64,000 bases of DNA from Chloroflexota bacterium (GCA_965219505.1 OZ244775.1:2077418-2141417), one strand, 5' to 3'. Shown: positions 1-64,000, counted from the first letter of the stretch. Notes: generated by a model not told the origin, from the sequence alone. A program made the numbers and translations.

Positions 1-1
1 C

Positions 2-706
2 AACGGCTTTCGTCTCAAGTCGCTGGCTAAGCCGCTGGCCGAGGCGGGGCTTACGCGCATCAACGTGAGCCTGGATAGCCTCGTTCCCGAGCAGTTTGCC
101 TACATTACGCGCAGGAATGCGCTCAACGCTGTGATGGAAGGCCTGGAGGAGCTTGAAAAGTATCCTTCAATTAGCCCGATCAAGCTAAACTGCGTGGGCA
201 TACGTGGCTTCACGGAAAGCGAGGTAGTTGGATTCGCCGAGCTAGCGCGCCGCAAGCCCTACGTAGTCCGCTTTATCGAATTCATGCCGCTAGACGCAGA
301 TGGCATCTGGCGTGAAGAAAAAGTGCTCACGGGCCGCGAGATCCTGGATATCATCAAAGATGCAATGCCCGTCCCCTTGATGCCCATTCCCACCGATCCC
401 TCTTCGACTTCACGGGTCTATCGGTTTGCCGACGGCAATGGTGAGGTGGGCTTTATCAATCCCGTGAGTGAACCATTCTGTGCCTCCTGCAACCGCATTC
501 GCCTCACGGCAGAGGGCATGCTGCGCACGTGCCTCTTCTCAGTGCGGGAGACCGACTTACGCCTGCCGCTGCGCGATGGCGCCAGTGACGATGAGCTAGA
601 GCACATCATTCGCGCTGCCATCTGGCAGAAGGAACTCAAGCACCGCATCAACGAGGGTGAGTTCTTTCAGCGCGCGAACCGCACGATGTCTCAGATTGGC
701 GGCTAG
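2..706 (+). CDS. moaA: GTP 3',8-cyclase MoaA (radical-SAM molybdenum cofactor biosynthesis), 5' end cut by window edge
   Basis: Frame 2 is open from the window edge (NGFRLKSLAKPLAEAGLTRINVSLDSL...) to TAG 704-706. It carries the MoaA C-terminal signatures RFIEFMPLD and the auxiliary-cluster motif CASCNRIRLTAEGMLRTCLF. Confidence 0.9.
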   Translation, partial: NGFRLKSLAKPLAEAGLTRINVSLDSLVPEQFAYITRRNALNAVMEGLEELEKYPSISPIKLNCVGIRGFTESEVVGFAELARRKPYVVRFIEFMPLDADGIWREEKVLTGREILDIIKDAMPVPLMPIPTDPSSTSRVYRFADGNGEVGFINPVSEPFCASCNRIRLTAEGMLRTCLFSVRETDLRLPLRDGASDDELEHIIRAAIWQKELKHRINEGEFFQRANRTMSQIGG

Positions 707-812
707 TTTCCTTACTAGCTGTCGAGCTTTCACCGCAATCATCGAAACAGTCCCTGAAGGAAGTCCTTGCGTAGTTCTGCCGATCAGTTGGCATTGGGCT
801 GGACAGGCGCCG

Positions 813-852
813 ATCTCCCCTCACTCCGGGCCCTCTCCCCAGGGAGAGGGAG
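813..852 (+). repeat. Short interspersed hairpin repeat, family R1 (core CCCTCTCC-CCAG-GGAGAGGG)
   Basis: Sequence is ATCTCCCCTCACTCCGGGCCCTCTCCCCAGGGAGAGGGAG. A near-identical inverted copy lies at 39683-39722. It has a perfect 8-bp stem and sits about 107 nt after the moaA stop. Confidence 0.75.
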
Positions 853-1142
853 GTCTCTTCACCTGCCTGCACGGGTTATACAAAGATCTCCCAGAGCACG
901 TCGACCTCGCCAATGCAAGGCGCTTTGGTCAGATCTGCACTCAAGCCAACTTGCATGCTCGGGCCAGCCGATTGGCCGGGGGACCTTCACACCTTTTGCC
1001 CCGAAGCCATGGCAAGGAATGAGCAACGACCCATGTGAATGCTACAAGGGGCGTTCCCGCCTACGTGCCTCGCAGTATTCTTATGCCAACAGCGCCTCTG
1101 CGCAACCACGTTATACATTTTTATAACATTTTTCTCGTTCCG

Positions 1143-1171
1143 TTGACAACTTCTGAACATCCTGATATAGT
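1143..1171 (+). promoter_or_regulatory. Sigma-70-type promoter, TTGACA-17 nt-TATAGT
   Basis: Exact -35 hexamer at 1143-1148, a 17-nt spacer, and TATAGT at 1166-1171. It lies about 50 nt upstream of ATG 1222, which has a GGAGG RBS at 1211-1215. Confidence 0.6.
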
Positions 1172-1221
1172 TTCTAAAGGTGAAGATTAGAATACCTTAA
1201 CTGTAGACGGGGAGGCATTCC

Positions 1222-1623
1222 ATGCGGAACATCTTGGGTAGTTCCCAGACGCCAGAAGTGCTTGGGCGCTGCCCCGTATGCGCTAACGAACTCACCGTAC
1301 AGCGCCTGCGTTGTTCGTCGTGCAGTGTCGCTCTGGAGGGGGAGTTTCACCTCAATCCATTCAATCGTCTCTCTGCGGAACAACAACGCTTCGTAGAGAA
1401 ATTCCTTGTCGCCCGCGGCAACATGAGCGAGGTGCAGAAGGAGTTGGGTGTCTCATACCCCACAGTGCGGGCGCGCCTGGAGGAAATCATCAGCCAACTT
1501 GGCCACGAGCCGGCCTCCGATGAAGCTGCCATTCAGGCTGAGCGTCTAGGCACGCTCCAAGATGTGGAGAGCGGATCGCTCAGCGTTGAAGAGGCCTTAC
1601 GCCGGCTGGCAAACAGGGAGTAG
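1222..1623 (+). CDS. DUF2089-type zinc-ribbon/HTH protein
   Basis: Zn-ribbon CPVCANELTVQRLRCSSCSVALEG is followed by the HTH-like segment NMSEVQKELGVSYPTVRARLEEI. A GGAGG RBS lies 6 nt upstream. Confidence 0.75.
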   Translation: MRNILGSSQTPEVLGRCPVCANELTVQRLRCSSCSVALEGEFHLNPFNRLSAEQQRFVEKFLVARGNMSEVQKELGVSYPTVRARLEEIISQLGHEPASDEAAIQAERLGTLQDVESGSLSVEEALRRLANRE

Positions 1624-1627
1624 CAAG

Positions 1628-2692
1628 ATGGGCGCAGAAGAACGATTGATACTTGAAATGCTGCGCGAAGGGAAAATCTCGGTTGAAGATGCGGAACGCC
1701 TCCTCGGTGCGGTCCGGAACGGTAGTGAGAGATCTGATCGCAAAGTCTCTTCAATTCTAGAGAGTAACTGGTGGGAGGAAGTGGAACGCTCACTTGGCGA
1801 GACACTCTCCAAGGTTGAGGACCGCATCTCGCGCGCGGTTACTGATATACCACGGGGTAGCATTCGCATGCCCTTGCGCGGCCTCAAGCGTAAACGGCAA
1901 CGCGAAGAGCAGGGCTATACGCCCGTGGAATTACACGACCAATACTTTCACATTCCGCCTGATGCTCACGTGGAAGTTGATATTGAAGGCAGCACGCTCG
2001 CGGTTGAGGAAGCCCCGGGGGATGCCCACGTCAGCTTCGACCGGGAAGGCCACGATTGGGAATGGTCAGTGCTGAGGCTGGGAGACACTTTTGTGCTCTC
2101 CGTCTATGCGAATGCCGTTTGGGCCGGCGTGCCGAATGTTTCCCTACGCCTGCCTCCTGTGCGATCCCTAGCATGCCAGGTCGCCGGCAGCATGTCAGGC
2201 AGTAAGCTAACGTCGCCACTGGACATTTCAATTTCAGGTGGGTCAATCCAGCTAACTGACGTTACTGGAGAACTAAAGCTGAATGCCGCCGGAGGCGCCA
2301 TTGGTGTCTTAGGCGATGTCCCAGCCTTTCAAGCAGTCACCGCCGGTGGGTCGGTCTCGCTGACGGGCAGGGCGCAGCAGCTCGACGTTAAGTCTGCTGG
2401 CGGCAGTGTGAACATCAACCACGCTCTGCTCCGCGATGGAGACCATCACGTTGAAAGTGCTGGAGGTGGAGTAATGCTGGTGCTCGATCCCACCTCTGCA
2501 GTCTCCATTGAGGCTGCAGCCTCTGGTGGAGGCGTCGATGCTAGTCTCCCCGGGGCATCGGGAGAGGCACGAAATCGGTACGGTACGGGTCAGTACAGTG
2601 GGTCCCTAGGGGCGGGTACGGCCAGCTTGCAGCTTCGCAGTAGTGGTGGCAGCATCCGCATTCACGTCTCTGAAGTAAACGTTTCTCCCTGA
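1628..2692 (+). CDS. SHOCT-like N-terminus + DUF4097 (putative adhesin beta-helix) protein
   Basis: The ORF track starts at 1562, but ATG 1628 (4 nt after the upstream stop) gives MGAEERLILEMLREGKISVEDAERLL. The C-terminal half is a run of GG[SA][IV] strand repeats: ISGGSIQL, AAGGAIGV, TAGGSVSL, SAGGSVNI, SAGGGVML, SSGGSIRI. Confidence 0.7.
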   Translation: MGAEERLILEMLREGKISVEDAERLLGAVRNGSERSDRKVSSILESNWWEEVERSLGETLSKVEDRISRAVTDIPRGSIRMPLRGLKRKRQREEQGYTPVELHDQYFHIPPDAHVEVDIEGSTLAVEEAPGDAHVSFDREGHDWEWSVLRLGDTFVLSVYANAVWAGVPNVSLRLPPVRSLACQVAGSMSGSKLTSPLDISISGGSIQLTDVTGELKLNAAGGAIGVLGDVPAFQAVTAGGSVSLTGRAQQLDVKSAGGSVNINHALLRDGDHHVESAGGGVMLVLDPTSAVSIEAAASGGGVDASLPGASGEARNRYGTGQYSGSLGAGTASLQLRSSGGSIRIHVSEVNVSP

Positions 2693-2889
2693 GGCGTTTC
2701 TGCCACGGAAGGCAACTGACTTCCAAATAGGCGCCTCGTTCCAACTCGCCCCCTAATGCTCTAGGTAACTCTCCTCCAGCCACCTAGTTAATCATCAAGG
2801 CAAAGAACTAGCCGGGCCTTAGGCAGTCCCACGCTCTAAATCGAAAAGAGACTGACTAGATTAAACCCTCGTCGGATGTGCCCTCTCCA

Positions 2890-3882
2890 CTAGGCAACTA
2901 CCTGCGCGAACCCATAATCCAGCAAGATGGCTGCATCCGTAAAGTGCTGGGTAGATCCCAGGACTATTGCCAGCAAGTGACGCCCGTTTCGTTCCGCAAC
3001 GGCGACTAAGCAGTATCCCGCATCCGGAGTCCAACCGGGCTTTAGGCCATACGTGCCGTCATACGTCGACAGCAGTTTATTGAGATTCTGCGGCCCGTAC
3101 CACCCGTGCTCGTCCGTTGCCGTAAATTGAATGTGCTTTACGCTGGCATAGTCTACGATCCCAGGAGTCCGCTCGAGCGCGTAATTTGCGAGCGCTGCCA
3201 AGTCGTGCGCAGACGAGTAGTGAGGCAATGACTCTTCATCATAGCCGGTAGGATTGCTCAACTTTGTGTTCTGCAAGCCTAGCTCCTGAATTTTCGCGTT
3301 CATGGCTTGTACAAACTCATCGTAGCCGAGTGTGCCCTCTGCAACTGCGATCGCTGCGTCGTTACCGGAATCTAACATCATCCCGTATAGCAGTATTTCC
3401 AGGGTCACCACCTCGCCGGCAGCCAGTCCCATTACGTTAGGTTCCGCGCTCCCCGCACGTTCTGATACCAGCACCTTTTGGCTCGGCACGCTGCTTTCCA
3501 ACGCAATTATTGCAGTGAGAATTTTCGTGGTGCTTGCAGGCGCCCGCTGCTCGTGCTCATTCCTCGCATAAAGGACAGAATTGGTTGATAGATCTACAAG
3601 AATAGCAGACTGTGCCGTGAAGTTACTTAGAGCCGGGGCGGGATTCTCTTCCAACCATGCGTAGGAAAAGTGGGGTCGAGGTGGAGAAATCGTCGCCACA
3701 ATCTTTGCAGCAGCAATTGGCGTACTCTCAGCCACCGTAATTATTGCTCCCGATGGCTCCGGGGTGAGACGCGAAAGCAGCGCTACGCCCCCTAAGACCA
3801 CCACCATGGCAATAATCCAAACACGGAAGGCGGGCCGCCTGCCCGAAGGCGGGGTCGGCGCTTGATACCTGTACGGTTCCAT
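2890..3882 (-). CDS. D-alanyl-D-alanine carboxypeptidase (peptidase S11, PBP5-like), membrane anchored
   Basis: N-terminal TM segment (VWIIAMVVVLGGVALL). It has the SxxK motif ASTTK, the SxN motif DSGND, and the K[TP]G motif LKPGWT. Confidence 0.85.
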   Translation of the reverse strand: MEPYRYQAPTPPSGRRPAFRVWIIAMVVVLGGVALLSRLTPEPSGAIITVAESTPIAAAKIVATISPPRPHFSYAWLEENPAPALSNFTAQSAILVDLSTNSVLYARNEHEQRAPASTTKILTAIIALESSVPSQKVLVSERAGSAEPNVMGLAAGEVVTLEILLYGMMLDSGNDAAIAVAEGTLGYDEFVQAMNAKIQELGLQNTKLSNPTGYDEESLPHYSSAHDLAALANYALERTPGIVDYASVKHIQFTATDEHGWYGPQNLNKLLSTYDGTYGLKPGWTPDAGYCLVAVAERNGRHLLAIVLGSTQHFTDAAILLDYGFAQVVA

Positions 3883-4349
3883 CCGAGTCGATCTACGTAT
3901 TCAATCGAGAACGTCACACTCTCTTTTTGGTCGTTCGTGAAAAGACCGGCCGACATCCGAGAGTTTCTTATTAACAGAGTAATCTACGCAGTTCTTCGTT
4001 TCACCCTCAACGCATCTGCAAGACTATGTGCAGTACAAAACTGCTCTGCTGCATGGCCCAGGCTACGAAGAGATGTACATCATCACAAAGAGATACGCGT
4101 CAGCACAAATGCACTGCGGCACTATATCTCTAAACCCAGGCTGACGTGCCTTTAGCAAGCAAGACGAGGGACGATGGCAGACACGGGTCCGAAATCGCCT
4201 AGGCAAGAAGCAGACACTATATGCCTCTCACTTGCTTAGGCCCCCTGTTGCGAAGAGCAACAAGGGAAGGACACCTGCACCTGAACGGCCTAAACAGGAC
4301 AACACCTGAAGGTGAATGGGGCCCAGAAGTCCCGATGTTCCAGGCCGGG

Positions 4350-5288
4350 CTATTCAACAAGCCCCGTGCGGTCCACACTCTCCACAAAATAACGTTGCGT
4401 AAACAGATAGACTATTAGTGGTGGCATAATCACAAGGAATGACGCGGCCATAATTACCGCCTCGTTAAATTCATCCCCCGCGCCTTGGCCGGCTAACATC
4501 TGCAACAACGCCGCACTTAGAATGGAGAGCCGTAACGGCAGAGTGAAGTTATTTTGGTCAAAGAGATAAATTGTCGGTTCGAAGAAGTCGTTCCAATGCC
4601 ATACCAGAGAAAAGAGGAAGACAACAATAATCGCTGGCGCTGCCAATGGAAGCATGATACGCCAATACACACTGAACGGCCCAGCTCCATCAATACGAGC
4701 CGCATCCTCCAACTCATACGGCAAGTTTCTGAAGAACTGACGAAACACCAGGATAAAGAGTGCACCTCTGAGACCGTGCCCAAACAGCGACGGCATCAGG
4801 AAGGGGAAGTACGTATCCATGAACCCGAGGTTTCGATAGAGAATGAAGAGAGGCACGATAATGGTTTGTGGTGGCACCAAGAAAGTAAATAGGACAAGCA
4901 AGAAGAGGACATCGCGCCCCGGAAACGGGATACGAGCAAAACCATACGCAACAAATGAGCAGGCTACGGTCTGCAATATGCCTGATCCGAGCGAGATAAT
5001 GATGCTATTTCGCGCTGCCTGCCAATAGAGCATACCGCTTATGGCAAGCTCATAGTTTCTCCAGAAGATGGTACGAGGAATCCATAGGACCGTGAGGTCA
5101 GCCAAATCCGCAACCGTCTTCAGCGAGGTCGAAAACATGTAAATTACGGGAAAGAGGAATACAAAGCAAACATTGATCAGGATGATATACGTGGCAATGC
5201 GCAGGAAGAACCTCTCCCACCACTTGCGCGACGTCAGTGCACCCAATACACCTTGGCGCTGCCGTATGACAAATACCGAATCAGCCAT
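4350..5288 (-). CDS. Carbohydrate ABC transporter permease, MalG-like (pair 1)
   Basis: Polytopic membrane protein with the EAA loop EDAARIDGAGPFSVYWRIMLP. Confidence 0.9.
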   Translation of the reverse strand: MADSVFVIRQRQGVLGALTSRKWWERFFLRIATYIILINVCFVFLFPVIYMFSTSLKTVADLADLTVLWIPRTIFWRNYELAISGMLYWQAARNSIIISLGSGILQTVACSFVAYGFARIPFPGRDVLFLLVLFTFLVPPQTIIVPLFILYRNLGFMDTYFPFLMPSLFGHGLRGALFILVFRQFFRNLPYELEDAARIDGAGPFSVYWRIMLPLAAPAIIVVFLFSLVWHWNDFFEPTIYLFDQNNFTLPLRLSILSAALLQMLAGQGAGDEFNEAVIMAASFLVIMPPLIVYLFTQRYFVESVDRTGLVE

Positions 5289-5300
5289 GCTAGGTACTCC

Positions 5301-6275
5301 CTACCGTTCACCAGCGTAGAATACAAAGCGGCTTGAAATCACCAAAGCGAGCGCCATAAATAAGAAGATCGAGGCAAAGTACATCCAGCCCAAAGCCGCC
5401 GCATAGCCAAGCCGGAAATCTCGGGTCAGGCCCACGGTCTGAATGTAGGTAAGTACTTCATTGAATGGGTCGGTGAAGGAGTCAACGATGGTATAGACCA
5501 CATTGACCAGAATCACCGGAGAGAGCATTGGCAGCGTAATACGCCAGAAAATCTGCCAGCCGGAAGCGCCATCGGTCTTTGCAGCTTCACGCATTGTAAG
5601 CGGGACGCTATGTAGCCCTGCCACGAAGATGAGGATTTGCACACCGGTTCGCCAGAGCACTAAGGTAACACGATTTACCAGGTCGAGCACCCAATCGGCA
5701 ATCGTTCCTTGTAGATAGGTGAACACTACCTCACTCAACGTCTGTACGCTTACACCAATAGCTTCCGTACTAACACCCTCACCAAAAAGACGGCGGATAA
5801 CAATCGCTGAGCCAATCACCACCGGCATGAATAGCAGCATGCGGAACACACCGCGACCAGGCATCTCCTGCACCACGAGAATTGAAACAAAAAGTGAGAA
5901 GACTAGAATAATAGGCAGGTCCGACAACAGGTTCGCTACCGTTTTAGTGAACAAGGGCAGGAAGTGAATGTCTTCTAAGAAAGGCTCTGCGTAGTTTTCC
6001 CAACCTATGAAGGTTAACTTGAGCTCAGAGCTTGTAATCTTGACATTGTGAAAACTGACGTAAAGCGACTGAAACAACGGCCATGCCAGAAAGATCAAGA
6101 ATCCAACAATCCACGTGCTGATATAGAAATACCCATCCAAACCACGTTGGAACTTGTACGTCAGGCGTACTCCAGCCGCCGACAGGACTACGCGAATCGA
6201 CAAGATGCACGCAGGAACCACAAACGCTAGCCCCGTGAGTATAGCCACCCACGTAAAGTTATCTTCAAATTGCAT
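5301..6275 (-). CDS. Sugar ABC transporter permease, MalF-like (pair 1)
   Basis: Polytopic membrane protein with the EAA loop REAAKTDGASGWQIFWRITLP. It lies 12 nt upstream of the MalG-like gene. Confidence 0.9.
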   Translation of the reverse strand: MQFEDNFTWVAILTGLAFVVPACILSIRVVLSAAGVRLTYKFQRGLDGYFYISTWIVGFLIFLAWPLFQSLYVSFHNVKITSSELKLTFIGWENYAEPFLEDIHFLPLFTKTVANLLSDLPIILVFSLFVSILVVQEMPGRGVFRMLLFMPVVIGSAIVIRRLFGEGVSTEAIGVSVQTLSEVVFTYLQGTIADWVLDLVNRVTLVLWRTGVQILIFVAGLHSVPLTMREAAKTDGASGWQIFWRITLPMLSPVILVNVVYTIVDSFTDPFNEVLTYIQTVGLTRDFRLGYAAALGWMYFASIFLFMALALVISSRFVFYAGER

Positions 6276-6280
6276 GGCAG

Positions 6281-8737
6281 TTACCTCCGCGGCGGAATAA
6301 TGAGATAGTTCTGACCCTCGACCGCCTTATCGCCGTCAGTATAGCGACGCGTCTTGTAGTTGACTATAACCCGTGTCCCGTCCTCATACACGGTCTCATA
6401 GACACCATCTGCAATCTGTCGATGGTCCTCCATAAACTGATTCACCGTATAACCCAACTGTCTGACAAATAACTCGTATTCATCAACAATCTGGGGCTCC
6501 CAGTCAGCAAACCGAGATGAGTAAAGACGATTGTACTGAGTCCGGGTAAGGAGCACGCTCGGATTAGTAGTGAGCTCAAACGTGGGCAACGCACCATACT
6601 CGATGGCACGTAGGAATTCATCACGGTCGCTCCGGAGATTGCTCTCATCGCCCGTGTAGCGCACAAGCCCGTGCACTGCCAACGGGAAGAACGGCACTGT
6701 CTCCTCGCTAAACACATAATTGTAGCGATCCAACGGAATCCGGGTGAAGAAGTCGGTGGTATCGAGCATGTAGGCATTCGCGCCCTGAATGACGGCCGTA
6801 CCCGTTTCCTGTTTACTAATATCAATAATATCTTTCCATACGCCGACAAATTCCTGGCGGCTCAGCTTTGTTCCACCCTGTGCAGTATCGACGGGCTGTT
6901 GAATGGTCCGAACTTCATTAAGTAAGCCCCCTACCAGCACAATCAATAGCGCAGCAGTAACAATCGGCCGCCACAATGGGCCGCCAATCAACTGGCCCAA
7001 GATTGTATCGCCAGCGCGGCGCGTTCCAATCAAGACGACATAGAGTCCGGTCCCCACAATTCCCAACAACCCAAGGATCCTGAGCCCGATGGTGAAACCT
7101 GAACGACCGGAAAAGAGGATGGGATAGTGGTTCAGTGCTACCTTCCCAAAGAAACGGAACTCTACACCGGATATTCCATATTCACTCATCTTCGCGATAT
7201 CGACAGCCGCATAGCGGTCTCGCGCAATGTCCGGACGAAGGAGCTGAACTTCGGTGTGCGGCTCATCCTCTTTTCGTTTGAATCCCACATAATTGGTTGT
7301 AATCGGCAACCGGTTTGCCCCTCGAATCACATCCGTCAATGGGTTGAAACGCAAGAAGGAATCGATATTCCTGAAACCTAATAGGTAGTTGTCCTCAAGG
7401 TAAATGGGGATGTCATTGGCACTTGCGTAGTTTGAGACCGCCCGCAGTCCTTCATCGCCACCAAGCTTCCCCTCGGGAGGCAGCCGCTTAGGCAAAGACC
7501 AGTCGTATCCATCCTGGTTCCAGCCCACAAGGGTTACGCGCAAGTTATCAAGGCCCTGCTCCTCCTTAAGCGACTTGAGCATCCCCAATGCCTCGTCGAA
7601 CGTGGTCATGGTAATAAATTGATCGCGCGGAAACGCTTCACGCTGCATAGCCATGAAGATGCGAAGATGCAGGAACGGATTTGCCTCTTCAAGCTGCTGC
7701 AGGCCACGCTCACTCATCAGGAATTCGCGATAGGTTTTAGCCATACCGACATACGTGGCTTCGTATCCACGTAGGAACGCATACTGAACTTCGCGATCCC
7801 CTTGCACGCGTTCTTGCTCAAACCGTGTTACAAATGACGCACGCCGCAGCGGGAATGGCGCTTTGCGCCGGAAGATGAATTGTCCGGAGATCCGATTGTA
7901 GCCCAATGCGGTGTAGCTTAGTGCCGCACTGATGTTAACGTCCATGTCACCCTTGGTGACGATACCCGCGAATGCCGTACTCTCGCGCACCAATCCAAAG
8001 ACTGGTACCGGTATTGGCCCCTGCTGCTGCTCGGGCTCAAATGAAAAGAGCGCCGGGCCGTATACCTCTGCAAGGAAATTATGCCGATATTCAGGCTGCT
8101 CAGGCCGAAAGTGTACGATTGCCCCGGGACCGTCCGGCACAAAGAGATAGCCCTTCTCTTCGTTAGTAGCGGCGCCGAAAAACGGCAGTATGTCCAAGGT
8201 GACCAACAAGCGTTCCTCAGTTTCCCGAACGCTGTCCTCGTCAACACCCACAACCAGCCGGTCATCCTCCAGCCAATACGCGATGGTAAAGCCAACATTC
8301 AATTCGTCAAACAGATAGCCCACCCGAATACCGCCCTCAATGGGATCGAACGTCATCGAAGGCTGGTCTGAGATGATGTCGGCTACGCGGGTCTGCGTGC
8401 GCACTCTATCGGTATATTCAACAATCACTACCGAATTTAGGCGCGCCTTGATAGAGTCCGAGACGGCCTCAGGGTTTTCAAGTATTGGAGAACTTCGCCA
8501 CAGACGTCCATTCTCGCGGTCGTCGTACACCGCCAGTTGAGAATTCGTCTTATTCAGAAAGAGCGCCAGGTGCTCCACCTGACTAACTCTTTCGAAATCC
8601 GGGCCCAGTTCTTTAGCCGCATCCAGGGCTGGCGCTGCCGTAACCGGCGCGATCGGCAAAATGGTTAATAGCAGGATCAGCGGCACAAAATAACGTGCGA
8701 TTCGCCACCCCTTAGCGAGTGACAACTTCATAGACAA
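6281..8737 (-). CDS. 818-aa secreted/membrane-tethered protein of unknown function (possibly DUF5696-like; unverified)
   Basis: Signal-peptide-like N-terminus (FVPLILLLTILPIAPVTAAPA). Two hydrophobic helices are inserted at about aa 548-606 (FTIGLRILGLLGIVGTGLYVVLIG ... GPLWRPIVTAALLIVLVGGLL). I recognise no catalytic motif. The start overlaps the upstream gene by 26 nt. Confidence 0.75.
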   Translation of the reverse strand: MSMKLSLAKGWRIARYFVPLILLLTILPIAPVTAAPALDAAKELGPDFERVSQVEHLALFLNKTNSQLAVYDDRENGRLWRSSPILENPEAVSDSIKARLNSVVIVEYTDRVRTQTRVADIISDQPSMTFDPIEGGIRVGYLFDELNVGFTIAYWLEDDRLVVGVDEDSVRETEERLLVTLDILPFFGAATNEEKGYLFVPDGPGAIVHFRPEQPEYRHNFLAEVYGPALFSFEPEQQQGPIPVPVFGLVRESTAFAGIVTKGDMDVNISAALSYTALGYNRISGQFIFRRKAPFPLRRASFVTRFEQERVQGDREVQYAFLRGYEATYVGMAKTYREFLMSERGLQQLEEANPFLHLRIFMAMQREAFPRDQFITMTTFDEALGMLKSLKEEQGLDNLRVTLVGWNQDGYDWSLPKRLPPEGKLGGDEGLRAVSNYASANDIPIYLEDNYLLGFRNIDSFLRFNPLTDVIRGANRLPITTNYVGFKRKEDEPHTEVQLLRPDIARDRYAAVDIAKMSEYGISGVEFRFFGKVALNHYPILFSGRSGFTIGLRILGLLGIVGTGLYVVLIGTRRAGDTILGQLIGGPLWRPIVTAALLIVLVGGLLNEVRTIQQPVDTAQGGTKLSRQEFVGVWKDIIDISKQETGTAVIQGANAYMLDTTDFFTRIPLDRYNYVFSEETVPFFPLAVHGLVRYTGDESNLRSDRDEFLRAIEYGALPTFELTTNPSVLLTRTQYNRLYSSRFADWEPQIVDEYELFVRQLGYTVNQFMEDHRQIADGVYETVYEDGTRVIVNYKTRRYTDGDKAVEGQNYLIIPPRR

Positions 8738-10844
8738 CCTCCCAGATGAAGCGGATCACCCGCGACGACATGAAGTAACTAAGAGCTGAAATACCAAAGA
8801 TTGCGACCATCCCCATAACATTCAGGAAGCTCACACCTGCAGCCCGCTTGAACTCAAAGTCGTGCACAACCTTGACTTGCAGATAGATGAGCGCTCCCAT
8901 CCACCAATACATCAAGCCCTGGGCGAAGCCATATAGCGCACTCTCATCCGTGGTGAGCACGTTCGACACCAGCGCCAATGGCAAAGCGATAATGATGTAC
9001 GGTTGCAAACAGTATGCAGTCGTAGCTGCCACTACTTTCGGCGATCCTTCACCGTAGAAAATCGCACTCACGCCGTAATTCGCGATTACCCAGACCAAGA
9101 AGGGCACAAGAATTCGCGAGACCTCAAGGACAAAGTTGATATCCTCGGGATCAATGCTGGAGTAATGAAAGCTCACAGTGTTAAGCGTAAGCATTCGAAC
9201 TATGATAGCAAGACCCAGAAGAGTCCACACCGTCCACCATGTAGAGTCTTCACGTAGAGCCCAGAAGGTCTCCATTGGGTCGCGCAAGACCCCAACCGCC
9301 TGACGGTAGACCTTGTACCAAGTACTCTCCTGCTTGAGGATGCCCCGCTGGAAGCCATACGCAAAGATACGACGCGTGCCTCGCGGAATTACGATGATGG
9401 CGCCGATCCCCAAGAAGACGTAAAGCATGAAGAGTCCGAAATTCGCACGCATCCATAAGTAACGCGCTTCTGAGTAAGACTTTGCGTATTCATCCTTATC
9501 GTAGCCTCTGAAGTACTCGACCATCGCGTCTTGGTAGCGCTCTTGGCGGTATAGGGCCTTGCCAAGGGCGCTATGCGCGAGGTACATGTTCGCATCGAGC
9601 TTGAGGACTTGCTGCCATAGGTTGGCGGCCTCGTCGTATCGGCCGTCCCAATAGAACTTGCTCGCAGAGTGGACCAATCTGGCAAAGAGCGTGGGCCGGT
9701 ACACCTGAATGTTGTTGCGAATGGCATCCAGGATATATAGGGACCCTTCCGCATCCGTCACCACACTCGTGGGGTATCCAAGCTGTCCCTGCTGCACCCC
9801 ACGACCGCCAAATGCCAGCAAGGGCTCACCATCCTGGTCGTATTGATAAACCTTTGCTGAGTTGGCATCAACGACGGTGATGATTCCCGATTCATTGACG
9901 TTCACATCGGAGAAGCGTGGGAATTGGGTTCGCCTACCGGCTCCTTGACGCTCGCCGTAAAACTTCAGCGAGTCCTCCTTGAAAAATCGCATGTAAACGG
10001 CTACAGACGTCGAGTGCGGATAGACATTCACACCCACCGGACTCAGCTTCTGAAGCTGGTCCTTAACCGCTGTCGCCACGACCGTGTAGAGGAAACCGTC
10101 TTCGGAGAGGAACAAATTAGAATGCGGTGTGGGCTGTGGCAGGAAAATCTTCCGGCGTTGGTCCTGCGTTGCAAACATACTCACAATCAGTCTGCGCAGA
10201 CTGAAATCCAGTCGTGTAGCCCCAAAGAAGCCACGGAAGTTACCCTGTCCATCGAGCACGATGATGCCAAGATTGCTCCCAGCCTCCAAAGTGTAGATGC
10301 GCCCACTCCGGTCCACCACCAGCTTACTTGGCGCGAACGTATGGTCGATGGGGATTAGTGTTGTTGCGGGCTTGAAGAACTCATCAATGAAGTTGCCTTC
10401 CGGGTCCAGACGGAGGATGCGGTTGTTACCCGTATCCGCTACGAATATATTTCCGTCGGGATCAACATAGACTCCTTCAGGCTTACTCAGATTGCTGACT
10501 TCCATGAGATACTCGCCTTCCTGAGAGAACTTGAGTATCCGGTCGTTGCCTGTGTCAGCCAGCCATAGGTTTTCCTCGTGGTCGAGGAATAGGTCCGATG
10601 GCTCCTTGAAGGCGCCAGTCGGCAAGTGAATGCCGTTGATTTCTTTCTCAAAGATGTAGGGCAGTGGCGACGGTACCCGCTGCCGGCGGGGATCAATCGT
10701 ATAAGACAACTTTGGATCAAGCTCCAAAGCAGACACCGTCCCGGCAGACGTCAGGATTAGCCAAACAGCCGCTAGCCCTGCCAGCACTGCCTTTATTCTT
10801 GACCCTCTATGTCCAAACATTTTTGCCATTCCCTTACCCGCCAT
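8712..10844 (-). CDS. NHL-repeat beta-propeller + TPR + C-terminal Yip1-type membrane domain fusion protein
   Basis: It has a signal peptide and six NHL-like blades, e.g. LWLADTGNDRILKF, IFVADTGNNRILRL, IITVVDANSAKVYQY, LYILDAIRNNIQVY. A TPR-like segment follows (YDEAANLWQQVLKLDANMYLAHSALGKALYRQERYQDAMVEY). The last roughly 240 aa contain about 5 TM helices. Confidence 0.8.
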   Translation of the reverse strand: MAGKGMAKMFGHRGSRIKAVLAGLAAVWLILTSAGTVSALELDPKLSYTIDPRRQRVPSPLPYIFEKEINGIHLPTGAFKEPSDLFLDHEENLWLADTGNDRILKFSQEGEYLMEVSNLSKPEGVYVDPDGNIFVADTGNNRILRLDPEGNFIDEFFKPATTLIPIDHTFAPSKLVVDRSGRIYTLEAGSNLGIIVLDGQGNFRGFFGATRLDFSLRRLIVSMFATQDQRRKIFLPQPTPHSNLFLSEDGFLYTVVATAVKDQLQKLSPVGVNVYPHSTSVAVYMRFFKEDSLKFYGERQGAGRRTQFPRFSDVNVNESGIITVVDANSAKVYQYDQDGEPLLAFGGRGVQQGQLGYPTSVVTDAEGSLYILDAIRNNIQVYRPTLFARLVHSASKFYWDGRYDEAANLWQQVLKLDANMYLAHSALGKALYRQERYQDAMVEYFRGYDKDEYAKSYSEARYLWMRANFGLFMLYVFLGIGAIIVIPRGTRRIFAYGFQRGILKQESTWYKVYRQAVGVLRDPMETFWALREDSTWWTVWTLLGLAIIVRMLTLNTVSFHYSSIDPEDINFVLEVSRILVPFLVWVIANYGVSAIFYGEGSPKVVAATTAYCLQPYIIIALPLALVSNVLTTDESALYGFAQGLMYWWMGALIYLQVKVVHDFEFKRAAGVSFLNVMGMVAIFGISALSYFMSSRVIRFIWEVVYEVVTR

Positions 10845-10871
10845 AGGAACAGTCCCTCTGCGCTACTAGGT

Positions 10872-11732
10872 TTATGCCTTGATTCCCGAATGTGCCATGG
10901 TGGCAATCACTCGCCGTTGCACTAACGTAAACAGTACCACTGGCGGCGTGATCATAATGAATGTCGCTGCCGCATATGCGCCCTGTCGGGCCACTGAGCC
11001 CTGGCTGATCAAAGTCTGCAAAGCGATAGGCAAGGTCCGCATCGATTCCGTCCGTGTGAACACCAGAGGCGCCCAGATATCGTTCCACGTTGCAACGAAA
11101 ATAATGATCACCAGCGTGGCCCATGCAGGAGTTACCAATGGCATAATGACACGCCAGAACACAGTCCACTCCGAAGCCCCGTCTATTTTGGCCGACTCAA
11201 TGAGTGCCGCAGGTATCTGCTCCATAAATTGCTTCATCAAGAAGAGCGCGTACGGAATGGCGAGGTTAGGGAGAACCAGCGCAAAGTAGGTATCGATGAT
11301 ACCGAGCTGGTAGACCACTAAGTACCGCGGAATCGCCGTTACTTGCGCTGTAAACATGAGCGCCGCAATGACAACCATGAACATCGCATTGCGCCCCGGA
11401 AATTCATGCTTCGCCATCGGATAGGCAGCCAGGCTCGCCAGCAACACACCGCCGATAACCGTGCAGAAGGCGACAAATACACTATTGAAAATGTACCTAA
11501 TAAACGGCACGTTGAGTGAGTATGTTGCAATCAGAAGATCCTGGAAATTCCGCAGGGTAGGATTTCGCACGATGAAGCGAGGCGGAAAGAGAAAGAGCTC
11601 ATCGATTGGCTTCAGTGCGTGTGATACCACGAAAATCAGTGGCAACGACATAAATGCAGCGAGAATAGTCAACACCGCGATGGTCGTAAACTCACCACTC
11701 GTGATCTTGAATTTGCCAACTCTAATTATCAT
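10872..11732 (-). CDS. Carbohydrate ABC transporter permease, MalG-like (pair 2)
   Basis: EAA loop IESAKIDGASEWTVFWRVIMP; polytopic membrane protein. Confidence 0.9.
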   Translation of the reverse strand: MIIRVGKFKITSGEFTTIAVLTILAAFMSLPLIFVVSHALKPIDELFLFPPRFIVRNPTLRNFQDLLIATYSLNVPFIRYIFNSVFVAFCTVIGGVLLASLAAYPMAKHEFPGRNAMFMVVIAALMFTAQVTAIPRYLVVYQLGIIDTYFALVLPNLAIPYALFLMKQFMEQIPAALIESAKIDGASEWTVFWRVIMPLVTPAWATLVIIIFVATWNDIWAPLVFTRTESMRTLPIALQTLISQGSVARQGAYAAATFIMITPPVVLFTLVQRRVIATMAHSGIKA

Positions 11733-11754
11733 TTACCGCTTCCCCTTCCTTAGG

Positions 11755-12720
11755 CTACTCATCCTTGGTGGAAAGCAGACGCAACGCGCCCTGCCCGACA
11801 CCAAAGGTAATGATGAAGAGTATCACGGCAATTGCAGCCGCATAACCCATTTCAAATCGGATAAATGCATAGTCGTAAAGGTGCGAAAGAATCATATGCG
11901 CTGCATAGAGTGGGCTGGGGAGGCCGGCCAGCGAGAGGGAAATCTCGAACCCGGCCGAAAACATCAGCACCACCGCATTGATGACGCCAAACAGCACCTG
12001 CGGTTTCATGGAAGGCAAGGTAATGTACCACATTTCCTGTAGTGGATGTGCGATGCCGTCCACTTTTCCAGCTTCGTACAATTCCGTATTCACTGTCTGC
12101 AAACCGGCAAGGAATACCAGGAAGTTATTGCCCATACTCATCCACAACATGACGAACATGATTACTGGCAACATTGTCCGCTGATCGATGAGCCACAGGA
12201 ACGGCTCCTGAATGAACCCCATGCGCATCAAGAAATAATTCATATACCCGTAACGGTCGCCGGAAAAGACAATCCGCCACACCACCGCCATGGCAATCGC
12301 GCTCGTCAGTGAGGGCGCGTAGAACGCCAAGGCGTAGATCGTGCGCACACGAATCTGGTTTATGAACCAGGCAAGAAGGAAGGAGGCTGTCAGGCTGACC
12401 GGTCCCGTAATAAACGCGAAGAAAAGCGTATTACGGATCGACAACACAAAGATGTCGTCCTCAAGGAACAGCAAGCGATAGTTGGACCAGCCTATAATCC
12501 GGGGCGGCTCTAGCATATTGAAATAGGTAAAGCTAAGCCAGATAGCCACCCCTACAGGGATAATGAGGAAGGCAAAGAAGAAGATCATGTAGGGCAGCAA
12601 GAACGCGTACGACACACCATGTTGGGCAAGGATTCGATGCAAGCCCGTCTTTGGCTCTGCAACCGCTCGCGGCTGTGTCGTTGACTCTGCGCCCGGGCCG
12701 CTACTCTTTACTTCAGCCAT
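11755..12720 (-). CDS. Sugar ABC transporter permease, MalF-like (pair 2)
   Basis: EAA loop YEAGKVDGIAHPLQEMWYITLPSMKP. Its ATG shares one base with the upstream TAA stop (TAATG at 12720). Confidence 0.9.
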   Translation of the reverse strand: MAEVKSSGPGAESTTQPRAVAEPKTGLHRILAQHGVSYAFLLPYMIFFFAFLIIPVGVAIWLSFTYFNMLEPPRIIGWSNYRLLFLEDDIFVLSIRNTLFFAFITGPVSLTASFLLAWFINQIRVRTIYALAFYAPSLTSAIAMAVVWRIVFSGDRYGYMNYFLMRMGFIQEPFLWLIDQRTMLPVIMFVMLWMSMGNNFLVFLAGLQTVNTELYEAGKVDGIAHPLQEMWYITLPSMKPQVLFGVINAVVLMFSAGFEISLSLAGLPSPLYAAHMILSHLYDYAFIRFEMGYAAAIAVILFIITFGVGQGALRLLSTKDE

Positions 12721-15700
12721 TATTCCAGACCCCCTTTCGTCTTACTGAGATCAACATCTAGCCCGAACTCCTCGCGCTTGCGAATGAGTTCACGGTCGAT
12801 CTGCTTGACTGCTTCTTCTAGGGCTTCACGTGCGTTCCACCCCTGAAGCACCACGCGGTTCCAAGCATTGATGATGTGACGAGGCGTAAAGTAACCGCCT
12901 AAGGTAACCGGTTGCTCCTTGAACCAACGCCACTGCTCCTGGATAGCCTCGATATCTTTCTGCGGGAAGGGAAGTTGGTTTAAGGCCTTTATGTTGGCAG
13001 TGTTCCAACGCGCCTCCGTGCCGATCAGGGCCTCGAGCTCTTCACCGAAGCGCGCTTGGGCCCGCTCGGACGTCCACCATTTCGCCCACTCCCAGGCCTT
13101 GTCTTGTTTATCTGAATTATCCATGATCACCACGGCTTGACCATAGCCGCCTGAGGTCCGGTCTACTTGTCCGTCTGGTCGGCGTTTTCCGGGAAGCGGG
13201 CGCATTTCCCAGCGGCCTTCAAGCTCCGGCGCCGCAACGGACAAGAGAACGTAGGTAAAGAAGCCGGAGACGCCAATCGGCATCTCACCTGTCCGCATAC
13301 GGTTATAGAAGTCAGCTTGCTGCGTAATCTTGTAGTTAGTATAAAGTTCCGTCCACTCGCGGAAGCCGGCCAGGGCTTCCGGCGAGTCAAGGGCGCTCAG
13401 TCCTCTATTCGTATAGAAGTCTCCGCCGTTTTGGTAGAGGAAAGGCAGGAACCCCGGCACAAGGGACTCAGCCAAACCGTAGATGCCCCCGCCCGCGGAC
13501 ACGCCAACCGGCGGGAAGAAGAAGTCCATGCCGCGCTGCTGAAGCAGCCAGATCATGTTATATAAGTCTTGCCAGGTGTCGGGCGGAGTCAGGCCCAGTT
13601 CGCTGAAAATGTCTGTGCGGTAGAACATCATCAAGAAGTCCTGCGTTTCCGGTATTGCGTAGTCTCCGCCCTCCCAACGGAAGGGCAAGAGCGCCCCTGG
13701 ACGGAATCGCGTTGCTACCTCCTGATAGTCCAAGAACTTATTCATGTTGGCAACGCCGTTGCGTATCGCAAACTCCACGGGCACGTCCGGCAGCACACCG
13801 GTCGCCACGTCTGGCGTCACGCCGCTCGCCACCGAAAGCAGCAGCACATTTACCGAGCCCGCACTAAGCTGCGCCGGCGGGAACACCTGCAGGTTTACGG
13901 CAATGCCGCTCGCCGGCGTGAAGTCATCCTCGGTCATGTCCTTCATGATCATGCCCCATTCGCGGCCGCGCGCCACCCACACCGTAATGGTGTTGTCGTC
14001 ATCGCCGTAAATCGAGCCGACGCCGTAGTAATTCCGGACGAACGAACTTAGGAAATTCATGAAGCCGGCCCAACCCTTAAGGAAGATGTTGGCTTTGCCG
14101 ACCGGCAATTCCGTCTCAGGATTGGTGATCAAGAGATAGTCCAGCCAAAGCGGGTGCTCGCGCAGGTAGAGAAGCCACTGCGAAAGCCGCCCTTGACTTG
14201 CACTAAGGTCGCTCAAGCGCCGGGACATACTTTCGGGGTCACTAGCCATGTCTTCCAATTGGAAAGCGACTTCACCCAAGACATTGGCCACGTTCGGCTT
14301 CACGCCGTTATTGACCATGGTCATGTGGCCTACTTGGTCTCTAAGCAACGTGTAATTCGTAATCAAGCGCGGCACCAAGGTCGGAATACGGGAAGTGAGA
14401 CCGAATTCCATGTAGGGGTCAGGATTGACACCCGTAATCATCGTAATCTCACGCACCATGATCGACAGGTCGGTCACGACTTTATTGATGGCACGAATAG
14501 TCTCGGCAGAGGGACCAACGGTGACCTCCATCGTGAGGGTATGCCTCCCTTTCGTGAGATAGAAGAGGTAGGGCTCACCCTCGCCTGCTCCTTCTCCAAA
14601 GGGCACAACACGCCAATCACGGTCTTTGTCCGGCGTAAACAAGAAGCTGTTGAGTTCCTGGAATGGAACCTTGCCGTCTATGAGAATACGCCGAGCAGAA
14701 GGCAAGAAGCTTGCATACGCTTGCCAGCGCCGCCAGGCAATCTTGTAGAGTCCGTCTTCCGGTACCTCGAAATCCCAAGTAGCCGCTTGCAGAGCGCGGC
14801 GCCAACGATATGAACCATAAGCATTCAGGCGCACGTAGCCGGCAGAATATGGGTCTACCATTGGACCGGACGTGTATTCCATGCGGATGGTGGCCTCAGT
14901 CCGTTCAACCGGCATCTCAGCTTGGTGACGAATCAAGGTTTCACCCGCACTCTTATAGCCCCGCTCTTCGTACATCTTCAGAACTTCCGCATACGTCGGC
15001 GGCCGCGACGGCGAAACAAGGCGCATGCTGCGGATAGCTATCGGTTCGCGCACCGTAATGATGCGAAGCACGTGCTCGCCTTCAGTCAAGTAAAAGTCAA
15101 ACGGCCAGGGATACATGCCATCGCCATCGATGATGCGCACCGTCTCCCAACGTGGATTCTCCACTTGACCGGGACGTCTGTCGTTGCCCTGGTTGTCAGT
15201 GGTCGGCAATCCCTTGTCTTGCCAGAAGCGCACAAAGACTAGTCGCCGCGCCTCCAGGAACGGAAACTCACCATCTATTTGTATACGCCGCTGGATGGAG
15301 GCACGCTTGCCAGGCAGGGGATAATACTCGAGCTCAATGTTGTAGAGACCGGTCTTGGGCACCGTAAATCTCCACTCCATCCACTCAGTCTCTTCCTGCC
15401 AGTTGATAATTTCGCCCGTCTTGCCGCCGAGCTCACTTAGGATTTCCGGTTCCTGTCCGCGGAATCGAACAATATCCGTGTGGTCGATTGGGATCTCGAT
15501 GTTCTCAATCCACTCGTAGCCGTCCTTTGCGTACTCCTCAAGCGTCTCTGCGTAGTTATCCTCTAGCTTCACTTCGATCACGCCAGTGGCGTGTGTGATA
15601 AAGGTGCCCTCTTTCTCCTCTTCTGCGTCCTCTTCCTCCGCATTGTCTTTCGGCTGGCTCTGCTGTGCATAGACTGCAGCGGACGTGGAGGTGGGAATAG

Positions 15701-15830
15701 AAATGGTCAGCAGCATCACTGCGAGACCAACATTGATCCAGACAGACCACGCACGCAGATCGCGCAACGCACTGGGCATTCTGCCTATTGCCTGAAGGCT
15801 ATTAATTGTTCTCTCCAGGATTCTCATCAA
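12720..15830 (-). CDS. Giant (1036 aa) extracellular solute-binding protein with two N-terminal CBM-like modules
   Basis: N-terminal TM/signal anchor, then an acidic linker (EEEDAEEEKEG). Two related modules follow: WRFTVPKTGLYNIELEY...RRIQIDGEFPF...FYLTEGEHVLRI and WDFEVPEDGLYKIAWRR...RRILIDGKVPF...FYLTKGRHTLTM. The C-terminal roughly 430 aa resemble a family-1 sugar-binding protein (from ITVWVARG onward). Confidence 0.8.
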   Translation of the reverse strand: MMRILERTINSLQAIGRMPSALRDLRAWSVWINVGLAVMLLTISIPTSTSAAVYAQQSQPKDNAEEEDAEEEKEGTFITHATGVIEVKLEDNYAETLEEYAKDGYEWIENIEIPIDHTDIVRFRGQEPEILSELGGKTGEIINWQEETEWMEWRFTVPKTGLYNIELEYYPLPGKRASIQRRIQIDGEFPFLEARRLVFVRFWQDKGLPTTDNQGNDRRPGQVENPRWETVRIIDGDGMYPWPFDFYLTEGEHVLRIITVREPIAIRSMRLVSPSRPPTYAEVLKMYEERGYKSAGETLIRHQAEMPVERTEATIRMEYTSGPMVDPYSAGYVRLNAYGSYRWRRALQAATWDFEVPEDGLYKIAWRRWQAYASFLPSARRILIDGKVPFQELNSFLFTPDKDRDWRVVPFGEGAGEGEPYLFYLTKGRHTLTMEVTVGPSAETIRAINKVVTDLSIMVREITMITGVNPDPYMEFGLTSRIPTLVPRLITNYTLLRDQVGHMTMVNNGVKPNVANVLGEVAFQLEDMASDPESMSRRLSDLSASQGRLSQWLLYLREHPLWLDYLLITNPETELPVGKANIFLKGWAGFMNFLSSFVRNYYGVGSIYGDDDNTITVWVARGREWGMIMKDMTEDDFTPASGIAVNLQVFPPAQLSAGSVNVLLLSVASGVTPDVATGVLPDVPVEFAIRNGVANMNKFLDYQEVATRFRPGALLPFRWEGGDYAIPETQDFLMMFYRTDIFSELGLTPPDTWQDLYNMIWLLQQRGMDFFFPPVGVSAGGGIYGLAESLVPGFLPFLYQNGGDFYTNRGLSALDSPEALAGFREWTELYTNYKITQQADFYNRMRTGEMPIGVSGFFTYVLLSVAAPELEGRWEMRPLPGKRRPDGQVDRTSGGYGQAVVIMDNSDKQDKAWEWAKWWTSERAQARFGEELEALIGTEARWNTANIKALNQLPFPQKDIEAIQEQWRWFKEQPVTLGGYFTPRHIINAWNRVVLQGWNAREALEEAVKQIDRELIRKREEFGLDVDLSKTKGGLE

Positions 15831-16026
15831 TTTCCACCTTCACGCTACGAGCGAATTACCATAAGCCACAAGGCATATAGGTTTCGATTTACGTTCCTGT
15901 CCCACCACTGTCGACCAACCCAATCACCCGACGCACCATATTACAGTGTACCCTAGCACACGATTTTCACCATCGTCAAGTAATAGAGGTTACCTAATAG
16001 CCATCACAATTGATAGTCTTCCTCAC

Positions 16027-17031
16027 TTAGTCTTTGGCGTCTAGAGCAACTCGGAATCCAATGGCATGCGCATCGTAGCTCTTTGGACTTCCCCGGCTGG
16101 CGCACCTTGAATATCGTGTGGAGTCCTGCCAGCAGCCGCCGCGCACTACGCGGTAACGACCATATTCTGCCACTTGGGCTGCAATCCCGTCACTGCCCTC
16201 GGATCCGGGATACGTTCCTATGAAAGATGCCGTCCATTCCGCGACGTTCCCGGCCATATCCAATACCCCATAGGGGCTGGTGCCGTCGGGGTAAACCCCG
16301 ACGGGCGTGGGTGCCGCTACACCACCTTCCCAAACGTTGCCACAGGTGTAGCGAAATGTATCTCCCCAAGGAAACACCCTACCGTCCGTGCCGCGCGCCG
16401 CTTTCTCCCACTCCTCCTCCGTAGGCAAACGAAATGGATTCCCTGACTCTCCTGCCAGCCAATCGCAATACCCTACCGCCTCTTCCCAACTTACATCCCT
16501 TACCGGCTGGTTCAGGATCCAGGGATCAATGGTAGTGCCATCCCAGTAACCGCGGGGCGGCGCGCCACCGGAAAGCACAAAGGAGCGGAATTCTATATTC
16601 GTTACGAGATACCTGCCAATGGAGAATGATGGGAGCTCAACCGATCGCGCCGGCGTTTCCATGAGTACCGCGCCCCGCGTGGTACGTTGGAACTTCCTTT
16701 CGTCCTCGGCGCCGGCGTTGGCCGCTTCTAGTATCTGATCTACTTCGTCACTAGAAGTGCCCATTGTGAAAGCACCACCCGGTATGCGGGCCGTCATGGG
16801 TTCTAACGTGCGAATTCTCGGGTCGCCAAGATAAGAGAGGGCTTTCCCAACCGAGACGCGCTCCGCCACACTATATTGATTGGGCGTGGCGACCATTCGC
16901 ACAAGATCAATCAGCGCAATTTGCTTCTCGCGTTCACCCAACATCAAGAGCGCGCCATGAATACGCTCCCGCACATTGCTTTGCAGGTCAGACCAGATTT
17001 CCTGGCCGAGACGTTCCTCTGCAATGGCCAC
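16027..17031 (-). CDS. HEAT-repeat + FGE/SUMF1-family domain protein
   Basis: N-terminal HEAT-like repeats (ALLMLGEREK...GKALSYLGDPR). C-terminal SUMF1 hallmarks are GNVAEWT, YRVVRGGCW and IGFRVA. The canonical FGE C-x4-C pair is not visible; the sequence reads GGCWQDSTRYSRCASR. Confidence 0.8.
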   Translation of the reverse strand: MAIAEERLGQEIWSDLQSNVRERIHGALLMLGEREKQIALIDLVRMVATPNQYSVAERVSVGKALSYLGDPRIRTLEPMTARIPGGAFTMGTSSDEVDQILEAANAGAEDERKFQRTTRGAVLMETPARSVELPSFSIGRYLVTNIEFRSFVLSGGAPPRGYWDGTTIDPWILNQPVRDVSWEEAVGYCDWLAGESGNPFRLPTEEEWEKAARGTDGRVFPWGDTFRYTCGNVWEGGVAAPTPVGVYPDGTSPYGVLDMAGNVAEWTASFIGTYPGSEGSDGIAAQVAEYGRYRVVRGGCWQDSTRYSRCASRGSPKSYDAHAIGFRVALDAKD

Positions 17032-17132
17032 GAGTAGTGTCTCCCACTTACCTAGTTAATCAATCGGGCAAGACTGTTCCACAGAAGTATACACAATAGG
17101 GCGCCAGCGCATTGCTGCGGAGTCGCCACCTC

Positions 17133-17591
17133 CTAAACTTCAGACCGCAGTCGCGCTCGCCTTCTCGTCACACCGGCGAGCACCCAACGAGCAAAGGCTA
17201 CTATCGTCAAAGCATCGTTGCGAAGATCGTTTACATTAGGCCCGGTCGAACTTTGCCCGCTCTTGCCATCTCCCGAGCCCTTCTGTCGAAGTAATACGTG
17301 CAACAACACGCCCAGAATGGCAACGCTGCCAAGCCGGCGAAATCCTGGTAGCATTCTGCCCGGAACGCGCACCGGCAACCGCCCAAAGCCGGCCTCTTGT
17401 GCCAATGCCTGGGAATACGCTACGGGCATGCTCCGACGGCGTAGGATGGTGCCTAAGAGGAGGACGTACCCGGGAATGCGGCCGCTAAGTCCTTGCAACT
17501 GCCTACGCAACGAGCGTGGCAGCACCGGTCGATTCTCAGGACGTGACTTGAAAACCTGCATCGCTTTGGCTATCCCATGCTTGGAAATCAC
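17133..17591 (-). CDS. Doubtful hypothetical small membrane protein
   Basis: This is the only ORF in a roughly 1-kb gap. It has three hydrophobic stretches separated by Arg-rich loops. No motif is recognised, and a competing plus-strand ORF looks even less protein-like. Confidence 0.3.
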   Translation of the reverse strand: MISKHGIAKAMQVFKSRPENRPVLPRSLRRQLQGLSGRIPGYVLLLGTILRRRSMPVAYSQALAQEAGFGRLPVRVPGRMLPGFRRLGSVAILGVLLHVLLRQKGSGDGKSGQSSTGPNVNDLRNDALTIVAFARWVLAGVTRRRARLRSEV

Positions 17592-18055
17592 TGGAAACCA
17601 CGCCTATCGCACTACATCTGATCGTGCTTACGGCGTACATCTCGCCAAGAGGGAATAGCGCAACAGCGCGCACTGCGAATGCCATACCGGGACCCTTCGG
17701 TTGGAGTCCCCCATGTCCTCAGGTCAACAACGGAATAGACTCCGTGTATACCTGAATTGTTGATTCCCCCATTGACTGCGGCGTGCCAGCATTGACGAAT
17801 GATTAAGTGCACACCACTCGCACCTTAGCCACATAGTACTCACGGCGCGCGCCAATGGCAAGAACTTAACGATCAATTCTTATCTCGTTCTAAGAATCGG
17901 CATGAGAAGGGAGAGGTTCTTGAGCGGTTGAAACAAACAGAAGGTGAGCGCAACGCGACTTTGAATTCTGAGCTGCCTAAGGCGCCGGCCGTTCTAAGGC
18001 GCTCGTCAAATTGAGGCCGCTGGGCAAGGCAAGGGGCTAGTCAACATCAAATCCG

Positions 18056-18928
18056 TCATTCGGCTTGTGTAGCTGCAGAATCTGACTTGCCGCCTTTAGG
18101 TGATTCTTCAGTGACGGAAGGTAACCGGTATGTACACACACTATTGAAATCACAGTAGTGGCAAACATTAGGATCGGGTGCCCGCAACTGCCAGAACGGA
18201 CGGAAGTCCGCGGATCGAATACCTGCGGCAACGGCATTCACGCGCGTCACGTATTGCTCCACGTGTTCCTGTTCGTAGCGAAAGTCGAGCCGCTGATACG
18301 TGATTTCCTCGCCTTTCACCAAGACGTCGAGGCGTACGGGAGGCAGCGTGGTGGCTAGGGGCAGTTGTCCCGGCCGCTGGCGCGCACCCAGACGCAGGGC
18401 ATTGTAGCCGAGACTATACGTAAGCAACTGTATGTCGTGCGCCAAGTAATCTGCGGAAAAGGGCGAAGATGCAGTCTTGTGGTCGATAACCGTGCCGTCC
18501 TGGTCGACCAGGTCAACATAGCCAACAATCGGCACGTCCACTCCCGGCACGCTAAAGTCAAACCGTTCTTCGATCAGGTGAGGTCGAATGTGCGGGGCAA
18601 CCTCCTCAACGTAATATTCGACCAAGTCATACCCCAGTTCGCGCAATTCTTCTACTTCCGCGCGCCCCTCCTCATCCAATTCGTGCAAAGTGGCGTCGAG
18701 GGCGTCGTCGAGAACGTCGAATGCCGCTTCAGTATCGAGCGTCTCACCAACGCTGCGTTTCTGCTTATAGTACATTTCGAAGACTGTATGCACGGCCCGG
18801 CCAAGCAACTGCGCAGCCGTGCTCGGCACGCGAATCCGCTCCGTGTACCGCAAGTGGTACATGTACGGACACCGCTCGTACGTGCGGATACTACTCGGAG
18901 ACAATCGGCGCAACGGGCGTGCCATCAT
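18056..18928 (-). CDS. PD-(D/E)XK nuclease, Cas4/RecB-like with 4-Cys cluster
   Basis: N-terminal Cys in SSIRTYERCPYMYHLRY. Nuclease core is GYVDLVDQDGTVIDHKT. The C-terminal CHYCDFNSVC gives the C...CxxCx5C pattern of Cas4/AddB nuclease domains. Confidence 0.8.
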   Translation of the reverse strand: MMARPLRRLSPSSIRTYERCPYMYHLRYTERIRVPSTAAQLLGRAVHTVFEMYYKQKRSVGETLDTEAAFDVLDDALDATLHELDEEGRAEVEELRELGYDLVEYYVEEVAPHIRPHLIEERFDFSVPGVDVPIVGYVDLVDQDGTVIDHKTASSPFSADYLAHDIQLLTYSLGYNALRLGARQRPGQLPLATTLPPVRLDVLVKGEEITYQRLDFRYEQEHVEQYVTRVNAVAAGIRSADFRPFWQLRAPDPNVCHYCDFNSVCTYRLPSVTEESPKGGKSDSAATQAE

Positions 18929-18934
18929 CCAATC

Positions 18935-19984
18935 CTATCCGATTGCGCGGGGTAATCCCACGTTCAGCATAGTCAACAGTCCGGCAGGTGCTTCTGCCAC
19001 GCGCGGCACCATGTTTGCGATTATAGACCACGTAGCCTGATCGCCGTGCGTGCCGCCTGCAACCTCCAATTGCATTGGTGGGTTGGCTTCTATAGAAATG
19101 CTGTCATTGCTCTGTTCGGCGGCCATGCTCATGGTGAGATCCAAGACGAGCTCACGGCCTTGGCTGACACCCTGAATGGTTTGATGAATACCGGCCACTT
19201 GCCCGGCAGCTATGTCGAAGTGTTCGGTCAATACGCTATTCTCTGCGCACACCGGGTCAATGGACTCTTGCGCATCCGGAATCTCCCAGCCCAGACCGGC
19301 GGCAATTAAGTAGAAAGACTCCCGCAACCCCACGTGTCCGATTCCGCCCCGGGAGGCCAATTGGAGAAATTCAGCCTCTTCCATGCCGGAACCGATCTTT
19401 TGCTGGAGCGCAAAGCGCCGCTCCCTGGCCGCAACGACCCGTGTAGAGACTACGCGCCGTATGTCGCTGCACACCGCTGTCGCCACGAGCACCAGCGTAT
19501 CCATGACGAATCCAGGATTGACGCCGGTGCCAAGGATGGTTACGCCGCTTTCGCGGGCCTTGGCGTCGATTTCTCGGGCAAGCGCAGGGTGGCGCAGCCA
19601 GGGGAATGCCAGCTCTTCACACGTACTTACCACATTGCAGCCGGCCGCCGCGATATCAGTAAGTTGACCGACGACATCCGGAACGTGCGAACCTGTTGCT
19701 TGCAGTACTACGTCAACTGGCTGGGAATTCAGTACGTCGCCGAGCGAAGCTTTAACCGGAATGCCCAACGTCTCTTCCAAGCCGAGAATCTCCCCCAGAT
19801 CTCTTCCGACCTTAGCGGGATCTACATCGACTGCGCCGACCACGTGCAACTGGGAACGCCCCAAAGCGGTTTGCACAATGCCGCACCCCACTGCCCCCAA
19901 TCCCATTTGCACAACGCGAATCGGTTCCACGGTCTCGCACTCCTTGGTCGTATATAGGTTCGCAACTATTCTATCGGACATCAT
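18935..19984 (-). CDS. NAD(P)-dependent amine dehydrogenase / dihydrodipicolinate-reductase-like family protein
   Basis: Rossmann N-terminus IRVVQMGLGAVGCGIV. Family-typical segments are GTGVNPGFVMD and GHVGLRESFYLIAAGLGW. Confidence 0.7.
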   Translation of the reverse strand: MMSDRIVANLYTTKECETVEPIRVVQMGLGAVGCGIVQTALGRSQLHVVGAVDVDPAKVGRDLGEILGLEETLGIPVKASLGDVLNSQPVDVVLQATGSHVPDVVGQLTDIAAAGCNVVSTCEELAFPWLRHPALAREIDAKARESGVTILGTGVNPGFVMDTLVLVATAVCSDIRRVVSTRVVAARERRFALQQKIGSGMEEAEFLQLASRGGIGHVGLRESFYLIAAGLGWEIPDAQESIDPVCAENSVLTEHFDIAAGQVAGIHQTIQGVSQGRELVLDLTMSMAAEQSNDSISIEANPPMQLEVAGGTHGDQATWSIIANMVPRVAEAPAGLLTMLNVGLPRAIG

Positions 19985-20138
19985 GGGGCGACTATGATCG
20001 CCAAACTTACCTGCGTCATTAGATGGAAGTCTGGCAGAGTTCCCTAGGTTTCAGCTTTCGGCGAGTTAATACTATCCCGGCTCCTACGCAACAACCAATC
20101 CACACTAACCCTGGCTCAAGACGCCCACTCCAGGTTTG

Positions 20139-21023
20139 CTAGTCATTGAGATAGAGCCGCTGCAACGTCCGTGCAACAGCCTCATAGTCATCGTTGTGGG
20201 TGTACTCATCGGCGGCATCACGGGCAGCTTGCGTCGCGCTACCCACAGCCACGCCCAGTCCTGCAAATTGCAGCATCTCTATGTCATTTACGTCGTCGCC
20301 GAACGCCACCACCTGGGCCGGCTCAACTCCTAGATGCGCGCAGAGCCACGTGAGGGCCGTAGCCTTGGAGGTGTTTGGACCTAGTATTTCCAATGCGCTC
20401 TGCCCGTCACGCACAAATGAGCTGGACTCGCGGCCTCGCCAGAAGACCAAGGTGTAGTCCAGGCCGGTGGCCGTCAGCACGTCGGCCAACTTTCGCAGCT
20501 CGTCCTCTTCGCCCCAGAGCACTATCTCGATTGGATCGGGCAGGTCGGTCACGGTGTTGAGATCGACAAAGAGCGATTCGAGATCGGGACGTCGCTTGAG
20601 CTGCGCCTGAGGACCTCTGTGAGCATGCCAATCACCATCGAATAACATGCGATTCCCTGCTGCAGCATTCTCATAGATAGTCGAGCGCAGACCAAGGCGG
20701 CGCGCTTCTTCCACGGCACGCCACGCCCATTCGCTCGGCAGGTAGCTCTCGTAGGTGATGGCGCCGGTGTGGTCGCGAATCACTGCGCCATTGCTGAGTA
20801 TCAAGTAGAGCGGAATCTCAAGGATTCCCGGCAAGAATTCCGCAATTATGTAGCGCCTACCGGTCGCCAGCGCTACGTGGACGCCCCGCGCTGCAAGTCT
20901 CTGTAGCGTGGCTTTTGTATCCGCAGTGACGCCGCCCTGCCCATCAAGCAGAGTGCCGTCTACATCTAGGGCAATTAGTCGATATGGTTTTGAAATTGGA
21001 TTGGCTGTGGACTTTGGGGGCAT
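20139..21023 (-). CDS. Cof-type HAD-IIB phosphatase
   Basis: Motif I is LIALDVDGTLLD and motif IV is FGDDVNDIEML. Confidence 0.85.
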   Translation of the reverse strand: MPPKSTANPISKPYRLIALDVDGTLLDGQGGVTADTKATLQRLAARGVHVALATGRRYIIAEFLPGILEIPLYLILSNGAVIRDHTGAITYESYLPSEWAWRAVEEARRLGLRSTIYENAAAGNRMLFDGDWHAHRGPQAQLKRRPDLESLFVDLNTVTDLPDPIEIVLWGEEDELRKLADVLTATGLDYTLVFWRGRESSSFVRDGQSALEILGPNTSKATALTWLCAHLGVEPAQVVAFGDDVNDIEMLQFAGLGVAVGSATQAARDAADEYTHNDDYEAVARTLQRLYLND

Positions 21024-21035
21024 AATCTTAGATTG

Positions 21036-21395
21036 TCATAGTGGTAGGTCTTCGGAACCGCCGGAGCCGGCAGAGTCCTCATCATCGGGAATCTTGCCTG
21101 ACTCCAATTCTCGTACCATGTCTTCGTACTCGCCTGGTAGTTCTGCGCCGGACTCTTCCCCCATAGTGCGCGCTAGACGTCCTAGCGCGCGGGGATCGCT
21201 TTCATCAAAGTCATCGGCAAATGATGGATCTTCCATCGACACACCCGCACGGTGCACGGCAACGCGTGAAATCAAACGTTCCAAGTCCATAGAGGAACAG
21301 TGCGGACAAACCGGGTCCTGCACTTGAGAGAAACTACGGAAAAAGTGTGTCGACGCCTTCTTGCAGTCCAGACATTCGTATTCATAAGTCGGCAT
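21036..21395 (-). CDS. FmdB-family zinc-ribbon protein
   Basis: MPTYEYECLDCKK...CPHCSS. The ORF track starts two codons earlier, at 21401. The tail is acidic. Confidence 0.75.
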   Translation of the reverse strand: MPTYEYECLDCKKASTHFFRSFSQVQDPVCPHCSSMDLERLISRVAVHRAGVSMEDPSFADDFDESDPRALGRLARTMGEESGAELPGEYEDMVRELESGKIPDDEDSAGSGGSEDLPL

Positions 21396-21598
21396 ACGCA
21401 TTCCCCGGCCCGTTTGGGGAACCTAATCTGTCGCAGAGTTTCAGCGCGCCGATATTGGCGGCCCCAACATTAATAGTACACAGAGTCGGGAATTGATTCA
21501 TGTAGTGCTATTGGATCGAACGGTGCAAAGGATGCCCAAACCCAGACAGCATGTGATGTAATTCTGTGAGAGCGGCACCAAGTTCCACCGTTGAAAGC

Positions 21599-21624
21599 AG
21601 TAGGCGGGCCCAGGCCCGCCTACT
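21599..21624 (-). terminator. GC-rich hairpin downstream of glnA (11-bp perfect stem)
   Basis: AGTAGGCGGGC-CCAG-GCCCGCCTACT lies about 75 nt past the glnA stop. Only a weak U-tract (GCTTTC) follows on the minus strand. Confidence 0.45.
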
Positions 21625-21697
21625 CGCTCGCTCATTCTTTATGGATGAAATGCCTCGGCAACAAGCCGGCAATTGGAGCCGAATACGCACCGATGCA

Positions 21698-23161
21698 CTA
21701 CACGTCGTAGTAAAGGAAGAACTCATACGGGTGAGGACGCAGCCGCACCTGATCGTCTTCCTCCGTGCGCTTGTAATCGAGCCAACTGTCGATGAGGTCT
21801 TGTGTGAAAACATCGCCCTTCAATAGGAATTCCTGATCCGCCTCGAGCGCATTCAGTGCTTCTTGCAGCGAACCCGGCACCGCCTGAATCTTGGCAATTT
21901 CCTCCGGTGAAAGCTCATACAGGTCTACGTCCTGCGGTTCCGGCGGCTCGATCTTGTTCTGAATGCCGTCCAATCCCGCCATGAGGCAGGCCGCAAATGC
22001 ATAGTATGGGTTGCAAGAGGGATCGGGAGGGCGGAACTCCAAGCGCCGCGCGCCTGGGCTCTCGGAATACGTGGGAATACGTATCATCGCGCTACGATTC
22101 CGCTCGCTGTACGCAAGATACACCGGCGCTTCGTAACCCGGCACCAAGCGGCGATAGGAGTTCGTCGTTGGGGCGGCGAACGCCAGCACAGCGGCTGCGT
22201 GCTTGAGCAGACCGCCAATATACCAGCGCGCCTGGTCGCTGAGCAAGGCGTAACCATTTGCATCGTAGAAAAGGTTGGTACCGTCTCTCCAAAGACTCTG
22301 GTGAACATGCATACCGGAACCGTTATCCTGGAACAGCGGCTTCGGCATAAACGTCGCCGTTAGTCCGTGCTCCACACAGGTCTGCCTCACCACATACTTG
22401 TACTTCATCACATGATCGGCCATTAGCGTAAGCGTGTCGAAGCGCATGTCAATCTCTGCCTGGCCTGCGGTACCCACCTCGTGGTGGTGCACCTCTACCT
22501 CAATGCCTACCGACTGCAGCTTTAGGGTAATATTCGAGCGCACGTCCTGTAGTTGGTCGGTCGGCGGTACCGGATAGTACCCGCCCTTTAGTCGCGGACG
22601 GAAACCAAGATTCGGCGCCTTGTTGGTCAGGTCCCCGGTGTTCCAAACTCCTTCGTCAGAGTCAATGAAGTAATAGCCGCTATTCACATTCTGGTCGAAG
22701 CGCACGTCATTGAAAATAAAGAACTCTACTTCGGGACCGATGTATATCGTATCGGCGATGCCGGTGCTGATCAGATACTGTTCAGCCTTACTCGCCACGT
22801 GGCGCGGGTCTTTGTTGTATGGCTCCATCGTCCCAGGAAAGACCACGTTGCAGATCAAGACCAGTGTGGTAACTTTGAGATTAGGATCGATGAATGCGCT
22901 TGAGGGGTCGGGGATCACGAGCATGTCGCTCTCATTGATGTGTTGAAATCCCCTAATGGATGAGCCGTCGAATCCAAGACCGTCACTAAATACATCTGAA
23001 TTAAGCTGGGTCATGGGAATCGAGAAATGCTGCCACGTACCGGGCAGATCGGTAAACCGAAGATCGACCATTTGGCAGCCATGCTCCTTAGCAAAAGCGA
23101 TCACTGCCTCTGGCGTGGGTGCTGCGTCTGAATCCCATTCTAGAATGTACGTATTTGCCAT
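21698..23161 (-). CDS. glnA: Glutamine synthetase type I
   Basis: The ATP-binding signature FMPKPLFQDNGSGMHVHQS is present. The protein is full length, from MANTYILEWD to EFFLYYDV. Confidence 0.95.
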   Translation of the reverse strand: MANTYILEWDSDAAPTPEAVIAFAKEHGCQMVDLRFTDLPGTWQHFSIPMTQLNSDVFSDGLGFDGSSIRGFQHINESDMLVIPDPSSAFIDPNLKVTTLVLICNVVFPGTMEPYNKDPRHVASKAEQYLISTGIADTIYIGPEVEFFIFNDVRFDQNVNSGYYFIDSDEGVWNTGDLTNKAPNLGFRPRLKGGYYPVPPTDQLQDVRSNITLKLQSVGIEVEVHHHEVGTAGQAEIDMRFDTLTLMADHVMKYKYVVRQTCVEHGLTATFMPKPLFQDNGSGMHVHQSLWRDGTNLFYDANGYALLSDQARWYIGGLLKHAAAVLAFAAPTTNSYRRLVPGYEAPVYLAYSERNRSAMIRIPTYSESPGARRLEFRPPDPSCNPYYAFAACLMAGLDGIQNKIEPPEPQDVDLYELSPEEIAKIQAVPGSLQEALNALEADQEFLLKGDVFTQDLIDSWLDYKRTEEDDQVRLRPHPYEFFLYYDV

Positions 23162-23580
23162 GCTCTTACCTCCTTATAGCGCATGGTCGTCGCGCCAAAG
23201 AACGTGCGTTTTTCTTGGCACCTGAGCAAATCGAGAGTCTTATCCAACGGTCAAGATTACCAGACTTGCTTTCCTACTGTCTAGCACTTTCCAGCCACTG
23301 AGCAAAGTGTGCTCGCACCAAACTGTTTCTCTACATCTGCTTAGCTATTGAGCTTCCCTTTATCGGCGCTCTGCGACCTCCGTGCCTGCTGCAAATCACT
23401 GTGTCTTTCATAAGAAAGAGCAGTTCATGCGTTGGTAACCACACGCTAGTAGCCAAAGCGCTCCCATACGTTTACGCTATCTGCACTCTATGGTATGGTA
23501 TCTACGTAAATTAACCGAACGCGTATATTGCGGTTCGCGTGGTCGCTTAGCAGGCTAAGAATCCGGAGGAAACACAACGC

Positions 23581-24459
23581 GTGAGACGATTTGACTATGC
23601 TGCTCCAACCCAAACCTATGAAGCCTGTGCGCTGCTGGCAGACCGCGGCGACGACGCGCGAGCGCTGGCGGGTGGTACAGATCTCATTGTGCAGATGAGG
23701 GAACGCGGACGCAAGGTTCCCCTCATCGTCAGCTTGCGCAATCTTGAGGATCTTAAGGGCATCAGCCAGAATGCCGACGGCACACTGACTATCGGTGCTA
23801 TGGCATCCGGGAATGAAGTGACCCACAGCCCGCTTGTGCAAAGTCACGCCTTTTTTGTAAGTGAAGGCGCGGAGCTTCTCGGTTCAATTCAGATCCGCAA
23901 TCGCGGCACGCTTGGTGGCAATGTGGGCAACGCCGCGCCAAGTGCCGATGCGGCCCCGCCCCTCGTGGCCGCTCATGCTACTGCCTGCATCGTTGGCAAG
24001 AAGGGCACGCGTGAGGCCCCCGTGGGCGACCTCATGACAGGACCGGGCCAACTTGCGCTTGAACCCGGAGAGCTAATTCAGTCTTTCACCGTGCCGGCTC
24101 AGCCTGCACACACCGGCACACGCTACGTGCGTCATGTGCCGCGGCGTGAGATGGATATCGCCGTGGTCGGGGTGGCAGCCCTTGTTACGCTGGAAGATGA
24201 CTTGGAAACCATCAAGGACGCCAGCGTCGTCCTCTCCGCCGTTGCACCCACCTGGCCGCATGCTACCACTGCGGAACAGGCACTTCGCGGCCAGCCGGTC
24301 AACGAAAAGACACTGGCAAATGCCGGCGAGGCGGCCGCGGCTGATTCGCGGCCGATCTCGGACGTCCGTGCATCGGCAGAATACCGCCGCATGATGGTAG
24401 ACGTCTACACACGTCGGGCCCTCACGACGGCTATCGAACGCGCCAGAGCGGCGAGCTAA
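23581..24459 (+). CDS. Xanthine-dehydrogenase-family FAD-binding (medium) subunit
   Basis: GTG start with a GGAGGA RBS. The FAD-binding motif RALAGGTDLIVQM is present. Confidence 0.9.
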   Translation: MRRFDYAAPTQTYEACALLADRGDDARALAGGTDLIVQMRERGRKVPLIVSLRNLEDLKGISQNADGTLTIGAMASGNEVTHSPLVQSHAFFVSEGAELLGSIQIRNRGTLGGNVGNAAPSADAAPPLVAAHATACIVGKKGTREAPVGDLMTGPGQLALEPGELIQSFTVPAQPAHTGTRYVRHVPRREMDIAVVGVAALVTLEDDLETIKDASVVLSAVAPTWPHATTAEQALRGQPVNEKTLANAGEAAAADSRPISDVRASAEYRRMMVDVYTRRALTTAIERARAAS

Positions 24460-24503
24460 CGACACCTATCGGCACAACTACATTTTTGGAGGCAGCAAGA
24501 GCG

Positions 24504-25031
24504 ATGGACTATCCGTTGCAACTAACGGTGAACGGTGTTCGAGTGAAGCGAATTGTTGAGCCGCAGGTGCGGCTTCTCGACTTCCTCCGCGAAGACTTGG
24601 GCCTTACCGGCGCGAAAGAAGGCTGTGGCACGGGTGACTGCGGCGCGTGCACCGTGCTCGTAGACGGTGAACCGCACCACTCCTGTCTTACTCTCGCCGT
24701 TGAAGCCGAGGACGCGGCGGTAACCACCGTCGAGGGACTTGGAAGCGATGGCAAGCTGAACGCGGTGCAATCCGCATTCGTTAGCGAAGGCGCAACGCAG
24801 TGCGGTATCTGCACTCCCGGCTTCGTGGTAATGGCAACCGCATACCTGCGCGACAATCCTAATCCCACCGACGATGAGTTGCGCATGGGTATTGCAGGCA
24901 ATTTATGCCGCTGCACCGGCTACGAACCCATTATGACTGCGCTACATTCTGTTATTGACGGCAAAGTAGAGTTGATCGAAGTGGCGCCGGAGCCACGGGA
25001 GCTTGTACCTGAGCCCGAAGGCGAAATCTAA
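24504..25031 (+). CDS. Xanthine-dehydrogenase-family (2Fe-2S) small subunit
   Basis: Cluster motifs GCGTGDCGACTV, CGICTPGFVM and CRCTGYEPI. ATG 24504 with GGAGG at 24488-24492 is preferred over the TTG at 24486 used by the ORF track. Confidence 0.9.
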   Translation: MDYPLQLTVNGVRVKRIVEPQVRLLDFLREDLGLTGAKEGCGTGDCGACTVLVDGEPHHSCLTLAVEAEDAAVTTVEGLGSDGKLNAVQSAFVSEGATQCGICTPGFVVMATAYLRDNPNPTDDELRMGIAGNLCRCTGYEPIMTALHSVIDGKVELIEVAPEPRELVPEPEGEI

Positions 25032-25086
25032 GGGCCTAAGCGCCTTCCACAGACTGCACGTCTAAATATCGCGAGGAGGAGGAACC

Positions 25087-27408
25087 ATGGCAAAAGTGGT
25101 CGAACGTCCGCAAGAGAAGACCGCGCTACGTGTTGCTAATAAACCGGTGATCCGCATTGACGGTATCGAGAACGTCACGGGCGCCGCCAAGTTTGGCGCT
25201 GATTTCTCATTGCCCGGTATGCTCTGGGGCGCAATCCTGCGCAGCCCCCACGCACATGCCCGCATCAAGGGTATCGATTACTCTAAGGCGCTGGAGGCGC
25301 CCGGCGTCGTTACGGTCGCAACCGCCGCCGACTTTGCGGAGGATGTGGTGGAGCCCACGTCGCGTCCCCACAACGTCTTCGCCGGTGACTTTGCTCTCTT
25401 CCTTGGAGAGCCGATCGCTGCGGTGGCCGCCGTCACGAATGAGGATGCGGAGGCAGCGCTCGAACTCATCGAGGTCGACTATGAGCCGCTTCCCCACGTG
25501 CTCGACCCCTTGGAAACCATGGAACCCAATGCCCCCGTCATACGGCATGGCGACGGCGGCGAGATTGACCGCACCGAGATGTCGTTCCATTCTTCCGTCG
25601 CTTCATCCGCAGAGGACATGGATGAATCCGGCAATGTCTCCTCCCAGGTGCAGTTTTCGCGCGGCGACTTAGAGGAAGGTTTTGCTGAAGCGGATGTAAT
25701 TAAGGAAGGCCGTTTCACGGCAGCCATGGTGCACCAGACGTATATTGAGCCCCATGCTGCGCTCGCCCATTACACGCCGTCCGGCGACATGAAGATGTGG
25801 GTTACGTCGCAAGGCCAGTTCTACGTGCGGGATACTGTAGCGCGCTTGCTGAAGCTACCGGCCCATAAAGTGATTGTACAAGGCACCGCCATTGGCGGTG
25901 GTTTTGGCGGCAAGATGACACTGCTGGCGCCAATTCCCGCCATCCTCTCTAAAAAGGCGCGCCTGCCTGTAAAGGTGGTGTGGAGCAGAAGCGAAGAACT
26001 CGTCGCTGCCAATCCGGCGCCGCAATCCGTAATCGACGTGAAGATCGGCGCGAAACGGGACGGCACGCTCACTGCCTTGCAGGGCCGCGTGGTCATGGAT
26101 ACCGGCGCCTATCCCGGCTCACCAATGTCTACGGCTACGATGCTCTTGGGAAGCTGCTACGTCTTCCCCAACATGGAATTGGAAGGTTTCGAAGTACTGA
26201 CCAATAAAGTGAGCGTAGGCGCTTACCGCGCTCCCGGCGCACCGAATGCTGCACACGCGGTAGAAAACGTGATGAGCTGGGTCGCGCAAGAGCTTGGCAT
26301 GGACCCGGTGGATTTCCGCCTGCAGAACGTGATAAAGGAAGGCGACCGCTGGCCGAACGGTCAACCCCTGCCGGACGTTGGCGGTGTGGAGGTGCTCGAA
26401 GCCATCAAGGAGCATTCGGTATGGAGTACGCCCCTTGCGCAAGGGAGTAACGGCAAGCCCCGCGGCCGCGGCATGGCAATCGGTTGCTGGTCCGGTGGCG
26501 CGGGTGGTTCCGCAGCCACCATCAAGCTCGAAGCCGACGGCTCGTTTAGCATCCTCGTCGGTACGATCAACCTTACCGGTTCATCGACCTCTATTGCTCA
26601 AGTCGCTGCCGAGGAATTGCGCGTACCCCTCGAATACGTGAGCGTATCGCAAGGCGATACGAACGAAGCGCCCTATGGCCCGGTGGCAGGCGGCAGTCAG
26701 ATCACCTACACGATGAGCCTTTCGGCCGCCGCTGCTGCCCAAGAAGTGCTGCGGCAGATGAAGACAGTCGCGGCGCAGCGCCTTGGCGCAGACGCCGACG
26801 AGATCGAATATGACGACGGTAAGATGTGGGCAAACGGCAACCCTGATCGTTATGTCACCTACAAGCGCATTTCGGATGAAGCAGTCGGCTCTGCCAACGG
26901 CCCCATCATCGGCACGGGCCACGGCAAACCGGCACGCGGCAATCCCGGTTTCGCCGGTACCATAGCTGATGTTGAGGTTGATACGGAGACCGGTTTGGTC
27001 ACCATCCTCAACCTTGTGGGCGTTCAGGACGCCGGTTTTGCCATCAACCCGCTTTCGGTGAAAGGCCAAATCCAGGGCGGCACCATTCAAGGTGTCGGCT
27101 ACGCCCTGCTGGAAGAGATCGTCTACGACGAAGACGGCCGCGTGCGTAATCCCGGTCTTCTCGACTATCGCCTGCCCACGGCAGCGGACGTGCCCGACGT
27201 GGACGCCGTCATCGTCGAGAAACACAATCCCTACGGCTGGCACGGTACACGAATCGTTGGCGAGCCCAGTATCGTACCGCCGGGCGCCGCCATTACCAGT
27301 GCCATCAGCGATGCTCTCGGCATTCCGCTGCACAACATGCCGCTCACGCCGGAGCGGATTGTGATGGCCCTCAAAGACGCGAGGTCGAATGGCGAGCCAT
27401 CCGCATAG
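25087..27408 (+). CDS. Xanthine-dehydrogenase-family molybdopterin-binding large subunit
   Basis: Contains AIGGGFGGK and GAYRAPGAPN. At 773 aa it has the typical large-subunit length. Confidence 0.9.
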   Translation: MAKVVERPQEKTALRVANKPVIRIDGIENVTGAAKFGADFSLPGMLWGAILRSPHAHARIKGIDYSKALEAPGVVTVATAADFAEDVVEPTSRPHNVFAGDFALFLGEPIAAVAAVTNEDAEAALELIEVDYEPLPHVLDPLETMEPNAPVIRHGDGGEIDRTEMSFHSSVASSAEDMDESGNVSSQVQFSRGDLEEGFAEADVIKEGRFTAAMVHQTYIEPHAALAHYTPSGDMKMWVTSQGQFYVRDTVARLLKLPAHKVIVQGTAIGGGFGGKMTLLAPIPAILSKKARLPVKVVWSRSEELVAANPAPQSVIDVKIGAKRDGTLTALQGRVVMDTGAYPGSPMSTATMLLGSCYVFPNMELEGFEVLTNKVSVGAYRAPGAPNAAHAVENVMSWVAQELGMDPVDFRLQNVIKEGDRWPNGQPLPDVGGVEVLEAIKEHSVWSTPLAQGSNGKPRGRGMAIGCWSGGAGGSAATIKLEADGSFSILVGTINLTGSSTSIAQVAAEELRVPLEYVSVSQGDTNEAPYGPVAGGSQITYTMSLSAAAAAQEVLRQMKTVAAQRLGADADEIEYDDGKMWANGNPDRYVTYKRISDEAVGSANGPIIGTGHGKPARGNPGFAGTIADVEVDTETGLVTILNLVGVQDAGFAINPLSVKGQIQGGTIQGVGYALLEEIVYDEDGRVRNPGLLDYRLPTAADVPDVDAVIVEKHNPYGWHGTRIVGEPSIVPPGAAITSAISDALGIPLHNMPLTPERIVMALKDARSNGEPSA

Positions 27409-27428
27409 GCGGATCGTTTCGACAATTA

Positions 27429-27463
27429 GGAAAGGGGCGTCATGCAAACTGACGCTCCTTTCT
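27429..27463 (+). terminator. Hairpin after the Mo-enzyme operon (14-bp stem including two G-U pairs), no U-tract
   Basis: GGAAAGGGGCGTCA-TGCAAAC-TGACGCTCCTTTCT lies 21 nt after the stop at 27408. Confidence 0.35.
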
Positions 27464-27674
27464 CCTTAAAGTGTGGGCGAGGCCGGTGCGGGAGCAATCA
27501 CCCAACGAGCCATGCTCTGTGAATGCTAGGAAAAGGGTAGCTATCAACTAAGCTAACGGCTTGATGACGGCTATCTCTGCTTACAAGGTTCTCTTGCGAG
27601 AAAAGCGCGCGATTTGGGGTGCACGCCGATGTGCAATCGGCACCCCTTAGAATAGGAGAGGGAGAGGTAAGACT

Positions 27675-28763
27675 ATGGAGAAGCTGCAGGTTGGCTTTGT
27701 CGGTCTCCGCCGTGGCGGGGGCCTCGTGCGTGCCCTGGCCGCTCACCCCCGCGTCGACGTAGCCGCGCTATGCGATCTGAACGAAGAGACTCTGGCCACC
27801 ATGGGCAAGGACTTTAGCTTGCCGGAAAGCAGGCTCTACACCGCATTCGAGCACTTTGTCAACGCTCCGCTGGACGTCATCGTCATTGCGACACCCATCG
27901 AGTTCCACGCACAGCAGTCCATCGCCGCAATGGAAAGCGGCAAGCACGTGCTGTGCGAACAAACTGTAGCCTATACGCTGGACGAGTGCGCGGCAGTCAT
28001 CGCCGCCCAAGAGCGCACCGGCAACGTCTACATGATGGCGGAGAATTACTGCTACTTTCATTACATGCGCGAATGGCGCAAACTCATCGCAAAAGGCACA
28101 CTCGGCACACTTTTCTACGCGGAAGCGGAGTACGTCCATGAGATTGCCGATCTGCTGCGCGATCCGGAATCCGGCCAACCAAAGTGGCGGCTGCCTCGTG
28201 CCCCAATCTGGTATTGCGCGCACACGCTCGGCCCTGTGCTCACCCTCATGGATGACCGCATTGTGAAGGCTACCGGAGCATCCTCCGGCAGGAACATGCA
28301 TCCCGAAGAAGAGGGATTGGGCCACCTGGACATGGAAGTAGGCTTGTTCCAGACCCAGAGAGGCAACGTCGTCAAGATCTTGCGCAGCCAGGTGGCGCAT
28401 CGGCACCCGCACTCCGTCTACTACACGCTTTACGGGACCAAAGGCTTCATCGAAAACGGCCGCCACATCGACGACCGCGCCTCAACCGGACGCTACTTTA
28501 ATGTAGACACCATGTCCAAGCAGACCGGAGCAGAGGAGATTGCCTGTCCGACGATTGATCCCAATGCGCCGCCTGAAGCTCACCACGGAGGCCACGGCAC
28601 TTCCGAATACTTCATGGTGCAAGACTTCATTGCAGCCATCGACAATAATATGAAAGCGCCCATAGATGCCGTACGTGCCGTGGAGTTTACCGCACCCGGC
28701 ATCGTCGCTCACGACGCCGCCATGCAAAGCGGAGTTTGGCTGGACGTGCCGCAATTCCGCTAG
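27675..28763 (+). CDS. Gfo/Idh/MocA-family oxidoreductase
   Basis: N-terminal Rossmann fold LQVGFVGLRRGG. VLCEQTVA stands in place of the EKP motif. Confidence 0.85.
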   Translation: MEKLQVGFVGLRRGGGLVRALAAHPRVDVAALCDLNEETLATMGKDFSLPESRLYTAFEHFVNAPLDVIVIATPIEFHAQQSIAAMESGKHVLCEQTVAYTLDECAAVIAAQERTGNVYMMAENYCYFHYMREWRKLIAKGTLGTLFYAEAEYVHEIADLLRDPESGQPKWRLPRAPIWYCAHTLGPVLTLMDDRIVKATGASSGRNMHPEEEGLGHLDMEVGLFQTQRGNVVKILRSQVAHRHPHSVYYTLYGTKGFIENGRHIDDRASTGRYFNVDTMSKQTGAEEIACPTIDPNAPPEAHHGGHGTSEYFMVQDFIAAIDNNMKAPIDAVRAVEFTAPGIVAHDAAMQSGVWLDVPQFR

Positions 28764-28821
28764 AGCGAGCAATGCCTGTGCCGGTAGCCGGTGAGGCGCT
28801 CTTTGCTCGTGCTCTCCGGTA

Positions 28822-28842
28822 GCGCAGGTTTGCAACCTGCGC
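28822..28842 (+). repeat. Palindromic repeat family R3 (GCGCAGGTT-TGC-AACCTGCGC)
   Basis: Perfect 9-bp stem, 59 nt after the stop at 28763. Related copies lie at 57111-57131 and 58238-58254. Confidence 0.7.
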
Positions 28843-28974
28843 TCGCTCACTGCCAGGGAATCTATATTTTGGCCCGTTCCCATTTCCTTTTGGCCGGGAG
28901 AGAAATTGCCGCTCACCACTGGTAGTCGCGTGTTTAGTAAACGTACCTATAAGTAGTGAATCGAGGCACTAACT

Positions 28975-30390
28975 GTGGCGAACACTAACCGACCGAACAT
29001 CCTACACATCATGGTCGACCAGATGCGCTTCGACGTATTGGGCGTGAACGGGAGTCCGATCTGCCGCACGCCTACCCTGGACCGTCTCGCGCAAGAGGGC
29101 GTCAACTACGCCGAAGCCTATACCCCGGCGGGAATCTGTTCGCCCGCGCGCGCCTCCATGGTTACCGGGCGCTACTCGCACAATCACGGCATCTACAACA
29201 ACTGCCACATGGATGACACCATTCTCGCAGAGCTGCCGCCGGAGGAATTGACCTACAGCGAACTTCTGAACGAGCTCGGCTACCGCCTCGGACACGTCGG
29301 CAAGTGGCACATCGGGCGCGAAAACGGGCCCACGACGCGCGGCTTTCATGACGTCGGCGCACAGAGCATCGGCGATTACCGGCGGCAACTTGGCATTCCC
29401 GTCCGTCCGCCGACACCGCCGGACGCGGTCTATGCCACCTATCCTAACGAAGAGTTTCTCATCTCGGGCACGGAGCAGATACCGGAGGAGGGAAACCTTA
29501 TGTACTATTTCGCGGAAGAGGGCATGCGCCTGCTCCGCGAATATCAAGACCAACAGCCCTTCTACCTGCGCGTAGACTTCAACGGCCCGCACCACCCATA
29601 CGTAGTTCCCGAGCCGTGGGCGTCTCTCTACGACCCGCAAGAGATTCCACCGTGGCCGAACTTTCATGATACGCTCGAGAATAAGCCGCAGGTGCACACT
29701 CGGCACAAGTACCATCGCGGCGTGCAGGACTTCACCTGGGAGGATTGGCAGCCGGCCGTCGCCAAGTATTTCGGCTACGTCAGCTTCCTGGATTCGCTCT
29801 TCGCTAAGTTGCTGCAAACCTTAGACGATCTCGGCGTCCGTGATGAAACTCTCGTCATCTTCAATACCGATCATGGTGATTTTACCGGCAGCCACGGCCA
29901 ATTTAATAAAGGCCCGCTGCTCTACCAGGAGGTCTACCACGTTCCCATGGTCATGCGCTGGCCGGGGCAGATTCCTGCCGGTACCACGACCTCTCAATTC
30001 GTCAGCCTCATAGACATCATGCCCACGATACTGCAGGCAACAGACCTGCCTATCCCAGAGAATATCGATGGCAAAGCGCTTCAGCCGCTGTGGCGCAACC
30101 CACAGCGCGCAGCGTGGCGGGACTCTATAGGCTGCGAGTTCCACGGCGACGAATGCGGACTCTTCTCGTCGCGCCTGATACGTCACCAGCACTATAAGTA
30201 CGTGTACAACCCGCACGCCATCGACGAGCTATACGACTTGGAACGCGATCCCTATGAGTTGGAAAATCGGTGTGACGACCCGTCCTTCCGGGACATTCGA
30301 CACGACCTACAACGCCGCCTCATGGTCTGGATGAATGAAACTACCGATCCGTGGCGGCACTGGGCGGCAAAATGGCTGCCGCTTGACTAA
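28975..30390 (+). CDS. Cys-type sulfatase (arylsulfatase family), no signal peptide
   Basis: NILHIMVDQMRFD and the fGly signature ICSPARASMVTGRY (CxPxR). GTG start. Confidence 0.9.
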   Translation: MANTNRPNILHIMVDQMRFDVLGVNGSPICRTPTLDRLAQEGVNYAEAYTPAGICSPARASMVTGRYSHNHGIYNNCHMDDTILAELPPEELTYSELLNELGYRLGHVGKWHIGRENGPTTRGFHDVGAQSIGDYRRQLGIPVRPPTPPDAVYATYPNEEFLISGTEQIPEEGNLMYYFAEEGMRLLREYQDQQPFYLRVDFNGPHHPYVVPEPWASLYDPQEIPPWPNFHDTLENKPQVHTRHKYHRGVQDFTWEDWQPAVAKYFGYVSFLDSLFAKLLQTLDDLGVRDETLVIFNTDHGDFTGSHGQFNKGPLLYQEVYHVPMVMRWPGQIPAGTTTSQFVSLIDIMPTILQATDLPIPENIDGKALQPLWRNPQRAAWRDSIGCEFHGDECGLFSSRLIRHQHYKYVYNPHAIDELYDLERDPYELENRCDDPSFRDIRHDLQRRLMVWMNETTDPWRHWAAKWLPLD

Positions 30391-30448
30391 CGTCTCCCAG
30401 TCACTGGCCCTATCCGGCAAGTGATGAACGGAGCGACAGCTTCTCAAC

Positions 30449-30479
30449 GTAGCGCGGGGATTGTCCCCCGCTTGAGACG
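30449..30479 (-). repeat. Hairpin repeat family R4 (GCGGGGGACAAKCCCCCGC)
   Basis: The reverse complement, CGTCTCAAGCGGGGGACAATCCCCGCGCTAC, matches CGTCTGCAGGCGGGGGACAAGCCCCCGCGCTAC at 45820-45852. Confidence 0.7.
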
Positions 30480-30615
30480 ATGTGTGAGTGGACTGGTTCG
30501 GCTGGTATGCTAGTTGTGCTCGGGAATTGAACTGAAACACGGCCCAGTTGCATAGGTACGTAATGGTGCTTGGGACTAGCCACTCAGGAAACAGAAAGCA
30601 GCAAACCCACGAAAA

Positions 30616-31989
30616 ATGAGTATTCGCACCGACAAGCTCATCACCACCTCTCAGATGCAAGCCGTCCTCGACAGCCTGGATCGAATTGCGTTGTACACCG
30701 ATGTCCTGGATAGCGCAATTGGGCGAGAATATTGTGCCATGCTGGGCCATGCGTCAACGGGCGAATCGCCTTCCCAATTCGTGTCGGCGGTAGCATGTTT
30801 GAGCGGCCTACTTGCCGAGCACGCCGAGCTACATGCTACGGAATCGTTTGGAGACGCTTGGCAAGACTATCTTCTCACGCGCCTGTTGGAGGCCGAGAAT
30901 GCCTTCACTCGCAAGGCCGAACTCGCCGGCCATGACGATTTGAGCCCAGCGCTCTTCACTCTGGCGGAGCAAGACCTCGCCATTGTCCAACGGCTCTTTA
31001 CTCTCAATGGCGCCATCTTGAGAGACTTTGCGGTAGAGCAAGGCTGGGATGAGGCGCTACCGTACCTGGCATGGGAGGACTTTTGTTCTCCCGAACCATC
31101 CGGTAACCACACGCCCCAGGCAGAGACACAAGAGGCGCTCTCTGCAATGCAAGACTGGCGGGAAGCCGTCCCCCTGCTCACCTCACACTACCGCCAGCAT
31201 GGTACCGGCGACTTCGCCCGTTACCGCGCCTTTCGCTGGGTGCACACTACGCGCGGCGGCCGTTTGCAAGGTATTGCGCAACCGGATCCCATCCGCTTGG
31301 ATGAACTCATCGGCGACGAGCGCCAGCGCCGGCTTCTTATGCAAAACACCGAGCAACTGCTCGCGGGGTACCGCGCCAACAACGTGTTGCTCTGCGGCGA
31401 TCGCGGCACTGGAAAGTCCTCTTCCATCAAGGCGCTGCTGCACCGCTACGGTGACAGTGGGCTACGCCTCATTGAAGTTGCCAAAGAGCATCTCAACAAC
31501 TTTCCCGACATCCTGGTGGAACTCCAGGTGCGACCGCAGTCATTTGTCATCTTCGTGGACGACCTCTCATTCGAACCCCACGAGACTGACTACAAAGCCT
31601 TGAAGGCCATCCTGGAAGGAAGCGTCGCGGCGCAGCCCCGCAACGTCGTCATCTACGCCACGTCGAATCGCAGCCACCTCATCCGCGAAAACTTCTCTGA
31701 TCGCACGGGAATTCTCGATGGCGAAGTCCATCCTAAAGAGACGCTGCAAGAGACCTTCTCGCTCAGCGACCGGTTCGGTATCCGTGTCACCTTTGTTTCA
31801 CCTTCCCAGGCGCAGTATCTTGCCATCGTTGCGGCCCTTGCCGAACAACGCAGCCTGCCCATCACTGCGCAAATGCTCCGTTCCCGCGCCATCACGTGGG
31901 CACAGCAGCAGAACGGCTTCTCCGGTCGCACGGCGCGCCAGTTTATGGACTTCCTGGAAGGTGAGTTGGGAGCTAGCAAGTCGTTCTAG
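30616..31989 (+). CDS. DUF815-type P-loop ATPase with ~200-aa N-terminal extension
   Basis: Contains NNVLLCGDRGTGKSSSIKALL, FVIFVDDLSFE, YKALKAILEGS and VVIYATSNRSHLI. Confidence 0.8.
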   Translation: MSIRTDKLITTSQMQAVLDSLDRIALYTDVLDSAIGREYCAMLGHASTGESPSQFVSAVACLSGLLAEHAELHATESFGDAWQDYLLTRLLEAENAFTRKAELAGHDDLSPALFTLAEQDLAIVQRLFTLNGAILRDFAVEQGWDEALPYLAWEDFCSPEPSGNHTPQAETQEALSAMQDWREAVPLLTSHYRQHGTGDFARYRAFRWVHTTRGGRLQGIAQPDPIRLDELIGDERQRRLLMQNTEQLLAGYRANNVLLCGDRGTGKSSSIKALLHRYGDSGLRLIEVAKEHLNNFPDILVELQVRPQSFVIFVDDLSFEPHETDYKALKAILEGSVAAQPRNVVIYATSNRSHLIRENFSDRTGILDGEVHPKETLQETFSLSDRFGIRVTFVSPSQAQYLAIVAALAEQRSLPITAQMLRSRAITWAQQQNGFSGRTARQFMDFLEGELGASKSF

Positions 31990-32166
31990 GCTCGCAGCTC
32001 CTCGCAGGCCCTTGTTCAGGAAAGGCGCGACCTGGCTCGCTGGCACAGTCAGGTCGCCCAACACGCTAGTGTGTTAGCTTGCGTGCGGGGGATGTTCCAT
32101 CCGCTCCACAATTGCATTCTCTTGCCATATGCCTGTGGACCAATCTACGTTCCGGAGGTTTTCCTC

Positions 32167-32195
32167 TTGACAATTACAGGTCGAAAATCTATACT
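32167..32195 (+). promoter_or_regulatory. Sigma-70-type promoter, TTGACA-17 nt-TATACT
   Basis: Exact -35 at 32167-32172 and -10 TATACT at 32190-32195, about 80 nt upstream of ATG 32278. Confidence 0.6.
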
Positions 32196-32277
32196 TTTCG
32201 CAACAGCGATTAGATTGAAGGATGCTCGCATCGCTGTATAGAGTTCTAGGCTGAAGTGCGAACGGGAGAATGATGCA

Positions 32278-33675
32278 ATGTCTGACTTTCACATTACGCG
32301 ACGACGGCTGATTGGTACCGGCGCCACCATTGGGGCGGCCGGTCTCCTAGCTGCGTGCGGGCAGGCACAGATGACCGGTGGTGAAGCGGCGTCAGCGGAT
32401 GAAGAGACATCCACAGAAGCAGCTCAGCCTGAAACCATGGAAGTGGTGAACCTTGTCTACGCGTCGCCGGAGAGCCCGGCGCGACAGGAGAAGGAAATCG
32501 CCATCTTCAACGACTTCAACGCGCAGCACGCCAACATTCAGGTTGAGGTAGCGGGTCAGGCCGGTGGCTGGCGCGGCGTATATGAGAAGTTCATGACCGC
32601 CCACGCTGGCGGCGTAACCTTAGACTTCGTTCACAACGGCTGGTTGACGTGGGACCGCATGTACCAGGCTGGCGCCATTCTCGATCAGACTGAGTTCTTC
32701 AAAGCCGACAAGCTTGTGCCCGAAGAACTATTCATCGAGTCTTCCCTATTCGAATGGGTGCTCGACGGCGTGCTGGGCGGCATGCCCATCAGCACCTCTT
32801 CCGATGCCATGGCGTACAACAAGGACATGTTTGCCGAGGCCGGTCTAGAAGAGCCGCCGGTGGACGTAAACGCCAAGTGGTGGAATATGGACACGTTCCT
32901 CGAATACGCGCAGAAGCTGACCGGTGATGGACAGTTCGGCTTTGGCGGCAGCTTGGGCGGCGGTAACGCGGCGGGCGAGACCACCGGAACCTACTTTGGC
33001 CAGGGCCCGTGGGACGATGACAAGAAAGTGGCCTTCATCAACTCACCCGGCATCATGCAGGGACTTGAATTCTGGCGGGACGTGACCGAGGTCAAATACC
33101 ACGTACAGCCCAACCCAGACGAGACCAATGCGTTGAAGGGCGGCCAGCGCATGAATACCTTCGTCACGGGTAAGATCGGCATGCAGGTCTCCTTCATCAA
33201 CCAGGATACGAACTTCAACTGGGCAGCCGGCACGTTGCCGTACGACGGTGACGGTCCCAGCAGGTCAGCGCGCATTTCAAACCACGGTCTGCAGATCGGC
33301 AATGCGGGGACGGAAGAGGCCGTGTGGACAGTGTTCACGTGGTTCATGACACCGGAGAACGCCGGACGCTTCCCGCGCACTGCCGGCCACGTCGTCTCAC
33401 CGTTCATAGACCCAGCGTACTCTGAAGTCTCCCAGGATGTCTTCCGCAATCAGCTTGGTATCGATCCCAGGGCGTACTTCCTCCAGGCCCAGCAGACACG
33501 TCCCCACGGTTGGGGCATGTTGAAGTACAGTGCCTGGGAGAAGATCAAGGCTGAGGCGCGTCCGCGCTATCGCGAGGAGTACCAACTTGGCAAAGTCGAT
33601 ACGCGGGAGTATGCGGACTGGTTCCAGAAACTCATCACCGACGAGATGAGCGCCTACTTCTCAGGCGGAGGGTAG
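32278..33675 (+). CDS. ABC transporter substrate-binding lipoprotein with Tat-type signal (no adjacent permeases)
   Basis: Twin-arginine signal plus lipobox TRRRLIGTGATIGAAGLLAACG, then a Ser/Glu-rich linker. The body resembles a family-1 sugar-binding protein. Confidence 0.85.
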   Translation: MSDFHITRRRLIGTGATIGAAGLLAACGQAQMTGGEAASADEETSTEAAQPETMEVVNLVYASPESPARQEKEIAIFNDFNAQHANIQVEVAGQAGGWRGVYEKFMTAHAGGVTLDFVHNGWLTWDRMYQAGAILDQTEFFKADKLVPEELFIESSLFEWVLDGVLGGMPISTSSDAMAYNKDMFAEAGLEEPPVDVNAKWWNMDTFLEYAQKLTGDGQFGFGGSLGGGNAAGETTGTYFGQGPWDDDKKVAFINSPGIMQGLEFWRDVTEVKYHVQPNPDETNALKGGQRMNTFVTGKIGMQVSFINQDTNFNWAAGTLPYDGDGPSRSARISNHGLQIGNAGTEEAVWTVFTWFMTPENAGRFPRTAGHVVSPFIDPAYSEVSQDVFRNQLGIDPRAYFLQAQQTRPHGWGMLKYSAWEKIKAEARPRYREEYQLGKVDTREYADWFQKLITDEMSAYFSGGG

Positions 33676-33708
33676 CGGAACAGCAAACCAGTAGCAGAGT
33701 AGAGACTG

Positions 33709-33742
33709 GGTAGCGGGGTCGGCACATGCCGACCCCGCTACC
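33709..33742 (+). terminator. Intrinsic-terminator-like hairpin after the binding-protein gene
   Basis: GGTAGCGGGGTCGGCA-CA-TGCCGACCCCGCTACC is followed by GTTTC. It lies 34 nt after the stop at 33675. Confidence 0.55.
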
Positions 33743-33917
33743 GTTTCACTGGGATTCTCCAACTCATGGTTCCTTATAACTACCTGGCGCGGCACGCCTG
33801 CAAAATCGCCAAGCTGAATCCTATAGAGTAAGATTAGCCGTGTAAGTGAACGCATCTCTTTACGCTGTGTAGAAGAACTCCACTGCTGCGCCGTGAAGAT
33901 AAGGGGCCCCGAACCAA

Positions 33918-35402
33918 ATGTCCGCTGCACAACCCAACATCCTACTCATTACCACGGACCAGCAGCGGTTTGATACTATTGGTGACGCCAAACCGCCTTT
34001 TCTCCGCACCCCGCACATTGATTTGCTGGGCTACCAAGGTGTGCAGTTCACCCGGGCCTATGCCGATTGCCCGCTCTGCGTGCCTGCGCGAATCGGCATC
34101 ATGACCGGCACACAGGTGTTCACGCACGGCGTGGCTAACAACGAACAGACCTCCCAGATAATGGAAAGAGACGCAACGCTTCCAACCTACCTACGCGCAT
34201 GCGGCTATCAGACTGCCGCTATCGGCAAGATGCACTTTGGACCCCAACGTGTGCGCCACGGCTTTGAGGAGATGATCCTGCCGGATGACTACTATCGCCA
34301 GATGCGCCACTCCGGCAACGCCCAGCAACCAATGCACCACGGCCTCGGCCAGAATGAACTCTACCCTACCCTGGCTACCGTACCGGAGAGCCTTACCATG
34401 ACCTCCTGGATCGCCGAGCAGTGCGTGGAGTACATTCTCGTGCGCCGCGATCCCACGCTCCCGTTCTTCCTTTGGTGCTCGTTCGCCAAACCGCATCCCC
34501 CGCTCGACGCGCCAGAGCCGTACTATTCGATGTATCAGAACAGCCCAATACCGAAACCGGCCATTGGCGAGTGGCGCGATAGCGCGGACTGCCCCATATC
34601 GTTCCAGCGCCAAGCGCAGCGGCGCGCATTTGACAGCATTCCCGATGAGGCTATCCACGCTGCTCGCGCCGTGTACTACGGGCTTATCACGCAGATCGAT
34701 CATGTCATCGGCCGCATCATCAGCGCCTTGGAGGACAGCGGCCTCTTCAATGACACGTTCATCATGTTTGCCTCCGATCACGGCGAAATGCTGGGCGATC
34801 ATCGCAACGGCGCTAAGACCTTCTTCTACGAACCGGCCGCCCGCGTGCCGTTCATTTTGCGCATGCCGCAGAGTTGGAATAACCGCCGTCATGGTACAAC
34901 GGTAGACTCGCCTATTACCCACGCCGACATTCTGCCGACACTCGTAGGGGTAGCCGGTAGGACTGCCCCGGTCGATAGTGACGGCCAAGACCTGGTTGCG
35001 CTGGCGCGGGACGAACTTGAGCACCCCCGCCGGTACTTAGAGGCCATGAGCGGCCCCCGATGGCCGCAGGCCGAGCGCATCCCCTGCGTCTATCTGGCAC
35101 TTACCGATGGGCAGTGGAAGTATATCTGGTACCCCGAAGGGCCCACAGAACAGCTCTTCAATCTGGCTGGGGACCCGTCGGAACTCCACAATCTGGCTGG
35201 CGAGGCACGCTGCGCAAGACAGAAACAGGAGCTCAAGAGCGAGCTGATCGCAAGGCTGCAGGCACGAGAATCAGTCTATTTGGAGGACGGCAATCTTCCT
35301 GCGCGAGAGCCTCAAGGTGACACCACTGCCGACCGCCGGAATACGGCAACCAATCACGCGGGATTCCGTACCGAATACAGCGATCTTGACGTCCGTCACT
35401 AG
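33918..35402 (+). CDS. Cys-type sulfatase, no signal peptide
   Basis: NILLITTDQQRFD and the fGly signature LCVPARIGIMTG (CxPxR). Confidence 0.9.
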   Translation: MSAAQPNILLITTDQQRFDTIGDAKPPFLRTPHIDLLGYQGVQFTRAYADCPLCVPARIGIMTGTQVFTHGVANNEQTSQIMERDATLPTYLRACGYQTAAIGKMHFGPQRVRHGFEEMILPDDYYRQMRHSGNAQQPMHHGLGQNELYPTLATVPESLTMTSWIAEQCVEYILVRRDPTLPFFLWCSFAKPHPPLDAPEPYYSMYQNSPIPKPAIGEWRDSADCPISFQRQAQRRAFDSIPDEAIHAARAVYYGLITQIDHVIGRIISALEDSGLFNDTFIMFASDHGEMLGDHRNGAKTFFYEPAARVPFILRMPQSWNNRRHGTTVDSPITHADILPTLVGVAGRTAPVDSDGQDLVALARDELEHPRRYLEAMSGPRWPQAERIPCVYLALTDGQWKYIWYPEGPTEQLFNLAGDPSELHNLAGEARCARQKQELKSELIARLQARESVYLEDGNLPAREPQGDTTADRRNTATNHAGFRTEYSDLDVRH

Positions 35403-35605
35403 GCGAAGCAGCACACGCGGCATGGCATGGGTACAATAGTTTTGTCCGTGCAGAGGGCACGCCACTTCGGGACGAAGGGACAGGGAGAACGCCGCTTCTC
35501 GTGGAGCGGTAGGAATTGAGCAGAGCATGAGCAGCGGGAGCTGGCACGCACTCCCGCAGGCAAGCGCAAGCGTATCAAGCTGAGTAGCAGAACAAGGAGC
35601 TCGAC

Positions 35606-36442
35606 ATGCCAAGCAACTTACTAGAGGTCTTTACGAATTGTTACGGCCGTTATGGAGTGCGCGCGGCGATAGATCTCGCGCCGCAGGCCGGCATCACCCA
35701 CCTCGAACTCGCCATGAAACAGCACGGCGGCGTGCTGGAGATTCCCGAGGACGTTGTCGCCAGTGAGAAGTTGGGTGACGAAGGCATTCAGAATCTAAAG
35801 AAAGAATTGGATGCGCACGGTCTCACCGTAATCAGCGCGAATGGGTCAGATAACCTCATGGACCCTGATGGATTTGCCCGTATTGCGGAACGGATGCGTC
35901 TTGCAGCAGGCATCGGCGCCAAGTATTTCGTCGGCTTGGGCGGCGAACCGGCTGAGGTAGATCGGAAAGACTTCTTTGACAAGATGGGGGCCATTGGCGA
36001 CGTGGCGGCCAGTCACGGACTGACCATTGCCCTTGAGACGCACCCGGGCATTACCCAAAACGCGGGTGCAATCTTAGACACCATGCAGGCCCTGCAGCAT
36101 GATGCCATCCGCATTAATTTCGACACGGGCAACATCCTCTTTTACAACGAAGGGGCCGATGTTTACAAGCAGCTAGAGACGGTGATGGACTACGTGGTGC
36201 ACATGCATTTGAAGGACAGTCGCGGCGGCTATCGCGACTGGTACTTCACGGCAATGGGGGATGGCGGCGCTGTAGACTTTGCGCGAATAGGCGAAATAAC
36301 CAACAACGCAGGTTTCTTCGGCCCGTACAGCTTGGAGATCGAGGGCATTAGGGACGAGCCGGAACCGACTTTGGAGCAGCGCCAGGAGCGCGTCGTCCGC
36401 AGCGTGGAACACCTGCGGTCCGTCGGATTCCTCTCTAATTGA
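35606..36442 (+). CDS. Sugar phosphate isomerase/epimerase (xylose-isomerase-like TIM barrel)
   Basis: Contains ALETHPG, INFDTGNILFY and VHMHLKD. Confidence 0.8.
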   Translation: MPSNLLEVFTNCYGRYGVRAAIDLAPQAGITHLELAMKQHGGVLEIPEDVVASEKLGDEGIQNLKKELDAHGLTVISANGSDNLMDPDGFARIAERMRLAAGIGAKYFVGLGGEPAEVDRKDFFDKMGAIGDVAASHGLTIALETHPGITQNAGAILDTMQALQHDAIRINFDTGNILFYNEGADVYKQLETVMDYVVHMHLKDSRGGYRDWYFTAMGDGGAVDFARIGEITNNAGFFGPYSLEIEGIRDEPEPTLEQRQERVVRSVEHLRSVGFLSN

Positions 36443-36543
36443 GACCCTAAACCGATCCCGCCTGCTATTTGGGGAGGTCGGAGTCGCTAACGGGAGATCC
36501 CCAAGAGCGGCTGCTTGAGAAATTGGCGCATCCCTTGGTAGCT

Positions 36544-38733
36544 CTAAGCGGTTGGCGTATGCTCCAGCCACTTATCCAGGAACGGAAAGGATTCCTTGGC
36601 GTAGATTTCGTGCCTGCCTTCAAACACGCCCAATACACAGCGATCGCCTAGACCAAGCTGAGCGTAGTGGGTGTGAAGACGCGCAAATTCCACCTCCGCT
36701 TCCTTGTAGTACACCGCTCGATCTTGCGTTCCCTGCTCGATGAAGAGCGGGCGGGGGCAGATGAGCGAGCCCAGATCGGCGTCGGAAAACTCCAAGAGTT
36801 GGCCCGGGTAGTACTGATGGTATTCATCCGTCGTGAAGTACGCGCGGTAGTGCTCGGACGCCACATTGAGCTTGCGGGTGCGCTCGTTGAAGAAAGCAGA
36901 TACGACCGCCACTTTTATGCGGGGTTCCAACGGCGTCAGCCAGAGAGTCATGGTACCGCCTTGCGAGAGTCCATAGAAGCCTATCCGCTCGGGATCGACT
37001 TCCGGCAACGTCTGCAGATAGTCAATCACCTTTATTTCGCGCCAGATCTCCAGACCCATCAACCGTCTGCCAACAACGATGGCCTTGTTATGTAAACGTA
37101 CGCGCCGGGGCGTACCGTTGATGCAGTGGGGAGCAAAAACCACGTAGCCCCGCTCCACAAGACGCCGGCCGTAGCGGTGGTACGCATCGTCCTGCTCCAG
37201 AAGTCCGGCGACTGCTTGCACAGCCCCGCCAAGACCGTGCTGAGTCACGACGGCCGCCCGGGGCGACGCAATTCCCTTGGGCACCAATAAGTAGCCAAAG
37301 AGCCGCACGCCGGGCAGCATGCCGAGCGTAACGGCATAGACCGTATGGTCGGGGCGCTCCGCTACCACATGGCGGGACGGATTGAGCGGTACCTGCTCGT
37401 GCTCCGGCGGCAAGCCCCCCATCATGGCAAGCCACGCCTCGCGGTTAGGCGCTACGGACTGTGCATAGGCGTCAATACTGGCGTAGTCGCGCCGCCAGCG
37501 CGCGGCGCGTTCGTCGTATGCCTGCTCAGCCAGACCGTCCAAGTGCCGATCGTGCTGGCCGTTCGTATCGTCGCGCATCGACTGAATCGCGTCCTGATCG
37601 ACGAACACAGGCGGCGGTGGCGTGGTCTCCTCACTCTTGGCGGCGGTATTCCGATTCGGTGGGAGACCGTCGTTCAGCCAGCGATCGAGAAACGCGAAAG
37701 ACTCCACACCGTGGATCTCATGAGGGCCGTCAAACTCTCCCCACTCACAGCGCTCTCCTATTCCTAAGCGCTCGTAGATATCTTTCAGCGGGAAGAATTC
37801 CTCGCGCGCACTCTCGATGTAATACGAGCTGTCACCCTGTCCGTGTTCGATCATTACCGGGCGCGGACAGATGAGCGACGCCAGATCGTAGTCGGAGAAT
37901 TCGGTGAGGAAGTCAGGCTCAAAGTACGATTGTTCCCTCGTGTTAATGAACGGGCGGTAGTGTGGTGAGGCTACCAGTTGCTTCTTGGTGCGCTCGTTAT
38001 AGAAAGCCGAAATGATGGTAACGCGGATCCGGGGTTCCAGCGGTGGGAACCAGAGCGCCATCTTGCCGCCCTGGGATAGGCCGTAGAAACCAATCCGCTC
38101 GCTATCCACCTCGGGCAGCGTTTCCAACAGGTCCACCGCCCGCATCTCCCGCCATATCTCCAAGCCCATTAGGGTGCGACCGACGAGCAGCGCCTTATTG
38201 TGCAGGAGATTGCGCCATTCGACAAAGTTGATGCAATGCGGGGCCAGCACAACGTACCCGCGTTCCGCCAACCGCTGTCCGAACTTATGATAGGCGTCAT
38301 CCTCTTCCACCAGGCCCGCAATGGAATGCGGTGTGCCGCCCATGCCGTGCTGGCAAATCACAGCCGGCCTCGCGGCCTCGATGCGCTTCGGCACCAACAG
38401 GTGGGCAAACGAGCGGATGCCGGGCAGTGTCCCAAACGTTACCGCATAGACGGTATGATCGGCACGCTCCGCCACCACGTGGAGGTCCGGTTCAAGTGGC
38501 ACACGCTCCTCCGCCGCCGGCCAAATGCCGAGCACGTCGCGCCAATGGTCACGGTTCAGCGCAACGGACTGTGAGTAGGCCCGAACGCTCGAATAGTCGC
38601 TGTCCCACTTGGCGCGGCGCCAGTCGTATGCCTGAGTGGCAAGGGAATCGAGGTATCGCTCCAGTTGCGCCGCCTGGTCCCAGCGCACAAACTCAACCGC
38701 ATTCGGCGACGCCATATCAGCTTCTTCAGACAC
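36544..38733 (-). CDS. Tandem-duplicated alpha/beta-hydrolase (two complete esterase-like modules in one 729-aa chain)
   Basis: The halves at about aa 10-365 and 385-729 align end to end. Both carry ERIGFYGLSQGG (GxSxG), LICPRP, an acidic residue (GQGDSS / GTQDRA) and a His (GPHEIHG / GRHEIYA). Confidence 0.85.
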   Translation of the reverse strand: MSEEADMASPNAVEFVRWDQAAQLERYLDSLATQAYDWRRAKWDSDYSSVRAYSQSVALNRDHWRDVLGIWPAAEERVPLEPDLHVVAERADHTVYAVTFGTLPGIRSFAHLLVPKRIEAARPAVICQHGMGGTPHSIAGLVEEDDAYHKFGQRLAERGYVVLAPHCINFVEWRNLLHNKALLVGRTLMGLEIWREMRAVDLLETLPEVDSERIGFYGLSQGGKMALWFPPLEPRIRVTIISAFYNERTKKQLVASPHYRPFINTREQSYFEPDFLTEFSDYDLASLICPRPVMIEHGQGDSSYYIESAREEFFPLKDIYERLGIGERCEWGEFDGPHEIHGVESFAFLDRWLNDGLPPNRNTAAKSEETTPPPPVFVDQDAIQSMRDDTNGQHDRHLDGLAEQAYDERAARWRRDYASIDAYAQSVAPNREAWLAMMGGLPPEHEQVPLNPSRHVVAERPDHTVYAVTLGMLPGVRLFGYLLVPKGIASPRAAVVTQHGLGGAVQAVAGLLEQDDAYHRYGRRLVERGYVVFAPHCINGTPRRVRLHNKAIVVGRRLMGLEIWREIKVIDYLQTLPEVDPERIGFYGLSQGGTMTLWLTPLEPRIKVAVVSAFFNERTRKLNVASEHYRAYFTTDEYHQYYPGQLLEFSDADLGSLICPRPLFIEQGTQDRAVYYKEAEVEFARLHTHYAQLGLGDRCVLGVFEGRHEIYAKESFPFLDKWLEHTPTA

Positions 38734-39058
38734 GGTTACGGCTCCTTGCTGTTGCTAGGCCATGCAGATTCAATGTCTACGGCTGAATTCCCTCACCACC
38801 TGCGCAATCTTGTCGGAAATGCCTCATCGAGAGCGTCGAAGAAAGGTCGTTGCTTGAAGGGAAAAAGCTAGCGCGCGGTTTGCAGTCCTTGGAAGACTTC
38901 TTGCCCTGCAATGAGAGGTCTGCCGTCTCACACTACCCAAGCCCTCCCAAGCGTGCCCAGAGGCAACGTATGTCTCGGTGCGGCCAGTACTCGGAGAGCG
39001 GCGGCAGGAATGTCCCACACCTGAATATCCACTTAGCGATGCATCGGTGCCGCAGGTT

Positions 39059-39505
39059 CTATTCTTCGCCCCCGGCGCCACGCAAGAAACGCTCGATCGC
39101 TTGGGCGGCAAGTTGATTTACCGTAACGCCGCGCCGTTTCGCTTCTTGCTCTAGCCGCTGCATCAGCCAAGCGTCTTCCAGGGTCAAATTGAGCGACCGC
39201 TCTGAGGAGGCAGTAGCCTGTGGAGCTAGCGGCGTATCCTGTAGCACAATCACTTGATCGGTAGCCTCAACCACATGCCCGCGGCGACTTTGCGTGAGCG
39301 AACGCCACTTCTCTTCGGTCAACGGTCGTCCCCACACCTGCTCGACTTGGGAGCGCGTGATTTCAAGTCTCTTGCCCTCAATCGTGAGCCACGGGCCATT
39401 CTGGTGCAGCACACCCCCCGTAACGTCCTTGAGCACGGAGGCAAGTTCGAGATTCGGCGCGCTCAATTGGATGGTGATACTCGCCATAACGATTACTCCC
39501 CGCAT
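39059..39505 (-). CDS. Hypothetical protein with C-terminal ribbon-helix-helix-like segment
   Basis: The C-terminus LNLTLEDAWLMQRLEQEAKRRGVTVNQLAAQAIERFL has a strand-helix-helix pattern. The N-terminal 100 aa are unassigned. Confidence 0.5.
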   Translation of the reverse strand: MRGVIVMASITIQLSAPNLELASVLKDVTGGVLHQNGPWLTIEGKRLEITRSQVEQVWGRPLTEEKWRSLTQSRRGHVVEATDQVIVLQDTPLAPQATASSERSLNLTLEDAWLMQRLEQEAKRRGVTVNQLAAQAIERFLRGAGGEE

Positions 39506-39682
39506 GAGGCGTACGTCAGTACCTTAACCCATTAGACCATACGCCCAATCCTGTAACAAGCACATTGTCTAGACTAATGACGCTTTTCCCATGGGAACCG
39601 TTCGCACTACCGAAGTAGCGGTGCCAAGTCCTTACTGCAATGAGGAGACCTTTGGGTAATTTCGGCCAGCTGCGCCAGACTT

Positions 39683-39722
39683 ACTCCCTCTCCCTGGGGA
39701 AAGGGCCGGGATGAGGGGAAAT
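39683..39722 (-). repeat. Hairpin repeat family R1, inverted copy
   Basis: The reverse complement, TTCCCCTCATCCCGGCCCTTTCCCCAGGGAGAGGGAG, matches 813-852. Confidence 0.75.
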
Positions 39723-40052
39723 CTCGTCAATAGAGTCCAATCCCGCTCGCTCGGTCGAGTTACACAAAGGTGTCCATGGAGTCACAGTCTAACTCTCCTT
39801 GACCTCTCGCCGTCGTGTCGGTTACGCTCAGTGCCGTAGCAAAGCGGCGAGGATTGTCTCTCTCCCGTCAACGAAAGGTGTCTCCTAACGCGGTACCTCC
39901 AAGGACTTCAGGCATACTTACTGCCCGCTTGCTTCCCACAAGGGACGTTTGCGACACTGCGCAACCACGCCGCAAGGAAATCAATACAAACAACGTGATC
40001 CAACTGTGACTCTCCCACGACACTGTGCAATAGTCGACGAAAGGATGAGCCC

Positions 40053-41189
40053 GTGCAAGATATCAACATTGCCCTGGTAGGACATCGCTTCATGGGCAAA
40101 GCGCACACCCATGCCTATCGAGACGTGAATCTCTTCTTTCCATCGGTGCCGTATCGGCCTCGCCTCAAAGTAATAGCGGGGCGCGACGCCGCGGCCGTTG
40201 AAGAAGCCGCGGGCTTACTGGGTTGGGAAGAGTCATCTACAAACTGGCAAGAGGCCGTCACGCGTGACGACATTGAGCTGGTAGACGTCGTTACTCCGAA
40301 CCACCTGCACGCTGACATCGCTATTGCCGCCGCGGAAGCGGGCAAGCAGGTTATTTGCGAAAAGCCGCTTGCCGTGACCGTCGGCGAAGCACGCTCTATG
40401 GTAGAAGCAGTCCGGAAAACCGGTGTGCGCAACACGATTTGCTTCCACTTTCGCCGCTATCCGGCGGTGCACTTGGCAAAGAAACTCATCGAAGATGGTG
40501 AGCTTGGCGACATCTACCACTTTCGCGGCTGGTTCTTAGCGGAGCGTTTCGCCGATCCCAACACGCCGCTCGGCTGGCGCATGCAGCAGGAATACGCAGG
40601 TTTTGGCGTATTCGGGGATCTCGGCTCTCACGTTCTTGACATTGCCCGGTTCTTGCTGGGCGATGTCCGCAGTGTCTGCGGAAACTTCGCCACCTACATT
40701 AAGGAGCGTCCCACACCGGAGGGCGGCAGCGGTGCCGTGACCGTTGACGACTGTGCGCAAGTCCTCATGCAATTCAGCAACGGAGCACAAGGCATCCTGG
40801 AAGTCACAAAACTCGCACGCGGCAACAAGAGCAACTTCGGCTTCGAGGTCAACGGGAGTAAAGGTTCGATACGCTTCTACTTCGAACGCATGAACGAGTT
40901 GCAGTACTACGCCGGTGATGATCCGGGACCGCTAACTGGATTTCGCACCATCCACGCCTCCGACTCTGTACAGCACGACTACATGCACGGCTATTGGCCC
41001 TCCGCCGGCCATAGCATCGGGTACGGTGAAGCATTCATCCACATCGTCAAAGACTTCCTGGAAGCTCTTCACAGCGGCGAGCCCATGAGTCCCGACTTCG
41101 TCGACGGCTTGCGCGTGCAGGAGATCATGGAAGCAGTCGGTTCATCGGTGCGCGACCGGGGTTGGGTAGACGTGGAAACATCTGCGTAA
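40053..41189 (+). CDS. Gfo/Idh/MocA-family oxidoreductase
   Basis: INIALVGHRFMGKAH Rossmann fold and the VICEKPLA motif. GTG start. Confidence 0.85.
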   Translation: MQDINIALVGHRFMGKAHTHAYRDVNLFFPSVPYRPRLKVIAGRDAAAVEEAAGLLGWEESSTNWQEAVTRDDIELVDVVTPNHLHADIAIAAAEAGKQVICEKPLAVTVGEARSMVEAVRKTGVRNTICFHFRRYPAVHLAKKLIEDGELGDIYHFRGWFLAERFADPNTPLGWRMQQEYAGFGVFGDLGSHVLDIARFLLGDVRSVCGNFATYIKERPTPEGGSGAVTVDDCAQVLMQFSNGAQGILEVTKLARGNKSNFGFEVNGSKGSIRFYFERMNELQYYAGDDPGPLTGFRTIHASDSVQHDYMHGYWPSAGHSIGYGEAFIHIVKDFLEALHSGEPMSPDFVDGLRVQEIMEAVGSSVRDRGWVDVETSA

Positions 41190-41235
41190 CGGCATTGATT
41201 GAGATTCAACCTATATCTGGCTCGCCTAGTACATA

Positions 41236-41266
41236 CCTGCCCTTCGACAGACTTAGGGCGAACGGG
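41236..41266 (-). repeat. Repeat family R2 (SLSKG/ELVEG-type, core GTCGAAGGG), inverted copy
   Basis: The reverse complement, CCCGTTCGCCCTAAGTCTGTCGAAGGGCAGG, would read PFALSLSKGR. Confidence 0.75.
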
Positions 41267-41324
41267 TGAGTAGAGCACGCTTCGTTTGTTGACAATTTAT
41301 TGGTAGGAACTCATTGATAAGGAT

Positions 41325-41367
41325 CCGTTCGCGCTGGGCTTGCCTGTCCTGAGCTCGACGAAGGGTC
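41325..41367 (+). repeat. Repeat family R2 copy
   Basis: CCGTTCGCGCTGGGCTTGCCTGTCCTGAGCTCGACGAAGGGTC. Together with 41236-41266 it forms an inverted pair 58 nt apart. Confidence 0.75.
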
Positions 41368-41542
41368 AAAGCACAAATCGTTACGTCGAGCGAGATAATA
41401 GGAGAGTTTCTAAGGACTGTGGGACAAGCCCAAGTGCAGTGTTGCAGCGCACGTACCGGGCTTCTCCTGGCGCATCGTCAATGAACCGGCATGGTACCCT
41501 GATAACGAAACCATAGGTACGCACTCTCGAAAGGCGGAGTCA

Positions 41543-42391
41543 ATGTACAGTAAGTCCTACAACGGCACGAACAAAAAAGTTTTTTGGCAGGAGATGTGGC
41601 GTCACGAACTCTATGAGGCGCTGAAACATGACCCTGTTGTCATCATCCCCGTGGGGTCAATCGAGCAGCATGGTCCCCATAGCCCGACCGACATCGACAT
41701 CAGCATCCCGTACCACCTCGCCGCGGAAGCAGCGACCCGCACCGAAGACTACCCGATTATCGTAGCGCCGCCGGTATGGACGGGCTTCACGCACTTCAAC
41801 ATGGGACACATAGGCACAATTACAGTTACCCTCGAGACGTACATTGCTGTGCTTTCGGACGTCTGCCGCAGCATCAAGGCGAACGGCTTCGAGCGGATGA
41901 TCTTGCTCAACGGCCACGGCGGCAACGTGGCTCCCACGCAAGCAATCTCCGTAAAACTCGCGCAAGAAGATGTCTGGGCGCTGCACATTTCCTACTTCCA
42001 CATGGTGGATGATGAATTGAGGGAGTGGGGCGACAGCGACGATAGCATCGGCCACGGCGGTGAGTGGGAGACCTCGCTGCAATTGCACTTGCGTGGGCAC
42101 CTCATCGACCTGGACCGCCGCGCGCCCAACGGCCTCGCACCGTGGTTCCGCGACCCTGTGGTTGGCAAGTTCGCCAAGTGGCCGGAACGCCGCCGCGAAG
42201 CCGACGAGGGCGTGATGGGCGATCCCTTTGTGGCCAGTGCCGAGAAAGGCGAGCGCATTTTCAACCTGGCCGTCGAACGCCTCATCTTGGCCTGCGACGA
42301 ACTGCATAACTACCCGGTGCGTGGCTACTTCGACCGTGGCAGTGACGCTACCCTGGGCCCGCTCTCGCCTGACGCCACGCCGCCGCGGTAA
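41543..42391 (+). CDS. Creatininase-family amidohydrolase
   Basis: Contains IIPVGSIEQHGPHSPTDID and ILLNGHGGN. Confidence 0.85.
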   Translation: MYSKSYNGTNKKVFWQEMWRHELYEALKHDPVVIIPVGSIEQHGPHSPTDIDISIPYHLAAEAATRTEDYPIIVAPPVWTGFTHFNMGHIGTITVTLETYIAVLSDVCRSIKANGFERMILLNGHGGNVAPTQAISVKLAQEDVWALHISYFHMVDDELREWGDSDDSIGHGGEWETSLQLHLRGHLIDLDRRAPNGLAPWFRDPVVGKFAKWPERRREADEGVMGDPFVASAEKGERIFNLAVERLILACDELHNYPVRGYFDRGSDATLGPLSPDATPPR

Positions 42392-42501
42392 ATGAACTTC
42401 GACATATAAGAAACAAACATAGAACACGGCGCGACAAAGGGCGCTGGCTAAAGTAGCCCAGCAGGCACGAATCGTGGCTCCTCCTGTCCGTTCTTGCCTA
42501 T

Positions 42502-42554
42502 TTCGTTCGCCCCCGTATCGAGTACGGGGCAAGCTCTGAGCTTGTCGAAGGGTG
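42502..42554 (+). repeat. Repeat family R2 copy with internal 7-bp hairpin
   Basis: TTCGTTCGCCCCCGTATCGAGTACGGGGCAAGCTCTGAGCTTGTCGAAGGGTG. The 16-mer GAGCTTGTCGAAGGGT is shared with 43904-43919. Confidence 0.8.
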
Positions 42555-42591
42555 AATCTACATGAAAAGACATAGAAACTAGCCGAATGCA

Positions 42592-43809
42592 ATGAGAAAG
42601 GAATGGCATACAGTGGGTGACTTCTACCAAGAACTCGGCGTAAAACGCGTGATCAATGCCGCCGGTACCCTAACGCGGCTCGGCGGTACGCCTATGGATG
42701 ACGACGTGCTCGACGCCATGCGCGAAGCGGCGCAGTGGAGCGTGCGCATGGAGGAGCTGCAGGAAGCGGCGGGGAATTACCTGGCCTCGGTCACCGGGGC
42801 TGAAGCCGGATACGTCACGGCCGGCGCGGCCGCGGGCCTGTTGGTCGGTACCGCCGCCTGCCTCGCCGGACTTGACATTCACAAGATGCACCTCTTGCCC
42901 GATACCGACACCATGCCCAACGAGGTAATTATCCAACGCATCCACCGCAATGCCTACGATCATGCGCTGCGCACCGCAGGGGCTAAATTTATAGAGGTCG
43001 GCCACATCGGCCACCCGACCGGCGGCTACACCGAGCCTTGGCACATCGAAACGGCCATCAACGAACGCACGGTCGCCGTCCATTGGGTAGCCATGCCCGT
43101 GGCGGACGCCGTGAGCTTGGAAGATACCGTTGCCGTTGCGCACAAGCACAACGTGCCCGTCATCGTGGACGCAGCCGGCGGCTTGCCGCCCGCCGAAAAC
43201 CTGCAAGGCTTAATCGCTACCGGAGCCGACCTCGTCTCCTTCTCCGGCGGCAAGGCAATTCAAGGCCCCCAGGCCTCCGGCATCTTGGTGGGTCGTAGCG
43301 ACCTCATCCAATCGGTTGCGCTGCAGCATCAGGATATGGACGTGATGGTGGAAACGTGGACGCTGCGGGAACAACTGCTTGGCAGCGGCCGCCTGCTCGG
43401 CCCGCCGCTCCAGGGCATCGGCCGCCCGATGAAAGTGGGTAAAGAGGAGATCGCGGGCCTGTTGGCAGCAGTCAAGAATTATGTCAACCGCGATCATGCC
43501 GCCGCGCGAGCAGAATGGCTCCGCCGCCTCGACTCCATCGCAGCCGATCTCGACGACGCCCCCGGTGTCGCTACCGAGGTGGTTGGACGCGACAGCGCTT
43601 CTTATCCCACCCTGCGCGTCTCGCTGGACGAGGCCGTGCACGGCGTTTCGGCCATCGACTTGGTAAACCGTTTGTTTGACGACGATCCGGCCATCGCTGT
43701 CAGTCAATATGGTTCCCAGGAAGGCAGCGTCACCATCAACCCGCTTAACCTGGACAGCGACAAACCGCAACTCGTCGCGGCCCGCATCCGGGCCATCGTC
43801 ACGCCATAG
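42592..43809 (+). CDS. SelA-family PLP enzyme, DgaE-like (aminosugar-acid ammonia-lyase/dehydratase candidate)
   Basis: Contains VINAAGTLTRLGG and the PLP-lysine motif SFSGGKAIQGPQASGILVG. At 405 aa it lacks the long SelA N-terminal domain. Confidence 0.75.
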   Translation: MRKEWHTVGDFYQELGVKRVINAAGTLTRLGGTPMDDDVLDAMREAAQWSVRMEELQEAAGNYLASVTGAEAGYVTAGAAAGLLVGTAACLAGLDIHKMHLLPDTDTMPNEVIIQRIHRNAYDHALRTAGAKFIEVGHIGHPTGGYTEPWHIETAINERTVAVHWVAMPVADAVSLEDTVAVAHKHNVPVIVDAAGGLPPAENLQGLIATGADLVSFSGGKAIQGPQASGILVGRSDLIQSVALQHQDMDVMVETWTLREQLLGSGRLLGPPLQGIGRPMKVGKEEIAGLLAAVKNYVNRDHAAARAEWLRRLDSIAADLDDAPGVATEVVGRDSASYPTLRVSLDEAVHGVSAIDLVNRLFDDDPAIAVSQYGSQEGSVTINPLNLDSDKPQLVAARIRAIVTP

Positions 43810-43877
43810 GTTTCCAAAGAAGTGGTATCTTCACACTGCCCAGTCTTGAAAGTCCACCTCTAAGCACTCTCGAAAGT

Positions 43878-43925
43878 CCATTCGTGGTGAGCCTGCCTGC
43901 CCCGAGCTTGTCGAAGGGTCGAACC
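43878..43925 (+). repeat. Repeat family R2 copy
   Basis: CCATTCGTGGTGAGCCTGCCTGCCCCGAGCTTGTCGAAGGGTCGAACC. It occupies the 5' part of the ORF-track ORF 43884-44651. Confidence 0.8.
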
Positions 43926-43991
43926 ATGAACGGACGTACTCTCGTTCCTTATTGTTGGAGAATTAGGCAAACGCTGTGGGGGTCTCCAACC

Positions 43992-44651
43992 ATGCGACTC
44001 CGTGACTTTGGCGCAGAAGGCCAACGGTTTGCCGGTGTAGTTGGCCTGCGCCAGAACAAACTGCTTTTCACGCTGCCTGATCCAAGCTACGCGCAGGAGG
44101 CAGAGAATGGCGTGCAAGTGCTCCCCCTTTGGGGAGTCGGCGGCATGTGCGCAGCGGGCGAGTCGTGGCAGGACGCCGCTCGACGCCACGGCGAAGCCGA
44201 GACGGATTGTGCCGTCACGCTCTTCTCCAGCCGCGAGACTTACTATCTTAACATCAAGAGCGATGTGTATGCGGTAGATATGGATAACATGCCGGCGCCC
44301 GCCCTGCTGTACGCCGCAGCGTACCGACCCCCGGACAACCCGTACGGCGACCTGCAAACCGTCTACGGCGTGGATTACTTCGCCCACGTGCGCGGCACGC
44401 CTCGGCCTGGAGAAGGCGCTGCCGCGCTCATCGCTCTCGGTCAACCCTTGCTCGTGGCAGCCGCCCAGCAGGCGCTCTCATTAGAAGACCTGCTGCAAGC
44501 AGGCGCCGAACTCTTTGCCAATCCGGACTATCCCCCGCTCGACCATTCCTTCACCATCGCGCCGCTGGGCACGCCGCACTTCATGCTGCAGGTGCTCGAT
44601 GCCGGCCACTGGTGGCAAACGCTCGCCTTAGCCGACCTGCCAATGCTCTAG
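43992..44651 (+). CDS. Hypothetical protein with degenerate Nudix-like box
   Basis: GGMCAAGESWQDAARRHGEAETD fits Gx5Ex7R, but the REUxEE glutamates are mostly lost. The start was moved from 43884 to ATG 43992 because the upstream part is repeat R2; ATG 43926 is also possible. Confidence 0.55.
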   Translation: MRLRDFGAEGQRFAGVVGLRQNKLLFTLPDPSYAQEAENGVQVLPLWGVGGMCAAGESWQDAARRHGEAETDCAVTLFSSRETYYLNIKSDVYAVDMDNMPAPALLYAAAYRPPDNPYGDLQTVYGVDYFAHVRGTPRPGEGAAALIALGQPLLVAAAQQALSLEDLLQAGAELFANPDYPPLDHSFTIAPLGTPHFMLQVLDAGHWWQTLALADLPML

Positions 44652-44676
44652 GCGCTGTGCCCAAGTCTCCCTGCAT

Positions 44677-45612
44677 TCACCCAACCCAAGCTGCAAGGGC
44701 CGCCTCGACCTCGCTCTTCTGCGGCAGGCTGGCGATCGCACCTCTGCCGCGCACCTTGAGGCCGGCCATGACGACGCCGAGCCGGGCAGCTTCCAACGGC
44801 GGCATTCCCCGCACCAACCCGTGTAGAAATGCGCCGTCGAAAGCATCGCCCGCGCCGGTGGTATCGACTACTTCCGGCACCACGAATGCAGGAACCGTCT
44901 GGGACGTGCCGCCTGTGCTCACAAGTACACCGGCTTCGCCCTGCTTCACCGCGACGGTGTCTACGCCTTTGCTATGAAGGAACTCTGCCGTCTCCCGCGC
45001 GGATGAATAGCCGAATAGCTGCTCTGATTCCTCCGGGCCGCTCGGTAGGGCAATGTCCACGTAGGGCAGAAGCTCTTCAGCCGCTGCCCGCGCCGCCGCC
45101 GCCGACCAGAGGGCCGGACGCAGGTTGGGATCAAACGAGACCCGCACACCGGCGTCGTTCGCCATATGCGCCGCAGCCAGCGCCGTAGCCCGCGCCGAAT
45201 CGGAGATTGCCTGAGCTATACCGCTAATGTGCAGAATCTTTGCCTGGGCGACGTATGCGGGATCCAAGTCCTCAGGTGTCATGGTGCTCGGCGCGCTGCC
45301 GGCCCGGTAGTAGGTAAACTCTCGTTCACCGTGGCCGTAGATGGAGATAAAGTAGATGCCGTTTCGACCCTCCACCCGCTTCACATGAGTCGTATCGATA
45401 CCCAAAGACTCCCAGCCATTTAGCAGAAATGGTTGAAAAGGATCGTTGCCGACCCGCGAGAGAAAGCCGCAAGAGCTTCCCAAACGAGACGCCGCCGCAA
45501 GGAGATTGAGCGCGTCGCCAGCGAAAGCTTTCTGCAGTTTTTCTGCTTCCGCAAGCGGCTCTTCGGCAAAGAACTCCACCATGCATTCGCCAAGTGAAAG
45601 AATGTCAGGCAT
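44677..45612 (-). CDS. kdgK: PfkB-family sugar kinase, probable 2-dehydro-3-deoxygluconokinase
   Basis: PfkB signature DTTGAGDAFDGAFLHG. It is co-oriented downstream of eda. Confidence 0.75.
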   Translation of the reverse strand: MPDILSLGECMVEFFAEEPLAEAEKLQKAFAGDALNLLAAASRLGSSCGFLSRVGNDPFQPFLLNGWESLGIDTTHVKRVEGRNGIYFISIYGHGEREFTYYRAGSAPSTMTPEDLDPAYVAQAKILHISGIAQAISDSARATALAAAHMANDAGVRVSFDPNLRPALWSAAAARAAAEELLPYVDIALPSGPEESEQLFGYSSARETAEFLHSKGVDTVAVKQGEAGVLVSTGGTSQTVPAFVVPEVVDTTGAGDAFDGAFLHGLVRGMPPLEAARLGVVMAGLKVRGRGAIASLPQKSEVEAALAAWVG

Positions 45613-45819
45613 GCTGTTCCTCTAAGCGTGCTAATTCTTACTAAAGGCAGACTCAACCACTCCAAACCTCGACAAAGGGCAATTGTACGCTCTCCCGTGG
45701 GAGCGGGCCATCTCCGTCTTTCCACCCAATCTCAGCAATATGCGTATTCGCGCGCGGCCTGTACCGAGTATGGCGTGTGGGTGACATGCAGCAATTTCTT
45801 TCCTCTGGACAATCGTAAA

Positions 45820-45852
45820 CGTCTGCAGGCGGGGGACAAGCCCCCGCGCTAC
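45820..45852 (+). repeat. Hairpin repeat family R4
   Basis: CGTCTGCAGGCGGGGGACAAGCCCCCGCGCTAC (stem GCGGGGG / CCCCCGC) lies within the 359-nt eda-kdgK spacer. Confidence 0.7.
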
Positions 45853-45971
45853 ACGGAAGCAGCCAATTCAATAAATTCATGCGGAAGGTTGCTGGTCGCA
45901 CGCTCTAGATTCCTCGCTGCGCTCGGAATGACATGAAATGAAGATTTCCCTTTGCCACGGCGGCATTGGGT

Positions 45972-46607
45972 TTACGCTAGATCTTCTACAAACCGCCTGG
46001 CGAAGGCCGTAAGGCCGGCATAATCACTAGCCGCAATGAGTGACGGCGGCATGAGGCCTGAGCCAAGCGCTACATTCGCCGCCCCTGCCTCCAAGTACGC
46101 GCGGTAGTTGTCCAGCCCGACACCGCCGGACGCAACGATTGGAATGCCGGGGAGCGGAACCAGCACTGACTTTATGTAGCTTGGCCCGCCGACGCTATCG
46201 ATTGGAAAGACCTTCACCATGTCTGATCCCGATTCGTGAACATCGAGGATCTCCGTGGGCGTCAGACCGGCCATAATGCAAGGCACGTCTGCCTCGTGCG
46301 CAAGCGCCACGAGCGCGGGACGGTGTACGGGGCCGACAATGAACTGTGCACCGGCCGCCAGCGCGGCTCTCGCCTGAACCCCGGTAGTCACGGTGCCTGC
46401 GCCCACGAGGCAGCGAGCGGGCCTCTGCGCTGCCACCGTAGCGATTACGGCTGCGGCATCCGGTACCGTAAACGTAATTTCAACGAGCCGAATGCCGGCG
46501 GCGTATAATGCTTGTGCCGTCTGCACTGCCTGCTCCGCGGTCTTGGTGCGCACCACGGCAGTTATCTTGGCCTCAAACAGTTCGTTTAGCAGTCCCGATC
46601 GGCTCAT
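45972..46607 (-). CDS. eda: KDPG / 4-hydroxy-2-oxoglutarate aldolase
   Basis: Contains VVRTKTAEQAV...GIRLVEITFTVPDA and the Schiff-base lysine context MVKVFPI. Confidence 0.85.
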   Translation of the reverse strand: MSRSGLLNELFEAKITAVVRTKTAEQAVQTAQALYAAGIRLVEITFTVPDAAAVIATVAAQRPARCLVGAGTVTTGVQARAALAAGAQFIVGPVHRPALVALAHEADVPCIMAGLTPTEILDVHESGSDMVKVFPIDSVGGPSYIKSVLVPLPGIPIVASGGVGLDNYRAYLEAGAANVALGSGLMPPSLIAASDYAGLTAFARRFVEDLA

Positions 46608-46868
46608 CGCATACTCCCCATGAGGATCTCCTGTCCTCCTTGATACTTGAGGAACACTGAATATTGCCAGTCAATCGCCAAGGCCAATGGCTAGAGCGTC
46701 CCTAAGGGTCTACGCGCTTGAGCTTAGAATCAATCTAGCATTACACTAGTATAGATGCTTGATCAACGCTCTCATACTACGACCGCTCGTTAGTCCAAGC
46801 AACGCTATTCCAAGTTATTCGGAACTACGCAAAGTAGCTGCTCTGCAAAGGTGCCACTGCAAATTCCC

Positions 46869-47831
46869 ATGCGTCTTGAAATCAACTCCATACGTTCACG
46901 GCTAGTTACACAATTGCGGTCGTGGCTCCCGGTGCCAACCGGCCTATGCTGGACAGCCCTGTGCATATTCCTTATCGCAGCCTGTGCTCAGGTAGGCTCC
47001 GAGGAAATGACGTTTGGGCGCAGCATCCCACCTGCAACAGCATTGCCTACACCTTCTGTTCCCACGCCAGTTCCAGCACCGCGTATTGAGCCAACGGCTG
47101 TTATACCGACGGTTGTCCCCTACGCCACGCCCGATCTAACCGGTCTCCCGCACGATGTCCTCATCAGCGAAGTTGTGCGTGGAAGTTCGGATATACCGGC
47201 GGTAGCGCTGACTCTCGACGGTGGCGCAGTTGCTGCCTACACTCCCGACATATTGAAAACTCTGCGCCAGCACGATGTGCAAATCACGATCTTCATAACC
47301 GGACAGTTCGCCGAACGCTACCCTGAACTCGTCCATGAGATGATCGCCGACGGGCATGAAATCGGTAACCACTCCTACGCGCACCCCGACTTTACCGAGC
47401 TGAACGATGACGTCATCCGTGCAGAGCTAGCCCGCACAGAGGAAATCATAAAGCACGTCGCGGGGGTAAGCACCAAGCCCTGGTTTCGCTTCCCATATGG
47501 CGCTCGCAACCACTACGTTCGCGATATCGTGGCCCGTGAAGGCTACCGTAGCGTATATTGGACAATCGACACCATCGACTGGCGCGAAGACGCGACGCCA
47601 GCCCTCATCATGCAGCGCATCCGCGACCGCCTCGAAAACGGTGTCATCATTCTCGCCCACCTTGGTAGCAAGCACACGATGGAAGCGCTCCCGGACATCT
47701 TGACCGAACTCAATGAGCAAGGCTACCGGGTCGTAAAGGTTTCTGAGCTTTTGTATCCACCGCCCCAGATACAACCTTCACCTACCATCGTCATTGAGCC
47801 GACACCGACTGTCGTGCTCTCCAGCCCTTGA
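46869..47831 (+). CDS. Polysaccharide deacetylase (CE4) lipoprotein
   Basis: Lipobox FLIAAC, a Pro-rich linker, and the CE4 motifs LTLDGG, GNHSYAHPD and RFPYGA. The ORF track offers GTG 46851; ATG 46869 is preferred. Confidence 0.8.
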   Translation: MRLEINSIRSRLVTQLRSWLPVPTGLCWTALCIFLIAACAQVGSEEMTFGRSIPPATALPTPSVPTPVPAPRIEPTAVIPTVVPYATPDLTGLPHDVLISEVVRGSSDIPAVALTLDGGAVAAYTPDILKTLRQHDVQITIFITGQFAERYPELVHEMIADGHEIGNHSYAHPDFTELNDDVIRAELARTEEIIKHVAGVSTKPWFRFPYGARNHYVRDIVAREGYRSVYWTIDTIDWREDATPALIMQRIRDRLENGVIILAHLGSKHTMEALPDILTELNEQGYRVVKVSELLYPPPQIQPSPTIVIEPTPTVVLSSP

Positions 47832-47856
47832 CAAGGGCATTAAACTACCATAGAAT
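47828..47856 (+). promoter_or_regulatory. Sigma-70-type promoter, TTGACA-17 nt-TAGAAT, for the trp leader
   Basis: Exact -35 at 47828-47833, overlapping the deacetylase stop codon. The -10 TAGAAT is at 47851-47856. Confidence 0.65.
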
Positions 47857-47869
47857 ACGACTTACAATT

Positions 47870-48195
47870 GAATATGATAAAGGCGATGATCAGGAAGAGT
47901 ACGCTGCTAAGGCGGCCTTCAGAGAGCCGGGGATTGGTGGGATCCCGGCGGTGCGCGGCCAGCGGAATGGGCCTGGGAGCTGTGATCCGAAAAGTGGCAG
48001 TGCTTCTGGCATACAATTGTTGTGTCGGTTGCAAGTGCTGCTAAGTAGGCGTCAACGGAACCTCTACCGTAGACTTTGAGGCAGGCATACAACTGCGCAG
48101 GCGGGGAGTGCTTGAGTAAATGAAGTGGGCTGCGTTGCAGCCAAGAAGGGTGGCACCGCGAGGCATTGTCTCGTCCCTTTTGGGACGAGATTTTT
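47870..48195 (+). promoter_or_regulatory. T-box riboswitch leader, Trp (UGG) specifier
   Basis: Elements seen: GATGA at 47885-47889, AGAGTA at 47896-47901, and the AG bay AGAGAG at 47921-47926. The distal loop TTGGTGGGA is at 47934-47942 and GAA-UGG-G at 47965-47971. The T-box sequence AAGGGTGGCACCGCG is at 48146-48160, directly before the terminator. Confidence 0.8.
48169..48195 (+). terminator. T-box leader intrinsic terminator
   Basis: TCTCGTCCC-TTTT-GGGACGAGA followed by TTTTT, 33 nt before the trpE ATG. Confidence 0.85.
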
Positions 48196-48227
48196 CATTT
48201 AAGCGTTAGCCTGAACAAGGGAAGACG

Positions 48228-49748
48228 ATGGCAGTTATGCAAACTACACCCGGCGTCGTATTCGCGGGCATTCAGCCGGAACTAAGTGCAGTCCATTCAC
48301 TCACGGCGCAGGGCCTGACGGTACCAATTTCGCGCACAATTCCCGCAGACCTAGAAACACCCGTCTCCGCCTACCTTAAGATCGCTCAAGGTAGCTACTC
48401 ATTCCTGCTCGAGAGCGTTCAAGGTAGCGAGAGCCTCGGGCGGTACTCTTTCATTGGCACGAGCCCGTCCACAATCATACGGATGGACAACGGTACGGCA
48501 GCCCGCGTGCAAAACGGCGAGAGCGAGAAATGCACGTACGCTGATCCACTGAAGTTACTGGAGGAGGAACTCGCCAAGACCGATCTCGCCGTAATGCCCG
48601 GTTTGCCCCGCTTCCAGGGCGGTGCTGTCGGCTATCTCAGTTACGAGACCGTGCGGTATTTTGAACCGCGCGTGCCGCTACCTGAGGAGAATTCGCTGCC
48701 CGTGCCCGAAGCGATCTTCATGTTCACGGATAGCCTGGTCATGTTCGACCACGTGAAGCACAGCCTAACCATAATTGCCTATGTTTCGCCCCACGGAGAT
48801 GTTGACGAGAACTATCAAAAGGCGGTCGCGGCAATAGAGGAGACCGACGCTCGGTTACAAACGGCGGTACCTTCAGTGCGCGGTGAGGGCGACTCCAGTG
48901 AGGCAATGCCGAGCAAGACCGAAGCTCAGCATCATGCAATGGTACGCACCGCCAAGGAGTATATCGCTGCAGGAGACATTATTCAGTCCGTCCTCGGTTT
49001 ACGCTGGTCCCGCTCCTTGGGGGTGCATCCTTACTCAGTCTACCGCGCGCTGCGCATGGTCAACCCATCACCGTACATGTACTACCTAGATTTGGACGAC
49101 GTGCAAATCGTTGGCGCTTCACCTGAGATGCTGGTACGCGTAGAAGGCTCCCACGCCACCACTCGCCCCATTGCCGGTACCCGCCGCCGCGGCAGCACAC
49201 CGGAGGAAGACGCGGCGCTGGCCGAGGAACTGCTTGCCAGCGAAAAGGAACGTGCCGAACACATCATGCTCGTGGACCTCGGCCGCAACGACTTAGGCCG
49301 CGTTTGCCGTCCCGGTTCCGTACATGTGCCTACCCTCATGGCGGTGGAGGAGTTTTCCCACGTGATGCACATCGTCTCTCAAGTCGAGGGGGAACTCTTG
49401 CCGGACAAGACGGCATTCGACGCGCTGCGCTCATGTTTTCCGGCAGGCACGCTCTCAGGCGCTCCCAAAGTGCGCGCCATGGAGATCATATCCGAGCTGG
49501 AAGGCACAACGCGGGGGCCCTACGGCGGGGCAGTCGGCTATTTCGACTATTCCGGCAACATGGACATGGCGATCACGATTCGCACTATGACTGTGCGGGA
49601 TGGTACGGCTTACATCCAGGCCGGCGGCGGTATCGTGGCGGACTCCGATCCCGAAGAGGAATACCAAGAGGTGTGCAACAAAGCCGCCTCGACAATGCGG
49701 GCAATTGACGTCGCGGAGGAGATGGAACGTGATCTACATGCTGGATAA
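48228..49748 (+). CDS. trpE: Anthranilate synthase component I
   Basis: Contains SFLLESV and [20 protein letters not shown]. Full length, 506 aa. Confidence 0.95.
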
Positions 49749-50352
49749 TTACGACTCGTTTACCTACAATCTGGTGCAATATATGGGAGAACTCGGCGCC
49801 GACTTGGAAGTAGCGCGCAACGACAAGACCACTGTGGAAGCGGTGCTGGCGCGCCAGCCGGATGGCATTGTCATCTCTCCGGGCCCCTGCACGCCCAATG
49901 AAGCCGGCATCTCAAACGAGCTTATCGCGCAGGCCGCAGGCAAGGTACCGCTTCTCGGTGTCTGCCTTGGACACCAGTGCATCGGTCAGGTATTTGGCGG
50001 AAACGTGATTCGAGCCGATTCACTGATGCACGGGAAAACCTCAATGATCCACCATCACGGTAGTGACCTATTTGCGGGCCTAGAGAATCCCTTCGTCGCG
50101 ACACGCTACCATTCGTTGATCGTCGATCCCTCGCGTTTCCCAGATTCCCTCAACGTGACGGCACGGACTGAGGACGGCACGATCATGAGTGTGCGCCACC
50201 GGAACTACCCGATCTACGGCGTCCAGTTTCATCCTGAATCAATACTGACCGTCGAAGGCAAGAAGCTACTTCAGAACTTTCTCAATATCGTCGAGCAGCA
50301 CCGCGTGCAAGAAACCCAAGCGGCTTCCACGCACCAGGGGGCAGAGCAATGA
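49729..50352 (+). CDS. trpG: Anthranilate synthase component II (glutamine amidotransferase)
   Basis: Contains (V)[23 protein letters not shown] and [11 protein letters not shown] 49729 sits 8 nt after GGAGGA (49715-49720). The ORF-track start 49600 lies inside trpE and was rejected; ATG 49738 is an alternative. Confidence 0.9.
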
Positions 50353-51365
50353 TTCGCGAAGCAACGACCAAAGTGATCGAAGGCGAGTCGCTTACGCGTG
50401 ACGAATCGGCCGCGGCAATGACCGAGATAATGGAAGCCGCCTGCACTCCGGCACAGTTCGGCGCATTTGTCACCGCGCTCCGCGCCAAAGGCGAAACGGC
50501 CGACGAGATAGCCGGATGCCTCGCCGTCATGCGCGACAGAGCGGTGCCCGTTGCGGTCAGCCAGCCAGTTGCCGATACCTGCGGTACCGGCGGTGACGGA
50601 GTGGGAACCTTCAATATCTCCACTGCAGCGGCCTTCGTCTTGGCCGCAGCCGGCCAGCCCGTGGCAAAGCACGGCAACCGCGCCATGAGCAGCGCCTGCG
50701 GCAGCGCAGACGTGCTTGAGGCCCTCGGCGTGCGGATCGAGCTTGCCCCCGAGGCGGTGGCGCAGTGTATCGAGGAAGTCGGCATGGGGTTCATGTTCGC
50801 GCAGTCATACCATCCGGCCATGAAATTCGCCGCGCCGCTGCGCCGCGAAATTGGCATCCGCACGATCTTCAACATTCTCGGCCCGCTCACTAACCCCGCC
50901 CAGGCTAGCTATCGAGTGTTCGGCGTCGCCGATCCAGGAATTGCAGAAGACATCGCCCATGCGCTGGGGACACTCGGTGTGCGACGCGCACTGGTTGTGC
51001 ACGGTGAGGCCGACGGCGTGGACGAGATATCCATCAGCGGCCCCACGCTGGTAACCGAATGGGATGGCAATGACGTAAACAGCTACCGCCTGGAACCGGA
51101 CGACTTCGGCCTCGATAAAGCGCCCGTGAGTGAAATCATGGGCGGCTCGGTGGAGGAGAATGCGCAATACGTGCGTGACGTGTTGGCCGGCAAGCCGGGC
51201 CCGCGCCGCGACGTGGTCGTCATGAACGCCGCCGCCGGTCTTGTCGTAAGCGGTCGCGCTAGCGATTGGAAAGACGGCGCGCAGCAGGCCGCCGCCGCAA
51301 TTGACAGTGGGCAGGCCACCGCCAAGTTGGATTCGCTTGCCAGCCTAAGTCAGAGTCTCGCCTAG
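50349..51365 (+). CDS. trpD: Anthranilate phosphoribosyltransferase
   Basis: Contains [24 protein letters not shown] overlap with the trpG stop. Confidence 0.95.
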
Positions 51366-51376
51366 GAACAACGATC

Positions 51377-52207
51377 ATGATTCTCGATACTATCCTAGAA
51401 CACAAAGAGCGCGAGTTAGCGGAGCGCCAAGCTGCGGTGCCGCTGCGGGACCTAGCGCGAAAGGCTAAATCAGCGGACCCGCCCCGCGACTTTGCAGCCG
51501 CGCTGCGGCAAGACGGCATTTGCCTGATTGCCGAAATCAAACGCGCCTCGCCCTCGAAAGGCGTCTTTGCGCCCGATCTCGATCCAGCGGCACTTGCCCA
51601 AACCTACGAATCCGGTGGCGCCAGCGCTCTCTCCGTGCTCACGGACCAACGGTTCTTCCAGGGGTCGCTCGCTGATCTCACCGCCGCCCGCGCCGCCACG
51701 GCCCTGCCCGCACTGCGTAAAGACTTTACGACCGACGAGTACCACGTGGTAGAGGCCCGGGCCGCGGGCGCTGACGCAATCCTTCTCATCGTGGCCGCGC
51801 TTCAGACCGCGCGCATGCAGGAGTTACTGCGCTGCGCTGATGAGTGGGGCATGGCAACTATCGTGGAGGTACATACGGCGCAGGAAGTTGAACAGGCCCT
51901 AGCGGTAGATGCGGCCATCATCGGCGTCAACAACCGCAACCTGCACACCTTCGAGACGACGTTGGAGACAACTGCGGCACTCGGCAAGCTCATTCCCAGT
52001 GACAGCTTAGTAGTGAGTGAGAGCGGCATTCATACACTCGCAGACGTTGCGCAGCTTCGCGCCGAGGACGTTGACGCAATGCTGATCGGCGAAGCGTTGG
52101 TCACCGCTCACGATACGGCGGCCAAAGTAGCAGCGCTAGTCGCTGCCGCACAAGACTCACCCGTCACTCCGGCTTGCGCCGGAATCCAGTCCGGGAGCTC
52201 CACATGA
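51377..52207 (+). CDS. trpC: Indole-3-glycerol phosphate synthase
   Basis: Contains IAEIKRASPSKG and VLTDQRFFQGS. Confidence 0.95.
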   Translation: MILDTILEHKERELAERQAAVPLRDLARKAKSADPPRDFAAALRQDGICLIAEIKRASPSKGVFAPDLDPAALAQTYESGGASALSVLTDQRFFQGSLADLTAARAATALPALRKDFTTDEYHVVEARAAGADAILLIVAALQTARMQELLRCADEWGMATIVEVHTAQEVEQALAVDAAIIGVNNRNLHTFETTLETTAALGKLIPSDSLVVSESGIHTLADVAQLRAEDVDAMLIGEALVTAHDTAAKVAALVAAAQDSPVTPACAGIQSGSST

Positions 52208-52890
52208 CGCCGCCCCAAGCGCCTGCAAACCAGACTCCAGCGAGCGGTGCTGACGCGCCCAGAGTAAAGATCTGCGGCATTATGGCCTTGGCCGATGCGG
52301 AAGCAGCCGTGACGCATGGCGCGGACTTCTTGGGTTTCAACTTCGTGAAGGGCAGACGCCGGTGCATGACCGTGGAAACTACCCGGGCCATCATACACGC
52401 GCTCGGCTCCGCATGTCCTCCCGCCATGGGGATTTTCCTCAATGAGGATCTCGCAACGGTGCGCCACGTTATAAAGGAGGGCGGACTGCAATACGCGCAA
52501 TTGTGCGGCAGCGAGTCGCCTGACTATTGCTCAGAACTGAGTGCTCCATACTGGAAAGTCGTCAACCTGCATTCGGCGGCGGACTATGAGCGCATGCCTC
52601 CGTATACTGCGGCCGCAGCCTTCTTGCTGGAAGGGGCCGACAATGGACCGGGCGGCACCGGCCAGACCTGGGACTGGGAGCTTGCAAGCGGCGCGCCGCG
52701 AGACCGCCCATTCCTCATCGCAGGCGGTCTCACACCCGATAACGTCAGCGCCGCTATTTCGCAGGCGCGGCCCTGGGGAGTCGATGTGGCCAGCGGCGTG
52801 GAAACCTGCGGGAAAAAAGACCCGGACAAGATTGCGGCGTTCATCCGCCGAGCCAAAGTCAGTCCACCTTCACGCGAGGAAATTCTATGA
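52204..52890 (+). CDS. trpF: Phosphoribosylanthranilate isomerase
   Basis: Contains RVKICGI and FLIAGGLTPDNV. ATG 52204 overlaps the trpC stop (ATGA), with GGGAG 7 nt upstream. Confidence 0.9.
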   Translation: MTPPQAPANQTPASGADAPRVKICGIMALADAEAAVTHGADFLGFNFVKGRRRCMTVETTRAIIHALGSACPPAMGIFLNEDLATVRHVIKEGGLQYAQLCGSESPDYCSELSAPYWKVVNLHSAADYERMPPYTAAAAFLLEGADNGPGGTGQTWDWELASGAPRDRPFLIAGGLTPDNVSAAISQARPWGVDVASGVETCGKKDPDKIAAFIRRAKVSPPSREEIL

Positions 52891-53096
52891 AACGACTAGA
52901 GGAGTTAATACAGGAATTGCCTCCGGAATTGCAGCAAGAAGTCTACGACTTCGCACGCTTTCTACTGGAAACGAAAGCGCAGCCACGCCGCAAGGGCAAG
53001 CTACGCTTAACCTGGGCGGGAGCGCTGCGAGAGTATCGAGACCACTATACTTCGCTTGATCTCCAGCGCAATGCACTTGAATGGTGGGGAGACTAG
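52887..53096 (+). CDS. DUF2281-type antitoxin-like small protein (no cognate toxin gene present)
   Basis: ELPPELQQEVYDFARFLLE ... LTWAGALREYRDHYTSLDLQRNALEWW. ATGA overlap with the trpF stop. Confidence 0.7.
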   Translation: MKRLEELIQELPPELQQEVYDFARFLLETKAQPRRKGKLRLTWAGALREYRDHYTSLDLQRNALEWWGD

Positions 53097-53232
53097 AGCG
53101 TCTAGATTGTTGCTGACTTGCAATGCGAATGTATGCTTACGGGTCTCAACTTGAATTTCGATCCTACAAACCGAAGAAGAACAACCACTGACCAAACTAC
53201 CAAACCATTCTAATCAAGGAGGATAGAGAACT

Positions 53233-54303
53233 GTGGCACGACCACCACTCAAACGCATTCTCACCGGCATGCGCACCACTGGGGCGGCGCATCTCGGTCA
53301 CTACGCGGGTGCGCTGCGTAACTGGGTCGATATGCGAGGCGAGTACGAGTGCTACTTCTTGCTCGCCGACGTGCAGGCCTTTAGCACGCACTTCGATGAT
53401 CCCCACCGGATCGTCGATTCCGTATACGAAATGGTGCTCGACTGGCTTGCGGTCGGGCTCGATCCCACCAAGCAGTCGAACATATTCTTCGTTCTGCAGA
53501 GTCAGATACAGGACTTGACCGAATTAACAACCTATTTCTCGATGCTCACGCCGATGGCATACGTAGAGCGCAATCCCACCATCAAGAGCGAGCGAGCGCA
53601 ATACGGCGAACGCGCCGCTAACCTTGGCTTTTACAACTATCCGGTTTCCCAAGCCGCCGACGTCTTGCTCTTCACGCCGCCGCCGCCTCACACCGATGGG
53701 GACGAACTCTGCGTGCCGGTGGGCGAAGACCAACTGCCTCTGCTTGAGCTCACCAACGATATCGCCGGGTGGTTCAACCGCACCTACGACCGCGTCTTTC
53801 TCGAGTGCAACCACCGCTTGAGTGAGGTGCCGCGCCTCATGGGCACCGACGGCCAGGCCAAAATGAGCAAGAGCCTAGGGAACGTCATACTTCTTAGCGA
53901 CGACGCAGAGTCGGTTCAAAAGAAAGTCATGAGCATGTACACCGATCCCACCCGGCTCCGCGCCACCGACCCCGGCCACGTGGAAGGCAACCCGGTGTTC
54001 ATGTACCACGATGCCTTCAACCCGGATGTCGCCGAGGTAGACGAACTGAAAGACCGGTATCGCAAAGGTCGTGTCGGCGACGTAGAGGTAAAACGTAAGT
54101 TAGTTACCGCGCTCAATGCGATGCTCGATCCGATTCGGGAACGGCGTGAGGCCTTTGCTAAGGACCCCGACATCGTGCAAGAGGTGCTACGCGGCGGTAT
54201 TGCGCAAACACGCGACGTGGGCGGCGAAACCATGGATCACGTGCGCGCAGCCATGTACATCGATTATCCGAATCTTCTCGCACCTCAGACCGTTACGAGC
54301 TAA
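53233..54303 (+). CDS. trpS: Tryptophan--tRNA ligase
   Basis: HIGH-type motif [29 protein letters not shown], and KMSKS. GTG start 9 nt after AAGGAGGA. Confidence 0.9.
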
Positions 54304-54385
54304 GCGCAAACGCACGCGCGAACAAGGATTTACCACTACTACGTACCTCGCACACGGGGTAAGGGATTGCAAAAGGAGCGCTCCC

Positions 54386-55585
54386 ATGGCAACAACACCA
54401 TCACTGACCGTACGGGGGCAGTTCGGTGACTACGGCGGTCGCTATGTTCCCGAGACCGTAATTCCAGCGCTCGAGGAATTAGAGGAAGCATACGCTAGCA
54501 TCACCGACGACGCTGAGTTCCAAAGCGAACTTAACGAATTACTGGACCACTACGTGGGACGCCCCACGCCGATTTATCACGCCGCCCGCTTGAGTGCGGA
54601 AATCGGCGGCGCGCAGATCTACCTAAAACGCGAAGACCTGGCGCATACCGGCGCACACAAAATCAATAACGCTCTCGGTCAGGCGTTGCTCGCGAAGCGC
54701 CTTGGACGCAGCCGCATCATCGCCGAAACCGGCGCCGGACAGCACGGCGTCGCCGCGGCCGCCGCGTGCGCCATGCTCGGCCTCGAGTGCATCGTCTACA
54801 TGGGCGAGGTTGACGTGCATCGCCAAACGCTAAACGTCTTCCGTATGAAGCTGCTCGGCACGACCGTCGTACCGGTATTATCCGGCAGCCGCACGCTTAA
54901 GGACGCCATCAACGAGACCATCCGCGACTGGGTCACCAACGTTGAGACCACGCACTATATCATAGGCTCCGTGGTGGGGCCGCACCCCTATCCGACAATT
55001 GTGCGCGACCTGCAAAGCATCATCGGCATAGAAGCGCGCGAACAGTGCTTGACACAACTTGGGCGCTTGCCCAACGACATAGTGGCATGCGTTGGCGGCG
55101 GCAGCAACGCCATGGGCATCTTCCATCCCTTTGTGGACGACACCGCGGTGCGACTGGTGGGCGTGGAAGCCGCCGGGCACGGCATCGCAAGCGGACAACA
55201 CGCGGCGACGCTGGTGGCAGGCACGCCCGGCACGCTCCACGGCGCGAAGAGCTACTTACTGCAGGACGACGAGGGCCAGATCTACGAACCCCATAGCATC
55301 TCCGCCGGGCTGGACTATCCCGGTGTCGGCCCCGAACACAGCTACCTGAAGGATATCGGACGAGCAGAGTACTATGGCGTGACTGATCAGGAAGCGCTGG
55401 AAGGCTTCCAGCTCCTGTGTAAGACTGAGGGCATCATCCCCGCACTGGAACCCGCCCACGCCGTGTATCACGCCGCACAGATGGCGCGAGACCTGCCCAA
55501 CGACCACATCATCCTGATCAATCTCTCCGGCCGGGGAGACAAAGACATGACCATCGTCGCTGAAGGACTGGGGGTGGCGCTGTGA
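54386..55585 (+). CDS. trpB: Tryptophan synthase beta chain
   Basis: Contains [15 protein letters not shown] and the PLP-lysine motif [16 protein letters not shown] 54386 follows an AAAAGGAG RBS. The ORF-track start 54116 overlaps trpS and was rejected. Confidence 0.95.
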
Positions 55586-56403
55586 GCCGACTTCATCGTA
55601 GACGCCGTCTCGCCGCGACATTCGCCCAAACAAAAGCGGAGAACCGCGCCGCGCTGATCACGTTTGCCACCGTTGGGTATCCGACACCGGCGGACTCTGC
55701 GCACGTTGTGCGCGCCTTGCTTGCCGGCGGCTCAGACGTGGTGGAACTTGGCATCCCGTTCTCCGATCCGCTTGCCGACGGAGCAACAATACAACACGCC
55801 TCGCAGATTGCGCTCGAACAAGGCACGACGCTCAATATGGCGTTCGATCTCGTGCGCACCTTGCGCGCAGAAGGGGTAACCACGCCGCTGGTCTTCATGG
55901 GCTATTTCAACCCCTTCCTGCACTACGGCTTAGAGCGCGTTGTCGCGGAAGCGGCGGAGATCGGTCTCGACGGTTTCATCGTGCCGGACCTGCCCCCGGA
56001 AGAGGGTCAGGAATTTGCGACTCTTGCCAGGGCACACGACCTCGACCTCATCCCGCTCTTGGCGCCTACCAGCACTGAATCGCGCATCGAGGCCAACGTG
56101 CAGGCCGGTAGCGGCTTCATCTACTGCGTGTCGCTCACCGGCGTCACCGGCGCACGCGACCAGCTCTCAACCACGCTGCCTGAATTCTTGGCCCGCGTGC
56201 GGGGACACACCGACCTGCCGCTGGCTGTGGGCTTCGGCGTGTCGCGGCCCGCGCACGTGGCCACGATTGCTCAGATGGCTGAGGGCGTAGTCAGCGCAAG
56301 CGCGTTGATTAACATCTTGGATGAGACCCCCGCTGCCGAGCGTTACGGGGCCCTAACAGACCTGGTACGCGCTATGCGCGAGGCGACTGCCCACACACAA
56401 TAG
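55582..56403 (+). CDS. trpA: Tryptophan synthase alpha chain
   Basis: Contains [17 protein letters not shown] overlap with the trpB stop. Confidence 0.95.
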
Positions 56404-56421
56404 CCACAAAAGGGGCACCAC

Positions 56422-57111
56422 ATGGGCGTGCAGTTGTCTCAAGTCTTACCACGGGGTCGCTCGCTGGCTGAGTACGTGGGCATGTTCTCTCTCAGCACAG
56501 AAGACTTTGAAAAACGCATCCTTGGCTGCGCAGACGGCCCTGCGAGCTTCAACGCAGAGATGACGGCTCGCGGCTACCGGGTCGTCTCTTGCGATCCGAT
56601 CTACATTTTTGGCAGCCAAGATCTTCGCCCGCGCTTTGCTGAAGCCTTTGAAACAATCATGGGCCAGATGCCTGCGATGCGCGACAATTTCGTGTGGGAA
56701 ACGATACCGTCAGTCGAGGCGCTGGGCGAGATGCGGACGGCGGCTATGGAAGCTTTCCTGCGCGATATTGCGCACGGCAAGCAAGGCACTCGGTATGTCG
56801 CCTCTGCTCTGCCTCGCCTCGCATTTGCACATGACGCCTTCGACCTTGCCCTCTGCTCCAATTTTCTCTTTCTCTACTCCGAGCAATTAAGCGAAGCGTT
56901 TCACATTATGGCTCTGCGCGAGCTTTGCCGTGTCGCGAGGGAAGTCCGCGTCTTTCCCCTCCTGAATCTGGAAGGTCAAGTCTCGCCGCACCTCCGCCCG
57001 GCGCTGGCGACGCTCCGTCGTGAGGGCTTCCACACCACAGTTCGCACCGTACCGTATGAGTTTCTCAAGGGAGCTAACGAGATGGTAGTAATCGCACAGG
57101 CCAGTAAGTAG
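56422..57111 (+). CDS. Probable class I SAM-dependent methyltransferase
   Basis: Motif-I-like ILGCADGPASFN followed by YRVVSCDPIY. It starts 18 nt after trpA. This is a weak motif-level call. Confidence 0.5.
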   Translation: MGVQLSQVLPRGRSLAEYVGMFSLSTEDFEKRILGCADGPASFNAEMTARGYRVVSCDPIYIFGSQDLRPRFAEAFETIMGQMPAMRDNFVWETIPSVEALGEMRTAAMEAFLRDIAHGKQGTRYVASALPRLAFAHDAFDLALCSNFLFLYSEQLSEAFHIMALRELCRVAREVRVFPLLNLEGQVSPHLRPALATLRREGFHTTVRTVPYEFLKGANEMVVIAQASK

Positions 57112-57131
57112 CACAGGTTTGAAACCTGTGC
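57111..57131 (+). repeat. Palindromic repeat family R3 (GCACAGGTTT-G-AAACCTGTGC)
   Basis: It begins on the last base of the TAG stop at 57109-57111. It is a likely operon-end hairpin. Confidence 0.7.
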
Positions 57132-57289
57132 CCACCAAATAGGCCATCCATTCCGCATAGCGGAGATAACTTCCGGTCACAACTCAAAGTAGCCCACAAC
57201 CACGAGGCAGCAATTTTGGGTAGTGGGCAGTGGAAGAGCATTGTGAGGCCACAGTGAAGCCCCTTGGCAATAGGAGTACGTAGCCCAAC

Positions 57290-58096
57290 ATGCTGGAACT
57301 CGCCTGTTCCACGCTCTGCTTCACACAGCATCCGCTTGATGGGGCCCTACAGCGCATTGCGCAACTTGGCTTTCGTTATGTCGATCTGGGCGTCCAGCGT
57401 TGGGCGCACGTGAATGCACCGGAGCTTGTTAGCTCCGGGCAGCGCTTCTCAGACTCACTAAGTCGTAGCTTGGAAGCAGCAAACGTCGCACTAGGTGCAA
57501 TGAATGTGGGCATTGACCGGAATGCAGACGTCTCACTCGAACAGCAAACGACAGCTGTCTGTACGCTCGCTGCTACCCACGATCTGCCCGCAATCTGCAT
57601 CAATGCGCCTGCGAGCAATACTCCTCTGGGCGTTGCCACCACCGAGCTCCGTTCGCTCGCCGCCATCGCTGCCTCCTACAACGTGACTCTCTGTCTCGAA
57701 ACTCACGTCAACTGTCTCACCGAACTACCGGCGGTGGCCGTGCGCCTGGTAGAGTCTGTGCCAAACCTTGGACTCGCCCTCGATCCATCGCACTTCTACG
57801 CCGGACCGTGGCAAGGCCGCGACTTCTCTATCACGTATCCACATACGCACATCCTCCACCTGCGCGATGCCGGAAACTCACCTGAAAAGATCCAAATGCC
57901 GCCCGGTAAAGGGTGCGTCGATTTCGCCGAAATCCTGCGCGGCCTCACGCAGCACGGTTTCTCGGGACCGCTCGCCGTTGAGTACATTGACACGCGCATT
58001 CCGATGGATGCCTGCGACGACCACGTACGGCAGGTAAGAGAGATGGCGAATTTGGCGAAGACACTGCTCACCGAACGTAAAGAACCGTCTAGCTAA
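57290..58096 (+). CDS. Sugar phosphate isomerase/epimerase (xylose-isomerase-like TIM barrel)
   Basis: Contains LCLETHVN, LALDPSHFY and ILHLRD. Confidence 0.8.
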   Translation: MLELACSTLCFTQHPLDGALQRIAQLGFRYVDLGVQRWAHVNAPELVSSGQRFSDSLSRSLEAANVALGAMNVGIDRNADVSLEQQTTAVCTLAATHDLPAICINAPASNTPLGVATTELRSLAAIAASYNVTLCLETHVNCLTELPAVAVRLVESVPNLGLALDPSHFYAGPWQGRDFSITYPHTHILHLRDAGNSPEKIQMPPGKGCVDFAEILRGLTQHGFSGPLAVEYIDTRIPMDACDDHVRQVREMANLAKTLLTERKEPSS

Positions 58097-58237
58097 GCGC
58101 TCGCGTGCTGAACCGCTCTGACCGTTACTACGGAGTTCTCGCACCTAGATTCGCAACCAGGACTATTCTCCGCAAAATGGCATTAAGCCCCGCCGCAACG
58201 GCAGTCTGTTGCCCACACGGCCCCTGAGCCGGGTAGT

Positions 58238-58254
58238 GCAGGTTTGAAACCTGC
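58238..58254 (+). repeat. Palindromic repeat family R3 (GCAGGTTTGAAACCTGC)
   Basis: Lies 142 nt after the stop at 58096. The 15-mer CAGGTTTGAAACCTG is identical to the copy at 57111-57131. Confidence 0.7.
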
Positions 58255-58628
58255 GCCCGCCCGCTGTTGAGGCAATCACTTGAATTACCGCCGCATGTCA
58301 GGTCGTATAGAGGCCCAGATTCGGTTGGGTCCTGAGCGTGCAGTGCATGCCGACTTTGCCTGCTTTCCGGTTCAAGTCCAACTTTCTCGCCAGACGTGAG
58401 AAAGCACACCTGCTATACTCCTATCAGCGTAGCATTCATTCACCCAACGCAAGGATGCTGCGCTTGTTCCCTCGTCTCTTGCCGGATCGATGTTGATCTT
58501 TGGCTGACAGACGCAGAAGTTTGTAGACCGGAGCACCCCGCAATGACCGGGCCGCCGTTCCTGACGGAGTCAACACACTGCAACGGTCCGTTGTTCGAGT
58601 CACGAGCGAACCACTTAAGCAGGTAACT

Positions 58629-59915
58629 ATGGAAGCCGCAACAACTGCCGCCGCGACGCCTAGCCGTCCGAAGCTGCTGGCAGTAGGAAGCTGGGTATTC
58701 TACGACCTGGCCAACACGATATTCTCATTCAATATCGTGTCGCTCTTCTTCTCGCTGTGGATCGTCAACGACATGGGCGGCAAAGACAGCGACTACGGAC
58801 TCGCCAATAGTTTCTCCATGTTCGTTGTCTTCCTGGTCGCTCCTTTCCTCGGCGCGCTCTCGGACCAGACCCCGAGGCGCATGCCATTTCTTATAGCAGC
58901 GACGCTCGTGTGCTGTTTAGCAACGTTTCTGCTTGGCATCACCGGCATATTCGTCGCACTCTTGATATTCATCGTTGCCAACGTCTTCTATCAGTCCGGC
59001 TTGATCTTCTACGACTCGCTGCTGCCGGTGGTTAGCACGGAAGAAAACCGGGGACGCGTGGGCGGCATCGGCGTCGGCGTAGGCTACATGGGATCGTTCA
59101 TAGGCGTTCTGATGGGGTTCATCGTATTGGAGAGCAATCCTGACGCCAAGCCGCTTGTCTTCAAGCTCACGGCGGTTCTTTTCCTCATATTTGCGGTGCC
59201 GTGCTTCCTGTGGGTGCGCGAAAAGCCGCGCGTTGGCAGCGTAATGCTAGGCAAGCAAGCCGCTGCCCGTGCAATTCACGACCTGCGCAATACACTTGTC
59301 CGCTTGGGAAAACTACCAAACCTGCGGCGTTTTCTGATCGGCCGCGTCTTCTATACCGACGCCGCCAACACATTTATCATCTTCATGGGCATCTATCTGA
59401 CGAATGAGGTAGGCTTTACCGAGACAGAGGTCTACATTGCGTTAATGTTAGGCATCGCAGCGGCTTCGTTGGGCGGGATAACGTGGGGCTTTGTCGTTGA
59501 CTGGATTGGGCCAAAGCCGTCCCTGCTAGTCGTACTCGGGCTCTGGTCTATTGCCATCACTCTGACCTTCTCCATTCCTCTCTTTGGCCTCACGCCAGCC
59601 ATTTTCTGGGCAATCGCGCCGCTTGGAGGGTTTTCTCTGGGCAGCACCTGGGCCGCCGACCGTCCCTTGATGCTGCGTCTCGCGCCCGCGCAGCACATCG
59701 GCCAGTTCTACGGACTCTACGCCATGGTGGGACGCTTTGCCGCAGTACTCGGCCCGCTCCTTTGGTCGCTCATCGTAGACGGACTGGATTGGGGCCGTCC
59801 CGCCGCGGTGGCCGCCTTCCTGCCCATGATGGCCATTGCCGCGTGGTTCATCTTCCACGTAGACGACGCGGGGGAACCTGCAGCAGAAGCGGTAGAAGCG
59901 TCTCAGCCGGCTTAA
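58629..59915 (+). CDS. MFS transporter, UMF1/Atg22-like family
   Basis: About 12 TM helices. The N-terminal WVFYDLANTIFSFNIV is typical of the family as I remember it. Confidence 0.75.
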   Translation: MEAATTAAATPSRPKLLAVGSWVFYDLANTIFSFNIVSLFFSLWIVNDMGGKDSDYGLANSFSMFVVFLVAPFLGALSDQTPRRMPFLIAATLVCCLATFLLGITGIFVALLIFIVANVFYQSGLIFYDSLLPVVSTEENRGRVGGIGVGVGYMGSFIGVLMGFIVLESNPDAKPLVFKLTAVLFLIFAVPCFLWVREKPRVGSVMLGKQAAARAIHDLRNTLVRLGKLPNLRRFLIGRVFYTDAANTFIIFMGIYLTNEVGFTETEVYIALMLGIAAASLGGITWGFVVDWIGPKPSLLVVLGLWSIAITLTFSIPLFGLTPAIFWAIAPLGGFSLGSTWAADRPLMLRLAPAQHIGQFYGLYAMVGRFAAVLGPLLWSLIVDGLDWGRPAAVAAFLPMMAIAAWFIFHVDDAGEPAAEAVEASQPA

Positions 59916-60210
59916 ATAGATCCTCCTGCTGGGATTGCACCGGTTATGATGGGCGCGAGTGCCCGCGTCCAATCACATAGGCCAAGCATCCGTCCCTGAC
60001 GCCACAATGAGACCGGCACCAAGACTTGCCTAGTGTTCCCGTCAACCGTCCATTCGGCCCTCTTTGCCGTGGAACATCCAGCTTGTAAGTAAGAGTAGAA
60101 TCCCAACTCTAATCTCGTGGCAATCTTCCTTTAACACTGCTCTAATGCTATTCGTGCATCCTAAATGTAGGAATAGATGCCAACTTGCAGTCAGAAGGAA
60201 GTGAGAATTC

Positions 60211-60474
60211 ATGCCCCTCCGCCGCTTTGAGCAAGGACGAGCAAATGTGCTCGATTCACGGTTTCAAGACTTGCGTGGTATGCAGGTCTACGACCACCGC
60301 AATCGCCGGCTCGGCAAAGTAAGCGCCATTGTAGTAGACACGGAAAGCAACGAAACGGTCTATGCAGAAGTCGCGCCTCCGAGCATACTTGGCCTTGGCC
60401 GCCGATCCCGGTTGATTCGTTGCGCCTCGCTACGCAACCATCCTCGCGGCCTCCGTCTTACAGATAAGCGCTAA
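60211..60474 (+). CDS. PRC-barrel domain protein
   Basis: LRGMQVYDHRNRRLGKVSAIVVDTESNETVYAEV fits the PRC-barrel pattern. Its 3' end overlaps the convergent hydrolase gene by 17 nt. Confidence 0.55.
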   Translation: MPLRRFEQGRANVLDSRFQDLRGMQVYDHRNRRLGKVSAIVVDTESNETVYAEVAPPSILGLGRRSRLIRCASLRNHPRGLRLTDKR

Positions 60475-61486
60475 AGAAGTCGAAGGCTTTGGCGCCGCTA
60501 AATTGGTGCCCGCCGTCGAACTCATCGAGCCAGAGGCTTTCCGATACCTGCGCCGCTGCGTAGATGCTTTCCAAGTGTGCATACGCCTCACGCGCGGCCG
60601 CAATCGGAAAGCCTCCGTCTTGTATGCCGGACTCGATGAGGAGCGGCCGCGGCGCTACTAGGCCGCAAACATCGGCCACTTCCGCGTACTTGAGAATGCC
60701 GGGTACGAACTGAGATCCGCAGAAATTGCCTTGGGTGAGCGCATACTGCTTGAAGGTCGTCAAATAGCACACCACGTCAGCCGCTTTCACGCGCTCATCC
60801 GCTGCCGCAAGGTACATCGAGCGTGTGCCGCCAAACGAGAGGCCGATGCAACCAAGCCGGTCCGCGTCTACTTCCGGGCGGCTCGCCAGGTAGTCAAGTC
60901 CCCGCATGTCGTCCCAGGTATTGAGCGCCATCAGGTTCATGCCAAAAAGAAAGGTCTTGATGCCGTTCACGTTGCAACCGTCGCGGTTGCCGTAGCGCCG
61001 GAAGTCTTCTCTGCGCTCGCCAAAACCCCGCGCATCGGGGCACAGGGTTACAAATCCGCGCTTGGCAAGCTGCAGGCCGTAGTCATAATTGGCGCGTTCG
61101 ATCGCGCGGGCCCTATCTTCTTCACCGTAGTCCACATGCGCCACGTTATCCTTGCCGTTTACCCCGTGTCCGTGTAAGCAGATGATGCCGGGAGCGGGCT
61201 GTGCGACATCCTCCGGAATCAAGAGCCACGCCGGGACTTGCACATCTTCGGCGGTGGTGTACACCACTTTCTCGTAACGCACGCCAAACTGTTCACGCTG
61301 CGCAACGACGTGAGCCTCAAGCGGCACCTGCTCGGGAAACGGCTCCATGAGGTCCAGCAGCCTATTTCGTAACCGCTTTTGCCACACATACCACTCCTCT
61401 CGGCTCTCACCGGCAAAGTGCATGAGGGGCGGGTGCTTCTCAAAGTACGCCATGACATACGTATCGAAATCAAACACATCGCTCAT
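60458..61486 (-). CDS. Alpha/beta-hydrolase (esterase), distant paralogue of the duplicated modules at 36544-38733
   Basis: Contains ICLHGHG, DRLGCIGLSFGG (GxSxG), LVAPRP, GIQDGGF and FDGGHQFSG, in the same order as in the duplicated enzyme. Confidence 0.8.
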   Translation of the reverse strand: MSDVFDFDTYVMAYFEKHPPLMHFAGESREEWYVWQKRLRNRLLDLMEPFPEQVPLEAHVVAQREQFGVRYEKVVYTTAEDVQVPAWLLIPEDVAQPAPGIICLHGHGVNGKDNVAHVDYGEEDRARAIERANYDYGLQLAKRGFVTLCPDARGFGERREDFRRYGNRDGCNVNGIKTFLFGMNLMALNTWDDMRGLDYLASRPEVDADRLGCIGLSFGGTRSMYLAAADERVKAADVVCYLTTFKQYALTQGNFCGSQFVPGILKYAEVADVCGLVAPRPLLIESGIQDGGFPIAAAREAYAHLESIYAAAQVSESLWLDEFDGGHQFSGAKAFDFFSAYL

Positions 61487-61950
61487 GGGAATCCACTCCT
61501 TCTTTCTCAGCTTGAGTCATTTGCCAATCTCGATCTCTAGCCTGCTACAATCCTCTCCCTTCTGCTCATACTCCATGCGGGCTAATTCTCCGACTCCGCT
61601 GCAAACACGTCAAAGTACGGTCATGCCACTGCCTCACTTGGGATTCATAAGGCTTACGACCTTGATCTGCCCTTTCCACACGGCAATCGACGCAGCCGCC
61701 GGAACGCCCAGCTATCTGTGCTGCTCTGCCATCTCTGAAACCGCCGGCAACATTAGCTAGAGAACTAATGGCCGGTGCAATTCAAAATACTTAGCGTAAG
61801 GGCCTTCGTTTGAGAGGGATAAGCCCGCGAGCCCCTGCTGCTCCCTTGCCGGAGTTGCAGGCAGTCTGAGACTGGTGGGCAGGCACGCCATAGGGACAGC
61901 CCGAGTGGTTTCCATTCGGCCCACGCACACATTGTGACACTGGCCGGCTG

Positions 61951-62187
61951 TTACGACAATTGTGTCAATTCCACAACGTTGAACGGCACCTCGCGGGGGT
62001 TCTCCGGTCCAACGTAGATGGCGTCCGTTGGGCAATAGATCTCGCACAGCAGGCACGACTGGCAATCGTCCTGGTATCGAATGTAGGCTTTCTTCTTGTC
62101 ATCCATGCGGAGAACGTCTAACGGACAGACCTTTACACAAAGGTTACAGCCGATACACAGGTCTTCGTACACTTTTTCAATTGCCAC
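61951..62187 (-). CDS. 2x[4Fe-4S] ferredoxin
   Basis: Contains CIGCNLCVKVCP and CQSCLLCEIYCP. Confidence 0.85.
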   Translation of the reverse strand: MAIEKVYEDLCIGCNLCVKVCPLDVLRMDDKKKAYIRYQDDCQSCLLCEIYCPTDAIYVGPENPREVPFNVVELTQLS

Positions 62188-62373
62188 TACTTGGAATCTC
62201 CACTACGTACAGTATTGGGCCGCGATGCGACCTGAGCCAGGTGCCCAGACCCCGCACTCTATTGGCTTGTTCGAAATTGTGTTCTAATCAACGTTTTCAA
62301 AACCACAAGACACCTTGCGCGGTGTCACTCGGATAATCGGACCGACCTGGCGACACTGTGCACGCTCGTAGAA

Positions 62374-64000
62374 CTACACCGCCGCTGGTTCAAGTATTCC
62401 CAGCTTCTCTAGCCGGTCACGAGGTACGGAAGCGTACCGGTAGATCGGCTCATTACCCGCATCTGGCTCCGCGATTATCCACCGTAGCCAGCCATTATCG
62501 TCTCGCTGAGGATAGTCTTCACGGTAGTGCCACCCCCGGCTCTCCGTCCGCATGAGTGCCGCTTCGTACATCAATGCCGTCGTCAAAGCCGTCGCTTCCA
62601 CCTCGTAGCACTTGACAAGCTCATGGAAGTCCGGCGCAAAGAGGCGCGGCACCGCCTCCTGCTGCAGAGTCCGCACGTGCGCGAACGCGCGCTGCATGCG
62701 GTCACCATGCCGAAAGATGTTGACTTCCGTTGGCATAGCCTGGCTCTGCAGTTGCCCGTAAACAGCATCGGGGAGAAGGCCGTCCTTGCGCTCCATGGGG
62801 CGCAGCGCTTCCGCCAAGACATCCTCCGTCCTCGCAGCAGAAATCTCATCCCAATCGGCGTCCTGCGCAAACGCCCCCGCTCCAACACCCGCAGCGTATC
62901 CACTCCCGTTCGCCCAAGCGAGATTGAGAAACGTAATGCCGCTGGAAGCCCCCACCACGTATCCGCGTGTGGCCGCGTCACCGGCAACGTAGAGGCCAGG
63001 TACGCTAGAAGCCATCGAAGTATCGGCAATGTAGATCCCCGCAGAGCCCGAAACGGAACCGTTGAAACCGGGATGCCATTGCGTGAGCTCAGCAAAAAGG
63101 TCCTGTCCGCTACGGCGGGCGAGTTCAGCGATATGCTTGAACGCGTGCAACCACATCTCTCGATCTGTGCCGGGGACCGCGGAGAGATCAAGCTGAATAG
63201 GCCCCCGCCCTTCCCGGATTTCCGCCGCCATGCCGCGGGCGATCACGTGTATAGCCGGGGGTACCTTGTCCGAGTACTTGCCGAGAAACTGATCACCCTC
63301 GCCATTCAGGTACTTGCCGCCAATGGCAGCTAGAATGCATTGTCCGTGGCTATCAAAGCGCGTGTTGGTGGCAATGTAGCCGTTGGAGTATTCCATGTTC
63401 ATTAAGGCTGCACCAGCGTCCCACGCGAGCTTGTACGCCTCGCCACAGAGCATGTCATGGCCGAAGTGCGTCCCTTTCCAGGCACAACCTCCCGCAGCCA
63501 GCACGACGGATTTCGCCTGAATCAGGCAGAGCCGCTCATCCTGCCGCCGGATGCCCACGGCGCCGACAACTCGACCGTCCTGGACGAGGAGCTTCACGAT
63601 TGCGGCATGATCGAGTATCTTTGCCTTTTTCGTGCGCAGCACGTGCTTGCGCATCAGCTTCATCAACTCGACACTGTCCAAGCCGAGACGCCAAACTGTC
63701 TCACGCGACCCCACGTAGATGAGGCGGCGGTGAAGCGTGCCGACTTGGCCGCAGGCCGCGTCGTCGTACCGATCGAATGGCGCGTCCCAGCCATCTAATT
63801 CCGCAATACGCTCGTAATTCGCGTGCACCAGCCATTCGACCCACGCCGGGTCAATGAGAAGCTCACTTTCGCGGCAGTGTTCGCGCACAAAGTCTGAGGG
63901 ATCGTCATCCGGCGTCAGGTAGAGCACCACGCCACCCGCAAAAACGCTACAGCCGGATCCTCCCACGAATCCCTTGTCCACCACCAACGCCCGGCTGCCC
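62374..64000 (-). CDS. FAD-binding flavoprotein of the succinate dehydrogenase/fumarate reductase/L-aspartate oxidase superfamily, 5' end beyond window
   Basis: The frame stays open upstream of the TTG at 63987 (…GSRALVVDKGFVGGSG). It contains LYVAGDAA and the C-terminal RTESRGWHYREDYPQRDDNGW. Confidence 0.8.
   Translation of the reverse strand, partial: GSRALVVDKGFVGGSGCSVFAGGVVLYLTPDDDPSDFVREHCRESELLIDPAWVEWLVHANYERIAELDGWDAPFDRYDDAACGQVGTLHRRLIYVGSRETVWRLGLDSVELMKLMRKHVLRTKKAKILDHAAIVKLLVQDGRVVGAVGIRRQDERLCLIQAKSVVLAAGGCAWKGTHFGHDMLCGEAYKLAWDAGAALMNMEYSNGYIATNTRFDSHGQCILAAIGGKYLNGEGDQFLGKYSDKVPPAIHVIARGMAAEIREGRGPIQLDLSAVPGTDREMWLHAFKHIAELARRSGQDLFAELTQWHPGFNGSVSGSAGIYIADTSMASSVPGLYVAGDAATRGYVVGASSGITFLNLAWANGSGYAAGVGAGAFAQDADWDEISAARTEDVLAEALRPMERKDGLLPDAVYGQLQSQAMPTEVNIFRHGDRMQRAFAHVRTLQQEAVPRLFAPDFHELVKCYEVEATALTTALMYEAALMRTESRGWHYREDYPQRDDNGWLRWIIAEPDAGNEPIYRYASVPRDRLEKLGILEPAAV

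Follow-up and report, generated by a model that had tools for sequence, protein, structure and literature searches.

Here, we describe a seven-gene operon from a Chloroflexota bacterium whose products, in the reading we lean towards, work at the cell surface as two modules that together capture a glycan, trim it and bring it into the cell. The stretch of DNA analysed, referred to as the window, is 64,000 nt long (GCA_965219505.1 OZ244775.1:2077418-2141417). Its cassette encodes, in the order SBP-P1a-P1b-YIP-DUF5696-P2a-P2b, a giant solute-binding protein (SBP), two pairs of ABC permeases, an NHL-TPR-Yip1 protein (YIP) and a DUF5696 protein (Table 1). The observed gene content and order recur beyond this genome: of the 80 best related loci, 71 have all seven genes in this order, with cassettes in Chloroflexota, Bacillota (Paenibacillus, Cohnella, Clostridia, Limnochordia) and Spirochaetota. 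A preliminary description had pointed to neighbourhoods of a giant SBP, Yip1 and DUF5696 from Paenibacillus, correctly and with some understatement, as the order is conserved in other genomes across three phyla. It had also called the system undescribed, and a literature search found no published study of the cassette and no paper containing "DUF5696" or "PF18952". The label "glycan capture-and-import machine" is drawn from domain content and would cover a presumed glycan substrate, a predicted hydrolytic activity, and a putative pairing of channels with ligands and physical assembly.

Table 1. Features of the cassette and its upstream region (coordinates in the window)
Feature	Coordinates	Strand	Basis or remark
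Upstream intergenic region, 196 nt	15831..16026	-	Sequence read; holds ribosome-binding site AAGGTGG
Giant SBP, 1036 aa (probably 1035 from ATG 15827)	12720..15830	-	Pfam, AF2, Foldseek
SBP beta-sandwich domain 1 (aa 93-272), CBM35/CBM6/Golvesin_C-like	15015..15554	-	AF2 and weak profile similarity
SBP beta-sandwich domain 2 (aa 280-437), tandem repeat of domain 1	14520..14993	-	AF2
SBP helical stalk (aa 441-557)	14160..14510	-	AF2 helices 441-466, 485-506, 513-530, 532-557
SBP MalE-like binding fold (aa 561-1021)	12768..14150	-	Pfam, AF2, Foldseek
Permease P1a, 321 aa, MalF/UgpA-type	11755..12720	-	Pfam BPD_transp_1; NCBIfam UgpA/GlcT-like
Permease P1b, 286 aa, MalG/UgpE-type	10872..11732	-	Pfam, NCBIfam, TM prediction
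YIP protein, 710 aa	8712..10844	-	Pfam NHL, TPR_16, Yip1
YIP NHL beta-propeller ectodomain (about aa 60-390)	9675..10667	-	Pfam and profile
YIP Yip1-type membrane domain (about aa 469-690)	8775..9440	-	Pfam and TM prediction
DUF5696 protein, 818 aa (probably 816 from ATG 8731)	6281..8737	-	Pfam PF18952, E=1.7e-149
Clade-specific TM helical hairpin, about 80 aa	6899..7099	-	Inserted after strand beta4 and before helix alpha4 of the DUF5696 barrel
Permease P2a, 324 aa, divergent MalF/UgpA-type	5301..6275	-	Pfam, NCBIfam, TM prediction
Permease P2b, 312 aa, MalG/UgpE-type	4350..5288	-	Pfam, NCBIfam, TM prediction

The seven ORFs are a tightly packed operon: all lie on the minus strand (4350-15830), and the junctions computed from their coordinates (-1, 22, 27, -26, 5 and 12 nt) exactly reproduce those first reported. 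The SBP start is probably the ATG at 15827, which matches the length of homologue P0065 (1035 aa) and has its ribosome-binding site immediately 5'. For DUF5696, the ATG at 8731 is the probable start, matching the close full-length homologues P0001-P0014 (816 aa), so that the overlap with the YIP gene shrinks to 20 nt. Neither promoter-like sites (12 vs 10.5±2.6 in shuffled sequence) nor terminator-like sites (19 vs 13.5±3.7) are in excess within the operon. The operon promoter is presumed to lie in the upstream intergenic region, where a consensus scan gave no confident sigma-70 site. The immediate neighbour genes in the window are not sugar genes, and a D-Ala-D-Ala carboxypeptidase gene (2890-3882) adjoins the cassette.

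The SBP consists of an N-terminal TM anchor, an acidic disordered linker, two tandem beta-sandwiches, a four-helix stalk and a MalE-like fold (AF2 pLDDT 83.3, pTM 0.78). Pfam SBP_bac_1 matches aa 637-926 (E=1.1e-18), and Foldseek shows a fold resembling CUT1 oligosaccharide SBPs (E 1e-21 to 1e-17, TMt 0.7-0.84). Homologues (n=697 at E<=1e-10) are nearly all 950-1100 aa long; the MalE-like fold is the most conserved SBP subdomain (42% mean pairwise identity) and the stalk the least (25%). The protein had been described as CBM-fused, and two CBM35/6-like sandwiches are present, although the similarity is weak throughout. Domain 1 is matched by Golvesin_C in 11/11 family members (best E=5.6e-6) and by CBM_35 in 4/11 (best 1.9e-3), with weak CBM35/CBM6 matches in the PDB (2w47, 2w1w, 2y8k; profile positions 53-131). 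For domain 2, the profile matches the CBM35 domain of cycloisomaltooligosaccharide glucanotransferase (5x7g, E=1.4e-3).

All four permeases keep the EAA motif, as read from the sequences: EAGKVDG in P1a, ESAKIDGA in P1b, EAAKTDGA in P2a and EDAARIDGA in P2b. Six TM segments are predicted in both P1a and P1b. Identity to the positional orthologue in Paenibacillus mendelii is 46% for P1a (vs 24-27% to P2a), 51% for P1b, 33% for P2a and 42% for P2b; across the window proteins, positional orthologues share 29-51% and in-cassette paralogues 24-28%. For the P2a orthologues in loci L084 and L085, no Pfam match was recorded. A tblastn search with the P. mendelii cassette ATPase found no ABC ATPase in the 64-kb window. 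"ATPase-less" thus holds for the window but describes a lineage and not the system, since 17/71 cassettes begin with a MalK-type ATPase gene directly upstream, and in P. mendelii this gene overlaps that of the SBP. CUT1-type ABC sugar importers (MalEFGK2, UgpBAEC, MsmEFGK; TC 3.A.1.1) commonly have their ATPase gene elsewhere in the genome. The cassette shares with them a family-1 SBP with MalE-like fold, MalF/UgpA-like and MalG/UgpE-like permeases with EAA loops and, in Paenibacillus, a MalK-type ATPase bearing OB/TOBE domains. Unlike CUT1 systems, it joins two different permease pairs to one giant SBP in a single conserved operon, adds about 560 residues to that SBP (anchor, two sandwiches, stalk), and includes two large non-transporter membrane proteins as obligate parts.

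The first of these, YIP, has an N-terminal TM/signal anchor, an extracytoplasmic NHL beta-propeller, a TPR segment and a multi-TM Yip1 domain (Pfam NHL 1.4e-15; TPR_16 4.2e-8; Yip1 4.2e-9, 36.9 bits with a cutoff of 28.6), with TM segments by hydropathy at aa 19-37, 469-487, 536-554, 569-587, 604-622 and 670-688. In 46 related loci it is a single fused protein, and in 33 the propeller and the Yip1 domain are encoded by separate genes. Among natural proteins in the PDB, the PknD sensor propeller matches the ectodomain profile best (1rwi, E=2.7e-51), and the NHL propeller is of this sensor type and probably non-enzymatic. Like the PknD sensor domain, a six-bladed NHL beta-propeller, the YIP ectodomain is extracytoplasmic and membrane-tethered; the PknD propeller is coupled to a Ser/Thr kinase, whereas that of YIP is coupled to the TPR segment and Yip1 membrane domain. 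In Bacillus YknWXYZ, the accessory subunit YknW belongs to the Yip1 family and modulates how the ABC transporter YknXYZ assembles (PMC4887032). Compared on the Yip1 domain alone, the cassette resembles Bacillus YknWXYZ in encoding a Yip1-domain membrane protein together with an ABC transporter, but YknW is without NHL propeller or TPR ectodomain, and YknYZ is a MacB-type exporter rather than a binding-protein-dependent importer. Hydropathy places SBP, YIP and DUF5696 alike as N-terminally anchored proteins with their bulk outside.

The 818-aa protein, earlier described as "DUF5696-like", was confirmed as such by Pfam scan; judging from the literature search and from the low identity of its best structural matches, DUF5696 is not a characterised family. 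By profile and model, DUF5696 is a remote relative of the GH129/GH101 glycosidases, and the earlier remark that neither large central protein carries an assignable catalytic motif can be sharpened to a glycosidase-like fold here and a PknD-type propeller in YIP. The protein has an N-terminal anchor followed by the three-domain architecture of GH129/GH101, namely an N-terminal beta-sandwich, a (beta/alpha)8 barrel and a C-terminal beta-sandwich. Its family profile is significantly similar to GH129 in the PDB sequences (NagBb, E=3.3e-17; ZgGH129, E=3.9e-12; hhalign probability 98.3%), and both have a "GW..GYD..P..LP....GG..G" stretch after beta2. The AF2 model (pLDDT 85.6, pTM 0.83) finds its best Foldseek PDB matches in GH129 structures (5opq, E=1.5e-29; 5wzn/5wzp, about 1e-25), at just 13-15% identity, with GH101 at about 1e-15; 5wzn is the alpha-N-acetylgalactosaminidase NagBb and 5opq the 3,6-anhydro-D-galactosidase ZgGH129. 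Unlike GH129, DUF5696 is kept as a separate DUF by Pfam, and its members (7634 clusters at 50% identity) are mostly N-terminally anchored (187/207 proteins) and nearly always lie inside a transporter cassette. GH129 enzymes are exo-acting glycosidases (PMC6923384, PMC8106489).

The internal TM hairpin noted earlier in this protein is real by hydropathy (aa 552-570 and 588-606; peaks 2.15 and 2.08) and in the AF2 model (helices 545-569 and 587-611, 816-aa numbering). It is restricted to this Chloroflexota clade, being found among 207 family proteins only in 15 close Chloroflexota clusters, as well as in locus L004, and missing from the other 37 sequences of a 42-sequence family alignment. Since the beta4-alpha4 loop lies on the catalytic face of the TIM barrel, the hairpin would bring that face within reach of the membrane.

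One alternative is that DUF5696, at least in this clade, is a pseudo-enzyme serving as a glycan-binding receptor or a structural subunit that organises the complex. A conserved Asn aligns with the GH129 acid/base Glu, the hhalign register shows no conservation at the nucleophile equivalent, the window clade has His aligned with the Asp of a near-conserved "DY" motif and 5/55 cassettes have Asn there, and the most invariant motif, GYLFVPDGPG, sits in the N-terminal sandwich and not on a barrel strand. However, the alignment with GH129 around beta4 and beta5 is of low confidence, and the catalytic residues are not confidently mappable. D202, R337, W406, H689, N700 and E713 are invariant or near-invariant in 55 cassettes, and the window protein retains an active-site-like set (D202, R337, W406, D/E678, H689, N700, E713). 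D617, just past the hairpin ("PVDTAQGGTKLSR" vs "WPDTNDRYPLSR" in P0022), could be the displaced "DY" Asp. We therefore consider a pseudo-enzyme unlikely.

In the reading that we favour, the cassette would encode a self-contained machine at the outer face of the cytoplasmic membrane. Module A would comprise the SBP, held by its N-terminal helix, with P1a and P1b; the two CBM35/6-like sandwiches on their helical stalk would grip a polymer or large oligosaccharide, and the MalE-like domain would hand an oligosaccharide to the P1a/P1b channel. Module B would comprise YIP, DUF5696, P2a and P2b, in which DUF5696, as a membrane-anchored GH129-like enzyme, would probably cut a terminal sugar from the captured glycan, or trim it in some other way, at the membrane surface, and P2a/P2b would take in the product. 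The Yip1 domain would probably help to assemble or scaffold the transporter complex as one of its subunits, with the PknD-like propeller and TPR segment as extracytoplasmic binding surfaces. A MalK/MsmX-type ATPase may power both channel pairs; some lineages carry its gene immediately upstream of the cassette, and here it would be located in another part of the genome.

This division follows protein co-variation: the distance matrices of all seven proteins co-vary (r=0.76-0.87), and the best 3/4 partition of residual correlations separates {SBP, P1a, P1b} from {YIP, DUF5696, P2a, P2b}. The two modules appear in permuted order in locus L055, and module B stands alone in L005, where about 8-10 kb of neighbouring sequence contain no SBP. 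The latter locus fits a different arrangement, in which DUF5696 docks catalytic face down on P2a/P2b in place of an SBP and couples cleavage directly to sugar import; P1a/P1b would receive their substrate from the giant SBP, and the Yip1 protein would join the two translocators into one supercomplex. The gene order can indeed be seen to run twice through a "partner, MalF-like, MalG-like" pattern, DUF5696 taking the place that the SBP has in the first unit, the window has one SBP for two channel pairs and no second SBP near the cassette, the hairpin lies on the catalytic face, and YIP shows partial correlations with DUF5696 (0.26) and P2a (0.27). Those of DUF5696 itself with P2a (0.10) and P2b (0.16) are low, however, a module signal can arise from operon linkage alone, and a normal-size SBP, which flanks the cassette in 34/71 loci, could serve P2a/P2b. 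As we also know of no ABC importer with an enzyme as docking partner, we find direct docking of DUF5696 doubtful.

Gram-positive polysaccharide utilisation loci combine a surface-tethered glycosidase, an ABC importer and a regulator. The favoured capture-and-import system would resemble them in extracellular capture or cleavage followed by ABC import, and cassettes elsewhere, including many in Paenibacillus and Clostridia, are flanked by sugar regulators (AraC, LacI, ROK), further SBPs and assorted glycoside hydrolases. It differs in its fixed seven-gene core, with the same components at each locus while the surrounding classified CAZymes vary and the flanking glycosidases are not the same between loci (GH38, GH43, GH106, PF10091, GH130), and in the window there is neither regulator nor CAZy-classified enzyme. 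This solitary setting beside the carboxypeptidase gene, the membrane tethering of every component and the relatively good conservation of the SBP, which could mean a common ligand, would suit a system that turns over, recycles or remodels the cell's own envelope or extracellular polysaccharide instead of foraging for external glycans. We think this quite improbable, because paralogous cassettes, several per genome in Paenibacillus and Cohnella, adjoin AraC/LacI regulators and catabolic glycosidases, as is usual for nutrient glycan loci, and because BPD_transp_1 permeases belong to type I ABC importers.

The 71 complete cassettes, all from other genomes, measure 10.2-12.2 kb, and the order is also found around the most distant DUF5696 proteins, at 20-25% identity. 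Although neither an ATPase nor a regulator in the window marks a single system, an accidental grouping of two ordinary sugar ABC operons with two unrelated genes is ruled out for practical purposes by this synteny, given an order kept in 71 loci of three phyla at 20-99% identity, overlapping or very short junctions both here and in P. mendelii, and the co-variation of all seven proteins.

An ORF map confirms the layout read in the preliminary description, placing all seven co-directional genes of the cassette on the minus strand at exactly the positions listed in the table below, with products of 1036, 321, 286, 710, 818, 324 and 312 aa in operon order and junctions of -1, 22, 27, -26, 5 and 12 nt. 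These genes encode a giant solute-binding protein (SBP), a first permease pair (P1a and P1b), an NHL-TPR-Yip1 protein (YIP), a DUF5696 protein and a second permease pair (P2a and P2b). For the SBP, the most likely start is ATG 15827, three bases past the listed TTG, because a ribosome-binding site (AAGGTGG) lies just upstream and the homologue P0065 has 1035 aa, and the start of the 818-aa ORF is most likely ATG 8731, because its close full-length homologues (P0001-P0014) have 816 aa. Consensus promoter and terminator matches within the operon show no excess over shuffled sequence, and these scans are uninformative. In the gap (3883-4349) before the carboxypeptidase gene that follows, no terminator-like site was called, and transcription may read through into that gene.

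Features of the cassette, of the giant SBP and of the surrounding window (nucleotide positions are those of the window; aa, residues of the giant SBP)
Feature	Position	Strand	Remark
MoaA C-terminal domain gene	65-706		
Peptidase_S11 D-Ala-D-Ala carboxypeptidase gene	2890-3882	-	467 nt downstream of operon, same strand
P2b	4350-5288	-	
P2a	5301-6275	-	
DUF5696 protein	6281-8737	-	
YIP	8712-10844	-	
P1b	10872-11732	-	
P1a	11755-12720	-	
Giant SBP	12720-15830	-	
SBP tandem helix-plus-beta-sandwich domains	aa 93-272, aa 280-437		AlphaFold2 model
SBP four-helix stalk	aa 441-557		AlphaFold2 model
SBP MalE-like fold	aa 561-1021		AlphaFold2 model
FGE-sulfatase-domain gene	16027-17031	-	directly upstream of cassette
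Molybdopterin dehydrogenase set	23581-27408	+	FAD-binding subunit, 181-aa ORF, 773-aa MoCo-binding subunit (CO-dehydrogenase/xanthine-dehydrogenase type)
Two GFO/IDH/MocA oxidoreductases, xylose-isomerase-like TIM-barrel protein, large esterase	27675-28763, 35606-36442, 36544-38733, 40053-41189	+, +, -, +	
Two sulfatases	28975-30390, 33918-35402	+	12-25 kb from cassette
DUF815 AAA-type ATPase gene	30616-31989	+	between first sulfatase and orphan SBP
Orphan SBP	32278-33675	+	N-terminus with twin-arginine motif (TRRRL) and LAAC lipobox-like motif

The cassette is conserved well beyond this genome. A first comparison, with a Paenibacillus mendelii locus reached through a 32%-identical DUF5696 protein, returned the same gene order, there with a MalK-type ATPase gene in front, overlapping that of the SBP. 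A wider scan with one genome per species yielded at least 573 stretches encoding relatives, and ORFs in the best 80 loci were labelled by BLAST; 71 of these 80 hold the complete order SBP-P1a-P1b-YIP-DUF5696-P2a-P2b within 10.2-12.2 kb, and most of the incomplete loci are cut by contig ends. The conservation in Paenibacillus and other Firmicutes suggested in the preliminary description is thereby borne out, and spans three phyla: Chloroflexota, Bacillota (including Paenibacillus, Cohnella, Bacillus, Gracilibacillus, Lachnospiraceae, Ruminococcaceae and Limnochordia) and Spirochaetota (Treponema, Spirochaetales). The cassette is present in two or three copies in several genomes. YIP is a single gene in 46 loci; in 33, propeller and Yip1 domain are encoded by separate genes. 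Positional orthologues from the window and P. mendelii share 29-51% identity, versus 24-28% with in-cassette paralogues; the permease duplication is therefore older than the spread of the cassette. The DUF5696 family as a whole comprises 7634 clusters at 50% identity, which, with the number of stretches found in species-representative genomes, marks the cassette as widespread. We regard it as a good experimental target. Directly after the P. mendelii cassette (L002, 14353-16083) lies a 566-577-aa protein without Pfam match.

Two of the components are those of a CUT1 sugar importer. All four permeases carry BPD_transp_1 (Pfam), six to seven predicted TM segments and an EAA coupling loop read from the sequence (EAGKVDG, ESAKIDGA, EAAKTDGA and EDAARIDGA); P1a and P2a are MalF/UgpA-like and P1b and P2b MalG/UgpE-like (NCBIfam, below equivalog cutoffs), and the cassette contains the MalF-like plus MalG-like heterodimer of CUT1 systems twice over. 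A tblastn search of the 64-kb window with the cassette-linked MalK-type ATPase of P. mendelii as query detected no ABC ATPase, so the operon is indeed ATPase-less within the window, but the term does not extend to the cassette generally, as a MalK-type gene lies directly upstream in 17 of the 71 complete cassettes. Because of this absence here and presence in orthologous cassettes, a MalK/MsmX-type ATPase is presumably encoded elsewhere in the genome of the window organism.

The giant SBP is a family-1 binding protein with the MalE-like two-lobe fold of CUT1 systems, matching SBP_bac_1 (E=1.1e-18, residues 637-926 only) and SBP_bac_8 (E=1.1e-14) in Pfam; its family counts at least 697 members when clustered at 90%. 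An AlphaFold2 model built from 41 homologues (pLDDT 83, pTM 0.78) shows, from N- to C-terminus, a TM helix, a disordered acidic linker, two sandwich domains, a stalk and the MalE-like fold, the last resembling oligosaccharide-binding CUT1 proteins (Foldseek, E about 1e-21 to 1e-17, TMt up to 0.84). Foldseek with the whole model returned SBP matches only, and nothing for the N-terminal domains. The sandwiches match Golvesin_C in 11 of 11 members tried (best E=5.6e-6, the window protein falling below the gathering score) and CBM_35 in 4 of 11 (best E=1.9e-3, sub-threshold), and their profile matches the CBM35 of 5x7g at E=1.4e-3. The description of this protein as CBM-fused is therefore plausible, not established, because the CBM35/CBM6 and Golvesin_C matches are only weak. 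The idea of unusual conservation in the two N-terminal sandwiches was dropped, as they reach 28-36% against 42% for the SBP fold.

YIP (710 aa) contains NHL repeats (E=1.4e-15), a TPR segment and a Yip1 domain (aa 518-685, 36.9 bits against a cutoff of 28.6), all above Pfam threshold; of the five TM segments predicted from aa 469 to 688, the Yip1 match covers four. A profile of the protein hits 1rwi, the extracellular sensor propeller of PknD (E=2.7e-51 over 5 stretches), as well as Pizza designs and TRIM NHL domains, and the NHL blades probably form a propeller of the PknD sensor type. Hydropathy predicts an extracellular position for the propeller and TPR segment, with the multi-TM Yip1 domain after them. 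The one bacterial precedent found for a Yip1 protein with an ABC transporter is YknW, a modulator of ABC exporter assembly (PMC4887032); here, YIP is tied to ABC transporter genes by genetic linkage.

The DUF5696 protein matches PF18952 with 499.6 bits (cutoff 25.6, E=1.7e-149) in two stretches with a TM hairpin between them. A 42-sequence family profile retrieves two GH129 glycosidases among PDB sequences (NagBb, E=3.3e-17; ZgGH129, E=3.9e-12), with an hhalign probability of 98.3% against GH129. The AlphaFold2 model (pLDDT 85.6, pTM 0.83) begins with an anchor helix at the N-terminus, followed by a beta-sandwich, a (beta/alpha)8 barrel and a C-terminal sandwich, and so presents the three-domain fold with central barrel of GH129, whose structures are also its nearest neighbours in Foldseek (TMt 0.71-0.76; 5opq, E=1.5e-29, TMt 0.71; 5wzn/5wzp, TMt about 0.75), followed by GH101, GH36 and GH31. 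GH129 enzymes are exo-acting (PMC6923384, PMC8106489). Sequence identity to GH129 structures is 13-15%, and Pfam keeps the families separate; remote homology is clear, and the protein is best called GH129-like rather than GH129. Cassette DUF5696 ORFs in six loci (L063, L067, L069, L070, L079 and L083, several in Paenibacillus) are 868-992 aa long; the long Paenibacillus ORFs align with the query from about residue 127-150 onwards and differ in their N-terminal regions. A Defluviitaleaceae DUF5696 protein of 1079 aa (L084, 9001-12240) has an extra DUF6273 domain.

The best-supported reading of the cassette is a membrane-surface system for glycan capture, trimming and import, working like a CUT1 importer and a Gram-positive glycan utilisation locus combined, with glycans as the presumed substrate class. 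In the pairing of ligand and channel that we infer, the giant SBP would serve P1a/P1b; catalysis would fall to DUF5696 as a surface glycosidase, YIP would take part in physical assembly as an assembly subunit, and power would come from the MalK/MsmX-type ATPase encoded elsewhere. No described system matched the combination of two permease pairs, an SBP of about 1000 aa, a GH129-like protein and an NHL-TPR-Yip1 protein. Literature searches found nothing on the cassette, no functional study of any of the three large proteins and no paper mentioning DUF5696 or PF18952. Solving the cassette would probably yield a new glycoside hydrolase family and a function for a large family of 'solute-binding proteins' of about 1000 aa, and would show what role a Yip1 membrane domain has beside a type I ABC importer and for what reason the two pairs of permeases stay together.

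A first rival reading concerns the second permease pair, on which DUF5696 would take the place of an SBP. Each half of the cassette runs in the order large extracytoplasmic protein, MalF-like, MalG-like, with DUF5696 in the usual gene position of an SBP. YIP-DUF5696-P2a-P2b also occurs by itself on a Chloroflexota chromosome (L005, 6073-14074), where the gene in front encodes a 584-aa protein weakly similar to GHL10/GHL6 and no SBP lies within about 8-10 kb, and another locus (L055) has the permuted order YIP-DUF5696-P2a-P2b-SBP-P1a. Across 55 cassettes the distance matrices of the seven proteins correlate at r=0.76-0.87, and the best of all 35 3/4 partitions (within-minus-between residual correlation) is {SBP, P1a, P1b} versus {YIP, DUF5696, P2a, P2b}; this co-variation is weak evidence for two modules, as linkage alone could give the same mirror-tree signal. 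A normal-size SBP lies beside 34 of the 71 complete cassettes. The DUF5696 group closest outside the window clade (736 aa, about 39% identity) lies outside a cassette, near P2-like permeases and a 563-aa SBP (L001, 2916-12211). That locus also has a FAD/Trp-halogenase-like protein with SEC-C motif nearby. An elaboration of this rival, a dual-translocon supercomplex, would have DUF5696 dock on a permease pair of its own, active site facing down, and serve as a catalytic 'binding protein' that couples cleavage to product import, with the giant CBM-SBP feeding the second pair and the NHL-TPR-Yip1 scaffold holding all; we consider it improbable. Only such direct coupling of enzyme and permease pair, if true, would make the mechanism categorically new, a nutrient-uptake principle for bacteria without outer membrane.

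A second rival holds that DUF5696 is a pseudo-enzyme, at least in the window clade. We take the catalytic nucleophile of GH129 to be Asp435 of NagBb, at the end of beta4, and the acid/base to be the Glu after beta5 (NagBb Glu478). For ZgGH129, the title of PDB entry 8rzk implies Asp486 as nucleophile. DUF5696 differs from GH129 in that no match to the acid/base Glu was found, its position being the conserved Asn of 'GGNxY' (moderate alignment confidence), and in an ambiguous nucleophile: in HMMER, D435 of NagBb falls on a column that is not conserved and D443 on the family 'DY' Asp, hhalign sets D435 four residues before that Asp, and the registers around beta4 in HMMER, MAFFT, a clade-free HMM and hhalign differ by 4-8 residues. 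Among 55 cassettes, 48 have D in this near-conserved 'DY' column, 5 have N and 2 have H. The window clade reads His there ('ALNHY', aa 531-540 in 818-aa numbering); as an alternative to replacement by His, the 'DY' Asp could have been displaced by the hairpin to D617, which lies just after it within PVDTAQGGTKLSR (aa 610-630). The window protein retains D202, R337, W406, H689, N700 and E713, with Glu at the mostly-Asp position 678. The hairpin itself is an insertion of about 80 aa that separates strand beta4 of the barrel from helix alpha4, directly beside the 'DY' Asp, and is limited to 15 close Chloroflexota clusters among 207 family proteins examined, plus locus L004. The catalytic face of TIM barrels is formed by beta-alpha loops, and because the hairpin sits in one of these, that face would lie near the membrane and be turned towards it in the window clade.

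A third rival, recycling of the cell's own envelope glycans, bears on the substrate. The flanks (124 upstream and 69 downstream ORFs, Pfam) contain SBPs, MalK-type ATPases, AraC/LacI/ROK regulators and varied glycosidases, among which no consistent glycosidase family emerged as a substrate clue. Paralogous cassettes, several per genome, occur in polysaccharide-degrading Paenibacillus and Cohnella, and the cassette is also present in gut and rumen Clostridia. The most distant DUF5696 members (20-25% identity) have the same cassette around them, and chance juxtaposition of the seven genes is excluded. In the window, the cassette's own neighbours are housekeeping genes unrelated to sugars. The orphan SBP was considered as the missing partner of P2a/P2b and set aside: compared with the small SBPs beside other cassettes, it shows only a generic identity of 20-27%. 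The FGE-sulfatase-domain gene next to the cassette, and the sulfatases, orphan SBP, sugar-type oxidoreductases, xylose-isomerase-like protein and esterase at a distance of 12-25 kb, give hints of sulfated-glycan catabolism in the window organism.
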